From positions 1 to 48,697 of the forward strand of contig JBGUIY010000068.1 of the NCBI GenBank assembly GCA_045113475.1: 48,697 nt of DNA, written 5' to 3'. This document shows, piece by piece, positions 1 through 48,697 of the stretch. Source of the DNA: Christensenellales bacterium (GTDB lineage: Bacteria; Bacillota; Clostridia; Christensenellales; Aristaeellaceae). The translations under genes were made by a program, and so were the position numbers. The notes under the pieces are model-generated. The model was not told where the DNA came from and did not search any database. It was given only the letters and a program-made list of their open reading frames with translations. Within the stretch, counting starts at the first letter, position 1. Each line of letters opens with the position of its first letter.

Positions 1-41
1 CGGGCCGTATCCCGGAACACTGAGGGGCATGGGAGGTACAG

Positions 42-821
42 ATGAACATACAGGTCGCGGAGGGCATCCTGATCCCGTTCCTGGGCACCAGCCTGGGAGC
101 GGCCATGGTGTTTTTCCTGAAAAAGCAGATTTCGTCCGGCGTGCAGAAGGCGCTGACCGGGTTCGCTGCCGGGGTCATGGTGGCGGCTTCCTTCTGGAGC
201 CTGCTGCAGCCGGCTCTGGAGAGCAGCGCGCATTTGGGAGCGCTCGCCTTTATGCCTGCGGCCGTGGGCTTCCTGATCGGCATGGGGTTCCTGCTGGCGC
301 TGGACATGGTCACGCCGCACATGCACATGGACCGGCAGAACGAAGGCCCGCGCAGCGGCTTCAGGCGCACCACCAAGCTGATCCTGGCCGTGACGCTGCA
401 CAACATTCCCGAGGGCATGGCGGTGGGCGTGGTCTATGCGGGATATCTGGCGGGGGATACCGGCATCACCGCCGCCGGCGCGCTCGTGCTGGCCCTGGGC
501 ATCGCCATCCAGAACTTTCCGGAAGGCGCGATCGTTTCCATGCCGCTGCTGGCGGAAGGGATGCCGAGGCGGAAGACCTTCTGGATGGGCGTGCTCTCCG
601 GCGCGGTGGAGCCGGCCGCGGCGGTCGTTACCCTGCTGGCGGCGGGACTGGTCACGCCGGTGATGCCCTATTTCCTGGCTTTCGCCGCCGGCGCCATGAT
701 GTATGTGGTGGTGGAGGAGCTGATCCCCGAAATGTCGGAGGGCAAGCACTCCAATATCGGCACGATCGCCTTCTCCATGGGCTTCGTGGTGATGATGATC
801 CTGGATGTCACGCTGGGATGA
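42..821 (+). CDS. ZIP (ZupT-like) divalent metal permease
   Basis: 259-aa ORF with GGGAGG 5 nt upstream of the ATG. Multi-pass hydrophobic protein with paired HNxPEG-type motifs (LHNIPEGMAVG, IQNFPEGAIV) typical of ZIP/ZupT transporters. Confidence 0.8.
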   Translation: MNIQVAEGILIPFLGTSLGAAMVFFLKKQISSGVQKALTGFAAGVMVAASFWSLLQPALESSAHLGALAFMPAAVGFLIGMGFLLALDMVTPHMHMDRQNEGPRSGFRRTTKLILAVTLHNIPEGMAVGVVYAGYLAGDTGITAAGALVLALGIAIQNFPEGAIVSMPLLAEGMPRRKTFWMGVLSGAVEPAAAVVTLLAAGLVTPVMPYFLAFAAGAMMYVVVEELIPEMSEGKHSNIGTIAFSMGFVVMMILDVTLG

Positions 822-839
822 GCTCGGGAGGCGACAGGA

Positions 840-1346
840 ATGAGCATTGCGGTGATCCTGACGGAAATGGCCGTTTTTGCGGCCCTGTTTACGGCGATGG
901 TGCTGTTCACGTACAGAGGGGACGGGAAATACAGCGCTGGGTGCATCCACAACTATCCCCCGGACATCCAGGAGGCGTACTTCAGGACCCACCGGCGTGT
1001 GGACGTGAGCCTCCGCTCGAAAAAAGTCGCGCTGACCAAAGGCGCCGGCATCCTGCTGTTTACGGCCGTCCTGTCCGCCTGCGCGCTGCTGGCGGGTGCG
1101 CGGACCTTCCTTCAGGGCTTCTGGCTGACCTTCGGCCTGATGGTGTGGATCGGCGCATACGATACTTTTTTCCTGGACTGGGTGCTGTTTGCCAACCTGA
1201 AGATGTTCCGGCTGGAAGGCACCGAACATATGGACAGGGCGTATCACCAGAAATGGTTCCACCTGAAAGGCATGCTGTTTCCGGGGATCGTCTTCGCGCT
1301 GATCCCCGCGGCGCTGGCGGGACTGCTGGTCTCCTTCGTCCGATAA
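840..1346 (+). CDS. hypothetical integral membrane protein
   Basis: 168-aa ORF starting 18 nt after the ZIP stop, with GGGAGG 9 nt upstream. Several hydrophobic helices. No family recognised. Confidence 0.6.
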   Translation: MSIAVILTEMAVFAALFTAMVLFTYRGDGKYSAGCIHNYPPDIQEAYFRTHRRVDVSLRSKKVALTKGAGILLFTAVLSACALLAGARTFLQGFWLTFGLMVWIGAYDTFFLDWVLFANLKMFRLEGTEHMDRAYHQKWFHLKGMLFPGIVFALIPAALAGLLVSFVR

Positions 1347-1383
1347 GGCAGGCCTGAAACAAACTGATATAATCCAAGGCGAA

Positions 1384-1442
1384 GCATCTCCCCCGCAGAG
1401 GCCGCCGCCCGGCGGCTGTATGGACGGGGGAGACGCTTTTTT
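1384..1442 (+). terminator. rho-independent terminator after 840-1346
   Basis: Stem GCATCTCCCCCG (1384-1395) pairs with CGGGGGAGACGC (1425-1436), one mismatch. Followed by TTTTTT (1437-1442). Confidence 0.6.
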
Positions 1443-1471
1443 GCGCTTCGCCGGGAGCCGTGCCGGCGGCA

Positions 1472-1500
1472 TTGCTTTTCAGGGCGGAAAATGGTATACT
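1472..1500 (+). promoter_or_regulatory. sigma-70-like promoter (extended -10)
   Basis: TTGCTT (1472-1477), 17-nt spacer, TATACT (1495-1500), with TG at 1492-1493. Lies 20 nt upstream of the ATG at 1520. Confidence 0.4.
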
Positions 1501-1519
1501 TTGTACAGGAGGCCTGATA

Positions 1520-1963
1520 ATGATCGAAGAACTGCTGAATAAACCCTATTGGATTGTCGATATCCTGCCGGAACAGGCGCCGCCGGAGCGCGGCAGGCAG
1601 TACCGCCGGTTCGAGGAATACTGGCTGCAGGAGCCCCGGAGGAGCGCCCTTCGCAGGCGTTTTGCCGATATACTGATGAAGCTGAGCTGCTACGGAGGAC
1701 TCAGGGTCTGTACGCCGGACGAAAGCCGCGTCTGGGAGGACCCCGAGCCGATGCAGCTGGTTTCCCTGCTGACGGATCAGGAACTGGACTGCCTGATCCT
1801 GCTGGAGGGCGGCTGCTGCCTGATCACCGTGTACCGCAGCGACACCTATATGACCGTTTACGCCCCGTCCGGAAGGCTCCTGGAGCGCCTCAGGGCACTG
1901 GCCGCGTCCGAAGGCCTGTTCTGCTGGCAGCCGCCGCAGGAAGCCGGGGCTGGAGTGTCGTGA
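1520..1963 (+). CDS. hypothetical protein
   Basis: ATG at 1520 is preceded by AGGAGG (1507-1512). The longer ORF-track start at 1460 has no RBS. No family recognised. Confidence 0.55.
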   Translation: MIEELLNKPYWIVDILPEQAPPERGRQYRRFEEYWLQEPRRSALRRRFADILMKLSCYGGLRVCTPDESRVWEDPEPMQLVSLLTDQELDCLILLEGGCCLITVYRSDTYMTVYAPSGRLLERLRALAASEGLFCWQPPQEAGAGVS

Positions 1964-1998
1964 CATCACGCGTCGAACGCCGATAAGGAGGAAGCGCC

Positions 1999-4005
1999 AT
2001 GCATATTCTGGAAGGAAAAGCCCTGCGGTACGCCCTGGATGAAAAGAGCCGGGTGGTTAGCGTGTACAACCGCCTGACCGCGCACGAGTACGTGTATATG
2101 CCCGGTGAGCTTTGGAAGCTCATTTATCAGGAGGGGGAGAGGACCGAGATCCCGGTATACGCCTCGGACCAGGACGCTGTCTTTACCGAGGAGCCCGGCC
2201 GGCTGACGGTCACATACAGCGGCATCCGGGGCGACGGGCGGACGCTGGACGCGGACCTGCGCGTCGTACTGGAGATGGATGACCGGGGCCTGACGGCCCG
2301 GACCGAGATCGAGAACCGCGACGGACAGGCGCAGATCATGGAGATCTCCCTGACGGCGGTGTCCGGTGTGCGTTCCCTTGGCGGCGATGCGGAGCGGGAC
2401 GCCATCGCCTGGCCGCTGCAGATGGGCATCCGGGTCCCGTGCCCGGCGTTCAGCGACCTGTCGGTATACTCCGGCTTCCGCAAGTATGAGCGGCACGACC
2501 AGTTCCACACGGACCTGGACAATCCCTACCCCGGCGGCACCAGCATGCAGTGGTACGACTGGTACAACGGGAACGAGGGGCTCTACGTGGGCTCCCACGA
2601 CACCAGCCAGCACACCATCTGCCTGCACGTGGAGCGGGACGTCCGCAGCAACGTGCTGCGCATGGGCGTCAACCGCTATCCCATGCTGGGCAGGGGCGAA
2701 AGCTGGCGCAGCGCGCCCACCGTGTACCGGCCGCATAAGGGAGACTGGCACCAGGGGGCGAAGTTCTACCGTGAGTTCATGCTCGGCAGCGGGCACTGGG
2801 CCGCGCCGGATCAGCCGGATTGGGTGCGGGATTTCAGCGGCTGGCTGCGGCTGATCTTTAAGCAGCACCACGGCGAGTGCAACTGGGTTTTCAGCGACAT
2901 TCCCCGTCTGTACGACGAGGCGGAGGCCGCCGGCATGAAAACCATCTTCCTGCTGGGCTGGGAGCGGGGCGGGTTCGCCCGCCGGTGGCCGGACTATGTG
3001 GTGGACGAGCGGATGGGCGGCGAAGCCGGACTGAAAAAGGCCATCGACTACGTGCACGCAAAGGGCGGAAAGGTGATCATGTTCCTGTCCTACGCCCTGA
3101 TCGACCATCAGAGCGATTTCTACCTGAAGGAGGGCGGCAGCGCCTGCACGATCAAATCCATGTGGGGCGAAGACATCCCCTTCGCGGAAACCTACTGCGG
3201 CGAAGGCACCTACCGCAAGATCCCGAACCCGCCCATGCCCATGTACCTGAGCTGCCCGGGCTCCGACCTGTGGCAGGAAAAGATGGTTGCCTCCGCCAAC
3301 ACCTGCCTGGATCTGGGCGCAGATGGCGTGCTGTACGATATCGGCGGCCACCTGCCCTTCTTCTGCTACGACCCGTCCCACGGCCACAGGAAGCCCAGTC
3401 ACTCCCACGAGCGCAAGGGCGAGCGCTACCAGGGCCTCCGGGAAAATGTCAAGCGGTACGGCAGCGGCCGCGCCGTGCTGCAGGAGCACGTGGTCGACGT
3501 CCTCAGCCAGCACATGGACATCTGCCAGAGCGTAAACAGCTGCAGACAGCCGGACGACATGGTGGAGATGTTCCGCTATACCTTCCCCGAGCTGGTCATC
3601 ACCAACCGCGAGTGCGGGCAGGACGAGAGCGACTATCGCAACGACGTCAACCGTACGGCCCTCCTGGGCCTGCGCTACGATATGACCATCTACCGCTGCT
3701 GCGGCACCCTGTCGGATATCCCGCGCTATGCGGCCTATCTGGCGGAGGTCAACGCCCTGCGGGCCGGGCACGCGGACACCCTGCTGCGCGGCCGGTTCGT
3801 GGACGAGGACGGCTTCCGCTGGAGCAACCACGCCCTCCGCGCCAAGGGCTACGTCGGCAGCCGCGGGCAGGAAAGCGTGCTGCTGTGGAATCCCACCGAC
3901 GAATCGCTGACCACCGCCGTCAACTTCGACAACGGCGTTTCGGGCGAATTCACCGTCGCACCCCAGAGCCTGGCCGTGGCCGACAGCGAACCGCCGGCAA
4001 CGTAA
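1999..4005 (+). CDS. large cytoplasmic hypothetical protein, possibly a glycoside-hydrolase-like TIM-barrel enzyme
   Basis: 668-aa ORF with AAGGAGG 7 nt upstream and no signal peptide. Segments such as IFLLGWERGGFARRWPDY and GADGVLYDIGG resemble uncharacterised GH-like families. Function not established. Confidence 0.55.
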   Translation: MHILEGKALRYALDEKSRVVSVYNRLTAHEYVYMPGELWKLIYQEGERTEIPVYASDQDAVFTEEPGRLTVTYSGIRGDGRTLDADLRVVLEMDDRGLTARTEIENRDGQAQIMEISLTAVSGVRSLGGDAERDAIAWPLQMGIRVPCPAFSDLSVYSGFRKYERHDQFHTDLDNPYPGGTSMQWYDWYNGNEGLYVGSHDTSQHTICLHVERDVRSNVLRMGVNRYPMLGRGESWRSAPTVYRPHKGDWHQGAKFYREFMLGSGHWAAPDQPDWVRDFSGWLRLIFKQHHGECNWVFSDIPRLYDEAEAAGMKTIFLLGWERGGFARRWPDYVVDERMGGEAGLKKAIDYVHAKGGKVIMFLSYALIDHQSDFYLKEGGSACTIKSMWGEDIPFAETYCGEGTYRKIPNPPMPMYLSCPGSDLWQEKMVASANTCLDLGADGVLYDIGGHLPFFCYDPSHGHRKPSHSHERKGERYQGLRENVKRYGSGRAVLQEHVVDVLSQHMDICQSVNSCRQPDDMVEMFRYTFPELVITNRECGQDESDYRNDVNRTALLGLRYDMTIYRCCGTLSDIPRYAAYLAEVNALRAGHADTLLRGRFVDEDGFRWSNHALRAKGYVGSRGQESVLLWNPTDESLTTAVNFDNGVSGEFTVAPQSLAVADSEPPAT

Positions 4006-4059
4006 AGGCACGCAAGCGTCAGCTTGTTTCCCTGTATACAGACCGGAGAGAGCGGGGAA

Positions 4060-4170
4060 GAGTGGAGTGAGGAGAGTGGAGAGTGGAGAGTGGAGAGTGG
4101 AGGTAGCGGCGGCGCCTGCGCCGCCATGAGTGAGGAGTGAGTAATGAGGAGTGAGGAGTGAATAGTGACG
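4060..4170 (+). repeat. heptamer-array composite repeat, copy 1
   Basis: GAGTGGA heptamers: one at 4060-4066 and four perfect tandem copies at 4074-4101. Then a GC palindrome, GGCGGCGC-CT-GCGCCGCC (4108-4125). Then six GAGTGAG-type heptamers (4128-4169). Begins 54 nt after the stop of 1999-4005. Confidence 0.8.
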
Positions 4171-4403
4171 GAAAAAAGTCTGGCTGTAGGGGCGGGACAC
4201 TGGCCCGCCCGTCCTGTCGGCGTATGGACAACGAGGCAGATCCAATGCGATTTTTCTCCATTCACAGGCGGATCAATTTACCAGACAATCCCGTGTTATC
4301 TTGCTTTCCAATGGTCAACAGACAACGATCGGGACCCGCCGCAGAACAGATTCCTCGCAATCCGCATACAGCGGATGCTCGGAATGACAGGCGGGGGTGT
4401 TTT

Positions 4404-4467
4404 GTAAATCTGACGGATATCGTTATGCCGCTTCATTTTTACCATATCCCTCGCTGTCATCCTGAAC
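4404..4467 (+). repeat. distal block of the dispersed element, copy 1
   Basis: GTAAATCTGACGGATATCGTTATG...TTTTTACCATATCCC...GTCATCCTGAAC aligns by eye at ~75% identity with 29183-29244. Confidence 0.65.
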
Positions 4468-4623
4468 AGGGCGACGGCAGGAGCCCGTCGTGAAGGATCT
4501 GTTCTGCTGCACAGAGGTCAACAGGCATCATACTGTATGGCCGGATCACCCGATCTGCTCGTGGCCATTCAATCATGTCTACTCCGACAGCGCCGCGGAA
4601 ATATTCCGGTGAAGGTATAACAG

Positions 4624-4672
4624 ACGAAAAAAAGTGCCTCCGTTCCGTTGTTCTTCAACGGCCGGAGGCACT
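4624..4672 (-). terminator. rho-independent terminator of the AKR gene 4711-5832
   Basis: 10-bp stem AGTGCCTCCG (4633-4642) pairs with CGGAGGCACT (4663-4672). Inner stem CCGTTG/CAACGG. On the minus strand the hairpin is followed by a T-run (complement of the A-run at 4626-4633). Confidence 0.7.
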
Positions 4673-4710
4673 TTGTTCATTTGGTCAGCACCGCGTTTTT
4701 CATATCCCCT

Positions 4711-5832
4711 TCAGCTCTCCAGCTCGCGGCACTTCTCCAGCAGGGAGATGACCGGCAGGTGCTGGGGACAGGCGGATTCGCACTGGCCGCACTGGATGCA
4801 GTCGCTGGCACGGCCCTTTTCGCGGGTGACGTTGGTGTATTCGCGGACGATCCGGAAATGCGCGCTGCCCTTCTGGCGGTTGTAGACGGTGAAGATATCG
4901 GGGATCGGGATGTTCATGGGGCAGCCCTTGACGCAGTAGCGGCAGGCGGTGCAGGGGATGGACTTATCCATGTTCAGGGCTTCCTGCGCCTCGGCGATGA
5001 CGGCGCGCTCCGCGTCGTTCAAAGGATGGAAATCCTTCATATAGCTCAGGTTGTCTTCCATCTGCCCGAGTGTGCTCATACCGCTCAGGACCATCATCAC
5101 GTTATCCAGGCTCGCGGCGTAGCGGATGGCCCAGCTGGAGTAGGACAGGCCGTTCCCGGCTTTGTCGAATACCGCTTTGACCGCGGGGATGGGCTCTGCC
5201 AGCACGCCGCCCTTGACCGGCTCCATGATCACGACGGGCTTGCCGTGGGCCTTGCAGATCTCCCAGTTGCGGCGGGAGCTCACACCTGGATTCTCCCAGT
5301 CCGCGTAGTTGATCTGCAGCTGGACGAAATCGATCTCCGGATGCGCGCAGAGCAGCTCCTCCAGGAGTTCGGGATCGGCGTGGAAGGAAAAGCCGTAGCG
5401 CCTGATCAGGCCCTTCGCCTTCTGCTCCGCGGCGAAATCCCAGATATGGTACTCATCGTACTTTTTGTAATTGTTGCGCTGGAGGGCGTGCAGCAGATAA
5501 TAATCGAAATAGCCCGCGCCGGTGCGCTCCAGGCTGGTATAGAACTGCTGCCTGGCGCTGGCCTCGTCGTGGCACTGCTGCCAGGCGCACAGCTTGGTGC
5601 AGAGGGTATAGGCTTCCCGGGGATAGCGGTCCGCCACCGCCGCTTTGAAAGCCGCCTCGCTGCGCCCGCCGTCGTACACGTAGGCGGTGTCGAAATAGGT
5701 GCCGCCCGCGGCGATGAAGCGGTCGGCCATCTCGCAGACCTGGGGGATGTCGGTGCTGCCGTCGGCGTTCTTGGGCAGGCGCATCAGGCCGAAGCCCAGT
5801 TTGAGCGTCTTTTTATCCGGATGGTCACTCAT
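4711..5832 (-). CDS. aldo/keto reductase fused to a C-terminal 4Fe-4S ferredoxin-like domain
   Basis: Start taken at ATG 5832 (MSDHPDKK...), with GAAGGAG upstream. AKR motifs LGFGLMRLP and YFDTAYVYDGG. C-terminal CTACRYCVKGCP and CIQCGQCESACP cysteine clusters. Confidence 0.8.
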   Translation of the reverse strand: MSDHPDKKTLKLGFGLMRLPKNADGSTDIPQVCEMADRFIAAGGTYFDTAYVYDGGRSEAAFKAAVADRYPREAYTLCTKLCAWQQCHDEASARQQFYTSLERTGAGYFDYYLLHALQRNNYKKYDEYHIWDFAAEQKAKGLIRRYGFSFHADPELLEELLCAHPEIDFVQLQINYADWENPGVSSRRNWEICKAHGKPVVIMEPVKGGVLAEPIPAVKAVFDKAGNGLSYSSWAIRYAASLDNVMMVLSGMSTLGQMEDNLSYMKDFHPLNDAERAVIAEAQEALNMDKSIPCTACRYCVKGCPMNIPIPDIFTVYNRQKGSAHFRIVREYTNVTREKGRASDCIQCGQCESACPQHLPVISLLEKCRELES

Positions 5833-5866
5833 GTCGCGTTCTCCTTCTTGCTGTCTGCGCCGCGAT

Positions 5867-7039
5867 TTATATGCGCGCGACGCCGGTATCCCTCGCGGCC
5901 TGGGCAACGGCCTTCGCCACTGCGGGCCCTACCCGCGGGTCGAATGCCTGGGGCATGATGTGTTCCGCGTTCAGTTCGCTGTCGGACACCAGCCCGGCGA
6001 TGGCGCGGGAGGCGGCCTGCTTCATGGCTTCGTTGATCTCCTTCGCGCGCACGTCCAGCGCGCCGCGGAAGATGCCGGGGAACGCCAGCACGTTGTTGAT
6101 CTGGTTCGGGTAGTCGCTGCGTCCGCAGCCTACCACGGCGGCGCCGGCGGCTTTCGCCTCGTCGGGGAAGATCTCCGGCGTCGGATTGGCCATGGGGAAG
6201 ACGCAGGCGTCCGCCGCCATGGAGCGGATCATGTCCGGGCTTACGATGCCGGGGGCGGAAACGCCGATGAACACGTCCGCGCCTTTCATCGCGTCCGCCA
6301 GCGTGCCGCGCAGGTGCGCGCGGTTGGTGACGAGGCTCATTTCCCGCTGGGCGTCGTTCAGCTCCGCCATGCCTTCGCAGATCACGCCGAAGCGGTCCAC
6401 CAGGGTGATATTCCGGGCGCCCATGTTCAGCAAGTGCTTTGAAATCGCGATCCCGGCGGAACCGGCGCCGTTGACCACGATCCGGACTTCCGGCAGGCGC
6501 TTGCCCACCACGCGCAGCGCGTTCAGCAGCGCCGCGGCCACCACCACGGCGGTGCCGTGCTGGTCGTCGTGGAAGACGGGGATATCACAGATCTCCTTGA
6601 GCCGCCGCTCCACCTCGAAGCAGCGCGGCGCGGCGATGTCCTCCAGGTTGATGCCGCCGAAGGAGCCGGACAGCAGGTATATCGTGCGCACCAGCTCGTC
6701 CACGTCCTTTGTGCGGATGCAGAGCGGGAAAGCGTCCACGTCCGCGAAGGCCTTGAAGAGGCTGCACTTGCCCTCCATGACCGGCATGCCCGCTTCCGGC
6801 CCGATGTCGCCCAGGCCCAGCACCGCGGAGCCGTCCGTGATGACGGCCACCAGGTTGCTGCGGCGGGTCAGCCGGTAGGACAGCTCCGGGTCCTTCTGGA
6901 TCGCCAGGCAGGGCTCCGCCACGCCGGGGGTATATGCCAGGGACAGTTCATGGGCGTTGGTGACCGGCACCCGGGAAACGACTTCGATCTTGCCGTGCCA
7001 CTGCCCGTGGGCCCGGAGCGCTTCTTCCTTGATGCTCAT
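5867..7039 (-). CDS. NAD(P)-dependent malic enzyme
   Basis: 390 aa. N-terminal LAYTPGVAEPC, VITDGSAVLGLGDIGPEAGMPVMEGK and GGINLEDI motifs are characteristic of short bacterial malic enzymes. Confidence 0.85.
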   Translation of the reverse strand: MSIKEEALRAHGQWHGKIEVVSRVPVTNAHELSLAYTPGVAEPCLAIQKDPELSYRLTRRSNLVAVITDGSAVLGLGDIGPEAGMPVMEGKCSLFKAFADVDAFPLCIRTKDVDELVRTIYLLSGSFGGINLEDIAAPRCFEVERRLKEICDIPVFHDDQHGTAVVVAAALLNALRVVGKRLPEVRIVVNGAGSAGIAISKHLLNMGARNITLVDRFGVICEGMAELNDAQREMSLVTNRAHLRGTLADAMKGADVFIGVSAPGIVSPDMIRSMAADACVFPMANPTPEIFPDEAKAAGAAVVGCGRSDYPNQINNVLAFPGIFRGALDVRAKEINEAMKQAASRAIAGLVSDSELNAEHIMPQAFDPRVGPAVAKAVAQAARDTGVARI

Positions 7040-7057
7040 ACCGTCATGTTCTCCTTG

Positions 7058-9292
7058 TCAGTATCCGCGTTCGAACAGCATGTATTCGCTGTCGTTCATC
7101 TGATAGCGCAGCTGCCCGTTCTCCTCCAGGGTCAGGCGCGCCTCGTCGTAGTACATCTGTCCGTTCGTCATCGTCCAGGTCTTGCCGCCGTCGGGGATGA
7201 TGTAGACCAGCTCGCCGGTGCCGTCGGCCTTCAGCGTCAGCCTCATGTCGATGTTCAGCTTCGCCGGATCCAGGGATACGCCGCCCGTGACCATCGCCAC
7301 GCCGCGCCACGTGCCCAGATAGGGCTCCACCGGGGATACCGGCGCGGGCGCCGGCGTCACCGTTACCGGGACGGGGGGCTCGGTATCGCGCTCAAAGATG
7401 AAGCAGCTGATTTCCGCTTTGTTATATTGCAGGGTGCCGTCATTCAGCAGGAAGAGCGGGATGCCGTTGTAGCGGAACTGACCGTCCACGATCATCCAGC
7501 TGCCGCCGCCGTCGGGGAAGCCTACGGTCAGCTCGCCGGTGCCGTCGGCGTTCAGCACCAGCGACAGCTCGATGCCCGACGCGGCGGGGTCGACAGACAT
7601 ACCGCCCGCGACGATCGCGATGCCGCGCCACCGGCCGATGTATTCAGCAGGATCGATCAGCGGGGGCTCCGGCGTGGGCGCGGGGGTCGGCACGGCCGTC
7701 GGTACCGGCGTGGGTACGGCGGTCGGGACTGCCGTTGGCACCGGCGTAGGCACGGGCGTGGGGACCGCCGTAGGAACTGCGGTAGGGATCGCAGTGGGGA
7801 CTGCGGTGGGAACCGGCGTGGGTTCCGCGGTGGGTTCGGGCGTCCGGACGGGGCGGATCACCGGCAATGCCGTGGCGGGGAAAGAGGGAAAGACCGCCGG
7901 CGCTTTGGTCGGCTCGGAGGTCTGGACGGGAGCGGAAGCCGGCGCCGCTGTCGCCGGGAAAATCGGCCAGAGGGGCCTGGGGGTGTCAGGCGAGGGCTCC
8001 GCGGTCGGTTCGGGCGTAGGCACGGACGTGGGGACTGCCGTAGGAGCTGCGGTGGGGACTGCGGTTGGAACGGGCGTCGGTTCGGGCGTTGGCACAGGTG
8101 TGGGCACCGGCGTCGGTTCCGGCGTGGGCTCGGGGGTCGGGGTCGCCGCCGGGCGCGGCGTCAGCCTGGGCAGGGGCTGCACGGCGCGTCCTGCCGGCGC
8201 GTCGATGCCCAGCGCGGCCAGCGCCGTCTGCGCCTGGGCGATGTCCGCGTCCGTCGCGTTCCAGCCCAGGAGCACCTGCTCGATCTTCGCGTCTTCAAAG
8301 GCGTCTGCCGGCATTTCCGGCACGGACGTCCCCGCGAAAGTCAGCGCGCCGATCTTCATGTCCGAGAAGGCCTCGCTGCCGACCTCTTTCAGCGACGCCG
8401 GAAGCGTGAACTCGGACATCGAAACGTAGGTGAAGGCGTCTCCGTCGATTTTGACGAGGCCCTCGGGCAGTATCACGCTTTCGACGTAGCTGCCCCTGAA
8501 GCACCCGTAACCGATCTCCTTCACGGTATCCGGCAGGACCGCCTGATAAATGTTCAGGTTGCCCTCGTTGAAAGCGTAGTTGCCGATACGGGTGACGGGC
8601 ACGCCGTCGATCTCCGGCGGTATGATCACGTTGACCGCAGCGCCGCTGTATAGTTTGATTTCCCCTTTTCCGGGATCGAAATCAAAGCACTCCGCCGGGG
8701 TATAATCCGGGATGACGGCGTTCCGTCCACTGGGCTGAACGTTCAGCCCTTCGGGCAGCGTACGCAGATACGCCTCCATCTGGTCGTCCGGCACGTAGAG
8801 CACAAAATCCGAAGGCAGGCTCCTGAAGGAGCCGCTTTTGAGCACCGGCACGGGGCCCGTGAAGGTGACCGACTTCAGCGCTTTGTCGAAGGCAAAGCAG
8901 CTTTCGCCGACATAGCAGAGGTTTGCCGGCAGCGTGATTTCCGTCAGCAGAGGACAGCCGTTGAAATTGCCGCCCGCGATGGCGCCCAGGCTGTCGGGCA
9001 GTATGACCTCCGTCAGCGCGGAGGTCTTGTACGTCGCCGAATCGCCGATCGACTGGATGCCCTCTTCAAAACGCAGTGAAGTCACGCTGCCGTTGTTCAT
9101 GAATACCGCGCGCTGTACCGTCGTGACCGGTTTGCCGCCGATCTCGGCGGGCACCGTCACGTCGCCGCCGGGGCCGGTATACTTGGTGATCCGGTTGCGG
9201 CTGTCAACGGTGTAGTCTTCGTCCGCCAGCGCCGTGCAGAATACGCAGCAGAGGCAGAGGGCCAGGGTGAGCAGCAGGATCGTTTTTTTCAT
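7058..9292 (-). CDS. secreted leucine-rich-repeat (BspA/LRR_5-like) surface protein with Pro/Thr linkers and a duplicated C-terminal domain
   Basis: Start at ATG 9292 (MKKTILLLTLALCLCCVFCTALA signal peptide), with GGAGG upstream. Repeated units of the type xVxLPxxLxxIGxxAFxxC. Long PT-rich linker. Two ~90-aa C-terminal repeats (YIGRWRG.../YLGTWRG...). Confidence 0.75.
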   Translation of the reverse strand: MKKTILLLTLALCLCCVFCTALADEDYTVDSRNRITKYTGPGGDVTVPAEIGGKPVTTVQRAVFMNNGSVTSLRFEEGIQSIGDSATYKTSALTEVILPDSLGAIAGGNFNGCPLLTEITLPANLCYVGESCFAFDKALKSVTFTGPVPVLKSGSFRSLPSDFVLYVPDDQMEAYLRTLPEGLNVQPSGRNAVIPDYTPAECFDFDPGKGEIKLYSGAAVNVIIPPEIDGVPVTRIGNYAFNEGNLNIYQAVLPDTVKEIGYGCFRGSYVESVILPEGLVKIDGDAFTYVSMSEFTLPASLKEVGSEAFSDMKIGALTFAGTSVPEMPADAFEDAKIEQVLLGWNATDADIAQAQTALAALGIDAPAGRAVQPLPRLTPRPAATPTPEPTPEPTPVPTPVPTPEPTPVPTAVPTAAPTAVPTSVPTPEPTAEPSPDTPRPLWPIFPATAAPASAPVQTSEPTKAPAVFPSFPATALPVIRPVRTPEPTAEPTPVPTAVPTAIPTAVPTAVPTPVPTPVPTAVPTAVPTPVPTAVPTPAPTPEPPLIDPAEYIGRWRGIAIVAGGMSVDPAASGIELSLVLNADGTGELTVGFPDGGGSWMIVDGQFRYNGIPLFLLNDGTLQYNKAEISCFIFERDTEPPVPVTVTPAPAPVSPVEPYLGTWRGVAMVTGGVSLDPAKLNIDMRLTLKADGTGELVYIIPDGGKTWTMTNGQMYYDEARLTLEENGQLRYQMNDSEYMLFERGY
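7660..8175 (-). repeat. Pro/Thr-rich low-complexity coding repeats (linker of the LRR protein)
   Basis: Encodes PTPEPTPEPTPVPTPVPT... and TPVPTAVPTAIPTAVPT... runs. The DNA is quasi-repetitive (GGCACGGGCGTGGGGAC-type units). Confidence 0.7.
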
Positions 9293-9382
9293 GGTACGTC
9301 CCTCCAGTCGTGTCGGCCGTTCAGCAAACGATTTTAAGTACATTGAAAGGGTTCCGTTCTGCTTTTCGGGTTTTTGTGACGC

Positions 9383-9411
9383 TTGACGCGGGAATAAAGG
9401 CAGTATATAAT
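9383..9411 (+). promoter_or_regulatory. sigma-70-like promoter for 9441-9647
   Basis: TTGACG (9383-9388), 17-nt spacer, TATAAT (9406-9411). Confidence 0.45.
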
Positions 9412-9440
9412 CAGTCTGAATTCAGAAAGGGGGCGGTCCC

Positions 9441-9647
9441 ATGCGGGAAAAGCCGAAGCGGTATGTGGTCATCCTTCATGGCGTTATGGCTGTGCTGGGC
9501 CTGACTGCGCTGGTTCTGGGGATCCGGAACGGCGATTTTTTAAAGTGGTCCGCAAAGAATGTGCTGCAGATATTCACGTTCGGGGCTTGGCCCGTCATCT
9601 TTGCCGCGGATCTGAAAGAATACCTGGCGGGCAAACGCAAACAATAG
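9441..9647 (+). CDS. small hypothetical membrane protein (68 aa)
   Basis: AAGGGGG RBS upstream of the ATG. Two hydrophobic helices. Followed by a hairpin terminator. Confidence 0.5.
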   Translation: MREKPKRYVVILHGVMAVLGLTALVLGIRNGDFLKWSAKNVLQIFTFGAWPVIFAADLKEYLAGKRKQ

Positions 9648-9651
9648 AAGG

Positions 9652-9684
9652 GCGGCCGTGATCTGACGCGGCCGCTCTTTATTT
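9652..9684 (+). terminator. rho-independent terminator
   Basis: GCGGCCG (9652-9658) pairs with CGGCCGC (9669-9675). Followed by TCTTTATTT. Confidence 0.5.
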
Positions 9685-9701
9685 GGCCGCGCCGGGGAGG
9701 A

Positions 9702-10208
9702 TCACACCTTCATCCCCAGTTCCAGCATCAGCTCGTCCTCGAAAGCGCTGAACCCTGTCAGCGACATGCCCTGCAGCTGCAGGAAGCGCACGGCTCCCGC
9801 GTTGATGCCGGACACGTACGCCCGCAGGGAGACGGCGCCGGCGCTTTTCGCCATGGTGCGCACCCGGGAGACCAGCAGGGAGCCGTATCCCCGGCGGCGG
9901 TATTCGTCCTCCACCAGCAGGTTGGTGATGCGGGCCACCCGGCCCTCGTGCTCCATGGCCAACTCCGCGTAGCCCACGCGCTCGCCCGCGTTGTCGATCA
10001 GGGTGACCACGCGGGCGTCCATCAGGCGCGGGTCGTAGATGCGCGTGATGTAGTCCACATGCCTGCGCGGCATGGGAACGACGTTCAGGCGCGCCTCAAA
10101 GCCGTTTTCCGTCTGGGCCAGTTCCGGCACGAAGCAGGCGGAGGTATCGAAGATATAGCGCAGCTCGCCGCCGGCAAACTCCGCCTTGGGCAGTTCAAGA
10201 AAGCGCAT
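9702..10208 (-). CDS. GNAT family N-acetyltransferase
   Basis: 168 aa from ATG 10208, which lies 2 nt after the upstream stop. Acetyl-CoA-binding-type motif VEDEYRRRGYGSLLV. The longer ORF-track frame runs into the upstream gene. Confidence 0.75.
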   Translation of the reverse strand: MRFLELPKAEFAGGELRYIFDTSACFVPELAQTENGFEARLNVVPMPRRHVDYITRIYDPRLMDARVVTLIDNAGERVGYAELAMEHEGRVARITNLLVEDEYRRRGYGSLLVSRVRTMAKSAGAVSLRAYVSGINAGAVRFLQLQGMSLTGFSAFEDELMLELGMKV

Positions 10209-10210
10209 GA

Positions 10211-11119
10211 TCAGTCGAGGCTTTCCGGATAGTCGCCCTTGTCGTGCAGGGCCTTGAGGGCGGCCTGCACCGTGGCCTTGTCCTCGTGGTAGGTGATGCC
10301 GAACCAGACCGCGTTGGTCTCCAGCACCTCCACGGGCAGGCTGACTTCGTGCATCAGCTGGTCCACCAGCGCGGGCAGCACGTATTCTTTCTTCAGGGGA
10401 TTGCCCTCGGGACTGTTCAGGAAGTCCGCGAAGTGGGCTTCCGCCGTTTCGAAATACCAGGGGGTGAAGCCCCAGAAGTTCATGGATACCAGGGCGTTTT
10501 CCTTCAGCGGGACGCCGGCGGGATCGTTCTCGAAGTCCTTGATCACGCCGTCGGTGTCGCGCTTGATCTTGTAGGTCTCGGTGACCTTCACGAGGTGGCC
10601 GGATTCGTCCGTGTCGCACACGCCGCGGGTGACCGTGCCGTTTTCGGAAATGGTGTTCTTCAGGTAATAGGCCACCATGGAGGCCTTTTCGCGCTCGTTC
10701 TGCATGCGGTGCAGGCAGTCCGCCATGGCCTGGAAGGCGTCCTTGCCGTAATAGTCGTCCGCGTTGATGACCGCGAAGGGCTCGTGGATCACGTCTTTCG
10801 CCACCAGCACCGCGTGCACGGTGCCGTAGGGCTTGGTGCGCTCAGCCGGGGCTTCGAAGCCCGCGGGCAGGCTGTCATACTCCTGATAGGCGTAGTGGAC
10901 CTCGACCTTTTTCGCGATCTTGTCGCCGATCATCTGGCGGAAGATCTCGTCCATGGATTTGCGGATGACGAAGACCACCTTGTCAAAACCGGCCTGCAGC
11001 GCGTCGTAGATGGAGTATTCCATCAGGATCTCCCCGTGGGGGCCGATGCGGTCGATCTGCTTATTGCCGCCGTAGCGGGAACCCAGTCCCGCTGCCATGA
11101 TCAGAAGCGTCGTTTTCAT
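10211..11119 (-). CDS. sugar-phosphate nucleotidyltransferase family protein
   Basis: 302 aa. N-terminal LIMAAGLGSRYGG nucleotide-binding loop typical of NTP-transferase fold enzymes. Forms an operon with the downstream GNAT gene. Confidence 0.7.
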   Translation of the reverse strand: MKTTLLIMAAGLGSRYGGNKQIDRIGPHGEILMEYSIYDALQAGFDKVVFVIRKSMDEIFRQMIGDKIAKKVEVHYAYQEYDSLPAGFEAPAERTKPYGTVHAVLVAKDVIHEPFAVINADDYYGKDAFQAMADCLHRMQNEREKASMVAYYLKNTISENGTVTRGVCDTDESGHLVKVTETYKIKRDTDGVIKDFENDPAGVPLKENALVSMNFWGFTPWYFETAEAHFADFLNSPEGNPLKKEYVLPALVDQLMHEVSLPVEVLETNAVWFGITYHEDKATVQAALKALHDKGDYPESLD

Positions 11120-11200
11120 ATTCGTTTCCTCCGTGCGAACCGATATTCGCAGGCTGTGCGCCTGCCGTATATTTGCGAACCGCGCTTATACAGTGCGCGG

Positions 11201-12343
11201 TCAGCTTTCTGATGTCTCCAGCACCGCCGCGCTCTCCTTCAGCAGCCGGATGACGGGCAGCTGCTGCGGGCACGCGGCCTCGCACTGCCCGCAGGCGATG
11301 CAGTCCGTCGCCCGTCCGTGCTCCTTCGTCGCGTTCCGGTAACGCCGGCGGGAGGCTTCGGTGGTGTTATAGATCAGGTGCTCGTTCATCGCCCGGAAGA
11401 TATCCGGGATCGGGATATTCATCGGGCAGCCGTCCACACAGTAGCGGCAGGCGGTGCAGCCGATGCTCTTCACGCTCATCAGCGCCCGGCGAGCCTGTTC
11501 CACCACGGCCAGCTGTCCGGCGTTCAGGCCGGTGAAGCCGGTCATGGTCTTCAGGTTGTCGCGCATCTGGTCAATGGCGGACATGCCGGACAGCACCGTC
11601 AGCACGCCCTCCTGCGAGGCAGCAAACCGCAGTGCCCAGCTGGCGGGGGAGGCCTCCGGATCGGCGGCGGTCAGCACGTCGCGCACGCGCTCTGGCGGGT
11701 TGGCCAGGGTCCCGCCCTTTACCGGCTCCATGACCACCACCGGTTTGCCGTGCGCACGCGCCACTTCGTAGCAGCGCCGGGAGGCGACACGGCTGTCCTC
11801 CCAGTCCGCGTAGTTGATCTGCAGCTGCACGAATTCAGCGTCGGGGTGTTCGGTCAGCAGCCGGTCGAGCAGCTCGGGGCCGGCGTGGAAAGAGAAGCCC
11901 CAGTGCCTGATCAGGCCTTCCGCCTTCATCCTGGCGGCAAAGTCCCAGATGCGGTATTCGTCGTACATGGGCAGGTTGCCCAGGCCGACGGCGTGGAGCA
12001 GATAAAAGTCGAAATATCCGGCTTCGGTGCGTTCCAGGCTGGTAAAGAGCTGGCGCTCCGCGGCCTCACGGTTTTCCGCCACCCGGGCGTTCAGCTTGGT
12101 CGCCAGCAGGAAGCGCTCCCGCGGATACCGCCGCACCAGCGCGTCCCGGGCCGCCTCCTCCGACAGGCCGCCGTCATACACGAAAGCGGTGTCAAAGTAG
12201 TTGAAGCCCTTCTCCAGGAACAGATCCGTCATTTCCATGATCTGCTCGATATCCATGGCGCCGTCTTCACGCCTGGGCAGGCGCATCAGCCCGAAGCCAA
12301 GCTTTCCGATCCCGTTTATCTCCAGCTCGCTCAGCAAGACCAT
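11201..12343 (-). CDS. aldo/keto reductase fused to a 4Fe-4S ferredoxin-like domain (paralog of 4711-5832)
   Basis: Start at ATG 12343, with GGAGG upstream. Motifs LGFGLMRLP, YFDTAFVYDGG, CTACRYCVDGCP and CIACGQCEAACP. Roughly half the residues match 4711-5832 by eye. Confidence 0.8.
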   Translation of the reverse strand: MVLLSELEINGIGKLGFGLMRLPRREDGAMDIEQIMEMTDLFLEKGFNYFDTAFVYDGGLSEEAARDALVRRYPRERFLLATKLNARVAENREAAERQLFTSLERTEAGYFDFYLLHAVGLGNLPMYDEYRIWDFAARMKAEGLIRHWGFSFHAGPELLDRLLTEHPDAEFVQLQINYADWEDSRVASRRCYEVARAHGKPVVVMEPVKGGTLANPPERVRDVLTAADPEASPASWALRFAASQEGVLTVLSGMSAIDQMRDNLKTMTGFTGLNAGQLAVVEQARRALMSVKSIGCTACRYCVDGCPMNIPIPDIFRAMNEHLIYNTTEASRRRYRNATKEHGRATDCIACGQCEAACPQQLPVIRLLKESAAVLETSES

Positions 12344-12566
12344 CCGTCCTCCTTCACAAGTCTTTGCAACGGCACACAATCATCCGTTTACATTGTACAC
12401 GTTCTGCAAAGGTTTTTCAAGAGGGATGCGCCCGAATCACAGGGCGGAACGTGCGTGCGGCGGATCCGGCGTTGACCGCGCGGGGAAATCCGATTATAAT
12501 AATGAAGCCGTCCGGACTGCCGGAGGGCATGAGCCCAATTATTTATTTCGAAGGACATCACGCGAT

Positions 12567-13778
12567 ATGAAGAAATGGATCGGTTTGGGCCTGCTGTGCC
12601 TGCTCCTGCTCGCAGGCGCGGCCATGGCGCAGGAGGCGGAGGATATCACGGCGCAGGCGAAGGTGAAGGCCTCGTCCCTGGATAAGCGATTTAAGACCTA
12701 TGCCATGGAATGCTCCCTGGACCGCGATTATACCACGCAGTGGCGGAGCAAGAAGGAGCGCAGGGCCAACCTGGAGATCACGTCCCAGGAACCAGTGTAC
12801 GGTATTTATTTCTGCAGCGGCATGGAAGCGCCGGAGCCCTGGGTGGTGGAGGTGCTGGACGGCAAAAGTTGGACGGTGGCCGCCCGGGCCGACGGGGTGT
12901 ACGGGCACGAGTACCTGGCGCTGGAGGGCCTGACGCACTTCCGCATCCGGCTGGAGACCACGGCGCTCAAGGTGTTTGCCGTCAACGAGCTGTTCCTGCT
13001 CGGCGAGGGCGACGTGCCCGGCTGGGTGCAGCGCTGGGAGCCGCCGGTGGAAAAAGCCGATCTGATGATCCTGGTCGGCCATCCGGACGACGAGATGCTG
13101 TTCTTCGGCGGCATGATCCCCACCTATGCCGGGGAAAAGGGCATGAAGGTGGTGGTCTGCTACCTGACCTGCAATTATCCCAGCCGCCGCAGCGAACTGC
13201 TGAACGGCCTGTGGTACTGCGGGGTGCGCAATTATCCCGACATTGGCAATTTCTGGGACAAGTATTCCCTGAAGCTGAACACCCAGTACGCTACCTGGGG
13301 CAAGGCCACCGTGCTGAGCTACGTGACCAATCTCATCCGGCGTTATAAGCCCGAGGTCATCGCCACGCAGGACGTGAACGGCGAATACGGCCACGGCGCG
13401 CACCGGGTCTGCGCGGACGCCTGCCTGCAGTGCGTGACACTGGCAGCCGACGCCTCGAAATATAAGCCCAGCGCCCAGCAGTGGGGCGTATGGCAGCCGA
13501 AAAAGCTGTATATCCACATGTATAAGAAAAACCAGGTGGAGTTCGACTGGGATATCCCGCTGGCATCCCAGGGCGGCATGACCGGCTACGAGACGGCGGT
13601 CGAGGCGTACAAGCTGTATGTGTCCCAGCAGCAGCCCCAGTACAAGGTAGAACCCAGGGACAGCGCGAAGAGCTGCTACCTCTTCGGCCTGGCTTACACG
13701 GCCGTCGGCCCGGATACCGGCAACGATCCTTTTGAAAACATCGATCCGAAGACCCTGACGAACTGGCGGGGCGACTGA
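12567..13778 (+). CDS. secreted PIG-L/LmbE family deacetylase with an N-terminal beta-sandwich-like domain
   Basis: Start at ATG 12567 (MKKWIGLGLLCLLLLAGAAMA signal peptide). LILVGHPDDEMLFFGG is the PIG-L/LmbE zinc-site motif, and HGAHR lies downstream. Confidence 0.75.
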   Translation: MKKWIGLGLLCLLLLAGAAMAQEAEDITAQAKVKASSLDKRFKTYAMECSLDRDYTTQWRSKKERRANLEITSQEPVYGIYFCSGMEAPEPWVVEVLDGKSWTVAARADGVYGHEYLALEGLTHFRIRLETTALKVFAVNELFLLGEGDVPGWVQRWEPPVEKADLMILVGHPDDEMLFFGGMIPTYAGEKGMKVVVCYLTCNYPSRRSELLNGLWYCGVRNYPDIGNFWDKYSLKLNTQYATWGKATVLSYVTNLIRRYKPEVIATQDVNGEYGHGAHRVCADACLQCVTLAADASKYKPSAQQWGVWQPKKLYIHMYKKNQVEFDWDIPLASQGGMTGYETAVEAYKLYVSQQQPQYKVEPRDSAKSCYLFGLAYTAVGPDTGNDPFENIDPKTLTNWRGD

Positions 13779-15128
13779 TCACTTCAGAAATACGAACTCT
13801 TCCAGCTCGAAGAGGGGCTTCCCTTCGAAGAACTGGCCCATCCAGCCCTCGACGCGGTGGTCGGCTTTCAGGTAAAGCGCGTGCCGGCCCGTGACGGGGG
13901 CTGTTTTGGTGCGGTAAACGCCGTCGCCCGCGCCGACGGCGCACATGCCGATCTCTTTGCCGTCGGGGGCGTCCAGCAGCACATGGACGCGGCAGGGCGT
14001 GCCGCAGCCGCGGGTCTTCAGGGCGATCGTCATGGGTTCGCCGGTATGGTCCTCGCCGAAATCGAAGTATTTGTATCCCATCACGCAGCCGTCGGTGACG
14101 CCTGTGACGACCCGGGTGAACAGGTCCAGCTCGGTCACGTAGCATCCGCCCGTCAGCACGCAGGCGATCTCCGCTTTGGTGATCTGATAGGGATTCAGCG
14201 CGTCCTCGAAGCCCAGTGAGGTCATCTCCACCGGCGGAATGGTGCCGTCGGGCAGGATCTCGATTTTCTCCACGCAGGCGCGGCGGGACATGATGGTGTT
14301 GTTGGTCATGCGGTGGTAGAACACGTACCACTGCCCGTTGATGCAGGCCACGGAGCCGTGGTTGTTGCCGGCAGGATAGTCCACGCCGTTGTCGATGATG
14401 AAGCCGCGGTAGATAAAGGGCCCCCGCGGGCTGTCGGCGGTGGCGTAGGCCAGGCGGCTGCCCCGGCGGGGAGAATAGATCAGGTAATAGCGGCCATTGA
14501 TTTTCCGCGGGGAGCTGGCCTCATAGAACCGCCGCTCCGGGGGCATGGCTTCCGCGTCGTCCACCGCTGGTCCCATCAGGGTGCCGGGCAGCACTTCGCA
14601 CATGCTGTCCGGATCCAGCTCGTTCATCCAGGATTTCTCAAAGCCGTAATATACATATACCCGGCCGTCTTCATCCACCAGCACGCCGGCGTCGTTGAAG
14701 ATGCCGTCATCGCCGACTTCCGCGTCCGCCTCCGCTCCGTTTTCCTTTGTATAACGGTAGGAGGAGAGCAGGCGGAAGGGCCCTTCGGGCCGGTCCGAAA
14801 CGCCGACTGCGCCTTTGGAGCCGACGATATAGGCATAGAGATAGTATTTCCCGTCTTTTTCGACCACGTCCGGCGCGAAGAGGGCGTGATCCGTCCAGGG
14901 CGTGTCCGCGGGCCTTCCGGAAGCGGACGGCAGGGTGCGGAAGCTGTCCCCGTGGCAGCGCCAGTGGTTCAGATCGTTCACGTCCGCCGACCAGACCTTG
15001 AGCTTGTGATCGCAGAAGCTTTCCCCGGACGCCCGGTCGTGGGAGCCGTACAGATACACGCGGTTCCCGAACACCCGTGGCTCCCCGTCCGGAATGTATT
15101 CCCATAAAGGCAAAAACGGATTGGGCAT
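13779..15128 (-). CDS. glycoside hydrolase family 43 (xylosidase/arabinofuranosidase-type)
   Basis: N-terminus MPNPFLPLWEYIPDGEPRVFGNRVYLYGSHD is typical of GH43 enzymes. GGAGG 8 nt upstream. C-terminal beta-sandwich-like extension. Confidence 0.8.
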   Translation of the reverse strand: MPNPFLPLWEYIPDGEPRVFGNRVYLYGSHDRASGESFCDHKLKVWSADVNDLNHWRCHGDSFRTLPSASGRPADTPWTDHALFAPDVVEKDGKYYLYAYIVGSKGAVGVSDRPEGPFRLLSSYRYTKENGAEADAEVGDDGIFNDAGVLVDEDGRVYVYYGFEKSWMNELDPDSMCEVLPGTLMGPAVDDAEAMPPERRFYEASSPRKINGRYYLIYSPRRGSRLAYATADSPRGPFIYRGFIIDNGVDYPAGNNHGSVACINGQWYVFYHRMTNNTIMSRRACVEKIEILPDGTIPPVEMTSLGFEDALNPYQITKAEIACVLTGGCYVTELDLFTRVVTGVTDGCVMGYKYFDFGEDHTGEPMTIALKTRGCGTPCRVHVLLDAPDGKEIGMCAVGAGDGVYRTKTAPVTGRHALYLKADHRVEGWMGQFFEGKPLFELEEFVFLK

Positions 15129-15328
15129 GGATGCGGCCTCCTTTGCCGTTCAGCCGGCCGGGCCTGATGCCGCCGGCGTTTCTGATTATTACTGGTTATT
15201 ATATAAAAAACACCGCCGCGGCGCAAGACCAGGATGTGCTTTCGGGCATTGCTTTTTGGCGGCGGTTTTTGTATTGCCTTTACAGCTGATGCGAGGCGTT
15301 TTCAGGTGTCCTGAATGCCTGCAAACGA

Positions 15329-15357
15329 TTGACAGTCCTTGATTCGCGTGTTATAAT
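15329..15357 (+). promoter_or_regulatory. consensus sigma-70 promoter for the HAD genes
   Basis: TTGACA (15329-15334), 17-nt spacer, TATAAT (15352-15357). Confidence 0.55.
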
Positions 15358-15379
15358 CCTCATGAATTAAACGGACGAA

Positions 15380-15416
15380 AAGCAACCGGAATTTATCCGG
15401 TGTTGCTGCTTTTTGT
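15380..15416 (+). terminator. terminator-like hairpin in the leader between promoter and HAD gene
   Basis: AGCAACCGGA-ATTTAT-TCCGGTGTTGCT followed by GCTTTTTGTT. Lies upstream of the GGAGGA RBS at 15435. Confidence 0.4.
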
Positions 15417-15443
15417 TCTGTTATCAGCGATATTGGAGGATAT

Positions 15444-16286
15444 ATGAAAAAAATCCGGGCCATCCTGCTGGACTTTGACGGCACCAGCCTGCAGAGGGAT
15501 CAGGTCTATATTTCCATGGCGAACAAGCGCGCCTTGTGGAAAGCCATGGACAGGGGCGTCGAGATCATTCCCTGTACCGGCCGCAGCGCGGACATGCTGC
15601 CGCCGCAGATCGACACTGAAAAACGCATCCGCTACATCGTCTCTGCGAATGGGGGACGCGTGGTCGATCGCCTGACCGGCAAGGTCATTTTCCAGTCGAC
15701 CTTCACGCCGGAGGAAACGGCGGCCTTCTGCCGCATGTACGAGGGCGGGAAAATGTATTCGGAGATCGCGGCCGAGGGCAAGCTGTATCTGGAATCCGCC
15801 GTGTGCGCGGATCCCGGCCTGTATGCCGTGCCGCCGCATCACGTCTGGTTTATGGAAACGAGACGGCCGATCCCCCTGGAAAAGCCCTCTGAGTATTTTC
15901 TGGAGCACCGGATCGGCGCCGAAAAATTCAACCTGTACGGCGTGCCCGAGGAGATGCAGCAGCCGCTGATCCGGCAGATCGAGGCCTCCGGCTGTGCGGA
16001 TATGAGCGCCGGCGCGGGCAGGGACATCCAGTTCTTCCCCAAGCGCCAGAAGCGGGTGGAAGCCATGGAGGCCCTGTTCAAGCACCTGGGCTACGGCTTT
16101 GAAAGCGTCATGAGCCTCGGCGACAGCGCGCTGGACGCGGACATGATCTCCCGCGCCGGCATCGGCGTCGCCATGGGGAACGCGCCGGACGACATCAAGG
16201 CGCAGGCGGATTACGTCACCGCGCCCTACGATCAGGACGGCGTGGCGGAGGCGGTCTATAAATTCATTCTGAACGGAGAAAGGTGA
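15444..16286 (+). CDS. Cof-type HAD-IIB family phosphatase
   Basis: 280 aa. Motif I LLDFDGTSL and late motif GDSALDADM. GGAGGA RBS. Confidence 0.8.
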   Translation: MKKIRAILLDFDGTSLQRDQVYISMANKRALWKAMDRGVEIIPCTGRSADMLPPQIDTEKRIRYIVSANGGRVVDRLTGKVIFQSTFTPEETAAFCRMYEGGKMYSEIAAEGKLYLESAVCADPGLYAVPPHHVWFMETRRPIPLEKPSEYFLEHRIGAEKFNLYGVPEEMQQPLIRQIEASGCADMSAGAGRDIQFFPKRQKRVEAMEALFKHLGYGFESVMSLGDSALDADMISRAGIGVAMGNAPDDIKAQADYVTAPYDQDGVAEAVYKFILNGER

Positions 16287-16288
16287 CG

Positions 16289-17182
16289 ATGGACAAGCGT
16301 GCAACAGTCCCGGCGCCGCAGCATGATTACCTGGTCTGCATCGACTCGGACGGCTGCGCGTTCGACACCATGGAAATCAAGCACAAGGAGTGCTTCTGCC
16401 CCGCGTTCATCAAGGTGTTCGGCCTGCAGCCCATTTCCAAGTACGTGCGGGAGGCCTGGGAGTACGGCAATCTGTATTCCGTGCACCGGGGCCGCAGCCG
16501 CTTCATCGAGATCCTGCTGGTATTCGACTGGATGGCTGAACGCGAGGAGGTCAGGCGCCTCGGCTTCACGCTGCCGGACATTTCTTCCTTCCGCCGCTTT
16601 ATGGAAACGGCGCCTGCCGTCAACAACGATACGATCCGCGCCGAGGCGGACAAGGGCGATCCGGTGATGGCGACGGTGCTGGCCTGGTCTCTGGAAAGCA
16701 ACCAGCGCATCGCGGACATGGTGCACGGCATCCCGCCCTTTCCCGGCGTCAAGGAGAGCCTGGCGCGGCTCCGCGGCCGCGCGGACATCGCCATCGTGTC
16801 AGCCACCAATCCCCAGGCCCTGCGTCAGGAGTGGACGGAGCACGGCATGATCGGCGACGTGTACCGCCTCTGCTCCCAGGAGGACGGCACCAAGAAGGAA
16901 TGCATCGCGCAGATGAAGCCGAACTACGAGCCCGGCCATGTGCTGATGATCGGCGACGCTCCCGGGGATCAGGAGGCCGCGCACAGCAACGGCGCGCTTT
17001 TCTATCCGATCCGGCCCGGCGACGAGGTCGACAGCTGGCAGGAATTCCTGGACGACGGCCTGGAACGCTTCCTGGCCGGCCGTTACGCCGGCGAAGCGGA
17101 GCAGGGATATATCGCCCGCTTCAGCGAGTGCCTGCCCGACACGCCACCCTGGGAGCACGTGCCTAAGGGAACCCCTGATTAA
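16289..17182 (+). CDS. HAD superfamily hydrolase
   Basis: ATG 16289 lies 10 nt after GGAG; the alternative GTG 16283 overlaps the upstream stop. Motifs CIDSDGCAFD and MIGDAPGD. Confidence 0.65.
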   Translation: MDKRATVPAPQHDYLVCIDSDGCAFDTMEIKHKECFCPAFIKVFGLQPISKYVREAWEYGNLYSVHRGRSRFIEILLVFDWMAEREEVRRLGFTLPDISSFRRFMETAPAVNNDTIRAEADKGDPVMATVLAWSLESNQRIADMVHGIPPFPGVKESLARLRGRADIAIVSATNPQALRQEWTEHGMIGDVYRLCSQEDGTKKECIAQMKPNYEPGHVLMIGDAPGDQEAAHSNGALFYPIRPGDEVDSWQEFLDDGLERFLAGRYAGEAEQGYIARFSECLPDTPPWEHVPKGTPD

Positions 17183-17560
17183 TTCGGCGGACTCTCACTT
17201 CGCCATTGTCGCCTCACTGCGCTGCTTACGCAGCTTGCGAGGCTCTGTGGCTCATTGGGACTCCTCCCACCTTCATCGCCCACTGGGCGCGGTGGGATTC
17301 GTCCCATCTGGCACATGTCTAATCCGCTCTGATTTCGCCTCATTCCGATCGACGTAGCCTTGCATGTCATGCGCGGTGCGCGAGACGCTTGCGTCCCGCG
17401 GTGCGTGCGCGAATCAATTACGTCTCACTCCATACGGCTTCATCAGCCCAAATTATCCATGTACCATCTGACCACCTCATTTAATCAGTGTTTCCCTAAT
17501 TTGTAACAAGCCTGGCTGGACGTCGGGTTTGCAATATTATTCAATTGAGGAGGAAAAACC

Positions 17561-18568
17561 ATGAAAAAGCTTCTTTGTGCCCTGCTGCTACTCACGATCG
17601 TGCTGTCCAGCGTGCCCGTATTCGCTGAAGAGCCGGATACCAACAAGCTGGTGCTGTACACCTCTGCCGGCAAGTCTGAGTATGAGCTGATCACGAACGC
17701 GTTCAAGGAAAAGTATCCGAATATCGAAATCGAGATCGTTTCCGGCGGCACCGGCGACATGGCTGCCCGCATCCGCGCTGAGGCGGCTGCTCCCTATGGC
17801 GACGTCATGATGGGCGGCGGCAACACCATTTATCGCAGCATCGAAGACTGCCTGGTTCCCTACAGGAGCGCCGAAGCCGATAACCTTTTCAAGGAATTCA
17901 TGCCGGAAGACGACCTCTTCACCCCCTGCTACATCAACGTGAACTCCATCATCGTCAACAAGACGCAGCTTGAAAAGCTGGGCGTCACCGTAGACGGCTG
18001 GGAGAGCCTCTGCAACCCCGCTCTGAGGGGCAAGGTTTCCTTCGCGAATCCCGCCGGCGCCGGTTCCGCGCTGGAAGCGGTGGTGAACATGCTGGCTGCC
18101 ATGAGCCCCACCGGCAAGGTGGAAGACGGCTGGGACTATGTGACCCGCTTTGTTGAGAACCTGGACGGCAAGTTCGCGTCCGGCTCCTCTGCCGCCTACA
18201 AGGCTGTTGTGGAAGGTGAATATCCCGTCGGCATCTGCAACGAGGACAAGACCATCTCCTACATGAAGGACGGCGCGGATGTCTATGCCGTGTATGCCAA
18301 GGAAGGCATCACCCTGCGCTCCTCCAACATCGCGCTCATGAAGGGCGGCGCGAATCCGAAGAACGCGAAGCTGTTTATCGACTTCGTTGTGTCCAAAGAA
18401 TGCCAGACCGCGATGGAAGCGGGCGTCAATACCCGTCCTATCCGCGGCGACGTGCCCATGACCACCGAAGGCCGTGTCAAGACCGAAGATATCATTCAGA
18501 TCGCATACCCTGTTGTGGACTCCGATGAGATCAAGGCGCACTTCCAGGATATCGTAACTTCTTTCTGA
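17561..18568 (+). CDS. ABC transporter substrate-binding protein (Fe3+/thiamine/polyamine-type family 1)
   Basis: 335 aa. Signal peptide MKKLLCALLLLTIVLSSVPVFA. GAGGAGGA RBS. LVLYTS...GGTGD layout typical of AfuA/FbpA-like binding proteins. Confidence 0.8.
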   Translation: MKKLLCALLLLTIVLSSVPVFAEEPDTNKLVLYTSAGKSEYELITNAFKEKYPNIEIEIVSGGTGDMAARIRAEAAAPYGDVMMGGGNTIYRSIEDCLVPYRSAEADNLFKEFMPEDDLFTPCYINVNSIIVNKTQLEKLGVTVDGWESLCNPALRGKVSFANPAGAGSALEAVVNMLAAMSPTGKVEDGWDYVTRFVENLDGKFASGSSAAYKAVVEGEYPVGICNEDKTISYMKDGADVYAVYAKEGITLRSSNIALMKGGANPKNAKLFIDFVVSKECQTAMEAGVNTRPIRGDVPMTTEGRVKTEDIIQIAYPVVDSDEIKAHFQDIVTSF

Positions 18569-18604
18569 TGCGGATCAAACCGAATATTCCCTGATTGTGT
18601 TTAC

Positions 18605-18638
18605 GCCTGCCGTCTTCTCTCCGGAGAAGGCGGCAGGC
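18605..18638 (+). other. intercistronic stem-loop between the binding-protein and ATPase genes
   Basis: 15-bp stem GCCTGCCGTCTTCTC (18605-18619) pairs with GAGAAGGCGGCAGGC (18624-18638), one G-U pair. No T-run follows, so it is more likely an mRNA-processing or stability element than a terminator. Confidence 0.6.
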
Positions 18639-18667
18639 AAACAACTACTTTTACGGAGTGAAGAATT

Positions 18668-19774
18668 ATGGCAGTAGCGATTCATATCAAGAACGTCATG
18701 AAAAAGTACGAGGATAACGTGGTCATCCGAAACCTGTCAGCGGACATGCAGCCCGGTGAACTGTTCACACTGCTCGGGCCTTCCGGATGCGGGAAAACGA
18801 CACTGCTGAGGATGATCGCCGGTTTCAACTCGGTGGAGGCAGGCACCATCGCCTTTGATGACAAAGTTATCAACAATATCCCCGTGCACAAGCGGAATTT
18901 TGGCATGGTGTTCCAGAACTATGCGATCTTCCCCAATATGACGGTGTACCGGAACATCGAATACGGCCTGAAGAACAAGAAGCTGGACAAGCAGGAAATC
19001 AAACGCCGGGTCGAGGAGATCATGGAGACCGTACAGATCACCCAGTATAAGGATCGCTACCCGAACAAGCTCTCCGGCGGCCAGCAGCAGCGCGTGGCGC
19101 TGGCCCGCGCCATCGTGGTGCAGCCGCAGGTGCTGCTGATGGACGAGCCCCTTTCCAACCTGGACGCCAAGCTGCGCATCGAGATGCGCGAGGCGATCCG
19201 GGAGGTGCAGAAGAAGATCGGAATCACTACCGTCTATGTTACCCACGACCAGGAGGAAGCGCTGGCCATCTCCGACCGCATCGCCGTTATGAACAAGGGC
19301 GATATTCAGCAGATCGAAATGCCGGAGAACATCTACTCCCGTCCCTACAACACCTTTGTCGCTGACTTCATCGGCCACAGCAACCGCTTCCTGGGCACGG
19401 TGACGGGACAGGCCGACGGCGAGACCATGATCCACATGGAGACCGGGCTGCCGATCTCTGTGAGGAATGTCATGCCTGCCGCCAAGGGGACCGAAGTTCT
19501 TGTATACGTGCGCCCCGAGGAATTCATTTTCACCGACGCTGAGCATGGCATGAAGGCCACCGTGAAGGTCAAGCGCTTCCTGGGCAAGTATATCCACTAC
19601 GTGGTGGACTGCGGTACCGGCAGGAACGTCGAGGTGACGGCGGACACCAGCAGCGCGGAGCGCATTCACCAGCCCGGCGAGACGATCTACCTGGGCATCA
19701 ATGTCAACCGTGTGAACCTGTTCGACAAGGAGAAGGAGACGACCCTGCTGGAAGGGGTGGAAAGCCATGTTTAA
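18668..19774 (+). CDS. ABC transporter ATP-binding protein (PotA/FbpC-like)
   Basis: Walker A GPSGCGKTT, signature LSGGQQQRVALARA, Walker B LLMDEPLS. C-terminal TOBE-like extension. Confidence 0.85.
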   Translation: MAVAIHIKNVMKKYEDNVVIRNLSADMQPGELFTLLGPSGCGKTTLLRMIAGFNSVEAGTIAFDDKVINNIPVHKRNFGMVFQNYAIFPNMTVYRNIEYGLKNKKLDKQEIKRRVEEIMETVQITQYKDRYPNKLSGGQQQRVALARAIVVQPQVLLMDEPLSNLDAKLRIEMREAIREVQKKIGITTVYVTHDQEEALAISDRIAVMNKGDIQQIEMPENIYSRPYNTFVADFIGHSNRFLGTVTGQADGETMIHMETGLPISVRNVMPAAKGTEVLVYVRPEEFIFTDAEHGMKATVKVKRFLGKYIHYVVDCGTGRNVEVTADTSSAERIHQPGETIYLGINVNRVNLFDKEKETTLLEGVESHV

Positions 19775-21416
19775 AAAAGGCGTCCGCTTCGATTTCTGGG
19801 CCTTTGTCGGCCTGCTTTCCCTGATCTTCTTCGGATTGTTTCTGGTCATCCCCGTGATCCGGATGCTGGTTTTCTCCGTGCAGAAAGGGGACGCTGTTTT
19901 TACCTTTGATAATTTCGCGCGCTTCTTTTCCCGCAAGTATTATACGCGCGCCCTGGGCAACAGCATCAAGGTGGTCTCTGCCGCGACCCTGCTGGTCATG
20001 CTCATCGGCGTGCCGCTGGCTTACATCACCACCACCTTCAAGATCAGGGGCAACCGCCTCATCAACATCCTGATCGTCATTTCCATGCTGTCCCCGCCTT
20101 TCCTGGGCGCGTATTCCTGGATCCTGATGCTGGGCCGCAACGGTGAGATCACCCAATACCTGAACAAACTGGGCATCGAGCTTCCCAGCATTTACGGCTT
20201 CGGCGGCATCCTGCTGGTGTTCACTTTAAAGCTGTTCCCGTACATCTACATGTATACCAAAGGCGCGCTGAAGAAAGTAGACGCCTCCCTGGGCGAGGCT
20301 GCGGAAAGCCTGGGCTACCACGGCATCCAGAAAGTGCTCAAAGTCAGCCTGCCGCTGGTGCTGCCGACGATCCTTGCCGGCGCTACCATCGTGTTCCTGC
20401 GCGCGTTTGCCGATTACGGCACGCCGTACCTGCTGGGCGAGGGCTACAACACCATGCCCGTTATCGTCTATCAGGAATGGGTCAGTGAAACCGGCGCCAA
20501 CGCGTCCTTTGCTTCCGCCGTGGCCATGATCATGATCGTCATCGCCGCTCTGGTTTTCCTGATCCAGAAATGGATCACCAGCCGGAAGAACTACACCATG
20601 AGCATGCTGAATCCCATTCAGCCCAAACAGCTCCACGGGATCCTCAACGTGCTTGCCCATGCTTATGTGTACCTGATCGTGGCGCTGGCGACGCTGCCGC
20701 AGATCTACATCATCCTGATCTCCTTCCGCAACACCAAGGGCGTCATGTGGGCGGAGGGCTACAGCTTCTCCAGCTATATCAATGTTTTCACCCAGTCCCT
20801 GAGCTCCATCCTGAATACCTTCGAGTTCGGCGTCATCGCCATCATCATCGTTGTCGTGCTGGGTACGCTGTTCGCTTATCTGACAGTGCGCAAGACCAAT
20901 TTCTTTTCCAAGATCCTGGATGTCTTCATCATGTTCCCTTACGTCATTCCCGGTACGATTTTCGGCCTTCTCCTTCTGATGACCTACAATCAGCCCCCGC
21001 TGGTGCTGTCCGGTACGGCAGCCATCATTATCATATCCTATGTCATACGAAGGATGCCGTATACGGTCCGCTCCAGCGCGGCGATCCTCAGGCAGATCAG
21101 CCCGAGCATCGACGAGGCCTCGGCCAGCCTGGGCTACGGCTCCATGCAGACGTTCTTCAATGTGACCATGCCGGTGATGGTGCCGGGCGTCGTATCCGGC
21201 GCGATCCTGTCCTGGATCACGATCCTGAACGAGCTGTCCTCTACGCTGATGCTGTATGTGGGCCGTACGCAGACCATGACGGTCACCATCTTTCAGGAGA
21301 TCAGCCGCGGCGGCTACGGAACGGCGGCAGCGCTCTCCACGATCCTGACCGTTACGATGATCACCTCGCTGCTGATCTTCTTCAAGATCACCAAGTCGGA
21401 GGATATCGACCTGTAG
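19767..21416 (+). CDS. ABC transporter permease, fused double-domain (FbpB/ThiP-like)
   Basis: 549 aa with about 12 hydrophobic helices. Two EAA-type loops (EAAESLGY..., EASASLGY...). Start overlaps the ATPase stop. Confidence 0.85.
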   Translation: MFKKGVRFDFWAFVGLLSLIFFGLFLVIPVIRMLVFSVQKGDAVFTFDNFARFFSRKYYTRALGNSIKVVSAATLLVMLIGVPLAYITTTFKIRGNRLINILIVISMLSPPFLGAYSWILMLGRNGEITQYLNKLGIELPSIYGFGGILLVFTLKLFPYIYMYTKGALKKVDASLGEAAESLGYHGIQKVLKVSLPLVLPTILAGATIVFLRAFADYGTPYLLGEGYNTMPVIVYQEWVSETGANASFASAVAMIMIVIAALVFLIQKWITSRKNYTMSMLNPIQPKQLHGILNVLAHAYVYLIVALATLPQIYIILISFRNTKGVMWAEGYSFSSYINVFTQSLSSILNTFEFGVIAIIIVVVLGTLFAYLTVRKTNFFSKILDVFIMFPYVIPGTIFGLLLLMTYNQPPLVLSGTAAIIIISYVIRRMPYTVRSSAAILRQISPSIDEASASLGYGSMQTFFNVTMPVMVPGVVSGAILSWITILNELSSTLMLYVGRTQTMTVTIFQEISRGGYGTAAALSTILTVTMITSLLIFFKITKSEDIDL

Positions 21417-21433
21417 CCGCGTGACGCAAAGCG

Positions 21434-21464
21434 GGCCCGTCTTGTCCGGACGGGCCTGTTTTCT
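21434..21464 (+). terminator. rho-independent terminator of the ABC operon
   Basis: GGCCCGTC (21434-21441) pairs with GACGGGCC (21449-21456). Followed by TGTTTTCT. Confidence 0.65.
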
Positions 21465-21470
21465 GCAATC

Positions 21471-21499
21471 TTGACACACTGCGTGATCGAAAATATAAT
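21471..21499 (+). promoter_or_regulatory. consensus sigma-70 promoter for nagB-nagA
   Basis: TTGACA (21471-21476), 17-nt spacer, TATAAT (21494-21499). Confidence 0.55.
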
Positions 21500-21531
21500 G
21501 AAACTACAGAAAAAACGGGGAGGAATGCATT

Positions 21532-22278
21532 ATGGAGATTCGTATCACAGCCACGCCGGAGGAGTTGGGACGCAGCGCCGCCCGCCACGCGGCTTATCTG
21601 CTGAATCAGGCGATCCGTGAGCGCGGGGAGGCGAGGCTGCTGCTCTCCACCGGCGCTTCGCAGTTTGAGACGCTTCAGGCCCTCGTCCGGGAGGACGTGC
21701 AGTGGAACAAAGTGACCATGTTCCACCTGGACGAGTATGTGGACCTGCCCGAGACGCATATCGCCAGCTTCCGTAAATACCTGAAGGAGCGCTTCATTTC
21801 CAAGGTGCCGCTGAAGGCTGCCTGGCTGGTGGACGGCACGCGGGAGGGCATCGCCCGCATTACCGAAGAGGTGCGCCGGGCGCCGATCGACGTGGGCCTG
21901 GTGGGCATCGGTGAAAATTCCCATATCGCCTTCAACGATCCGCCCGCCGACCTGAACACCAGGGAAGCTTATATCATCGTGAATCTTGACGACCGCTGCA
22001 AGCGCCAGCAGGTGGGCGAAGGCTGGTTTGCCACGGTGGACGATGTGCCGAAGCAGGCGGTCTCCATGACCGTGTACCAGATCCTTCAGTGCCGTACAAT
22101 CCTCTCCTGCGTGCCGCACGCGGTGAAGGCGGACGCGGTATACAAGGCGCTGTACGTGCCTCAGGACGCCATGTCGCCCGCGGCGCAGCTGCGCTCCCAT
22201 CCGGACTGGACGCTGTACGTCGACCGCTTTGCGGCTGAAAAGATCCTGACTGCCGGGCTGCGCTGGACGGAAGCATGA
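21532..22278 (+). CDS. nagB: glucosamine-6-phosphate deaminase
   Basis: 248 aa. LSTGASQ, FHLDEYV and IGENSHIAFNDP motifs of the NagB/6-phosphogluconolactonase family. Followed by nagA with an ATGA overlap. Confidence 0.85.
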   Translation: MEIRITATPEELGRSAARHAAYLLNQAIRERGEARLLLSTGASQFETLQALVREDVQWNKVTMFHLDEYVDLPETHIASFRKYLKERFISKVPLKAAWLVDGTREGIARITEEVRRAPIDVGLVGIGENSHIAFNDPPADLNTREAYIIVNLDDRCKRQQVGEGWFATVDDVPKQAVSMTVYQILQCRTILSCVPHAVKADAVYKALYVPQDAMSPAAQLRSHPDWTLYVDRFAAEKILTAGLRWTEA

Positions 22279-23450
22279 CAACGCTGATCGAAAATGCCCG
22301 CCTGGTGCTGCCTGACCGGGTGACGGATCCCGGATGGCTGCTGATGGGCGGGGAGACCATCCTCAACCTCGGCGAGGGCCGTCCTTCCGCCGCCGCGGAG
22401 CGGCGCGTCGACGCCGAAGGCGCATACCTGACGCCCGGCCTCATCGACATGCACGTGCACGGCGGGGACGGCGCAGACTTCATGGACGCTACGGAGGACG
22501 CCTTTGAGCGCGTGGCGCGGGTGCACCTGCGCCACGGCACCACGTCCCTGCTGCCGACCACCATGTCGAGCTCCATGGAGGAACTGCTGGCGCTGATCGC
22601 CTGCTACCGGCGGGTGAAAGGGCATAAAGAGGGCATGCCGCACCTCCTGGGCCTGCACCTGGAGGGGCCTTTCCTGGCCGCCTCCCAGGCCGGCGCCCAG
22701 GATCCGAAATACCTCTATCCGCCGAAACCGGAGTATTACCTGCCCCTGCTGGAAGCAGGCGCGGGCGATATCCGGCGGGTATCCGCCGCGGTGGAACTGC
22801 CCGGCGCGCTGGAAATGGGGGACGAGCTCACCCAGCGCGGGATCCTTGCCGCCGTGGCCCACAGCGATGCGGAGTACGCGCAGGTGATGGCGGGCATGGC
22901 CCATGGCTACACGCACCTGACGCACTTCTATTCCGGCATGTCCGGACTGCGTCGCGTCGGCGCGTACCGCCGCCTGGGCCTGATCGAAAGCGCTTATCTG
23001 GAGGACGGACTGACGGTGGAGATCATCGCCGACGGCAAGCACCTGCCGCCGGAGCTGCTGCGCCTGATCGTCAAGGGCATCGGCATCCCCCGCATCTCCC
23101 TGATCACGGACGCCATGCGCGGCACAGGACTGCCCAACGGCAGCCGGGTGCGCCTTGGCAGTCTGGACAACGGCCAGATGACCGTCATCGAGGATGACGT
23201 GGCCTTCATGCCGGACCACTCCTGCTTTGCCGGCAGCGTCTGCACGGCGGACCGCTGCATCCGCACGATGGTCCGGCTGGCGGGGGTGAGCCTGCCCGAA
23301 GCAGTGCGCATGATGACGCTGAATCCCGCCCGCCTGCTGAAGCTGGAGGGCCGCAAGGGCGCGCTGTGCCGGGGCATGGACGCCGACCTGTGCCTGTTTG
23401 ACGATACGCTGCATGTGCGGCGGGTGTTCGTCGGCGGCAGGGAAGCCTGA
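22275..23450 (+). CDS. nagA: N-acetylglucosamine-6-phosphate deacetylase
   Basis: 391 aa. GLIDMHVHGG metal site, HLEGPF, and AHSDA/THFYSGM motifs of amidohydrolase NagA. Confidence 0.85.
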   Translation: MTTLIENARLVLPDRVTDPGWLLMGGETILNLGEGRPSAAAERRVDAEGAYLTPGLIDMHVHGGDGADFMDATEDAFERVARVHLRHGTTSLLPTTMSSSMEELLALIACYRRVKGHKEGMPHLLGLHLEGPFLAASQAGAQDPKYLYPPKPEYYLPLLEAGAGDIRRVSAAVELPGALEMGDELTQRGILAAVAHSDAEYAQVMAGMAHGYTHLTHFYSGMSGLRRVGAYRRLGLIESAYLEDGLTVEIIADGKHLPPELLRLIVKGIGIPRISLITDAMRGTGLPNGSRVRLGSLDNGQMTVIEDDVAFMPDHSCFAGSVCTADRCIRTMVRLAGVSLPEAVRMMTLNPARLLKLEGRKGALCRGMDADLCLFDDTLHVRRVFVGGREA

Positions 23451-23471
23451 CAGGAAGTACACAATGAAAGG

Positions 23472-23503
23472 GCCGCCGGTACAGCATCACGCTGTACGGC
23501 GGC
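23472..23503 (+). terminator. hairpin after nagA
   Basis: GCCGCCGGTACAGC-ATCAC-GCTGTACGGCGGC. The trailing T-tract is weak. Confidence 0.45.
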
Positions 23504-23515
23504 TCTTGGTTCCAT

Positions 23516-23673
23516 ACTAATTCTCACCTAAAACATGCACATCTGTGGGCGGCTTTTGCGACATCTCAGCGTCAGCCGTCCTCACCGTATCTACGGATAC
23601 GCTTTCGGACGTCTTCCTTGACCTGTCCCAAAATCCATCCCACATATGCACATTTATTTAGATGAGAATTAGT
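23516..23673. repeat. 158-bp element flanked by 17-bp terminal inverted repeats (MITE-like)
   Basis: ACTAATTCTCACCTAAA (23516-23532) and TTTAGATGAGAATTAGT (23657-23673) are 16/17 complementary. The 124-nt interior has no ORF. Confidence 0.4.
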
Positions 23674-23674
23674 A

Positions 23675-24088
23675 TTATTCGGATGTTTCGGTGCCTTTCA
23701 GGCCCTCTTCGTTCAGCTTCGGGCACTGGCGGCAGGGGGAGAGGAGGGCGGACGTGTCCAGCGTGAACTGCTGTCTGGACCAGGCGCAGATGTCCTGCAG
23801 CAGTGGGATGGCGCTTTCGCCCTTCTCTGTCAGGCAGTATTCCACGCGGGGCGGGATCTCGTTGAAGGCTTCCCGCCGGATGACCCCTTCCGTCAGCAGC
23901 TCCTGCAGCGCGCCGGTCAGGACGGCGTCCGTGATATCGCCCAGCTCGCTGCGGAGCTGGTGGAAGCGCAGGGGCTTGTGCTGGCTTAGGACGCAGAGGA
24001 TCCGGGCTTTCCACTTGCCGCCGAAGACCCTCAGCCCGTATTCGAAGGGACAGCGCTGTACCTGCTCGATCTTCTTTTTGTATGTCAT
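23675..24088 (-). CDS. HxlR family transcriptional regulator
   Basis: 137 aa. CPFEYGLRVFGGKWKARIL...LRFHQL...ITDAVLTGALQELLTEGVIRRE...PPRVEYCLTEKG is the canonical HxlR winged-helix pattern. AGGAGG 6 nt upstream. Confidence 0.85.
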   Translation of the reverse strand: MTYKKKIEQVQRCPFEYGLRVFGGKWKARILCVLSQHKPLRFHQLRSELGDITDAVLTGALQELLTEGVIRREAFNEIPPRVEYCLTEKGESAIPLLQDICAWSRQQFTLDTSALLSPCRQCPKLNEEGLKGTETSE

Positions 24089-24277
24089 GCGGATCCTCCT
24101 GAAAGTTCATGCGGATCTGATATTGTCCGGAATCTGGCTGTTTGAAGCGGGTGATGCCCTGCCGAGGTCAGCCGGCGGTGCCCCGGCATCGTCTTCCCCG
24201 GGCGCTTTGCGCGGCATGTCCTTCCGGCAGCGTTTCATGGCCGGGACAGAGATGATTATATAATAAAAAAGCGAAAA

Positions 24278-24322
24278 ATCAACATATAACTATTAAAATA
24301 AATAGTTGCAATTAATGTTGAT
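24278..24322. promoter_or_regulatory. nested palindrome, candidate operator in the hxlR/flavoprotein divergent region
   Basis: Outer arms ATCAACAT (24278-24285) and ATGTTGAT (24315-24322) are perfect complements. Inner arms AACTATT (24288-24294) and AATAGTT (24301-24307) are perfect complements. Ends 8 nt upstream of the -35 box. Confidence 0.45.
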
Positions 24323-24329
24323 ATAAACA

Positions 24330-24357
24330 TTGACTCGGGCGAAAAATCCGGTACAAT
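24330..24357 (+). promoter_or_regulatory. sigma-70-like promoter for 24412-25359
   Basis: TTGACT (24330-24335), 16-nt spacer, TACAAT (24352-24357). Confidence 0.45.
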
Positions 24358-24411
24358 AATAGTACTGGTATTCTACTGGTGAATAATACCGTAAGCAAAG
24401 GAGAGATATTT

Positions 24412-25359
24412 ATGGAGAACATGAAGGAAATGAACCGCCGTGATTTCCTGCGCAAGGCCGGCAAGGCCGCTTTGGGCGCTGTCGCTGTCAGCAGCCTGCC
24501 TGTGCTGGCTGTGGCGGAAGAGAAGGAAGCCCCCGTATGGCCCTGGAAGTACGTGCCCCTGGATAAGGACGCCCTGCTGGAGCTCTGTTACAAGAAGTTC
24601 TATGAGTACGGCGGCTGCGGCGGCGGCTGCTTCGGCGGCATCATCGACATTTTCAGCGAGGTCACCGGATATCCCTACAACCAGATGACTCCCGGCCGCA
24701 CCTGCGCGCTGATGGCGGGCGGCTTCGGCACCGGCACCCTGTGCGGCTCCCTGGGCGGCGCGCTGCTCTTCGTCGGCCTGGTCTGCCAGCCTGCGGACGC
24801 GGCTTCCATCCGCGACCAGCTGTTCGCCTGGTACCGTGAGCACAGCTTCCCGGAATACCAGCCGGAATACAAGTCCATCACCACCGTGGCCCATTCCGTC
24901 AACTGCGCGGATTCCGTGGGCACCTACATGGCCGCTACCGGCTACAAGATGGCCGATCCCGAGCGCAAGGCCCGCTGCGCGGCCGTGACCGCCGAGGTCG
25001 CCGTGAAGACCATCAGCCTGCTGAACGTGCTGTACGGCTATGAGGCCGCGGAGCCTGTGGCAGAGCCCGCCCCCGTGGAAGAAGCGGCCCTGGGCGCCAA
25101 TGAGTACATCGGCACCGGCGTCAGTGAGATCGGCGGCGAAGTCAAGGTCAAGGTCACCATGGACGGCGACAAGATCGCGAAGATCGAAGTGCTGAGCCAC
25201 AACGAGACCCCCGGCATCAGCGATCCTGCCTTCAAGACCATCCCGGACGCCATCGTCGCGGCCAACTCCACCCAGATCGACGCCGTTTCCGGTGCGACCA
25301 GGACCAGCGAAGCGCTGATCGCCGCCGTCAACGACGCCCTGTCCCAGATCAAAAAGTAA
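24412..25359 (+). CDS. Tat-exported C_GCAxxG_C_C-family / FMN-binding-domain fusion protein
   Basis: Start at ATG 24412, with AAAGGAGAG upstream. Twin-arginine signal MNRRDFLRKAGKAALGAVAV. Cys/Gly-rich YGGCGGGCFGG and GTLCGSLGGAL blocks. C-terminal FMN_bind signature IDAVSGATRTSEAL. Confidence 0.7.
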   Translation: MENMKEMNRRDFLRKAGKAALGAVAVSSLPVLAVAEEKEAPVWPWKYVPLDKDALLELCYKKFYEYGGCGGGCFGGIIDIFSEVTGYPYNQMTPGRTCALMAGGFGTGTLCGSLGGALLFVGLVCQPADAASIRDQLFAWYREHSFPEYQPEYKSITTVAHSVNCADSVGTYMAATGYKMADPERKARCAAVTAEVAVKTISLLNVLYGYEAAEPVAEPAPVEEAALGANEYIGTGVSEIGGEVKVKVTMDGDKIAKIEVLSHNETPGISDPAFKTIPDAIVAANSTQIDAVSGATRTSEALIAAVNDALSQIKK

Positions 25360-25379
25360 ATCATCCTCGCAATTTTATG

Positions 25380-25407
25380 AGCCGGCCGGTTTTGCGGCCG
25401 GCTTTTC
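25380..25407 (+). terminator. rho-independent terminator
   Basis: AGCCGGCCG-GTTTTG-CGGCCGGCT followed by TTTTCT. Confidence 0.7.
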
Positions 25408-25457
25408 TGCTGCCGGAAAACGGGCGTAAGCGGCGCTCTGCTCCCGTGCGCTGCCCC

Positions 25458-25486
25458 TTGATATTCCATCCCAAATCAGATATAAT
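25458..25486 (+). promoter_or_regulatory. sigma-70-like promoter for the ecf-truA operon
   Basis: TTGATA (25458-25463), 17-nt spacer, TATAAT (25481-25486). Confidence 0.45.
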
Positions 25487-25602
25487 GTGTTCCGGACCCG
25501 GAAAAAGCCGGGTCTTGAGCAGTGTACCCTGTGAGCGGCGGGGAAGCCTGGCGCTCCTCTTTATTATTGGTTTTCTTTTTCCGCGCGGCAAAGGAGCTTT
25601 GG

Positions 25603-26442
25603 ATGTCGGAGGAGATCATCGTCCTGAAGGACGTATGCTACAAGTATGAGGACGCGGCGCGCAACGCGGTGGATCACGTGGATCTGGCGGTGCGGCGCGG
25701 CGAGATGACCGCGGTGCTGGGCCGCAACGGTTCGGGCAAGTCCACCCTGGTCAAGCTGATGAACGGCCTGATCCTGCCGGACAGCGGTACGGTGCTGACC
25801 GACGGCATGGATACCCGGGACGAATCAAAGGTGTGGGATATCCGCCAGCGGGCGGGCATGGTGTTCCAGAATCCGGACAACCAGCTGGTGGCCACCGTGG
25901 TGCGGGAGGACGTGGCTTTCGGCCTTGAAAACACCGGTGTTCCGTCCGCGGAGATGCCTGAGCGCATCGACGCCGCCCTCAAGGCGGTGAATATGCTGAA
26001 ATACGCCGAACGCGCGCCGCACCTGCTGAGCGGCGGCCAGAAGCAGCGCGTCGCCATCGCGGGCATCCTGGCCATGCGCCCGGATATCATGCTGTTCGAC
26101 GAAGCCACCGCCATGCTGGATCCCCGGGGCCGCAAGGAGGTCTTCAACACCGTCAAGGAACTGAACCGCGAGGGCATGACCGTGGTGTGGATCACCCACT
26201 TCATGGAAGAGGCCGCACTGTGCGACACCGTGCATATCATGCACGACGGCGCGGTGGTGCTCTCCGGCACGCCCCAGGAGGTGTTCTCGGACAGGGAGCG
26301 GCTGCAGCCCTGGCGGCTGGACGTACCGCCCATGGCCGCGCTGGCCCAGCGCCTGCGGGCATCGGGCGTGGCCCTGCCGGAAGGCATCCTGTCCATCGAT
26401 GATATGACCAGGGAGGTGGAAGCGCTTGCAGCTCACCTTTGA
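25603..26442 (+). CDS. ecfA1: ECF transporter ATPase component A1
   Basis: Start at ATG 25603, with AAGGAG 6 nt upstream. Walker A GRNGSGKST, LSGGQKQRVAIAG, Walker B MLFDEATAMLD. First gene of the conserved ecfA1-ecfA2-ecfT-truA order. Confidence 0.85.
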   Translation: MSEEIIVLKDVCYKYEDAARNAVDHVDLAVRRGEMTAVLGRNGSGKSTLVKLMNGLILPDSGTVLTDGMDTRDESKVWDIRQRAGMVFQNPDNQLVATVVREDVAFGLENTGVPSAEMPERIDAALKAVNMLKYAERAPHLLSGGQKQRVAIAGILAMRPDIMLFDEATAMLDPRGRKEVFNTVKELNREGMTVVWITHFMEEAALCDTVHIMHDGAVVLSGTPQEVFSDRERLQPWRLDVPPMAALAQRLRASGVALPEGILSIDDMTREVEALAAHL

Positions 26443-27286
26443 ACACGTAACGCATACCTACCAGGCGGGCAGTCCCTTCCAGGCCACCGCCATCAGGGAT
26501 ATCAGCCTGACCGTCAGCGGCGGCGAGTTCGTCGCGCTGATCGGGCATACTGGCTCGGGCAAATCCACCCTGGTCCAGCATATGAACGCCCTGCTGACGC
26601 CCTCCGAGGGCCGCGTGACGCTGGACGGGCGGGACATCAACGAAAAAGGCGTCTCCAAGCGGGCGGTCCGCCAGCGCATCGGCCTGGTGTTCCAGTACGC
26701 GGAGACGCAGCTCTTCGAGGAGACCGTCGCCAAGGACGTGGCCTTCGGGCCGAAAAACCTGGGCCTTTCGCCTGAGGAGACAGATACCCGCGTCCGGGAG
26801 GCCATGGAGCGCGTGGGCCTGTCCTACGCAGACCTGGCGGAGCGCTCTCCCTTCGAGCTTTCCGGCGGTCAGATGCGCCGGGTAGCCATCGCGGGCGTCA
26901 TTGCCATGCGCCCGGAAATGCTGGTGCTGGACGAGCCTGCCGCGGGCCTGGACCCCCTGGGCCGCCGGGAGATCATGGACCTGATCCGCGGTTTCCACCA
27001 GGCGGGGACCACTGTGGTGATGGTGTCCCACAGCATGGACGACGTGGCGGAGAACGCCAGCCGCATCATCGTGATGGAGCAGGGTCAGGTGACCATGGAC
27101 GGTACGCCGGAAACGATTTTCGCGGATGCGGAACGCCTGGTGGCCCTGGACCTGGACGTGCCCCAGACCTGCCGGCTCTCCCTGGCGCTCAGAAAGCAAT
27201 GGCCCGACTTCCCCATGTGTGTGCGGGCCGACGAGGCCTATGAAGCGCTGCTTGCGCGGCTAAAGGGAGGGAAGGCCCATGCTTGA
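26426..27286 (+). CDS. ecfA2: ECF transporter ATPase component A2
   Basis: TTG start preceded by GGGAGGTGG, overlapping the ecfA1 end. GHTGSGKST, LSGGQMRRVAIAG, LVLDEPAAGLD. Confidence 0.85.
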   Translation: MQLTFEHVTHTYQAGSPFQATAIRDISLTVSGGEFVALIGHTGSGKSTLVQHMNALLTPSEGRVTLDGRDINEKGVSKRAVRQRIGLVFQYAETQLFEETVAKDVAFGPKNLGLSPEETDTRVREAMERVGLSYADLAERSPFELSGGQMRRVAIAGVIAMRPEMLVLDEPAAGLDPLGRREIMDLIRGFHQAGTTVVMVSHSMDDVAENASRIIVMEQGQVTMDGTPETIFADAERLVALDLDVPQTCRLSLALRKQWPDFPMCVRADEAYEALLARLKGGKAHA

Positions 27287-28094
27287 AAATATCACCCTCG
27301 GGCAGTATTACCCCCTCAAGAGCCCCGTCCACGCCCTGGATCCGCGGGTCAAGATCCTCCTGCTGGTCGCCTATATCACGGCTGTTTTCCTGGTTCCCGA
27401 CCTGACGGGCTTCATCCTCATCACCCTGTACCTGGCGGTGGCCTGCAAGCTGTCGAAGCTGCCCTTCCGCCTGCTCATCAAGGGCCTGAAGCCCCTCAGG
27501 ATGATCCTGATCTTCACCTTTATCCTGAACCTGTTCTTTACCGGCGGGGAGACGGCGCTGCTGAATCTGGGCTTCGCCACGCTGACCAGGGAGGGCCTGC
27601 TCAATGCCATCCGATACAGCCTGCGCCTGATCTTCCTGGTGCTGGGCTCCAGCCTGCTGACGCTGACCACCGCGCCGGTGACCCTCACCGACGGCCTGGA
27701 GCGCCTGCTCTCGCCGCTGAAGGTGATCCACTTCCCCGCTCACGAGATGGCCATGATGATGACCATCGCCCTGCGGTTCATCCCCACGCTGCTGGAGGAG
27801 GCCGACAAGATCATGAAGGCCCAGTCCGCCCGCGGCGCGGACTTTGAGTCCGGCAAGCTGTTCGACCGGGCCAGGGCCATGGTGCCGCTGCTGGTGCCGC
27901 TGTTCGTCAGCGCCTTCCGCCGGGCCGGGGATCTGGCCATGGCTATGGAGGCCCGCTGCTACCACGGCGGCGAAGGCCGCACCCGCCTGCACGTATTGAA
28001 GGTGCAGAAGCGGGACTGGATCGCCATCCTGGTCACCGCCGTCCTGATCGTCCTTGTGGTGCTCGAGCCGCGGTTCGTTCCCTGGCACGTATGA
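27279..28094 (+). CDS. ecfT: ECF transporter transmembrane component T
   Basis: 271 aa, multi-pass. N-terminal ITLGQYYPLKSPVHALDPRVK and an ARGADF-type coupling-helix motif typical of EcfT/CbiQ. Confidence 0.85.
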   Translation: MLENITLGQYYPLKSPVHALDPRVKILLLVAYITAVFLVPDLTGFILITLYLAVACKLSKLPFRLLIKGLKPLRMILIFTFILNLFFTGGETALLNLGFATLTREGLLNAIRYSLRLIFLVLGSSLLTLTTAPVTLTDGLERLLSPLKVIHFPAHEMAMMMTIALRFIPTLLEEADKIMKAQSARGADFESGKLFDRARAMVPLLVPLFVSAFRRAGDLAMAMEARCYHGGEGRTRLHVLKVQKRDWIAILVTAVLIVLVVLEPRFVPWHV

Positions 28095-28864
28095 CGCGGC
28101 GCTATCTGCTGACCGTCGCCTATGACGGCACGGCCTACTGCGGCTGGCAGGCGCAGAAAAACGGCCCCAGCGTGCAGGAGACCCTGGAGGAGGCCCTTTC
28201 CCGCCTGCTGGGGCACTTTACCCGGGTGACCGGCGCGAGCCGGACGGACGCGGGGGTCCACGCCCTGGGCCAGCGCGCGCATTTTGACGCCGACACGGGC
28301 ATTCCGGCCGAAAAGCTGCCCTTTGCCCTGAATACCATGCTGCCGCCGGACGTGCGCGTCACCGCGGGCCTGCTGGTGCCCGATACGCTGCACGCGCGGT
28401 TCTCCGTGGAGGAGAAGACCTACACCTACCGCATCCACAACGCGCCTCACGCCAGCGCCCTGTACCGGAACCTGACCGCCCACGTGCCCGTGACCCTGGA
28501 CGACCGGCTGATGCACGGGGCTGCCCAGGCGCTGGCGGGTACCCATGATTTCGCGGCCTACTGCGCCGCCGGAGGCTCCGCCAAGACCACCGTCCGCACC
28601 ATCCGGCAGATCGCCGTTTCCCGGGAGGGGGAGCGGGTGACCCTCACCGTCACCGGCAACGCCTTCCTGTACAACATGGTGCGCATCATCGCCGGCACCC
28701 TCATCGACGTGGGCCACGGCAAGCTCCCGCCTGAGTGCCTGCAGACTGCCCTCACGACCCTCAACCGCCTGGACCTGGGCGTCACGGCGCCGGCCAACGG
28801 CCTGGAACTGACGGAAGTGAAATACCCGGAAGAGAGGCTGAGGATGCCTGGCCAGGGGGAATGA
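28091..28864 (+). CDS. truA: tRNA pseudouridine(38-40) synthase
   Basis: 257 aa. YLLTVAYDGTAYCGWQ, the GASRTDAGVHA catalytic Asp motif, and FLYNMVRIIAGTL. ATGA overlap with ecfT. Confidence 0.9.
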   Translation: MTRRYLLTVAYDGTAYCGWQAQKNGPSVQETLEEALSRLLGHFTRVTGASRTDAGVHALGQRAHFDADTGIPAEKLPFALNTMLPPDVRVTAGLLVPDTLHARFSVEEKTYTYRIHNAPHASALYRNLTAHVPVTLDDRLMHGAAQALAGTHDFAAYCAAGGSAKTTVRTIRQIAVSREGERVTLTVTGNAFLYNMVRIIAGTLIDVGHGKLPPECLQTALTTLNRLDLGVTAPANGLELTEVKYPEERLRMPGQGE

Positions 28865-28939
28865 AAGTATGACGGACCCGGATTCGTTGGATTCGGGGCC
28901 GTTTTTATTTTGAGCATTTTTTGTTTGGAGAAAAGGAAA

Positions 28940-29010
28940 GAGTGGAGTTTGGAGAGTGGAGAGTGGAGTTGGAAGTGAGGAATGAAGGAGTCAGGAGTGA
29001 GATAATGACG
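28940..29010 (+). repeat. heptamer-array composite repeat, copy 2
   Basis: GAGTGGA-type heptamers (28940-28967) followed by AGTGAGG/AATGAAG/GAGTCAG/GAGTGAG-type heptamers (28974-29008). A GTAGCGGC...GCCGCTAC hairpin follows at 29028-29056. Begins 75 nt after the truA stop. Confidence 0.75.
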
Positions 29011-29182
29011 CGGAACCGGCAGACTGTGTAGCGGCATGCGCAGGCGCCGCCGCTACATATTGTCCTTAAGGATTGCAGCGATGTTGATTAACAGGAATCA
29101 TACATTATGCGAAAGTACTGATGCGTGTTGAGATGCAGAAGGTATATGGCGTAGCGGCGGAAATGATGTCCCGGGGAGCCTT

Positions 29183-29244
29183 ATAAATCTGTCGGACATC
29201 ATTATGGTACTCCTTTTACCGTACCCTTATGTGTCATTCTGAAT
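29183..29244 (+). repeat. distal block of the dispersed element, copy 2
   Basis: ATAAATCTGTCGGACATCATTATG...TTTTACCGTACCC...GTCATTCTGAAT aligns with 4404-4467. Confidence 0.65.
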
Positions 29245-29341
29245 TACGCCGGCTTCTCCGGCCGTATGGACGCGGGATGGGTTTTGTGCTACAATACATC
29301 CATCAAAAGATGAGCCCGGTACGTCGGGAAGGATGGAGCCC

Positions 29342-29842
29342 ATGAGAATTTCGTTTGATCTGGACGAAGTGCTGTTCGTGAACCCGCAGAAGTACGAAAC
29401 GGAGAAGCCGCTCCGCTTTCCCATGAACCGCCTGTTCCCCGAGCGGCTCCGGAAGGGGACGGTCCGGCTGATCCACGAGCTGCAGAATCGCGGGTTCGAG
29501 GTGTGGGTATACACCTCATCTTATCGCACGGAACTGTATATCCGGGCGCTGTTCCGGAATTACGGCGTACGCTTCGACCATATCGTGAACGGCGCCAGGC
29601 ATCAGGCGGAGATCCAGGGAAAGCGCAAGGATCCCGTGCCCACCAAGGTGCCGGGGTTTTACCACATCTCCCTGCACATCGACGACGAGAACTCGGTGAT
29701 CCAGAACTGCCGGATGAGCGGCGTCCGTGCCATGCGGGTATTCGAGCCTGACAGCCAGTGGGCAGAAAAGATCCTTGCCGAGGCCGTCAGGATAAGGCGG
29801 ATGGAAGAGCAGGCGGACAAGCCGGGAAAGGAGGCACGCTGA
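29342..29842 (+). CDS. hypothetical HAD-like protein
   Basis: ATG 29342 follows GGAAGGATGGAG (alternative ATG at 29333). An extended -10, TGCTACAAT, lies at 29287-29295. The N-terminal ISFDLDEVLF resembles HAD motif I. Confidence 0.55.
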   Translation: MRISFDLDEVLFVNPQKYETEKPLRFPMNRLFPERLRKGTVRLIHELQNRGFEVWVYTSSYRTELYIRALFRNYGVRFDHIVNGARHQAEIQGKRKDPVPTKVPGFYHISLHIDDENSVIQNCRMSGVRAMRVFEPDSQWAEKILAEAVRIRRMEEQADKPGKEAR

Positions 29843-30174
29843 TGAAAATGGCGGAAGTTTCAGCGGAAATGCTGGAGGAAAAGATGCGCTTCGCGGAGAA
29901 AATGCTTGAAAAAGCAGGCGCGGTTCCCCTGGAGATCAACCAGAAGAACCGCGAGATCCTGAATCAGCGCCAGACCTATTTGTATGAGAATACCTATTAC
30001 CGGATCGACCACGCGGCGTTTGACGGCGAGGCCTTCCTGATCGTCAGCTGCATCGATATCGAAAAATATGCCGCCATCGGCCTGATGGAGGACGTGGAGG
30101 CGATCCCGCTGGACGCCTCCGAAACGCAGATCGAAGCGTCGGTCAGGCACGCTCTGGGGATCGCGGACGGCTGA
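29842..30174 (+). CDS. hypothetical protein (110 aa)
   Basis: ATG 29842 overlaps the upstream TGA (TGATG). AAAGGAGG 7 nt upstream. No family recognised. Confidence 0.5.
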   Translation: MKMAEVSAEMLEEKMRFAEKMLEKAGAVPLEINQKNREILNQRQTYLYENTYYRIDHAAFDGEAFLIVSCIDIEKYAAIGLMEDVEAIPLDASETQIEASVRHALGIADG

Positions 30175-30921
30175 TCAGTAGGGGCTGTCGAATTCCCGCT
30201 CGGCTTTGGCTACGGCGTCGGCCAGGGACATGCCCGCGAAGTGCTGCGCACCCAGGTTGCGGCCGGATTTCCTGTCGTCCGCGAAAACGCCCGCCACGAT
30301 GCCGGGGATGGCGCTTTCCGGCGCGTTTGGCGCGTGGCTGCCGCCCAGGTCGGTGCGGCACCAGCCCGGATCGGTCAGGTTGATCATCACGTCCGTGCCG
30401 TTAACCTTGGAGCCCAGGTCGATGGTGATCTTGTCCAGGGCGGCCTTGCTGGCGGAATAGCCTGCCTGGCACACGTCCAGCGCGATGCCGCTGGTGGTGT
30501 TCAGAATGCGGCCGGTGCCCTTCGCGATCATCTTCGGCATGAAATGGTAGCAGATCATGGCCGGGGCGATGGTGTTTACGCGGAAGCTGATTTCATAGTC
30601 TGAAACGGGCGTTTCAAAGTATACCGTCCGGTAGGCGATCTGCAGGCCCGCGTTGTTCAGCACGATGTCCACGTCCACGCCCAGGCGGTCGATCTCGTCC
30701 AGCATCTGCCGCACCGCGTCCAGGTCGTTCAGGTCCGCCTCCACGGCATGGGCTTCCACGCCGAGGGCTTTGACTTCCCCGAGGATTTTTTCCGTATGGG
30801 CGAGGCTGCGACTGTGCAGGATCAGGTTGCAGCCCTGCTCGGCCATGAATTTCGCGGTCAGATAACCGATGCCCCGCGCCGCGCCGGTGATCAGCGCCCA
30901 TCTGCCTTTGACTTGATACAT
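30175..30921 (-). CDS. SDR family oxidoreductase
   Basis: Start chosen at ATG 30921 (MYQVKGRWALITGAARGIG), 9 nt after AAGGAG. TGxxxGIG cofactor motif, NNAG, and the YSASK catalytic motif. Confidence 0.8.
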   Translation of the reverse strand: MYQVKGRWALITGAARGIGYLTAKFMAEQGCNLILHSRSLAHTEKILGEVKALGVEAHAVEADLNDLDAVRQMLDEIDRLGVDVDIVLNNAGLQIAYRTVYFETPVSDYEISFRVNTIAPAMICYHFMPKMIAKGTGRILNTTSGIALDVCQAGYSASKAALDKITIDLGSKVNGTDVMINLTDPGWCRTDLGGSHAPNAPESAIPGIVAGVFADDRKSGRNLGAQHFAGMSLADAVAKAEREFDSPY

Positions 30922-30987
30922 GTTTTCCATCTCCTTCATCTTGATGTGAACATCATATCATACATTGACAAAAAAAGATACAAAAAA

Positions 30988-31022
30988 CAGTGGCTGCCGT
31001 GGATAAACCGCGGCAGCCACTG
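30988..31022 (-). terminator. rho-independent terminator of the peptide ABC operon
   Basis: 12-bp stem CAGTGGCTGCCG (30988-30999) pairs with CGGCAGCCACTG (31011-31022). On the minus strand it is followed by TTTTTTGTATCTTTTTTT. Confidence 0.7.
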
Positions 31023-31039
31023 GCTGTTCAGCAAAGGTA

Positions 31040-32641
31040 TTACTTGACAGCGTTCATGAAGAGCTTCTCACCGGTGGCATAGGTGGTCACGCCCTTGATT
31101 TCGGGGATGCAGATCCAGGTGGTGGCATAGTAGTAGACGGGGATGCAGCAGGCTTCATCGCCCACAGCCAGCTTCTCAGCCTGGTGCAGCAGAGCGAAGT
31201 GCTCAGCCAGATCGGTGGTGGCGGCAGCCTTCTCCATCAGAGCGTCGAATTCGGGGTTGTTGTAGAAGGTGGAGTTGTTGCCGGAGTAGCTGGTGAACAG
31301 GTCCAGCAGGTTGGACGGATCGCCGTAGTCAGCCACCCAGCCGTCACGGGCCAGGGTGTGCTCGCCGTTGCGGCGCGCAGCCAGGAACACGTTCCACTCC
31401 ATCTGCTCGATCTCGATGTTGATGCCCAGGTTCTCTTTCCACATGTAAGCGAGCGCTTCAGCAGTGGGAACGTGCACGCCGGAGACGTTGGTGCAGTAGG
31501 GGATGGTGGGGAAGCCTTCGCCGTTGGGATAGCCGGCTTCAGCCAGCAGTTCCTTCGCCTTGGCAATGTTGGCCTGATAGTCGCTGCGGTCGATCACGGT
31601 GTCGAAATCGCCGAAGTCGGAGCCGTCGTTGGTGAAGAAGCCGCCGCCGACGAAGTCGGTCGCGGGCAGATAGGTGCCCTGGGTGACCACTTCAGACAGA
31701 TAGATGGGATCGATGGCCAGCTGCAGAGCCTTGCGGACGCGGACGTCATCGAAGGGAGCCTTCTTGTTGTTGATGTTGACATAGTAGGTGCCCAGCTGCG
31801 GCTCGGTCTGGAACAGGCCTTCAGCCTTCACAGCGTCGAGCTCTTCGGTGGGATAGTCGTCGCACCAGTCGAGCTCGCCGGCACGCATGGCAGCCAGCTT
31901 GGCGTTCGGGTCGGTGATCAGCTTGAAGCAGATGCGCTTGCAGACGACCTGCTCCGCGTCATAATAAACGGGGTTGGGAACCATGACGATTTCTTCGTCC
32001 ATGGTGTAGCTCTCCAGCTTGTAGGGGCCGTTGCCGATCAGGGTCTCGGGAGAGGTGGTCCAGGCGTCGCCATTGGCTTCGATGATGTCCTTGCGGACGG
32101 GGTAGTAGGTCGGGAAGGCCATGATCTCCAGGAACCAGGCGCAGGGCTGGACCAGGGTGAGCTCGATGGTCTTGGTGTCGATGGCTTTGACGCCCAGCTC
32201 ATCCACGGGCTTCGCGCCGGTGGAGATGTCCAGACCGTTCAGCAGGTACTTGCCCATATCGCCGGCGTAGGGGGCGGCGGTTTCCGGATCCACAAGGCGC
32301 TTCATGGTGTACACGAAGTCCTCGGCGGTCAGATCCTGGCCGTCGGACCATTTCGCGTCATCACGAATGTGGAAGGTGTATACCAGGCCGTCTTCGCTGA
32401 CAGTGTAGTTGTCGGCGGCGCCCAGCACGATGCCTTCGCCGTTCCAGCCATACTTCATCAGGCCTTCGAAGAGGTGCTTGATGTAGTTGGAGCCGTCAGA
32501 AGCGGAGTTCTTCTGGGGGTCCAGGGTTTCGGGCTGAGAACCGATGCAGACGTTGATGGTCTGGACATCTTCAGCGGAAACCAGGCTGATCATGCCGGTC
32601 ATCATTACCAGCGCCAGCACAAAAGCTAACAGTTTCTTCAT
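31040..32641 (-). CDS. peptide ABC transporter substrate-binding protein (family 5, OppA/DppA-like)
   Basis: 533 aa. Signal peptide MKKLLAFVLALVMMTGMISLVSA. GGAGG 7 nt upstream. LDPQK...WSDG family-5 layout. Last gene of the operon. Confidence 0.85.
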   Translation of the reverse strand: MKKLLAFVLALVMMTGMISLVSAEDVQTINVCIGSQPETLDPQKNSASDGSNYIKHLFEGLMKYGWNGEGIVLGAADNYTVSEDGLVYTFHIRDDAKWSDGQDLTAEDFVYTMKRLVDPETAAPYAGDMGKYLLNGLDISTGAKPVDELGVKAIDTKTIELTLVQPCAWFLEIMAFPTYYPVRKDIIEANGDAWTTSPETLIGNGPYKLESYTMDEEIVMVPNPVYYDAEQVVCKRICFKLITDPNAKLAAMRAGELDWCDDYPTEELDAVKAEGLFQTEPQLGTYYVNINNKKAPFDDVRVRKALQLAIDPIYLSEVVTQGTYLPATDFVGGGFFTNDGSDFGDFDTVIDRSDYQANIAKAKELLAEAGYPNGEGFPTIPYCTNVSGVHVPTAEALAYMWKENLGINIEIEQMEWNVFLAARRNGEHTLARDGWVADYGDPSNLLDLFTSYSGNNSTFYNNPEFDALMEKAAATTDLAEHFALLHQAEKLAVGDEACCIPVYYYATTWICIPEIKGVTTYATGEKLFMNAVK

Positions 32642-32684
32642 GGGGTTTCCTCCTTTTTATTTTGTAAAACGTCTGAAAGACGGT

Positions 32685-33680
32685 TTACTTGCTCGTCTGG
32701 ATGCCGAGGTCATTCGCCACCTTGTGGCATGCGCAGGTGTGGCCGGGCTCCACGGTGATGGTTTCCGGGCGCTTGCTGCGGCAGAGCTCGGTGGCGTAGG
32801 GGCAGCGGGTATGGAACTTGCAGCCCTTCGGCGGGTTGATGGGGCTGGGGACTTCGCCTTCCAGCACCACGTGCTTCCTGCTGCGGCTCACGTCCGGATC
32901 CGGGATGGGGATAGCAGAGAGCAGGGCCTGGGTATAGGGGTGCATGGGCTTTTTATAGAGACTGTTTGCCTCGCAGACCTCCACCAGGCTGCCCAGGTAC
33001 ATGACGCCCACCCGCTGGGAAATGTGCCGCACCACGTTCAGGTCGTGGGCGATGAACAGATAGGTCATGCCCAGCTTGTGCTGAAGTTCCATCAGCATAT
33101 TGATGACCTGCGCCTGAATGGACACGTCCAGCGCGGAGATCGGCTCGTCGCAGACCATGAAGTCCGGACGCAGGGCCATGGCCCGGGCAATGGACACGCG
33201 CTGGCGCTGGCCGCCGGAGAACTCGTGCGGATAGCGGTTCATGTGCTCGCTGTTCAGGCCGACAAGGCCCAGCAGCTCCAGGATGCGCGCCTGGCGCTCT
33301 TCCTTGCTGGCGCATACGCCGTGGATGTCCAGGGGCTCGGCCACGATGTCGCCGACGGTCATGCGCGGATCCAGGGAAGCGTAGGGATCCTGGAAAACGA
33401 TCTGCATGCGTTTGCGCAGGGGGCGCATGTTCGCGTGGGTGATGTCCTCGCCGTCCAGGAAGATCTGGCCGGAGGTCGGCTCGTGCAGGCGCAGGATGGC
33501 GCGGCCGATGGTGGATTTTCCGCAGCCGGATTCGCCTACCAGGCCGAAGGTCTCGCCCTTCTGGATCGAGAAGGAGACGTCGTCCACCGCGTGCACGACG
33601 CGGGGCTTGGTGAAGAGGCTGCCGCCGACTTCAAATTCCTTGACGATGTGACGCGCTTCAAAGAGAGGCTGCCCGCTCAA
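32685..33680 (-). CDS. oligopeptide/dipeptide ABC transporter ATPase (OppF-like)
   Basis: TTG start overlapping the upstream stop (TTGA). [35 protein letters not shown]-terminal oligopeptide-ABC extension with Cys residues. Confidence 0.85.
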
Positions 33681-34675
33681 TTCTTCTGCACCTCCTCTGC
33701 GCTGTCAATGGCGTGGAGCCAGCAAACGGATGTGTGTCCCTCGCCGATCTGGAAGGTCGGGGGCTGTTCGTTCAGGCAGACCCGCATGCACTTCTCGCAG
33801 CGCGGCGCGAAAGCGCAGCCCTTGGGCAGGGCCAGCAGGTCCACCGGGGTGCCCTCGATGGGCTCCAGGGGCTTGGAGCCGTCGCTGTCCAGCCGGGGCA
33901 GGCAGCGCAGCAGGCCCTGGGTATAGGGGTGGGAAGGACGGTAGAAAATATCGTCGATGCTGCCGCGCTCCACGATGCGGCCGGCGTACATGACGATGAC
34001 CTCGTCGCAGATGTCGGATACGATACCCAGGTCATGCGTGATCAGGATGATGGCCGCGTTGATCTTGGTGCGGAGCTCCTTCATGAGCTCCAGAATCTGG
34101 GCCTGAATGGTCACGTCCAGGGCGGTGGTGGGTTCGTCGGCGATCAGCAGCTTGGGGTCGCACAGCAGCGTCATGGCGATCATCGCGCGCTGGCGCATGC
34201 CGCCGGAGAACTCGTGCGGGTACTGCTTCATGCGCTGCTCGGGGTTGTTGATGCCCACCAGCTTGAGCATTTCGACGCTGCGGGCCCAGGCCTGCGCCCG
34301 GGTCATGGTGGTATGGCGGCGCAGGGTCTCCACCAGCTGTTCGCCGATGGTGAACACCGGGTTCAGGCTGGTCATGGGATCCTGGAAGATCATGCCGATC
34401 TCTTTGCCGCGAACGGCCTGGATCTCCTGCTCGTTCATGGCCAGGATGTCGCGGCCGTTGAAGGTGATGCTGCCCCCGACGACGCGGCCGGGGTAGGCCA
34501 GCAGCTGCATCAGGGCGCTGACGGAAACGCTCTTGCCGCTTCCGGATTCGCCCACGATGCCCAGCACCCGGCCCTCGTCCAAGTCATAGGTGACGCCGTT
34601 GACGGCCTTGACTTCACCCGCGGGGGTGAAGAAAGAGACCTTCAGGTCATTTATTTCAAGAAGATGTTCGCTCAC
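33677..34675 (-). CDS. oligopeptide/dipeptide ABC transporter ATPase (OppD-like)
   Basis: GTG start, with AAGGGGGA upstream. [32 protein letters not shown]. Confidence 0.85.
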
Positions 34676-34690
34676 TGATGTATGTCCCCC

Positions 34691-35737
34691 TTAGTTCCGC
34701 ATCTTGGGATCCAGCGCGTCGCGCAGGCCGTCGCCCAGCTGGTTCATCGCTAGGATGATCAGGGCGAGCACAGCCGCGGGGATGAACAGGCGGTAGGGCG
34801 CTGTCTGGAAGCCGTTGAGCGCGTCGTTGACCAGCGAGCCCAGGGAGGCCATCGGGGCGCTGACGCCCAGACCGATAAAGCTCAGGAAGGATTCCGTGAA
34901 AATAGAGGAAGGGATCTGGAAGGTCGTGGTGACCACCACGGTGCCGATGCAGTTGGGCACCAGGTGCTTGCGGATGATCCAGCCGCCGCTGCCGCCCAGG
35001 GCGCGGGAGGCCGTCACGTATTCGGAGTTCTTCAGTGCCAGGATCTCGCCGCGCACCATACGGGCCATGCTGACCCAGTACAGCAGCGCGAAGGTGACGA
35101 AGATGCAGATGAGGCCCGTGCCCACCGTGCGCAGCGCGTCCAGATGGCCGGCGTCAAAGAGCCTCTGGAGCGGCTCCTTGAGGACGATGTTCAGCAGGAT
35201 GATGATCAGCACCGTGGGGATCGAGTAGATGATCTCGCAGATGCGCATCATCACGATGTCGGTCACGCCGCCGGCGAAGCCGGAGATCGCGCCGTAGAGC
35301 ACGCCGATGATGACGATGAACAGGGTGGAGACGACGCCGATGACCAGCGAGATCCGGGTGCCGATCATGACGCGCACGCAGAGGTCGCGGCCCAGGTTGT
35401 CCGTGCCGAAGGGATGGAAATATTCGCTGTTGACGACCGGCGCCAGGCGCTCATGGCCGCGGATCTGCTGGTCATAGGAATAGGGCATCAGCAGCGGGCC
35501 GACGAAGGCGAAGAGCACGATCAGCAGGATGATCGCCAGGCTGACCATGGCGACTTTGTTGGCCCTGAAGCGCCGCATGGCGTCCTGCCAGTAGGTGATC
35601 GATTCCCGCATCATGATCAGCTGTTCCCGCTCCTCTTTGGTGGCGGGGATCATCATTTCGGGGGTCAGCTTGACGCGGAACGGGTCGAGTACCGGCTTCG
35701 GGGGCAGTTTCATATTGTTGTTCTGCTTGTTATCCAT
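34691..35737 (-). CDS. peptide ABC transporter permease (OppC-like)
   Basis: ATG 35737 lies 9 nt after GAGGGGG; the alternative GTG 35746 has no spacer. Multi-pass, with EAA-like loop SEYVTASRALGGSG. Confidence 0.8.
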   Translation of the reverse strand: MDNKQNNNMKLPPKPVLDPFRVKLTPEMMIPATKEEREQLIMMRESITYWQDAMRRFRANKVAMVSLAIILLIVLFAFVGPLLMPYSYDQQIRGHERLAPVVNSEYFHPFGTDNLGRDLCVRVMIGTRISLVIGVVSTLFIVIIGVLYGAISGFAGGVTDIVMMRICEIIYSIPTVLIIILLNIVLKEPLQRLFDAGHLDALRTVGTGLICIFVTFALLYWVSMARMVRGEILALKNSEYVTASRALGGSGGWIIRKHLVPNCIGTVVVTTTFQIPSSIFTESFLSFIGLGVSAPMASLGSLVNDALNGFQTAPYRLFIPAAVLALIILAMNQLGDGLRDALDPKMRN

Positions 35738-35752
35738 TGATGCCACCCCCTC

Positions 35753-36667
35753 TTATTCGTATTTGATGCGCCGGTCGATGACGCCGTACAGCAGGTCGAC
35801 GACGAGGTTCATAAGCACCAGCAGCGCCGAGTAGAAGAGCGTGACGCCCATGATCAGCGGGTAGTCACGGTTGTTGATGGATTCCACGAAGAACTTGCCC
35901 ATGCCCGGGATGGTGAAGATCTTCTCGATAACGAAGCCGCCGGTCAGGATGCCCGCGGTCAGGGGTCCCAGGTAGGTGACGATGGGCAGGATGGCGTTGC
36001 GCAGGGCGTGCTTGAACAGCACGGCGTTCTTGCGCAGGCCCTTGGCGCGCGCTGTCTTGATGTAGTCCTGCCGGAGCACGTCCAGCATGCTGGAGCGCAT
36101 CAGACGCGCGATATAGCACATGGGGTTGAAGGAAAGGGCGAGGGCGGGCATGATATAGTGCTTCCACGTCTTCAGGCCCAGCGTGGGCAGCCAGCCCAGC
36201 TTGACGCCGAAGAAGAACAGCAGCACTGTCGCCATCACGAAGTTCGGCACCGCGATGCCCAGGTTAGCAACGAACATCACGGTCCGGTCAAGTATCTGAT
36301 TGTGCCTGAAAGCGGCGACAATGCCCACCGGGATACCGATGACCACGGCCAGCAGGATGGCGACCACGCCGACGCCGGCGGAAACGGGGAATTTCTCAGC
36401 CAGGATCTGATTCACCGTAAAGCCGATGCGCTTGTAGCTGTCGCCCAGATCCAGGCGAACCAGGCGCTGGAGATACATCCAGTACTGTTCGAGGATGGGT
36501 TTATCCAGGCCGTATTTGCTTTCCATCATTGCTACGGTCTTGGCGCTGGCACGCTCTGTATTGAAAGGACCGCCCGGGATCACGTTCATCAGGAAGAACG
36601 TAATGGTCGCGATCACGAACAGTGTCAGCAAGGATGAAAGTATACGCCGAATTACGAATTTTGCCAA
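35753..36667 (-). CDS. peptide ABC transporter permease (OppB-like)
   Basis: TTG 36667 lies 5 nt after AGGTGA and gives MAKFVIRRIL.... The alternative GTG 36676 lacks an RBS. EAA-like loop DYIKTARAKGL. Confidence 0.8.
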   Translation of the reverse strand: MAKFVIRRILSSLLTLFVIATITFFLMNVIPGGPFNTERASAKTVAMMESKYGLDKPILEQYWMYLQRLVRLDLGDSYKRIGFTVNQILAEKFPVSAGVGVVAILLAVVIGIPVGIVAAFRHNQILDRTVMFVANLGIAVPNFVMATVLLFFFGVKLGWLPTLGLKTWKHYIMPALALSFNPMCYIARLMRSSMLDVLRQDYIKTARAKGLRKNAVLFKHALRNAILPIVTYLGPLTAGILTGGFVIEKIFTIPGMGKFFVESINNRDYPLIMGVTLFYSALLVLMNLVVDLLYGVIDRRIKYE

Positions 36668-36700
36668 AAAAATCACCTACTATTCATGATACAAACATTT

Positions 36701-36728
36701 ATTATACTTATTTTGGCTCTCGCGTCAA
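36701..36728 (-). promoter_or_regulatory. sigma-70-like promoter of the peptide ABC operon
   Basis: On the minus strand: TTGACG (36728-36723), 16-nt spacer, TATAAT (36706-36701). Confidence 0.45.
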
Positions 36729-36826
36729 GCATTTTGTCATTTAAAGCGAAAAAAGATACAAAATATGTACAAATATGCAGGATTTGATCCGGATTATGCA
36801 AAACGGGCGAAATCCGGCGCCGAGAA

Positions 36827-37360
36827 TCATTTCTTCTGCGTCTTCTCTTCCGCTTCCATCCGGTCGAGGACGCGGCGAACGTCGTCCATCGTCACCCCGG
36901 GGGGCAGCGCCGTTTCCGGCTCTGCCGGGACAGTCTTCCGCTCCGGCGGGGCGTTCCGCTTGCGGATCGCTGCAAACAGGAGCAGCCCGTCGATCAGGCA
37001 GCACAGGACGCCGAAGACCAGGCAGGCCGTCTGCTCGACATAGCGGCTGATCTCAAGGGACGGCCGCAGCCAGAAAAGGCACCATATGAGGCTGAAGAAC
37101 AGCGCCGCGGCGGGCAGGCCCAGGCCCGGCCGGCTTCTGTGGTCCGAAGAGGCGCTGCCGGAGGCGCGCACGAGGAGGATCAGGGACAGCGCCAGCGCCG
37201 GCAGCCCGAAGGGGCCGATGCTGCCGAACAGCGGCCCCACGGCGCCGAAATCCTTCCGGCAGGCATTTATAAAGGAAAGGACGTACATCGTCATCATACG
37301 GTCCGAGTAGCGGGAAAGCACATCCGGCAGCCGCTCGAGCATGTTCAAAGTGTACCTCAT
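36827..37360 (-). CDS. hypothetical membrane protein
   Basis: 177 aa. GGAGG 5 nt upstream. Several hydrophobic helices and a charged C-terminal tail. No family recognised. Confidence 0.55.
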   Translation of the reverse strand: MRYTLNMLERLPDVLSRYSDRMMTMYVLSFINACRKDFGAVGPLFGSIGPFGLPALALSLILLVRASGSASSDHRSRPGLGLPAAALFFSLIWCLFWLRPSLEISRYVEQTACLVFGVLCCLIDGLLLFAAIRKRNAPPERKTVPAEPETALPPGVTMDDVRRVLDRMEAEEKTQKK

Positions 37361-37466
37361 GGGATCCTCCCGTTTGCTTTTTATCGCTGTTCACACAGCA
37401 TTATAGCAGAAAACACGGGCCTTGAAAAGCGCGGGTTTTTCCGGTGCCGCACACGAAACATTTTCC

Positions 37467-37495
37467 TTGCCAAATCGCCGCTTCTTCTGTATAAT
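37467..37495 (+). promoter_or_regulatory. sigma-70 promoter of the proS leader
   Basis: TTGCCA (37467-37472), 17-nt spacer, TATAAT (37490-37495). Confidence 0.55.
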
Positions 37496-37499
37496 AGCG

Positions 37500-37709
37500 C
37501 CTGAACGGGGAGCACGGTCCGCATGGACGGCACAGAGAGCGCGCCGCGGCTGAAAGCGCGCATGAGCGGACGGTACCCGCCCCGGGATCATTCCGTAAAA
37601 AGCGGACGGCTCGTCCCCGTTACCGGGCGGGAAAGCGGGCGCATATGCATGTGCCAAGCAAGGTGGTACCGCGAAGCAAGCTTCGTCCCTGCGTGAGGGA
37701 CGTTTTTTT
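37500..37709 (+). promoter_or_regulatory. T-box leader (tRNA-Pro-responsive transcription attenuator)
   Basis: AGAGAG bulge motif (37534-37539). GCTGAAAG distal-loop-like motif (37549-37556). T-box consensus AAGGTGGTACCGCG (37660-37673). Terminator CGTCCCT-GCGTG-AGGGACG plus T7 (37684-37709). CCC followed by a purine at 37576-37579 in the expected specifier region. Confidence 0.8.
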
Positions 37710-37754
37710 GTGTCAAGCGCGGGCTTTCAATTTTATGTAAGAGGAGATACAGTC

Positions 37755-39194
37755 ATGGCGGACAAGAAGCAGGAATTCGTAACTCACATCACCCCCCGGG
37801 ACAAGGACTTTTCACAGTGGTACACGGACGTGGTCACCATGGCTGACCTGATGGACTACACGCCGGTGCGCGGCTGCATGGCCATGAAGCCTTACGGCAA
37901 CCGCATCTGGGAGCTGATCCGCGAGGGCCTGGACCGGCGTTTCCAGGAGACCGGGCACGAGAACGTATCCATGCCCATGCTGATCCCGGAAAGCCTGCTG
38001 CTCAAGGAAGCGGAGCACGTGGAAGGCTTTGCCCCCGAAGTGGCCTGGGTGACCCAGGGCGGTACGGAGAAGCTGCAGGAGCGGCTGGCCGTGCGCCCCA
38101 CCAGTGAGACCATTTTCTGCACCATGTTCGCCAAGTGGGTGGAGAGCTGGCGCGACCTGCCCCTGAAATACAACCAGTGGTGCTCCGTCATGCGCTGGGA
38201 AAAGACCACCCGCCCCTTCCTGCGCACGGCTGAGTTCTGGTGGCAGGAAGGCCATACCGTGCACGCCACCGCCGAGGAATCCCAGGAAGAAACCATGACC
38301 ATGCTGAACGTGTACCGCGATTTCGCGGAGCAGGAGCTGGCCATGCCCGTGTTCTGCGGCCAGAAGTCCGAGAAGGAGAAGTTCGCCGGCGCCCGCGCCA
38401 CCTACTCCATCGAAGCCATGATGCAGGACGGCAAGGCCCTGCAGGCCGGCACCTCCCACAACTTCGGCACCAACTTCACCGTGCCCTTCGACGTCAAGTA
38501 CCTGAGCAAGGACGGCAAGCTGGAATACTGCCACGAGACCAGCTGGGGCGTATCCACCCGCCTGATCGGCGCCATCATCATGACCCACGGCGACGAGCGC
38601 GGCCTGAAGCTGCCCCCCGCCATCGCGCCTTACCAGGTGGTGCTGGTGCCTGTCGCCGCGCACAAGGGCGGCGTGCTGGAAAAGTGCGCCGAGGTCGCCG
38701 CTGAACTGCGGAAGGCCGGCCTGCGCGTGAAGCTGGACGACCGCGACAACGTGTCCCCGGGCTTCAAGTTCAACGAGTGGGAGCTCAAGGGCGTGCCCGT
38801 CCGCGTGGAGATCGGCCCCCGCGACATCGAGAAGGGCGCGGCCATGGTCTGCCGCCGCGACAACTTTGAAAAGGCATCGCTGCCCCTGGAGGGCCTCGCC
38901 GAAGCGCTGAAGGCCATGATGGACGACATCACCGCCAACATGTTCAGGATCGCGGACGAGTTCCGCAAGGCCCACACCAGGGACGTGTTCAATATGGACG
39001 AGCTGGGCGAACAGGTCAACGGCGGCTATGCCCGGGCCATGTGGTGCGGCGACCAGGCCTGCGAGGACGAGATCAAGAACCGTTTCTCCGCCACCTCCCG
39101 CAACATGCCCTTCGACCAGACTCCCATCGGCGACACCTGCGTCTGCTGCGGGAAGAAGGCCAATAAGGTCATGTACTTCGCGAAGGCGTATTAA
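37755..39194 (+). CDS. proS: proline--tRNA ligase (archaeal/eukaryote-like class II type with C-terminal zinc-binding domain)
   Basis: Start at ATG 37755, with AGAGGAG upstream. Motifs FSQWYTDVV, RPTSET and AGTSHNFG. C-terminal CVCCGKKA...YFAKAY typical of this ProRS type. Confidence 0.9.
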   Translation: MADKKQEFVTHITPRDKDFSQWYTDVVTMADLMDYTPVRGCMAMKPYGNRIWELIREGLDRRFQETGHENVSMPMLIPESLLLKEAEHVEGFAPEVAWVTQGGTEKLQERLAVRPTSETIFCTMFAKWVESWRDLPLKYNQWCSVMRWEKTTRPFLRTAEFWWQEGHTVHATAEESQEETMTMLNVYRDFAEQELAMPVFCGQKSEKEKFAGARATYSIEAMMQDGKALQAGTSHNFGTNFTVPFDVKYLSKDGKLEYCHETSWGVSTRLIGAIIMTHGDERGLKLPPAIAPYQVVLVPVAAHKGGVLEKCAEVAAELRKAGLRVKLDDRDNVSPGFKFNEWELKGVPVRVEIGPRDIEKGAAMVCRRDNFEKASLPLEGLAEALKAMMDDITANMFRIADEFRKAHTRDVFNMDELGEQVNGGYARAMWCGDQACEDEIKNRFSATSRNMPFDQTPIGDTCVCCGKKANKVMYFAKAY

Positions 39195-39201
39195 TCAACT
39201 G

Positions 39202-39239
39202 GTAGCCGGTTCTCTGTTGTTGTGCCGAGAACCGGCTAC
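39202..39239 (+). terminator. proS terminator hairpin
   Basis: Perfect 13-bp stem GTAGCCGGTTCTC (39202-39214) pairs with GAGAACCGGCTAC (39227-39239). The T-tract is weak (TGACTTTGT). Last GC-rich sequence before the low-GC island. Confidence 0.65.
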
Positions 39240-39303
39240 TGACTTTGTATAGATTGATTCTATTGGTGTGTTGACAATTTGATTTTCCTGGAGGTGATGA
39301 TGC

Positions 39304-42300
39304 ATGGTCATTAGCTGCAAGATGTGCGGTGGCGACTTAGTATTCAATCCAGGAGATACGTATGGCAATTGCTTACACTGTGGCCGGACATCGACTTTAC
39401 CAAAGATCGCTGACAACGACACAAGTCGGTTAAATCTTTATAGACTGGCAAACGCTTTTCTGATTTCGGGTGAATACGAAAAAGCAGAAAGTGCATATGA
39501 GGATATTCTTAAAATGGACCCTGATGAGGCAGAAGCTCATTGGGGCAGATTGCTGTGTAAATTTGGTGTTGAATATGTTGAAGACCCGTCAACACGACGC
39601 AGAATCCCAACATTGAATCGTATGTCAAAAATCTCGGTATTAGCCGACATAGATTTTGAAATTGCAAAAAAGAATGCCCGGGATTCGATCAGTAGGAGCA
39701 TTTATCAGCAAGACGCTGAAGAAATCGCTTCTATCCAAAGACAAATACTCAAATTAAAAACTGACGGAAAACCATTTGATGTATTTATATGCTACAAAGA
39801 TAAAGATGGCAGTGAACGTAGAACAGAAGATAGTGAGATAGCTGAAGAAATCTATAAAGTACTGACAAATAGGGGCTTACACGTCTTTTTTTCACGTGAG
39901 ACTCTAAAAAATGCCGCAGGTGTTCAGTTTGAGCCCATTATTTATGCTGCAATAAGCACTGCCAGAATAATGATCGTTGTTACAACTAACAAAGATTATG
40001 TTAGTAAAGAATCTGCCTGGGTATATAATGAATGGAATCGATATCTGAAAAGAATGAATGTTGGAACTCAGTTATTGATCCCGTGTTATAAAGGAATCCC
40101 CATTGAAGAATTACCCGAGGAATTGAAAGCTTTCCAATCTTACGATATTGGCAGTGTTACATTCCTAGAGCAGTTATTAGAACAGGTAAATAATTTTTTA
40201 AACATAAAGAATAAGGACACTCAAACGGATAATAAGCAAGTAAATCCGTCATCAATGAATATGGCAAATCGTGCCATGCTTGCATTAGAAGAATCTGATT
40301 TTAAAACCGCAGCGCAATTTGCTGAACAAGCATTAAACCTTGATGCATTCAATGGTTATGCTTACTTATGCAAGTTGTTAATTGAATATCAATTGCAAAA
40401 ACCAGAGCAACTTGCAAATTTGAAAACACCTCTTGATAAGTCAATAAACTATCAACGCGCTATCAGATATAGTGACGACTCTGTTAGAAAACCTCTCATT
40501 GAAATGAATGAAAGGATTGTTCTGCGCAACAAACAGATTATTGAAGAAAGAAACAGAAGAAAGAAAATACTTAATGATGCAGAAACTAAATTACTTTCAG
40601 CAGAAACGCTATCTGAGATAAATGATATAATGCGCCAACTCAAAAGCATTAGTGATTTTGAAGGCGTAAATGATGTCTTATCACAGTGCGAAAATAAGAA
40701 AGCACGTTATTATGAAAAACAGTATTCATTGGCCACTTCATTACAGCAAAGAAAGGATTATAGTGCAGCCCTTAAAACGTATAGTACTATTCTGGGTTAC
40801 AAAGATACAACGCAAAGAATAGAATTTTGCAAAAAGGAAATTCAAAGAATTAGCGAAGCGGAAAAAATCCTAAACGAAAGAAAAAGAGTAACAAAAGACC
40901 TAATTACAAGAGGTAATGAAGCATTAAAAAAGAAGGATTTTGAAACTTCAAGACTCTTTTTTGAACAAGTACTGACCAGTCAACCAAAGCATAATGATGG
41001 TTCCCTTGGCTTACTCTTTTCATTGCTAAGGGTTAGAAATTTTGATGAATTAGCTGGTTTATATGCTCCATTTGATAATGTAAAAGAGTATAATCAGCTA
41101 ATAAATAACTGTAATGATATTCAGCAAATGGCCATTGACCAATGTTTGAAAAAAATAAAACAACGCAATGAGAATGAAAAGAAACGAATTGTAGTAAACA
41201 ATGCAAAAAAGGCTTTAGAAAGCGCTACTACTATAGAAGAATGCCGAGAAATCCAAGAACAAATTGAACCACTTGCTGATTTCGAAGGCGTTAGGTCTGT
41301 TATTACTGACTGTGATATAAAGATCAACAGGATAAAGAGTGAAGAATACTTATCAGCATACAGATTAGAAGTACAGGAAGAATGGGATAAGGCCATTGAG
41401 ATCTATAAAAGACTTGAAGGTTATAATGATTCTGCAGAACGCATAGTTTTCTGTAAAATGCAAAAGGAGAAAAAGAAGGAAGAACTAGATCGTGAAAAAG
41501 AAGTACAAGAAGAAAAAGCTAGGCAGAGAGTCCTTGAACTAAAGAAAAAACAAAAGAAGCATCGTCTATTCATTATTTTTACAGCTATAGTGATTATATT
41601 GGTAATAATATATGTTGTATATGTTGTTCCTATGATGTATTATAGCAAAGGAATGGAATATGCAAAGAAAAAGGAATGGGATACTGCTATAGCTGAGTTT
41701 AAACTAGCAGGGAATTATAAGGATTCAGAAGTACAGATAAAGGAAATGAATTATTGTAAAGCAAAGGAATTACAAGATGTGGGTGACCATAGTACAGCAA
41801 TTGAGTTGTATAAATCATTAAGGGGCTATAAGCTTTCAGAACAATATATCAAACTAAGTCAAATGCAAATTGTTGGGAATACTATTAAGTATGGTCGGTA
41901 TGAGCAAGACAACGATTTAACAAATGGAAAAGAAGACATTGAATGGATAGTATTGAACGTACAAGAAGATGGCTTATGTGTTTTGACTACGCGTTACGCA
42001 TTAGATGCAAAACCATTTAGTTCAAAAAAAGAGAAAAATACAACATGGAATAATTCAACTGTAAGGGAATGGCTGAATAATGAGTTTTACAAAGATGCAT
42101 TTTCGGAAGAAACTGATATATTGTTAGCATCTACGGGTAAAGACAACGATCCTGGTAATGAAGGGCTAGAAATTAATGATGCAATTGAAGATGACAAAGT
42201 TTTTCTTCTTGGCTCCCAGGAAATCAACCATTTTTTTAAAACGAAAGATGAAAGAATATGTAGTGCTACCCCATATTTGGCTAATATGGATAAAGAATCT

Positions 42301-42504
42301 CAGCTATTCGTTGATACAGATAAAAATGTAGTTTGGCTTTTGCGTAGTATTAAGCAGGAAGATGGTACTGTATTAGGGGTATTTTGCGATGGTTCTCTTT
42401 GTAATGGAGCAGTTGATGCTATTGCAGCAATAAGACCTGCGATATGCATTAGTACTAGTAATGCAAGGTTATTACTACACGTAAAAGATATGTTGGAGGA
42501 GTAA
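39304..42504 (+). CDS. 1066-aa zinc-ribbon / TPR-like / TIR / single-TM / DUF6273-like protein (candidate transmembrane TIR sensor-effector)
   Basis: GGAGGTGA ~7 nt upstream of the ATG. Domains by residue: aa 5-26 CxxC-x14-CxxC; aa ~157-290 TIR (FDVFICYKDKD; SAWVYNEW with Glu243 at nt 40030-40032); aa 319-725 two ~205-aa helical repeats; aa 754-778 TM helix after KKKQKKHR; aa ~857-1050 DUF6273-like motifs (IEWIVLNV, STVREWLNNEFYKDAF, DKVFLLGSQE, VWLLRS, IRPAICIS). About 32% GC. Confidence 0.85.
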   Translation: MVISCKMCGGDLVFNPGDTYGNCLHCGRTSTLPKIADNDTSRLNLYRLANAFLISGEYEKAESAYEDILKMDPDEAEAHWGRLLCKFGVEYVEDPSTRRRIPTLNRMSKISVLADIDFEIAKKNARDSISRSIYQQDAEEIASIQRQILKLKTDGKPFDVFICYKDKDGSERRTEDSEIAEEIYKVLTNRGLHVFFSRETLKNAAGVQFEPIIYAAISTARIMIVVTTNKDYVSKESAWVYNEWNRYLKRMNVGTQLLIPCYKGIPIEELPEELKAFQSYDIGSVTFLEQLLEQVNNFLNIKNKDTQTDNKQVNPSSMNMANRAMLALEESDFKTAAQFAEQALNLDAFNGYAYLCKLLIEYQLQKPEQLANLKTPLDKSINYQRAIRYSDDSVRKPLIEMNERIVLRNKQIIEERNRRKKILNDAETKLLSAETLSEINDIMRQLKSISDFEGVNDVLSQCENKKARYYEKQYSLATSLQQRKDYSAALKTYSTILGYKDTTQRIEFCKKEIQRISEAEKILNERKRVTKDLITRGNEALKKKDFETSRLFFEQVLTSQPKHNDGSLGLLFSLLRVRNFDELAGLYAPFDNVKEYNQLINNCNDIQQMAIDQCLKKIKQRNENEKKRIVVNNAKKALESATTIEECREIQEQIEPLADFEGVRSVITDCDIKINRIKSEEYLSAYRLEVQEEWDKAIEIYKRLEGYNDSAERIVFCKMQKEKKKEELDREKEVQEEKARQRVLELKKKQKKHRLFIIFTAIVIILVIIYVVYVVPMMYYSKGMEYAKKKEWDTAIAEFKLAGNYKDSEVQIKEMNYCKAKELQDVGDHSTAIELYKSLRGYKLSEQYIKLSQMQIVGNTIKYGRYEQDNDLTNGKEDIEWIVLNVQEDGLCVLTTRYALDAKPFSSKKEKNTTWNNSTVREWLNNEFYKDAFSEETDILLASTGKDNDPGNEGLEINDAIEDDKVFLLGSQEINHFFKTKDERICSATPYLANMDKESQLFVDTDKNVVWLLRSIKQEDGTVLGVFCDGSLCNGAVDAIAAIRPAICISTSNARLLLHVKDMLEE

Positions 42505-42506
42505 AA

Positions 42507-43253
42507 ATGAGTAGTGAAAGCAAAAACAAGGAAGAACAGCGCCGGGAGCTGAACGGCATCACCTATTTTGACCGCGGACGGCTGACGGGCCGCGACGGGA
42601 AGCAGTACGACCGGTACGCCATCCAGACCCACTTCATCGAGGTGGGGGAGGATCAGGCGGAACTGGTGAAGAAGTACGTACTGCCCCTGTACCAGCCCGG
42701 GGACGTGATGGCCTTCGGCGCGAAGGTCATGGCCATGTGCACGAAGAACGTGCGCACCAAGGAGCAGGTGCATCCCGGCTTCTGGGCCAAGGCCCTGTCC
42801 CGCCATGCCAGCGAGACCAAAGCGGGCATCGGCATGCACGACGCGTACAAGCTGCAGCTGGCCATCGACATGGTCGGCGCGCCCAAGGTCGTGTTCGCGT
42901 CCGTCGCGTCTGCGGTGACCAAACTCTTCGGCGTGCACGGCGTGTTCTACAAGATCGTCGGCCCCGGCGTGGCGGGCATCGACGGCTTCTATTACCGTTC
43001 GTCCTTCGACCGTTACAAGGACCTGGCGCTGATAAACAACACCAATGCCCAGGAGCTCTGCGACGCGCTGGAAAAGGCGACGGGCGTGCCCGTGGTGCTG
43101 ATGGACGCCAACGATATCGACCAGAACCAGCTGGGCAAGTGCCATGACTTCCCGCTCACGGACGAACAGATCCAGGACGCGCTGAAGGACAATCCCTCCG
43201 GCCAGGGCGGCGAACTGACGCCCTTCATTCTGATCCGCCCGGTCAGGGAGTGA
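42507..43253 (+). CDS. CofE-like (F420-0:gamma-glutamyl ligase fold) family protein, function uncertain
   Basis: 248 aa. The ATG lies 2 nt after the TIR-gene stop, with GGAGGAG inside that gene's 3' end. PGDVMAFGAKVMAM, VAGIDG, VVLMDANDI and NPSGQGGELTPF resemble the CofE fold family. Confidence 0.5.
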   Translation: MSSESKNKEEQRRELNGITYFDRGRLTGRDGKQYDRYAIQTHFIEVGEDQAELVKKYVLPLYQPGDVMAFGAKVMAMCTKNVRTKEQVHPGFWAKALSRHASETKAGIGMHDAYKLQLAIDMVGAPKVVFASVASAVTKLFGVHGVFYKIVGPGVAGIDGFYYRSSFDRYKDLALINNTNAQELCDALEKATGVPVVLMDANDIDQNQLGKCHDFPLTDEQIQDALKDNPSGQGGELTPFILIRPVRE

Positions 43254-43296
43254 CCGTTTCGCCGGCCGGCTCACAGGCCGGTATTTGGAGCATGCA

Positions 43297-44088
43297 ATGA
43301 TCAACGGAAAATACCTGTACGAGACGCACATGCATACGGCGGAAGCCAGCAAGTGCTCCAATACCCCCGGCAGGGATTATATCTCCCGCTACCGGGATCT
43401 CGGCTACGACGGCATCTTCATCACCGACCACTTCTACCACGGTAACTGCTGCGTCGACCGCTCCCTGCCCTGGCCGGAGTTCGTATGCCGGTTCTGCCTG
43501 GGCTACTATCACGCCCGCGAGGAGGGGGAGAAGCAGGGCTTCCCCGTTTTCTTCGGCTGGGAGGAGAACTTCGCCGGGGACGAGTACCTGATCTACGGGC
43601 TGGACGACCGGTTCATGCTGGCGCATCCGGAGATGATCGGCTGGACCCGGGAGGAGCAGTACCGCGCCGTGCGGGCCGCCGGCGGCTGCGTGGTGCAGGC
43701 GCATCCCTTCCGCGCCCGGTACTATATCAGCGATATCTGGCTTTCGCCGTATTTCGCTGACGCAGCGGAGGGCGTGAACATGACCAACGAGGACCGCTGG
43801 AACACCCTGGCGCTGCGCTACGCGGCGTCCCTGGATCTGCCCGTCACGGCGGGCTCGGACAACCATCACGCCGACCGGATGTGCCCGGAGAACCTGACGG
43901 GCGTTCTGCTGGACGAGCCGCTTTCCTGCGCCGCGGATTATGTCCGCGTCATCCTGAAGCGCCGGCCCATCGGCCTGTACCTGCCGCGCGAGATGCCCCC
44001 CTATACTCCCGACGTCGTTCCCGACAAGCCGGTGTACTGGCTGGAGCGCGATGGCCGCGTGATCCCGGGAAAAACGGCGGCGGACTGA
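43297..44088 (+). CDS. PHP-domain metal-dependent phosphoesterase
   Basis: ATG 43297 lies 6 nt after GGAG. YETHMHTAEAS, ITDH, QAHPFR and GSDNHH are metal-ligand motifs typical of PHP/histidinol-phosphatase-like enzymes. Confidence 0.65.
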   Translation: MINGKYLYETHMHTAEASKCSNTPGRDYISRYRDLGYDGIFITDHFYHGNCCVDRSLPWPEFVCRFCLGYYHAREEGEKQGFPVFFGWEENFAGDEYLIYGLDDRFMLAHPEMIGWTREEQYRAVRAAGGCVVQAHPFRARYYISDIWLSPYFADAAEGVNMTNEDRWNTLALRYAASLDLPVTAGSDNHHADRMCPENLTGVLLDEPLSCAADYVRVILKRRPIGLYLPREMPPYTPDVVPDKPVYWLERDGRVIPGKTAAD

Positions 44089-44109
44089 AGCACGGAAATT
44101 GTGAGAACG

Positions 44110-45015
44110 ATGAGCGTATATCAGAAGAATCTGCGCAGGCTGGGCCTGTTCCTGATCGCCGTGTCGTTCCTGGATGCGTTCCTCGAACTGGCCTTCTACA
44201 GATACCTGCTGGCCTCGCCGGTCATGTTTTCCCGGCAGATACAGACGCCGGCCGGCATCTGCGTCAAGGACGGCATTGGCCTGCTGACTGGCGGCCTGGC
44301 CTGCCTGCTGTACTATCGCAGGGAGCATTCCCGATGGGCCATCAAGGTCATGATCGTGCTGCTGATCCTGGCAGTTCCGGCCGTCCTGGCCACGACCCGG
44401 GGCAATGCGACCAACCGCGTCGACGGGCTGATCAACGTGACGCTGATCCTCACGGTGCTGGTGGTCTACACCGCGCTGCAGCTGGACAGGAGCGGGCACA
44501 ACTGGCAGAAGATCCGGGATTCCAAACCGGCCATGCTGGATCTGAAACTCAGGGACGTCCGCCAGTGGTTCAACCCCATCGAGATCGGGCCCAAGCTGGA
44601 ACTGAGCGGGGAGATTTCCTCCGTGGTGGACCGTTTCCTGGCAACGTCGAAGCAGGCGCGGCCGCTGGGGATCACCATCCGGTGTCCGAACGAGGTTTCG
44701 GAACCGATGCGGGCCACCATGCAGGAAGTCTTTCAGATGTACTATGAGGACGAGGAGCGCCGGATCAATACCTACCTGGAAAGGCGCTATATCCGGGCCA
44801 TGGCCCTGGCAATCATCAGCATCGTCACGGTATCGGTGTGGATCAACTTTTCCCCGTCCAACGACGAAGGCGTGACCTGGACGATCCTGAGCAATTTCGC
44901 GGCCTTCAGCCTCTGGCAGATCGGCAACACCTATTTCGAGCGCTCCGAGGGCTACGACGAGCTGCTCCGGGCCCAGATCGCGAGCCAGGCAAAACTGCAT
45001 TTCTGGGCCGAATAA
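44110..45015 (+). CDS. hypothetical membrane protein
   Basis: ATG 44110 (alternative GTG 44101). Four N-terminal and two C-terminal hydrophobic helices around a soluble loop. No family recognised. Confidence 0.55.
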   Translation: MSVYQKNLRRLGLFLIAVSFLDAFLELAFYRYLLASPVMFSRQIQTPAGICVKDGIGLLTGGLACLLYYRREHSRWAIKVMIVLLILAVPAVLATTRGNATNRVDGLINVTLILTVLVVYTALQLDRSGHNWQKIRDSKPAMLDLKLRDVRQWFNPIEIGPKLELSGEISSVVDRFLATSKQARPLGITIRCPNEVSEPMRATMQEVFQMYYEDEERRINTYLERRYIRAMALAIISIVTVSVWINFSPSNDEGVTWTILSNFAAFSLWQIGNTYFERSEGYDELLRAQIASQAKLHFWAE

Positions 45016-45099
45016 TTGATAATGATATAAATGCTCCGGCACCGCCTTTCCGCGCATCCGCGCGTCTGGCAGGTGCAATCAGCCGGCAGAAATAAAGAA

Positions 45100-45310
45100 T
45101 GGGGCTGTTGCACAGTACTGTGTAACAGCCCTCATCCGACCTCACTTCGTTCGGCCACCTTCCCCCGAGATCGGGGGAAGGCTTCTGGCAGACGGTATCA
45201 ATAAATCATCGCATTACTCTGCGAGTTCAGATAATTTGGCATATAGCCAAGCGAGAGCCTTCCCCCGATTTCGGGGGAAGGTGTCGCGTCGAAGGCGCGA
45301 CGGATGAGGG
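45100..45310. repeat. nested palindromic element
   Basis: Near-perfect 30-nt palindrome GGGCTGTTGCACAGT/ACTGTGTAACAGCCC (45101-45130). 11-bp outer inverted repeat GCCCTCATCCG (45127-45137) pairs with CGGATGAGGGC (45300-45310). Inside it are two 24-nt hairpins, CCTTCCCCCGA-NN-TCGGGGGAAGG (45157-45180 and 45257-45280), exactly 100 nt apart. Confidence 0.65.
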
Positions 45311-45440
45311 CGTTCATGTACTTATGCAACAGCCCCGTTTTTCGTATCCGCTCGCACCGATGCGGGAAGGATATGGAGGATCAGGAGCGCTTTGTTGTTC
45401 GCGCATCCGGGGACTGCGCCAAAGCGTTCCCGCTTCCGAA

Positions 45441-45490
45441 CTCCTCACTCCTCATTCCTGACTCCTGACTCCACTCTCCACACTCCACTC
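45441..45490 (-). repeat. heptamer-array composite repeat, copy 3 (inverted orientation)
   Basis: The minus strand reads GAGTGGA GTGTGGA GAGTGGA GTCAGGA GTCAGGA ATGAGGA GTGAGGA: seven in-phase heptamers. They start 2 nt after the stop codon of the minus-strand gene 45493-46284. Confidence 0.75.
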
Positions 45491-45492
45491 TT

Positions 45493-46284
45493 TTATTCCA
45501 CTTTGACGCCTTCCTCGGCGTTGATCACGTACTTGGCGTCGAAGGTATACAGCTCCACACTGGCGATGTCCTTGCCCTTCAGCAGAGAGTACACTTCAGA
45601 ATCGAGATTGAAGCCGAAGAAGGTCTTGAGCCAGATGTTTTCGATGTGCCTCATGCCGACCCGGGTGCCGTCGCTGGCCACCAGCACGGCGGCGTTGACG
45701 TTCAGCTCGGTCAGCACTTCCTCCGCGCCTTCCACGCTCAGACATATCTGGGCGTAAGGATCGGAAATGAGGCTCACTTTCCCGTCCAGGGTGATGACCA
45801 GCCCCTGCATGGGGCCGAAGGTGCTGTCCCAGCCCATGACTTTGTAAACGGCGGGGACTTCGCTCAGCCGGTAATAGGAGAAAGGATAGGACTGGAAAAG
45901 CGCGTCCATCCCCTTGTATTTGGTGCTTACTTTTTTGCCTTTGTTCTTATAGGAGATGGTGACCACGGACTTGTCGGTGATCTCCTCGCCGCCGTACATC
46001 GCCAGGGTTTCTTCGCTTTCGGCGTATACGGGGAAGATGACGCCGGTGATTTCCCGCCCGTCCGGCATGAAGTGGAAGGACCCGCCCGCGTATTCCATCA
46101 TCAGGGGCTTGACCTTGGTTGCGGAGGACACGGAGTCGTAGTGGCCGGCGGTGGTCTCGGCTTCATAGAACATGTCGTAGGGGATGGTCATCAGCGCGTA
46201 AACGCCTCCGTCGGATTCGGCGGCAGCGCACAGGCAGCCGGTCAGGACGGCCATCGCCAGCAGCATCGCGAACAGTTTTTTCAT
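45493..46284 (-). CDS. hypothetical lipoprotein
   Basis: 263 aa. Signal peptide with lipobox MKKLFAMLLAMAVLTGC. AAGGGG RBS. No family recognised. Confidence 0.65.
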   Translation of the reverse strand: MKKLFAMLLAMAVLTGCLCAAAESDGGVYALMTIPYDMFYEAETTAGHYDSVSSATKVKPLMMEYAGGSFHFMPDGREITGVIFPVYAESEETLAMYGGEEITDKSVVTISYKNKGKKVSTKYKGMDALFQSYPFSYYRLSEVPAVYKVMGWDSTFGPMQGLVITLDGKVSLISDPYAQICLSVEGAEEVLTELNVNAAVLVASDGTRVGMRHIENIWLKTFFGFNLDSEVYSLLKGKDIASVELYTFDAKYVINAEEGVKVE

Positions 46285-46419
46285 CGGTACGGACCCCTTT
46301 CCATTTATATTTGATTAGATTCATCATATATTATACCGTGGATCGCGCCGTTATTCAACATAATGGAAGAAAAAACTGTCCCGGTGCCGCCGGCGGGGCG
46401 GAAGGGGGACAGTGCTGCG

Positions 46420-47334
46420 TCACCGGTCCCGCTTCGGCAGCGGGATCTGCACCAGGACGATGGCCACGAACATGATGAGGCAGCCGGTCAGCTCCCGGGC
46501 GGTCATCTGCTCGCCCAGCAGCACCGTACCGGCGATCATGGCAAACACGGACTCCATGCTCATCAGCAGGGACGCGATGGTGGGATCGGTATATTTCTGC
46601 GCCACGATCTGGAGGGTGTACCCGATGCCGCCGGAGACGAGGCCGCAGTAGAGGATCGGCACCAGGGCGGAGGCGATCTTTTCCGGGGTCGGCGTTTCGA
46701 AAACGGCGGCGGCGACGGCGGATATCACCGTGGCCGTGGCGAACTGGATGGCGGAAATGCGGATGGGGTCTCCCCGGGGCGCAAAATGGTCACAGCACAG
46801 GATGTGGAAGGTGAAGAACAGCGCGCACAGGCAGATCAGGGTGTCCCCGTGGGAAAGCCGGAATTCCTCCGTGATGCACAGGAAATACATGCCCGCGACC
46901 CCGAACAGCACCGCGAGCCATACCAGCCAGGTGTTTCTTTTTCTGAATAGTAGACTGCCGGTGATGGGGACCAGCAGGATGTACATCGCCGTGATGAAGC
47001 CGGCTTTTCCCGCCGTGGTATAGACCAGGCCCATCTGCTGCAGGATGCTGGCGGCGGACAGGAAACAGCCGCAGCTGACGCCGCCAATGACGGTGTTCCG
47101 GGTGTACCGCCGCTGCTCCTCCGCGGTCTGCGCCGGAGAGGCGCTCTTTTTCTCTTTTTTCCACAACAGGAAGGAGACGGATCCGACGAACACTGCCGCC
47201 AGCGCCATCCGCGCCGCGTTGAAAGTGACGGGCTCGATGCTTTCCATGCCGACGCGCTGGAAAACGAAGGCCGTGCCCCAGATCATGGCGGTGAACAGCA
47301 GCAGGCTGTTCCCCAACAGTTTCTTGTTTTTCAT
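46420..47334 (-). CDS. EamA/DMT family transporter
   Basis: Start at ATG 47334, an ATGA overlap with the upstream kinase stop, with GGAG upstream. 10 hydrophobic helices. IWGTAFVFQR-type EamA repeat. Confidence 0.8.
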   Translation of the reverse strand: MKNKKLLGNSLLLFTAMIWGTAFVFQRVGMESIEPVTFNAARMALAAVFVGSVSFLLWKKEKKSASPAQTAEEQRRYTRNTVIGGVSCGCFLSAASILQQMGLVYTTAGKAGFITAMYILLVPITGSLLFRKRNTWLVWLAVLFGVAGMYFLCITEEFRLSHGDTLICLCALFFTFHILCCDHFAPRGDPIRISAIQFATATVISAVAAAVFETPTPEKIASALVPILYCGLVSGGIGYTLQIVAQKYTDPTIASLLMSMESVFAMIAGTVLLGEQMTARELTGCLIMFVAIVLVQIPLPKRDR

Positions 47335-48275
47335 AGCTCCTGCAGTTGTCCTTCCCTGCCGCTCATCCATGCAAGCACCTGGGCGCGGCCGGCCAGGGCG
47401 GTTCCCGCGCCTTCTGCCGTGGCGCAGATCGCGCCGCACGCGCTGGCGAAGCGGAGGGCCTTCGGCACCGGCTCGCCGCGCAGGAGCTCCGAGACAAAGC
47501 CGGCCAGGAAGTTGTCTCCCGCGCCGGTGGTGTCCACCGCGTGCACGGCATAGGCCGGCAGGCGGATGCGGCCCTCCCGGCCCTTCAGCAGGCAGCCTTT
47601 CGCCCCCAGCTTCACGATCACGTTCTTCACGCCGTACGCCAGGAACGCGTCCGCCATGTCCTCCGGATCATCCCTGCCGGTAAAGTACCTGGCTTCGTCC
47701 TCGTTGGGCGTGATATAGTCGATCAGGGGCAGGGACTCCTTCAGGTCGTTCAGGCCCAGGACACGGAAGTTGGGCAGCTTGGTGTCCGCGAAGACGGTCT
47801 GGCCCGCCTGTTTCGCGCTCGTCAGCATGGAACGGACGATGTCCGGATCGTCGAAGGGCGCGCGGAACAGGGAGCCCAGTGTCAGCGCCCGGGCGTCCGT
47901 AAACAGGGCCGGATCCTTTTCCGGGTGGAAGTTCCGGCGGTGCGCCTCGTTGACGATGGACTTGTGGGTCCCGTCGTCATTGACGAACAGGGTGCTCACG
48001 GGCGTCGCCCCGCTGCGGACGATCCTGTCCGTGGCCACGCCGGCACGCTCCAGCGCGGCGATCACCAGGTCCCCGGCGGCGTCCCGGCCCAGGCCGCAGA
48101 GGATACCCGTTTTCAGCTCCAGCCTGGCCGCCGCCATAGACTGGTTGGCGGCCTCTCCGCCCACGTTCAGGGAACCGGACGCGGCCAGGTATCCGGACGC
48201 GGAAATGGGATGCGGGTCGAACCCGCGGATGATCGAGTCCACAAGCGCGATCCCCGCGCAGATCAGGTCCAGCAA
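47331..48275 (-). CDS. PfkB family carbohydrate kinase
   Basis: TTG start 8 nt after AAGGTGGTG. N-terminal GGEAANQ region and C-terminal DTTGAGDNFLAGF ATP-site motif of ribokinase/PfkB kinases. Confidence 0.8.
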   Translation of the reverse strand: MLDLICAGIALVDSIIRGFDPHPISASGYLAASGSLNVGGEAANQSMAAARLELKTGILCGLGRDAAGDLVIAALERAGVATDRIVRSGATPVSTLFVNDDGTHKSIVNEAHRRNFHPEKDPALFTDARALTLGSLFRAPFDDPDIVRSMLTSAKQAGQTVFADTKLPNFRVLGLNDLKESLPLIDYITPNEDEARYFTGRDDPEDMADAFLAYGVKNVIVKLGAKGCLLKGREGRIRLPAYAVHAVDTTGAGDNFLAGFVSELLRGEPVPKALRFASACGAICATAEGAGTALAGRAQVLAWMSGREGQLQEL

Positions 48276-48433
48276 GTCTTCGCACCACCTTTTTCAGTGA
48301 GAGTTTAACCTATTAGATAGAAGGGCCCCAAGGTGTTTCCGCCTTGAGGCCCTGTGAATGGCTGATGTTGATTTGGCGACAGCGGCAGACTGGATTTTTC
48401 GACAAAAGAAGCGAAATTCCTGCCGCCACGGCA

Positions 48434-48493
48434 TTACAGGCCGTTGATCTCCCTGACCAGGGTTTCTACCCGGGCGGTGACGTTCTTGTCTTC
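48434..48493 (-). pseudogene. possible 3' remnant of a gene truncated by the IS200-like insertion
   Basis: High-GC minus-strand frame ...EDKNVTARVETLVREINGL-stop (stop at 48434-48436). It is closed upstream by an in-frame TAG (48494-48496), exactly where the composition drops at the IS end. Confidence 0.25.
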
Positions 48494-48496
48494 CTA

Positions 48497-48697
48497 AAAC
48501 CCCACGCTAGGCGTGGGGTACGATGAATATTAAAGCTATGCCTATGAAAAAAGAACTCCTTTTGCTAGAATAGACTTGCGGTCTGCCAACTGCAAGTCAA
48601 GCAAAAAGAGGACATCATTAGCGTGGCTAACGACTTACAAAGTTTAGCACACACAAGATGGAATTGCAAATACCATATCGTATTTGCGCCAAAGTAC
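48497..48697 (+). mobile_element. IS200/IS605-family insertion sequence, left end (continues beyond the window)
   Basis: Composition drop at ~48497. Subterminal perfect hairpin CCCCACGC-TAG-GCGTGGGG (48500-48518). Second stem (GACTTGC 48573-48579 pairs with GCAAGTC 48592-48598) just upstream of the RBS. Then the TnpA N-terminus. Confidence 0.7.
48623..48697 (+). CDS. tnpA: IS200/IS605 family Y1 transposase TnpA, N-terminal 25 codons (partial)
   Basis: A GTG start gives MANDLQSLAHTRWNCKYHIVFAPKY. This matches the highly conserved SLAHT(K/R)WNCKYHIVFAPKYR N-terminus of IS200 TnpA. AGAGGA lies upstream. The ORF runs off the window. Confidence 0.8.
   Translation, partial: MANDLQSLAHTRWNCKYHIVFAPKY

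Follow-up and report, generated by a model that had tools for sequence, protein, structure and literature searches.

An AT-rich gene for a predicted membrane-anchored TIR receptor in the proS/cofE-like spacer of a GC-rich rumen bacterium

Bacterial TIR NADase immunity systems (Thoeris ThsB, AbTir, SpbK, TIR-STING, and TIR-SAVED) have a TIR fold with a catalytic Glu, are accessory and patchily distributed, and are found in defence-type neighbourhoods. To our knowledge the known systems sense within the cell, and we know of no bacterial defence system for which phage sensing from outside the cell is an established mode. Animal Toll-like receptors consist of an extracellular ligand-binding domain, one transmembrane (TM) helix and a cytoplasmic TIR domain. 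It is also an established concept that variable defence cargo is found at chromosomal integration or recombination hotspots located between core genes.

C-type-lectin “antigen sensors” diversified by DGRs are fused to effectors of conflict systems, which can include TIR domains; these proteins are based on STAND or MoxR-vWA NTPases, are mainly found in multicellular bacteria and are mainly cytoplasmic (Kaur et al., 2020, PMC7159879; Dore et al., 2024, PMC10907252). Proteins with a DUF6273 domain serve phages in receptor binding or adhesion, and include the “tentaclins” and Mtd-like DGR targets (PMC10743442, PMC11792537).

The window analyzed here is a 48,697-nt stretch of a Christensenellales contig (JBGUIY010000068.1), and all features given below are on the + strand. 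An initial annotation had pointed to an abrupt low-GC island with a single gene, and sliding-window GC and codon usage bore this out. In 300-nt windows the GC content was 0.31–0.36 at ~39600-42450 compared to 0.55–0.69 in the left flank and 0.54–0.68 in the right flank. The island as a whole has a GC content of 0.33 against ~0.62 for the remainder of the contig, where no 1-kb window fell below 0.548. The sole ORF of the island (39304..42504, 1066 aa) has GC1/2/3 of 0.45/0.31/0.28, while GC3 was 0.76–0.91 in 38 of the 38 other high-scoring contig ORFs (0.89 for proS and 0.88 for the cofE-like gene). The AT bias reaches codon positions 1 and 2 and thereby the amino-acid composition, as would fit a protein with an evolutionary past in a low-GC genome. 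GC3 is 0.50 in the first 50 codons compared to 0.27 in the remainder (p = 6e-4), which hints at a mosaic history.

The gene product was overlooked in the initial annotation, and we consider the encoded protein the more interesting part of the island. Translation would start from a ribosome-binding site read from the sequence, GGAGG (39290..39294), 9 nt before the ATG. The protein matches the Pfam families DUF6273 (1.9e-16), TPR_1 (1.1e-12), and TIR_2 (5.1e-11), and its AlphaFold2 model has a mean pLDDT of 85. The domain order is zinc ribbon, TPR, TIR, duplicated helical repeats, TM helix, extracellular helical repeats and DUF6273. The zinc ribbon (CxxC...CxxC, residues 5-30, 39316..39393) forms three short strands in the model; C8, C23, and C26 were invariant and C5 nearly so among 94 family members. 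The TIR domain (residues 157-285, 39772..40158; TIR_2 match at residues 160-283) carries a catalytic-type Glu243 (codon 40030-40032) within SAWVYNEW. W239, N242, E243, and W244 were invariant in the 94 sequences, and in an alignment with the plant TIRs Roq1 and SNC1, E243 coincides with their catalytic Glu (SxWCLxEL motif). With Foldseek the closest solved structure was AbTir bound to 3AD (7uxu, TM 0.79, rmsd 2.5), and the TIRs of SARM1, RUN1, and L7 were also matched. Sequence and model thus point to a TIR domain of the enzymatic, NADase-like type.

A cytoplasmic TPR-like/coiled-coil region (40246..41523) is all-helical in the model and is built from a ~210-aa module that occurs twice (residues 315-520 and 521-740). 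Both copies align to one region (~317-520) of the relatives, most of which have a single copy. A single TM helix follows (residues 754-779, 41563..41640; hydropathy peak at residues 757-775), and exactly one TM segment was found in 120 of 120 family members tested. The mean number of K and R in 15 residues is 6.8 before and 2.2 after the TM helix, in agreement with the positive-inside rule, and we consider it highly likely that the product is a single-pass membrane protein with its N-terminus inside and its C-terminus outside the cell. The extracellular DUF6273 domain (residues 858-1050, 41875..42453; Pfam 60.8 bits, cut-off 23.5) was modelled with a pLDDT of 89 and has a C-type-lectin-like fold. 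In the PDB its top match was 8q4e, the C-terminal domain of Legionella Lcl (prob 0.99), and C-type lectins ranked next with low probability; phage DUF6273 proteins match it at E 1e-8. The stretch 42334-42438 (W1011-P1045) is homologous to one that is hypermutated by DGRs in some relatives. No PADLOC model matches the protein, and the match to NCBIfam ThcB4 scored 20 bits compared to a cut-off of 220.

The protein belongs to a very large and uncharacterised family, which at 50% identity falls into at least 4,300 clusters. Members are usually found in paralog arrays beside one gene for an SPFH and one for a 4-TM protein, and these partners (SPFH detected as Band_7_1) adjoin the family genes at 40 of 46 other loci (87%). 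Paralogs of one array are 55–85% identical in the N-terminal 300 aa and only 40–58% in the ectodomain. In three loci (L156, L154, and L142) a DGR (bAvd, TR, and RVT_1 reverse transcriptase) mutates the ectodomain exactly at its C-terminal stretch; the TR is common to L154 and L156, which differ in the VR. TR, VR, and reverse transcriptase are all missing at the window copy. A Shedu SduA_C gene adjoins the L156 locus, and the L090 array contains AbiH/LmuA-like and DUF2971/PDC-S31-like genes.

The island protein resembles the bacterial TIR NADase systems in its TIR fold with a catalytic Glu, its patchy, accessory distribution and the defence-type neighbourhoods of its family, but has no adjoining ThsA-type or other recognised effector and is a single-pass membrane protein with a presumed sensor outside the cell. 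The layout is that of the Toll-like receptors, for which ligand-induced clustering offers a natural model of activation common to both. This is an analogy, with no whole-protein homology: the island protein is reversed in the membrane, its ectodomain is lectin-like instead of LRR, its TIR domain is of the enzymatic type and not a pure adaptor scaffold, and it adds a zinc ribbon, TPR and long helical repeats. With the DGR antigen sensors it shares a C-lectin-fold sensor coupled to a TIR, and some members of the family are genuine targets of a DGR, their VR being located at the C-terminal end of the lectin domain. In contrast to those sensors, the family has no NTPase, is membrane-anchored, occurs in gut and rumen Clostridia and diversifies mostly through paralog arrays. 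Its C-terminal domain has the Pfam family and fold of the phage DUF6273 proteins, but is host-encoded, membrane-tethered and wired to a cytoplasmic TIR domain instead of being part of a virion.

From these features the protein is probably a receptor with Toll-like layout and a TIR NADase domain, and its role probably defensive. The lectin-like fold, the divergence among paralogs and the targeting by DGRs argue for the ectodomain as the ligand sensor. It would bind a surface-exposed ligand, e.g., a phage particle, a receptor-binding protein or a foreign glycan, and multivalent binding would cluster the receptors. The cytoplasmic TIR domains would then meet, as TIR NADases need for formation of the active site, and cleavage of NAD+ would, by depletion or through a signal nucleotide, arrest the infected cell. 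Of the mechanisms considered we find this the most likely one, and propose it tentatively, as having slightly less than an even chance of being correct.

The protein could instead have no antiviral role and be a receptor for surface glycans or cell contact, or an adhesin, that signals inward, for instance to a pathway of SPFH/PspA-like envelope stress or cell-cell recognition, and in which the TIR domain has a signalling or scaffold role. Many DGR targets of bacteria are surface adhesins. The family is linked to SPFH and 4-TM genes and not to known effectors, and PADLOC gave no match. In gut phages, the DUF6273/C-lectin fold also serves in adhesion or receptor binding (PMC10743442). We nevertheless find such a role rather unlikely, because a catalytic Glu that is invariant in 94 sequences speaks for enzymatic and not scaffold TIRs, known defence genes adjoin some family loci, and defence genes are typically distributed as this gene is, i.e., patchily, at hotspots and with IS disruptions.

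The window copy was found without its SPFH (Band_7_1) and 4-TM partners. It is an orphan, which may be unable to work alone. In agreement with the initial annotation, a search of the + strand identified neither a sigma-70-like promoter nor a terminator belonging to the island. The only recognisable transcription signal upstream of it is that of proS, i.e., a promoter-like TTGCCA-17-TATAAT (37467-37495) and a T-box leader (37491..37693; Rfam RF00230, E 1.3e-13), whose match covers the full model length with a score of 63.4 bits, under the gathering score of 93. An attenuator-like hairpin is located at 37684-37702. The island gene is probably transcribed by read-through from this T-box-controlled promoter.

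Two further contigs carry the locus. L001 (ENA ERZ1029115) corresponds to window 39107-42763 at 99.73% identity (3657 nt, 10 mismatches) and holds 86 nt of proS, the entire island and 257 nt of the cofE-like gene, thus crossing both junctions. L183 (Logan SRR25030105) holds the 3′ end of the island joined to the cofE-like gene, i.e., the right junction only; its allele differs by 3.8% (13/339 nt), and the gene is disrupted by an IS630-family element. The missing partners, the lack of a promoter of its own and the IS insertion in one strain could indicate that the orphan copy is a non-functional passenger heading for loss. We find this improbable, since two assemblies have the intact 1066-aa ORF, every invariant family residue is retained, and the differences in the L183 allele are mostly synonymous (10 to 3 nonsynonymous), as expected for an intact gene under constraint. 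A Band_7_1 neighbour is likewise missing in 6 of 46 other long loci.

The inserted segment was delimited by alignment to L010, junction sequences and the GC profile as 39195..42506 (~3.31 kb). L010 is a sister species that is fully syntenic over window 30.1–44.1 kb, and its slot is empty with proS and the cofE-like gene 10 nt apart. The alignment stops at 39190 and picks up again at 42496, which places the junctions at 39191-39194 and 42496-42506. The left flank is the native proS (prolyl-tRNA synthetase; 37710..39194; Pfam tRNA-synt_2b, HGTP_anticodon, and ProRS-C_1), which is 93–96% identical in amino acids to that of relatives and ends in TAA where the relatives have TGA. The right flank is the native cofE-like gene (42507..43253; 95% aa identity), the first gene of the downstream high-GC operon; the NCBI name in its 90% cluster (one member) is F420-0--gamma-glutamyl ligase, and the Pfam F420_ligase match is weak (E 9e-4).

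A GC-rich hairpin at 39202..39239 (perfect 13-bp stem, 12-nt loop; fold of 39190-39310: -41.7 kcal/mol, z = -4.6) had been taken for the native proS terminator and left boundary. It is missing from empty-site relatives, where the ATG of the next gene comes only 10–15 nt after the proS stop, and it therefore lies inside the insert, at its 5′ end. It has no clean U-tract and may be a partial terminator or an RNA-stability element after proS. The right edge had been set near 42537, which is 30–40 nt too far to the right: 42516-42537 already belongs to the cofE-like gene, whose Lys/Glu-rich start is native and conserved. At the right junction, GGAGGAG in the last codons of the island gene is followed by TAA, AA and ATG, and this sequence recurs unchanged in L001 and L183. 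GGAGGAG probably serves as ribosome-binding site of the cofE-like gene; the island gene would thereby keep the translational coupling of the downstream operon, and the old operon would still work.

The insert stands in place of the 10–15-nt spacer. Looking for relatives with an empty junction, we found five sister species (L010, L015, L016, L017, and L083). The other relatives had a Phd/PIN toxin-antitoxin pair (L002-L009 and L018), a gene for a surface-modifying acyltransferase (Acyl_transf_3; L011), a gene of 544 aa with no known function (L012) or a 300-nt non-coding spacer (L182) in the slot. The island gene was not present at the slot in any sister species examined, which speaks against fixation across a deep clade; the empty-site genomes are all from sister species and none is from the same species. 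Judged from these variable contents, the short spacer is a recombination hotspot for cargo. It resembles the hotspots with defence cargo in that one slot has different contents in closely related species, but differs from them in being only 10–15 nt, located inside an operon of the empty-site genomes, and in holding one gene or gene pair with no associated mobile-element gene.

Separate insertions into one such spacer could suggest a site-specific mechanism, and with a hairpin at one end of the insert and an IS630-family element active in the population, the gene could be cargo of a site-specific or transposable element (an integron cassette, an IS unit or a phage/ICE remnant) whose marks are eroded or off the contig. 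We find this very unlikely. Contig-wide scans confirmed the impression from the initial annotation: the 48.7-kb contig has no tRNA, no integrase, transposase or reverse transcriptase was present among the 40 ORFs scanned, and the island has no flanking direct or inverted repeat and no target duplication. The hairpin is 5′ of the ORF and has no attC-type R boxes, the different cargoes of the slot have no end sequences in common, and the L183 IS interrupts the gene and does not flank the island. Family members were found on only 3 of 2.9 million viral contigs, and there was no close phage or plasmid match.

A search for the donor lineage among 5.8 billion proteins was likewise negative: the closest protein was less than 50% identical overall and at most 56% identical in the best-conserved segment, and no nucleotide-level relative of the island was found. 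Elsewhere the GC content of the family gene tracks that of the host (r = 0.68; sd of the difference 0.052), with native copies in hosts of 31–38% GC. In the window the gene minus host difference is -0.28, i.e., 5.3 sd out. An old resident gene, with AT-richness kept by selection or intrinsic to the family, is very improbable. Some family arrays are AT-richer than their surroundings in high-GC hosts (e.g., L092, 0.46 compared to 0.66), and the 3.8% divergence of the L183 allele indicates some age. However, sister species have the slot empty or with other cargo, the bias towards AT extends to codon positions 1 and 2, and the mean difference between family and host GC is -0.001 across 50 loci, so AT-richness is not required.

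As the divergent L183 allele and the IS insertion indicate, the island has had time to diverge within this species-level lineage, and the proposal of a “very recent” transfer was too strong. L001 differs from the window at 4/3489 nt over the island and 80 nt of flank, and deeper in the cofE-like gene at 6/168 nt, with synonymous changes only (Fisher p = 1.6e-6), a contrast that argues for recombination within the species. The gene would have come from an unsampled low-GC lineage where the family is native. Its entry would have taken place without a recombinase encoded by an element, and illegitimate or microhomology recombination is the probable route. Once there, the gene would have been retained, with homologous recombination in the conserved flanks carrying it from strain to strain of the species. 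Acquisition would be later than the split from sister species with ~90% nt identity in proS and earlier than the ~4% divergence within the lineage.

The initial annotation had offered transfer and chimera as alternatives, and horizontal acquisition from a low-GC lineage is the one that stood. Fusion of a low-GC piece of another organism to the high-GC contig by assembly or binning, as the abrupt 30-point GC step in a metagenome-assembled contig might suggest, was dropped as effectively refuted, since an independent assembly crosses both junctions, L183 has an identical right junction, the junctions are functional (proS stop intact, and the next gene's ribosome-binding site given by the last codons of the island), and 10 and 18 mismatches speak against three assemblies sharing the same reads.

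Taken together, we hold with great confidence that the island is a horizontally acquired single gene at a hotspot. The full explanation, in which origin, product and mechanism are combined and the gene is an imported orphan copy of a membrane TIR receptor, is likely. A GC-rich rumen bacterium thus appears to have gained an AT-rich gene for a protein with a putative lectin-like sensor on the outside and a TIR domain of the NAD-cleaving type on the inside of the cell.

The GC content in 300-nt windows fell from 0.63–0.69 inside proS to 0.31–0.36 at approximately 39600–42450 and had risen to 0.61–0.68 by 42600. The sequence is one entire NCBI contig, and every other 1-kb window on its 48.7 kb had a GC content of at least 0.548. 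The sliding profile and the contig-wide 1-kb comparison confirm that the low-GC block reported in the initial annotation is real and far beyond chance. The block is filled by a single open reading frame (ORF), 39304..42504 (+), encoding 1066 amino acids. The GC content of this ORF at codon positions 1, 2, and 3 was 0.45, 0.31, and 0.28, while each of the other 38 high-scoring ORFs on the contig had a third-position GC (GC3) of 0.76–0.91. Within the gene, the first 50 codons (39304–39453) had a GC3 of 0.50 compared to 0.27 in the remainder (binomial p = 6e-4), and the 110-nt 5' leader was likewise GC-richer; this may reflect a mosaic origin via recombination between family members. A second, small GC dip (0.43–0.45) was found at 36450–36900, between an Opp permease gene and a gene for a 177-aa protein, and this intergenic stretch is probably a promoter region.

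The relatives of this contig are rumen and gut MAGs labeled Clostridiales, Clostridia, Christensenellales or Christensenella. We compared the slot between proS and the cofE-like gene in 80 loci fetched around homologues of the downstream gene and in 8 loci from close relatives, locating both genes in each (loci from other genomes and metagenomes carry L numbers). L010 (RUG13503) is syntenic with 30.1–44.1 kb of the window; the alignment breaks at 39190 and restarts at 42496, and the L010 counterparts of these positions are adjacent (9986 and 9989). The spacer in L010, L015, L016, and L017 consists of a TGA stop codon and 10–15 nt including GGAGG. L083 likewise has an empty slot, where a TAA stop codon and about 30 nt including GGAGG precede a tblastn match to the cofE-like gene. 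The empty proS/cofE-like junction that the initial annotation suggested looking for was thus found in five loci.

From the empty-site junctions, the left junction is placed at the proS stop codon (TAA in the window, TGA elsewhere) and the right junction at 42496–42506. The GC-rich hairpin at 39202–39239, first taken for the native terminator of proS, is therefore part of the insert, since the empty sites have a spacer of only 10–15 nt. The right edge had been set near 42537, but the AT-rich bases up to this position are the native, conserved start of the cofE-like gene (ESKNKEEQ). In L183 the cofE-like gene begins with native ATGGGCACT immediately 3' of the island, which makes the ATGAGTAGT of the window a local variant and not island sequence. 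Codons 2–3 of the cofE-like gene (42510–42515) read AGT AGT (Ser-Ser) in the window and L001, and GGC ACY (Gly-Thr) in L183, L002, and L012, a 4-nt change exactly at the junction. Other sister species show slight differences at these codons, for example GGT ACC in L010 and GGC AGC in L015.

An assembly chimera was considered in the initial annotation and is rejected, because the junctions recur in independent contigs. L001 (ENA ERZ1029115), a metagenome contig of 3657 nt located via an exact look-up of the family of the island protein, corresponds to 39107–42763 at 99.73% identity (10 mismatches) and therefore crosses both junctions. In L183 (Logan SRR25030105) the last 339 nt of the gene are joined to the cofE-like gene by the identical ...TTGGAGGAGTAAAAATG...

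The slot is a hotspot without mobility genes. In L002–L009 and L018 it carries a Phd/YefM antitoxin and PIN toxin pair (778 nt), in L011 an Acyl_transf_3 membrane protein gene on the opposite strand (2.0 kb), in L012 a gene for an unknown protein of 544 aa (1.7 kb), and in L182 a 300-nt spacer bearing its own terminator and promoter. No end sequences common to the different cargoes were found among the loci compared at the slot. No integrase, transposase or reverse transcriptase was present among 40 ORFs scanned along the contig, which encode transporters, sugar and redox enzymes, truA, an Opp operon, proS and similar functions. Neither a tRNA nor direct or inverted repeats flanking the island were found in the window, so the absence of mobility marks noted earlier held. 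The island thereby differs from a classical genomic island or integrative element, which encodes an integrase or recombinase, has a tRNA or att site, and is bounded by direct repeats. It also differs from an integron cassette, which carries attC 3' of its ORF and belongs to an intI/attI platform. There is no integrase and no attC-like site in the window, the island ORF stops 2 nt before the next ATG without a 3' hairpin, and its only hairpin is located 5' of the ORF and lacks R boxes. The island is, in itself, an ordinary event of a known kind, i.e., accessory or defense-type cargo at a core-gene hotspot.

The whole window gave no match to Rfam at gathering thresholds. A full-length T-box leader is located upstream of proS at 37491–37693 (+) (63.4 bits, E 1.3e-13) and was missed by the default scan because its score is below the Rfam gathering score of 93. 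A promoter-like site (37467–37495) and an attenuator-like hairpin (37684–37702) are found close to it. Elsewhere, the contig encodes two paralogs of an aldo/keto reductase fused to a 4Fe-4S dicluster domain, approximately 6 kb apart (4711–5907 and 11201–12379, both on the minus strand), and a 761-aa BspA-type leucine-rich-repeat (LRR_5) protein (7058–9343, minus strand), which is probably a surface protein. A 72%-identical cofE-like gene was found in L074 and L078, records labeled Phocaeicola dorei and Candidatus Saccharibacteria that are probably mis-binned contigs.

The island gene is absent from sister species with about 90–92% nucleotide identity in proS. No empty site was found within the same species; the contexts of P0137 and P0132 belonged to other species or were arranged differently. 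Compared to the window, L001 differs at 4 of 3489 positions across the island and the first 80 nt of the right flank, and at 6 of 168 in the next stretch of the cofE-like gene, all synonymous (Fisher p = 1.6e-6). A homologous-recombination tract that ends immediately to the right of the island would give this pattern, with the caveat that the contig is short and its assembly may mix strains. Across 339 nt, 13 differences separate the L183 allele from the window (10 synonymous, three not), which indicates that the gene has been in the lineage long enough for about 4% divergence and under purifying selection. Acquisition is thus bracketed between the split from the sister species and the divergence within the lineage. 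In L183 the gene is cut at CTAG (42166–42169) by the end of an IS630-family (DDE_3) element; CTAG/TA is the usual target of this family. The transposase end (L183:1–701) joins the sequence at 42166, within the lectin domain, of an allele that is 96% identical and comes from another sample.

The foreign origin of the island is evident from its composition relative to its family. In 50 loci with enough outside sequence, the GC content of family genes tracked that of the host (r = 0.68, slope 0.57), and the gene-minus-host difference had a mean of -0.001 and a standard deviation of 0.052. AT-richness as a trait of the family is therefore rejected; the difference of -0.28 in the window is 5.3 standard deviations away. 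One other large gap in the same direction was seen, for the L092 array (0.46, flanks 0.66). Native family members occur in hosts of 31–38% GC (L100, L144, L117, and L158), and a low-GC Clostridia-type donor is the simple inference. The search of donor lineages, plasmids, and phages proposed in the initial annotation did not recover a donor. Among 5.8 billion proteins the best non-self matches were 30–45% identical, with maximum identities of 56% for the zinc ribbon and TPR, 50% for the TIR domain, and 36% for the ectodomain. No homologue of at least 50% identity besides the protein itself was found among these or among 1.84 billion representatives, and in the 50% cluster library the protein is its own representative and the sole one of its cluster. 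Searches of phage and plasmid collections by tblastn gave only weak matches to the DUF6273 part, viral contigs (IMG/VR) only three weak loci with the family and nothing close, and blastn against about 180 fetched loci only short conserved motifs.

The protein encoded by the island begins with a zinc ribbon (CxxC...CxxC), followed by a TPR (Pfam, residues 45–74), a TIR_2 domain (residues 160–283, E 5.1e-11, 43.6 bits compared to a cut-off of 28), and, close to the C-terminus, DUF6273 (PF19789, residues 890–1050, 60.8 bits compared to a cut-off of 23.5, model positions 2–171 of 172). It is a member of both the TIR and the DUF6273 domain families. An AlphaFold2 model built with 93 homologues had a mean pLDDT of 85 and gave the order small beta zinc ribbon, TPR hairpin, alpha/beta TIR domain, helical repeats over about 450 residues, one long helix with a hydrophobic stretch at 757–775, two to three helical hairpins, and a C-terminal domain of mixed alpha/beta structure. 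The helical middle contains a duplication: residues 301–520 and 521–740 (40246–41523) both align to the single module of relatives, and the protein is about 200 aa longer than typical members as a result. Exactly one hydrophobic segment was found in 120 of 120 family members. The 15 residues preceding it contain on average 6.8 Lys+Arg, compared to 2.2 after it. This asymmetry around a single transmembrane (TM) helix predicts a cytoplasmic location for the N-terminal 750 residues and an extracellular one for the last approximately 290.

The TIR domain looks enzymatic. The solved folds nearest to it in Foldseek belong to NADase TIRs, namely AbTir in complex with 3AD (7uxu, TM-score 0.79, rmsd 2.5 Å) as well as SARM1, RUN1, and L7, and Pfam and Foldseek agree on the flavodoxin-like fold of TIR-domain NADases. 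Residues W239, N242, E243, and W244 are invariant in 94 family sequences, and E243, located within SAWVYNEW, aligns with the catalytic glutamate in the SxWCLxEL motif of the plant TIRs Roq1 and SNC1, on the alpha-C helix. NAD+ cleavage upon oligomerization, as in TIR-domain NADases, would be predicted. A Thoeris system is ruled out: its ThsB-type TIR adjoins a dedicated effector (ThsA or another signal-binding protein), whereas the island is a single gene flanked by proS and the cofE-like gene, NCBIfam ThcB4 scored 20 bits compared to a cut-off of 220, and PADLOC models of known defense systems did not match the protein.

A profile search of PDB sequences gave only TPR matches, and full-length Foldseek returned mostly TPR proteins and gave no information on the ectodomain; the C-terminal domain was therefore modeled separately (pLDDT 89). 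Its best PDB match was the Legionella Lcl-CTD (8q4e, probability 0.99, with a modest E of 0.011), followed by many C-type lectins at low probability, and comparison to predicted structures of phage DUF6273 proteins gave E 1e-8. The domain thus combines a Pfam score above the cut-off with a lectin-like fold. DUF6273 is a C-type-lectin-like domain and a common target of diversity-generating retroelements (DGRs) in receptor-binding and adhesion proteins of gut phages (PMC10743442; PMC11792537; bioRxiv 10.1101/2024.10.15.618418).

Scanning all family loci for near-repeats with adenine-specific mismatches, of the type formed by the variable (VR) and template (TR) repeats of DGRs, identified three. 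In L156 the VR is the last 126 nt of a TIR-DUF6273 gene (13806–13931), and the TR (14513–14638) is located 0.6 kb downstream, between bAvd (14088–14477) and an RVT_1 reverse transcriptase gene (14791–15891). Each of the 19 mismatches falls on an adenine of the template. Directly upstream is a gene for Shedu SduA_C. L154 (2588–2713/3295–3420) has the same TR and a different VR, and L142 carries a second, distinct DGR system (3345–3467/4036–4158). The variable ectodomain of the family is DGR-targeted in some members. In human-gut metagenome contigs, complete DGRs act on the C-terminal end of the DUF6273 ectodomain in TIR-TM proteins. The island counterpart of the mutated stretch is W1011–P1045 (42334–42438); the window contains no template repeat, VR/TR pair or RVT gene, and the island gene is not a DGR target. 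More distant relatives have DUF6273-like coding sequence (L038:3374–3964 and L041:4023–4610) with 34% identity to the window ectodomain, located approximately 6 kb 5' of the cofE-like gene.

The family comprises 4,339 clusters at 50% identity (E 1e-30 or better) and is usually found as tandem paralog arrays, with up to six copies in L090. Arrays adjoin genes for a Band_7_1 (SPFH) protein with zinc ribbons and for a four-TM protein of about 230 aa; of the 46 loci with a length of 12 kb or more, 40 had Band_7_1 as a neighbor. In the recurrent cluster (L090, L092, L094, L096, and L097; the 40 of 46 long loci are among L090–L180) the Band_7_1 protein carries zinc ribbons or SHOCT and is accompanied by the four-TM protein, in some cases by a small RHH protein, and by between one and six zinc-ribbon/TPR/TIR/TM paralogs. 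No published description of this cluster was found. Paralogs within one array are 55–85% identical in the first 300 residues and 40–58% in the last 200, and some lack DUF6273 altogether. Other array neighbors include weak AbiH/LmuA/SIR2-like and DUF2971 (PDC-S31-like) genes. We define an SPFH-linked TIR receptor array as at least one paralog with Band_7_1 and four-TM genes adjacent. The window has no Band_7_1 gene and a single family copy, and the island gene is thus an orphan outside such an array. A non-exhaustive literature search returned no publication on the TIR-TM-DUF6273 architecture or its link to DGRs, which is absence of evidence only.

The island has neither promoter nor terminator of its own, and its last codons supply the ribosome binding site of the next gene. 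The gene would be transcribed by read-through that originates at the promoter and T-box leader of proS. The ectodomain would bind an external ligand, and multivalent binding would cluster the receptors. TIR NADase sites form between associated TIR domains, as in SARM1, plant TNLs, and AbTir filaments. Clustering could accordingly assemble the TIR domains, after which NAD+ would be cleaved, leading to growth arrest or signaling.

An antiviral role of the island protein is a serious possibility that falls a little short of an even chance. A non-immune role in surface sensing or adhesion is rather unlikely, and other roles share the remaining probability with a non-functional passenger. For the family as a whole we propose, tentatively and with considerable doubt, a repertoire of cell-surface immune receptors. 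Each would combine a conserved cytoplasmic TIR NADase module, one TM helix, and a variable extracellular lectin-like sensor, be diversified in the germline by paralog arrays or somatically by DGR hypermutation, and detect phages or other invaders externally with an SPFH/four-TM membrane scaffold. The gene in the window would have moved alone between very different genomes and function as an orphan. Conceptually, the island protein comes closest to the lectin sensors, diversified by DGRs, that serve NTPase-based conflict systems (PMC7159879; PMC10907252), from which it differs in having no NTPase, a membrane anchor, the sensor outside, and family linkage to SPFH. Toll-like receptors have an N-terminal LRR ectodomain, type I orientation, and an adaptor-type TIR domain, none of which were found in the island protein; its ectodomain is a C-terminal DUF6273 in an N-in/C-out topology, and the likeness is one of layout only.

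The island represents a clean, well-bounded gene gain at a tiny hotspot within an operon, without mobile-element machinery, for which we recovered the empty site, other cargoes, a signal of recombination within the species, and an allele disrupted by an IS. The larger point is its cargo. Unlike the island itself, the family that it samples is not ordinary. It spans about 4,300 clusters at the 50% identity level, is common in Clostridia of the gut and rumen, and joins a TIR domain of the enzymatic type to an extracellular lectin-like domain, which is hypervariable and in some cases mutated by DGRs. Should its members prove to be immune receptors, they would be the first defense proteins of bacteria for which sensing from outside the cell has been proposed. 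They would also offer a prokaryotic counterpart, in layout, of Toll-like receptors and, in mode of diversification, of variable immune receptors.

Follow-up and report, generated by a model that had tools for sequence, protein, structure and literature searches.

A membrane-spanning TIR-DUF6273 protein family of gut and rumen Clostridia as a candidate outside-in surface receptor

For other bacteria, the pairing of a lectin-fold sensor with a TIR effector and its diversification by DGRs have already been proposed: C-type-lectin 'antigen sensors' diversified in this way are joined to TIR, caspase or STAND modules in cyanobacteria and in multicellular bacteria (Dore et al. 2024, PMC10907252; Kaur et al. 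2020, PMC7159879; Vallota-Eastman et al. 2020, PMC7517822). The family analyzed here resembles these systems in its C-terminal lectin-fold sensor and N-terminal effector such as TIR, in the hypervariability of the sensor, which is partly due to DGRs, in the occurrence of several paralogues per genome and in a predicted role in conflict or immunity. The described systems employ STAND or MoxR-vWA NTPases and an FGE-sulfatase-type lectin fold, are mostly predicted to be cytoplasmic and are hosted by Proteobacteria, Cyanobacteria and Actinobacteria, whereas the present family, whose hosts are gut and rumen Clostridia, has no NTPase, a DUF6273 domain, one predicted membrane pass, a zinc-ribbon/TPR/TIR head and a link to SPFH and 4-TM genes. 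A preliminary description of the locus had stated that no such system was known. Indeed, no description of a TIR-TM-DUF6273 family was found in the literature searched; the principle of lectin sensor and TIR effector had however already been proposed, and the novelty therefore lies in the membrane-spanning, SPFH-linked Clostridial variant.

With the TIR NADases (AbTir, TcpB/BtpA, ThsB, SARM1, plant TNL) the family shares the fold and the aligned glutamate of a W-x3-E motif. TIR NADases such as SARM1, the plant TNLs and AbTir are switched on by self-association, which is the expected mode of activation for this family too. The known bacterial TIR NADases are soluble, whereas the protein studied here would be membrane-tethered with an extracellular domain. 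Toll-like receptors, to which the preliminary description had likened it, also consist of ectodomain, membrane helix and TIR domain and also form large paralogous families with divergent ectodomains. The polarity is however reversed, with the TIR domain N-terminal of the helix and no signal peptide, the ectodomain is lectin-like instead of LRR, and the TIR domain is closest to TIR domains known to be enzymatic; the comparison holds as an analogy only. Nothing indicates that the two architectures as a whole descend from a common ancestor, and membership of the metazoan Toll-like receptors was rejected given the missing signal peptide, the missing LRR and the position of the TIR domain, which is not C-terminal. 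In the protein itself neither an LRR match (Pfam) nor an N-terminal hydrophobic segment (Kyte-Doolittle) was detected.

DUF6273 is known from phage receptor-binding proteins termed 'tentaclins', which are Mtd-like DGR targets (PMC10743442, bioRxiv 10.1101/2024.10.15.618418), and from the T. ramosa IgA protease, of which it forms the N-terminal domain (PMC12402451, PDB 9qa6). Domain family, fold and extracellular binding role are alike, and in the phage DGR targets the variable region lies at the C-terminal end of the domain as well. These proteins are virion-borne or secreted and have Ig-like or peptidase partners, whereas the domain described here would be anchored to a cytoplasmic TIR domain. 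A further point of comparison is the B. subtilis YdjGHI/SamGHI-PspA membrane stress module (PMC8581546; bioRxiv 10.64898/2026.02.06.704340), whose component YdjH is described as carrying a TPM domain (PMC11237479). Relatives of our protein are likewise accompanied by a soluble SPFH protein of the Band_7 type whose tail combines low complexity with a zinc ribbon or SHOCT; its gene adjoins genes for integral membrane proteins by which it could be recruited. In contrast to YdjGHI, these loci are without PspA, the 4-TM partner is without a Pfam match and the third gene encodes the TIR-lectin receptor; in the window, by which we mean the whole 48.7-kb stretch of DNA analyzed, the SPFH and 4-TM components are missing altogether.

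The open reading frame (39304-42504, + strand, 1066 aa) given in the preliminary description was recovered as an exact match in the ORF list, and the domain order read from it, namely zinc ribbon, TPR, TIR, helical modules, basic cluster, membrane helix and DUF6273, was borne out by the following features:

39304-42504, +, CDS of the TIR-TM-DUF6273 receptor, start codon ATG (ORF list, Pfam, homologues)
39290-39294, +, ribosome-binding site GGAGG, 9 nt 5' of the ATG (sequence read)
39316-39381, +, Cys4 zinc ribbon, aa 5-26, C5/C8/C23/C26 (Cys conservation, AF2)
39421-39561, +, three TPR-like helices, aa 40-86 (Pfam TPR_1, AF2)
39565-39615, +, family-signature beta-hairpin GVEYVEDP...PTLNR, aa 88-104 (conservation, AF2)
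39772-40203, +, TIR domain, aa 157-300 (Pfam TIR_2, Foldseek)
40030-40032, +, codon of Glu243, predicted catalytic Glu in W239-x3-E243 (conservation, alignment)
40285-40833, +, cytoplasmic helical module, copy 1, aa 328-510 (BLASTP of halves, motif scan)
40924-41457, +, cytoplasmic helical module, copy 2, aa 541-718 (BLASTP of halves)
41542-41565, +, basic cluster KKKQKKHR, aa 747-754, on the cytoplasmic side of the helix (flank charge counts)
41566-41637, +, single transmembrane helix, aa 755-778 (Kyte-Doolittle peak)
41638-41850, +, extracellular TPR-like helical stalk repeats, aa 779-849 (alignment, motif scan)
41848-42504, +, extracellular DUF6273/C-type-lectin-like domain, aa 849-1066 in AF2 (Pfam, AF2, Foldseek)
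42331-42444, +, equivalent of the relatives' DGR variable region, aa 1010-1047, VWLLRS to IRPA (relatives' VR/TR pairs)

The Pfam search, judged by curated cut-offs, placed DUF6273, TIR_2 and TPR_1 all above threshold, and Foldseek matched the AF2 models (pLDDT 88 for the N-terminal and 90 for the C-terminal part) to solved TIR structures and to the DUF6273 domain of the IgA peptidase. The zinc ribbon called in the preliminary description found no significant match in Pfam (best A2L_zn_ribbon, E 0.47); the call is sustained by its four cysteines C5, C8, C23 and C26, which are invariant or nearly so in alignments of 20 and 75 homologues, and by three short AF2 strands (aa 11-13, 20-23, 29-31). 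The TPR_1 match (aa 45-74, E 1e-12) falls within three modelled helices (aa 40-54, 58-71, 76-86), followed by the signature hairpin (strands aa 89-93 and 100-104) with G88 and E90-P95 invariant in the homologues. The suspected duplication of helical modules was reproduced by BLASTP (aa 328-510 versus 541-718, E 1e-22, 29% identity). Copy 1 terminates with a GYKD...C TPR-like repeat according to the motif scan, and copy 2 is an extra one, missing in the alignment from most relatives, whose membrane helix comes earlier (median start ~aa 550). The motif scan also matched the stalk at aa 820. The presence of the same helical repeats inside and outside the membrane is unusual.

The topology was derived from hydrophobicity and the positive-inside charge bias. 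The Kyte-Doolittle profile peaks at 3.25 around aa 755-778, the next best value anywhere in the protein being 1.47; a single helix behind KKKQKKHR, as previously described, is therewith retained, but its start was shifted from aa 754, where the cluster ends, to ~755. Exactly one helix is found in 194 of 208 family members. The N-in/C-out orientation put forward earlier agrees with an N side richer in Lys+Arg in 193 of these 194 (family-wide bias 6.7 versus 2.2 on the C side), and the lectin motif lies C-terminal of the helix in 156 of 157 members. These data support the prediction of a single-pass N-in/C-out membrane protein. A zinc-ribbon anti-sigma factor (zf-HC2/Sigma_reg_N) was considered and rejected: the Sigma_reg_N profile stays below threshold (18.3 bits, cut-off 26.3) and spans the membrane helix only, and no sigma factor gene, of the ECF type or other, adjoins the receptor gene.

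The TIR assignment proved sound in Pfam (TIR_2, aa 160-283, E 5e-11, 43.6 bits versus a cut-off of 28). In Foldseek the TIR model reached a probability of 1.0 with more than 30 TIR structures including L7, RUN1, AbTir and SARM1, the TIR domains of which are known as NAD-cleaving enzymes; the superposition with AbTir (7uxu) gave a TM of 0.79 over the target and an rmsd of 2.6. The filaments of MyD88, MAL and TRIF, whose TIR domains are scaffolding and non-enzymatic, were among the matches as well. Glu243, located where the preliminary description had placed it, is invariant together with the surrounding motif across 75 aligned homologues. It aligns, as anticipated, with the catalytic Glu of L6 (KWCLMEL), Roq1 (E86 by our own count) and TcpB (QWPAREL), and also with a Glu of the bacterial TIR 7uxr (NWTEYEL). 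Since the Glu of the W-x3-E motif is retained, the domain is predicted to cleave NAD+. Conservation of this residue is no proof of catalysis; in the profile alignment TLR15 likewise carries a Glu at this position, and we know of no NADase activity of TLR TIR domains. Among the catalogued systems, PADLOC gave no match for the window protein, the NCBIfam model of the Thoeris type III protein ThcB4 scored 20 bits against a cut-off of 220, and no SIR2/SLOG (ThsA-type) partner was present among the flanking genes checked. Scores below the model thresholds and the missing ThsA-type partner led us to reject Thoeris ThsB or another catalogued TIR defence protein.

The DUF6273 match covers aa 890-1050 (E 1.9e-16, 60.8 bits versus a cut-off of 23.5), and the domain was modelled with a pLDDT of 89.8. 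The closest structures in Foldseek were the IgA peptidase 9qa6 (E 2.7e-5) and the Lcl C-terminal domain 8q4e (probability 0.94), followed by weaker matches to CD94, CD23 and SP-D. Polysaccharide is the ligand of lectin folds of the Legionella Lcl and DUF1566 types. Furthermore, 22 phage proteins matched the ectodomain at E<1e-3, about half of them named DUF6273 domain-containing, and the phage DUF6273 proteins match at E ~1e-8. The earlier idea of an extracellular binder is supported by the C-type-lectin-like fold of the domain, which in phages, as in some family members, is a receptor-binding domain mutagenised by DGRs. A DGR adjoins the receptor gene in 6 of 82 loci, with bAvd and RVT_1 genes directly downstream. 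The VR/TR pairs of three of these loci (L055, L067, L071) map to WWLRSPG...VRPA in the lectin domain, and in the three pairs examined the mismatches lie at template adenines (24/26, 18/21 and 21/21). The window contains neither a repeat of the receptor gene's 3' region nor an RT or Avd homologue, and the status of a DGR target was rejected for this gene; nothing points to mutagenesis of its equivalent segment in this genome, although a DGR acting in trans from outside the window is possible. Tandem paralogues of the receptor occur in 25 of 80 loci, and their median identity is 56-100% over the N-terminal 300 aa versus 16-58% over the C-terminal 200 aa. Between two strain variants, L166 and L168, identity is 100% up to ~aa 350 and 20-48% beyond, and in some relatives the ectodomain is exchanged for RCC1 and SH3 or multiplied five-fold. 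Paralogues and strain variants hence retain the TIR module while swapping the ectodomain.

At a membership cut-off of E<=1e-30 the family comprises 4,339 clusters at 50% identity, almost all of them cellular; the window gene, far from being the rarity it had seemed, is one divergent member among thousands (30-45% identity). The notion of a single-gene system had to be given up for the family, since the relatives' gene is usually linked to SPFH/Band_7_1-SHOCT and 4-TM genes. The former is found in 45 and the latter in 44 of 80 loci, and both accompany the receptor in 17 of 22 well-flanked loci. The usual gene order is c1-c2-receptor (c1 and c2 being the SPFH/Band_7_1-SHOCT and 4-TM genes) with short gaps, the partners often lying 8-40 bp from the receptor gene, and independent gene calls confirmed the linkage. 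One homologue of the 4-TM protein carries a fused TIR domain; no Pfam match was obtained for the 4-TM partner. The PADLOC defence models matched neither the receptor nor the SPFH or 4-TM proteins. A small TIR protein embedded in relatives' operons was recognized (PADLOC PDC-S66, 8e-40; ThsB, 2e-23), and the relatives' loci also contain DUF2971 (PDC-S31), HEPN and recombinases. ApeA, Schlafen-like ATPase, Fic and HEPN-Toprim occur in some independently annotated loci, while the genes beyond the core operon are mostly ordinary housekeeping ones. The association with defence islands is anecdotal and uncontrolled.

We favour, at somewhat better than even odds, the reading of the family as an outside-in conflict or defence surface receptor which combines a predicted NAD-cleaving TIR with a lectin-like sensor. 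The extracellular DUF6273 domain would be the C-type-lectin-like ligand binder and thus the variable input, carried by TPR-like helical repeats as a stalk on either side of the membrane, and the cytoplasmic module of zinc ribbon, TPR, hairpin and TIR would be the conserved output predicted to cleave NAD+. The receptors would be clustered on binding an external ligand that evolves fast, with a phage particle or another cell's surface as the most plausible candidates, whereupon the TIR domains would self-associate. NAD+ depletion or a nucleotide signal would follow, leading to cell arrest or death or triggering a downstream effector. In the relatives, the clustering at the membrane is probably scaffolded or held back by the soluble SPFH protein and the 4-TM partner; the analogue here is B. 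subtilis YdjI/SamI, which is recruited by membrane partners. Weighing against the receptor reading are the absence of PADLOC matches to the protein and its partners, the mostly housekeeping genes beyond the core operon, a DGR in no more than 6 of 82 loci and none in the window, the missing partners and the divergence of the window copy, the Glu of TLR15 at the catalytic position, and the repeats present inside and outside the membrane. The more specific version, according to which the hypervariable ectodomain senses phage or foreign cells and SPFH-scaffolded clustering activates the TIR NADase before or at genome entry, with paralogue arrays, cassette exchange and DGR hypermutation as routes of ectodomain diversification, is put forward tentatively, and we would sooner bet against it than for it.

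Alternatively, the protein may organize a surface lectin or adhesin, its DUF6273 domain attaching to glycans or proteins of the host or of neighbouring cells and its TIR/TPR part serving as an oligomerisation scaffold in SPFH-clustered patches, with neither NAD chemistry nor immunity involved. DUF6273 does occur in proteins of adhesion or binding type, among them phage receptor-binding proteins and the IgA protease ThomasA, where it is the N-terminal domain (PMC12402451), DGR targets of commensals are often surface binders, SPFH proteins organize membrane complexes (PMC8581546), and the filament matches to MyD88, MAL and TRIF fit a scaffold. We nevertheless consider this unlikely, given the invariance of the W-x3-E Glu and its motif in 75 homologues, best structural matches to TIR domains known as active enzymes, and the ThsB-like small TIR, HEPN and DUF2971 defence candidates embedded in the operons.

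Another question is whether the copy in the window functions at all. Its gene lies in a segment of foreign composition:

39195-42515, +, low-GC (~33%) foreign segment bearing only the receptor gene (GC profile, empty-site contig)
39197-39245, +, GC-rich terminator-like hairpin after proS (sequence read; terminator scan 39197-39211)

The inserted gene has a GC content of 33% versus 62% in the host. On a near-identical metagenome contig (L083; proS 100% and the downstream gene 98% identical) the site is empty, with 151 bp between the two genes. Homology stops at the proS stop codon and restarts at codon 4 of the downstream ORF, i.e. the segment replaced the native 151-bp spacer, and the hairpin after proS is without homology to the one at the empty site. 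The receptor gene is a horizontally acquired, recent insertion in this genome. With 90 c1/c2 proteins as tblastn queries no partner gene was detected in the 48.7-kb window, nor was a second family copy; as an orphan, the protein either works alone or has its partners encoded elsewhere. Because the partners are missing and the member is divergent, differing at several near-invariant residues (e.g. C104, H105, W1012), it may not be fully functional. It may even be a functionless passenger, an orphan piece of a three-gene system that is intact only through recent transfer. The extreme GC mismatch, from which a recent arrival follows, agrees with this, as do a C-terminal tail exceeding that of the relatives in length and reaching the junction, and an upstream + strand scan without a consensus sigma-70-type promoter. 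Against it stand the intact 3.2-kb ORF with every invariant family residue kept, the good ribosome-binding site with TTGACA upstream, and the absence of partners in 5 of 22 well-flanked relatives too, so that we regard a mere passenger as improbable.

Slightly less probable still is an envelope-integrity monitor, in which the SPFH/4-TM/receptor trio would detect damage of the own membrane or wall like YdjGHI/PspA, the lectin domain gripping the cell's own wall polysaccharide (as the matched Lcl-type and DUF1566-type folds might suggest) and the TIR output signalling stress: a constant self ligand ill fits swapped-ectodomain arrays, strain mosaics and DGR hypermutation, the genes are accessory and horizontally moved, and no PspA gene adjoins in the annotated loci.

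If the version with ectodomains sensing phage or foreign cells is true, the family would be the bacterial equivalent of the immune receptors on animal cell surfaces and would form an outside-in pathway of immunity or abortive infection. To our knowledge, the characterised bacterial TIR defence systems sense infection intracellularly; bacteria would then also watch threats or neighbours at the cell surface, with a receptor logic convergent on Toll-like receptors and a diversification reminiscent of antigen receptors. DUF6273 would gain a cellular role, and the widespread SPFH/4-TM gene pair a suggested job. With clear point mutants and ectodomain swaps at hand the family is a tractable model, and the window documents its receptor gene moving alone between very different genomes.

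The candidate receptor gene of the window, a 1066-aa open reading frame preceded by a ribosome-binding site (GGAGG) 9 nt 5' of its start, is best read as encoding an outside-in receptor, a reading which we favour with slightly better than even confidence.

39304-42504, + strand: candidate receptor gene (zinc ribbon, TPR, TIR, membrane helix, DUF6273)

All elements listed in the preliminary description were recovered in the protein, with residue numbers moving slightly. Pfam analysis revealed TPR_1 at aa 45-74 (E 1e-12), TIR_2 at aa 160-283 (E 5e-11) and DUF6273 at aa 890-1050 (E 1.9e-16), all above the curated cut-offs, and the duplicated helical modules were borne out by aa 328-510 and aa 541-718, which are mutual duplicates (E 1e-22). 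A single hydrophobic segment at about aa 755-778 reaches a Kyte-Doolittle peak of 3.25 (runner-up anywhere in the protein 1.47) and is immediately preceded by KKKQKKHR. For the zinc ribbon no significant profile match was found in the Pfam search of the window protein; its four cysteines vary little or not at all in alignments of 20 and of 75 homologues, and the region forms three short strands in the AF2 model. PADLOC and NCBIfam searches of the window protein yielded no usable family name. An anti-sigma-factor identity was rejected, the Sigma_reg_N match being below threshold and confined to the membrane helix.

The AF2 model of aa 1-310 (pLDDT 88, pTM 0.82) matched solved TIR domains with a Foldseek probability of 1.0, corroborating the TIR call. 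Best matches were L7, RUN1, AbTir bound to 3AD (TM 0.79 over the target, rmsd 2.6 Å) and SARM1, whose TIR domains are all enzymatically active. Glu243 (codon 40030-40032, as proposed) is invariant within the family; it pairs with the Roq1 Glu, counted as E86, in a single-sequence search and, in a profile search, with its counterparts in L6 (KWCLMEL), Brucella TcpB (QWPAREL), the bacterial TIR 7uxr (NWTEYEL) and TLR15. It is the predicted catalytic residue. This invariance of the catalytic motif argues against a surface adhesin whose TIR domain would act only as a scaffold, an alternative which we consider unlikely.

At the other end, the AF2 model of aa 849-1066 (pLDDT 90) matched the Thomasclavelia ramosa IgA peptidase (Foldseek E 2.7e-5), the N-terminal domain of which is a DUF6273 (PMC12402451), so that profile and fold agree on the DUF6273-like assignment. 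The next match was the C-terminal domain of Legionella Lcl (probability 0.94), followed weakly by animal C-type lectins. Its matches further included 22 phage proteins (E<1e-3), of which about half are named DUF6273 domain-containing and a few are named receptor-binding or tail-fibre proteins. DUF6273 has been reported to adopt a C-type-lectin-like fold and to serve gut phages as a receptor-binding domain mutagenised by diversity-generating retroelements (DGRs) (PMC10743442; bioRxiv 10.1101/2024.10.15.618418).

Topology was analyzed family-wide on 208 homologues bearing the N-terminal TIR motif, 194 of which have exactly one strongly hydrophobic segment. In these 194 the 15 residues on the N side of the helix carry on average 6.7 Lys+Arg vs 2.2 on the C side, the N side being richer in 193 of them, and the lectin motif lies C-terminal to the helix in 156 of 157 homologues. 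No N-terminal signal sequence was found in the receptor. The charge bias, the lack of a signal sequence, the N-terminal Cys4 zinc site and the putative NAD-using domain support a predicted N-in (TIR) and C-out (lectin) orientation, in line with the topology originally suggested for the window protein.

More than 5,400 relatives were retrieved by a word-indexed search, and nearly all of the best 120 carry TIR_2 plus DUF6273; when 50%-identity representatives were searched exhaustively with HMMER, 4,339 of them matched at E<=1e-30. Scanning one genome per species returned at least 576 matching stretches, of which the best 80 come almost exclusively from gut or rumen Clostridia MAGs (Oscillospiraceae, Acutalibacteraceae, Christensenellales, Lachnospiraceae, Ruminococcus). 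The sole source annotation encountered was the generic 'toll/interleukin-1 receptor domain-containing protein'. Conservation is concentrated in the N-terminal ~300-400 aa (CKMCGG, G-x-EYVEDP, DVFICYK, WV-x-NEW), and the window protein is divergent within the family (30-45% identity). A phage origin of the receptor was rejected, relatives being present on just 2 of 2.9 million viral contigs.

The window receptor gene is foreign in its host genome, with ~33% GC vs ~62% for the window; in relatives the GC content of the receptor gene is near that of its flanks (median difference -1.7 points). Its surroundings are ordinary: prolyl-tRNA synthetase (proS) lies upstream, and downstream come an ORF that weakly matches F420 ligase, a PHP-associated domain protein and others. 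On a metagenome contig which represents the empty site (L083), the proS end is 100% identical over 223 aligned residues and the downstream gene 98% identical, the two lie 151 bp apart and the TIR gene is absent. Homology ends at the proS stop codon and restarts at the fourth codon of the gene downstream, indicating that ~3.3 kb (39195 to ~42515) took the place of the native spacer. The replaced stretch includes the ribosome-binding site and first three codons of the downstream gene; these read ATG AGT AGT in the window vs ATG GGC ACT in the empty-site allele, so the insertion rewrote the start of its neighbour. The new ribosome-binding site (GGAGGAG) overlaps the final codons of the TIR gene (42496-42515), and the insertion probably couples translation or transcription of the downstream gene to the inserted one. 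No mobility gene was found within the segment and no obvious target-site duplication at its junctions. An assembly chimera is unlikely, as it would require two exact misjoins at a single intergenic spacer. A protein 100% identical to that of the window (P0001) is on record only on a separate 3657-bp ENA contig of about the size of the segment; metagenome assembly seems to separate the low-GC island from its high-GC host, so that genes of this sort may be missed or mis-binned.

Further features were observed in the window:

44101-45015, + strand: 304-aa protein with several membrane passes, matching DUF4231 weakly and below threshold (E 1.9e-4); DUF4231 is part of the SLATT family, two-TM effectors of conflict systems
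7058-9343, - strand: 761-aa protein, probably located at the surface, whose N-terminal region includes a hydrophobic segment
7647-7868 and 7965-8198: repeats of 12-nt period encoding Pro/Thr-rich linkers (PTPE/PTAV)n of the 761-aa protein
4034-4115 and, far off, 28914-28981: short tandem repeats of the GAGTGGA type
4891-5547 and 11396-12052: collinear repeats (73-83% identity, constant offset 6505 nt) which look like paralogous genes

The window gene had been proposed to act as a single-gene system, which does not agree with the loci of its relatives. After ORF calling in 80 loci and clustering, two neighbour families stood out: c1, an SPFH protein of the Band_7_1 type (E 1e-38) that bears a SHOCT tail or additional zinc ribbons, in 45/80, and c2, a ~234-aa 4-TM protein lacking a Pfam match, in 44/80; both occur in 17 of the 22 loci having at least 4 kb on either side. 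The order is c1, c2, receptor, nearly always on one strand, and c2 frequently stops just 8-40 bp before the receptor gene. All ~1,200 homologues of c2 are annotated as hypothetical. One of them (P0264, 378 aa, homologous to c2 at L066:8835-9533) carries a C-terminally fused TIR domain, a layout that corresponds to c2 together with the small TIR gene found behind it in L066, L015 and L168, and may be a true fusion or else a frameshift or read-through. L066 is a locus of the Oscillospiraceae genome CP091722, a cultured relative that carries the three-gene operon. Neither c1, c2 nor a second receptor copy was found in the 48.7-kb window. That the receptor gene is, in the window genome alone, a non-functional orphan appears improbable to us.

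In eight independently annotated contigs (L163-L170) the genes follow one order. A tyrosine recombinase is followed by Band_7_1+SHOCT and c2; next comes a variable small gene, which encodes 169 aa, 356 aa or a 141-aa TIR protein and is missing from one locus, and then the receptor and a 172-215-aa gene. In all eight the ~280-aa recombinase abuts the SPFH gene upstream (e.g. L166:5674-6513), and cluster c44 of L066/L053 was grouped with it. The unannotated 172-215-aa gene lies directly 3' of the receptor in 8/8 (L163:12176-12823, L168:11659-12300, L166:12642-13160) and may act as a fourth part of the system. Five of the eight have ApeA, a Schlafen/AlbA-type ATPase and TnpV close by, and three of these additionally contain Fic and HEPN-Toprim. 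Embedded in other relatives' loci are a small TIR protein (PADLOC PDC-S66 8e-40, ThsB 2e-23), DUF2971 (PDC-S31 4e-28), HEPN pEK499_p136 and, weakly, an AbiH/SIR2-like protein. An uncontrolled Pfam survey of 134 neighbours outside the core was heterogeneous, serine recombinase recurring most. Cluster c10 (L036:8928-9977, L003:2710-3606, L016) comprises ~350-aa proteins whose N-terminal part resembles the receptor head in having a zinc ribbon and a TPR-like region. They lack a TIR and have a Cys-rich motif (CYVATCVYGSYDCPEVW) at the C-terminal end, and their genes sit between those of the 4-TM protein and the receptor.

The sensor end of the family is highly variable. Tandem paralogues, two to six, occur in 25/80 loci, with median identities of 56-100% over the first 300 aa and 16-58% over the last 200 aa. 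The strain variants L166 and L168 have identical flanks and receptors whose identity is 100% as far as about aa 350 and 20-48% thereafter. Tandem or strain-variant receptors (L031, L166/L168) have 100% identical N-terminal coding regions and unrelated 3' parts; shufflon-like switching of ectodomain cassettes driven by the tyrosine recombinase could underlie this pattern. Some members carry five DUF6273 repeats, and in others RCC1 repeats plus SH3 replace DUF6273. On the 3' side of the receptor gene, 6 of 82 loci encode a bAvd-like protein (E 9e-9), a reverse transcriptase (RVT_1, E 2e-20) or both. In three loci (L055, L067, L071) a ~125-nt repeat at the receptor 3' end has a partner copy ~700 nt downstream, with mismatches at template adenines (21/21, 24/26 and 18/21), which is a diagnostic DGR signature. 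The variable repeat spans WWLRSPG to VRPA of the lectin domain; its window counterpart is aa 1010-1047 (nt 42331-42444). In L027, where Avd and reverse transcriptase are present, no repeat pair was found at the search settings used. Template repeat, reverse transcriptase and Avd were likewise sought in the window and not found, giving no sign that the window gene is a DGR target. A hypervariable, DGR-targeted ectodomain speaks against a monitor of the cell's own envelope, which we regard as improbable.

In the favoured outside-in receptor, the variable lectin domain would bind a fast-evolving external ligand, ligand-driven clustering would draw the TIR domains together, and TIR domains so assembled would cleave NAD+; how clustering leads to activity is modelled on SARM1, plant TNLs and AbTir. 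In the relatives, the SPFH/4-TM pair may serve as a scaffold or restraint on the receptor, by analogy with B. subtilis YdjI/SamI, a soluble SPFH protein that membrane partners recruit to a stress-sensing complex (PMC8581546; bioRxiv 10.64898/2026.02.06.704340).

The preliminary description knew of no described system joining a TIR NADase across the membrane to a DUF6273-type surface domain, but lectin-fold sensors, often DGR-diversified, combined with TIR or other effectors have already been proposed in multicellular Proteobacteria and Cyanobacteria (PMC10907252, PMC7159879, PMC7517822). Those systems, a kind that is thus far predicted only, use FGE-type folds and STAND or MoxR-vWA NTPases and are mostly cytoplasmic by prediction, whereas the present family spans the membrane, uses DUF6273 and is SPFH-linked. 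In the searched literature, which did not extend to subscription journals, a membrane-spanning DUF6273 family, the zinc-ribbon/TPR/TIR head and the SPFH linkage were not described; 'TIR' in a PSP comparative-genomics paper denotes the unrelated CesT/Tir chaperone. The likeness to Toll-like receptors holds by analogy: ectodomain, membrane helix and TIR are present, but the protein has the opposite polarity and its ectodomain is no LRR. The importance of the family lies in how large it is, in its logic of linking surface to cytoplasm and in the fact that it can be tested.
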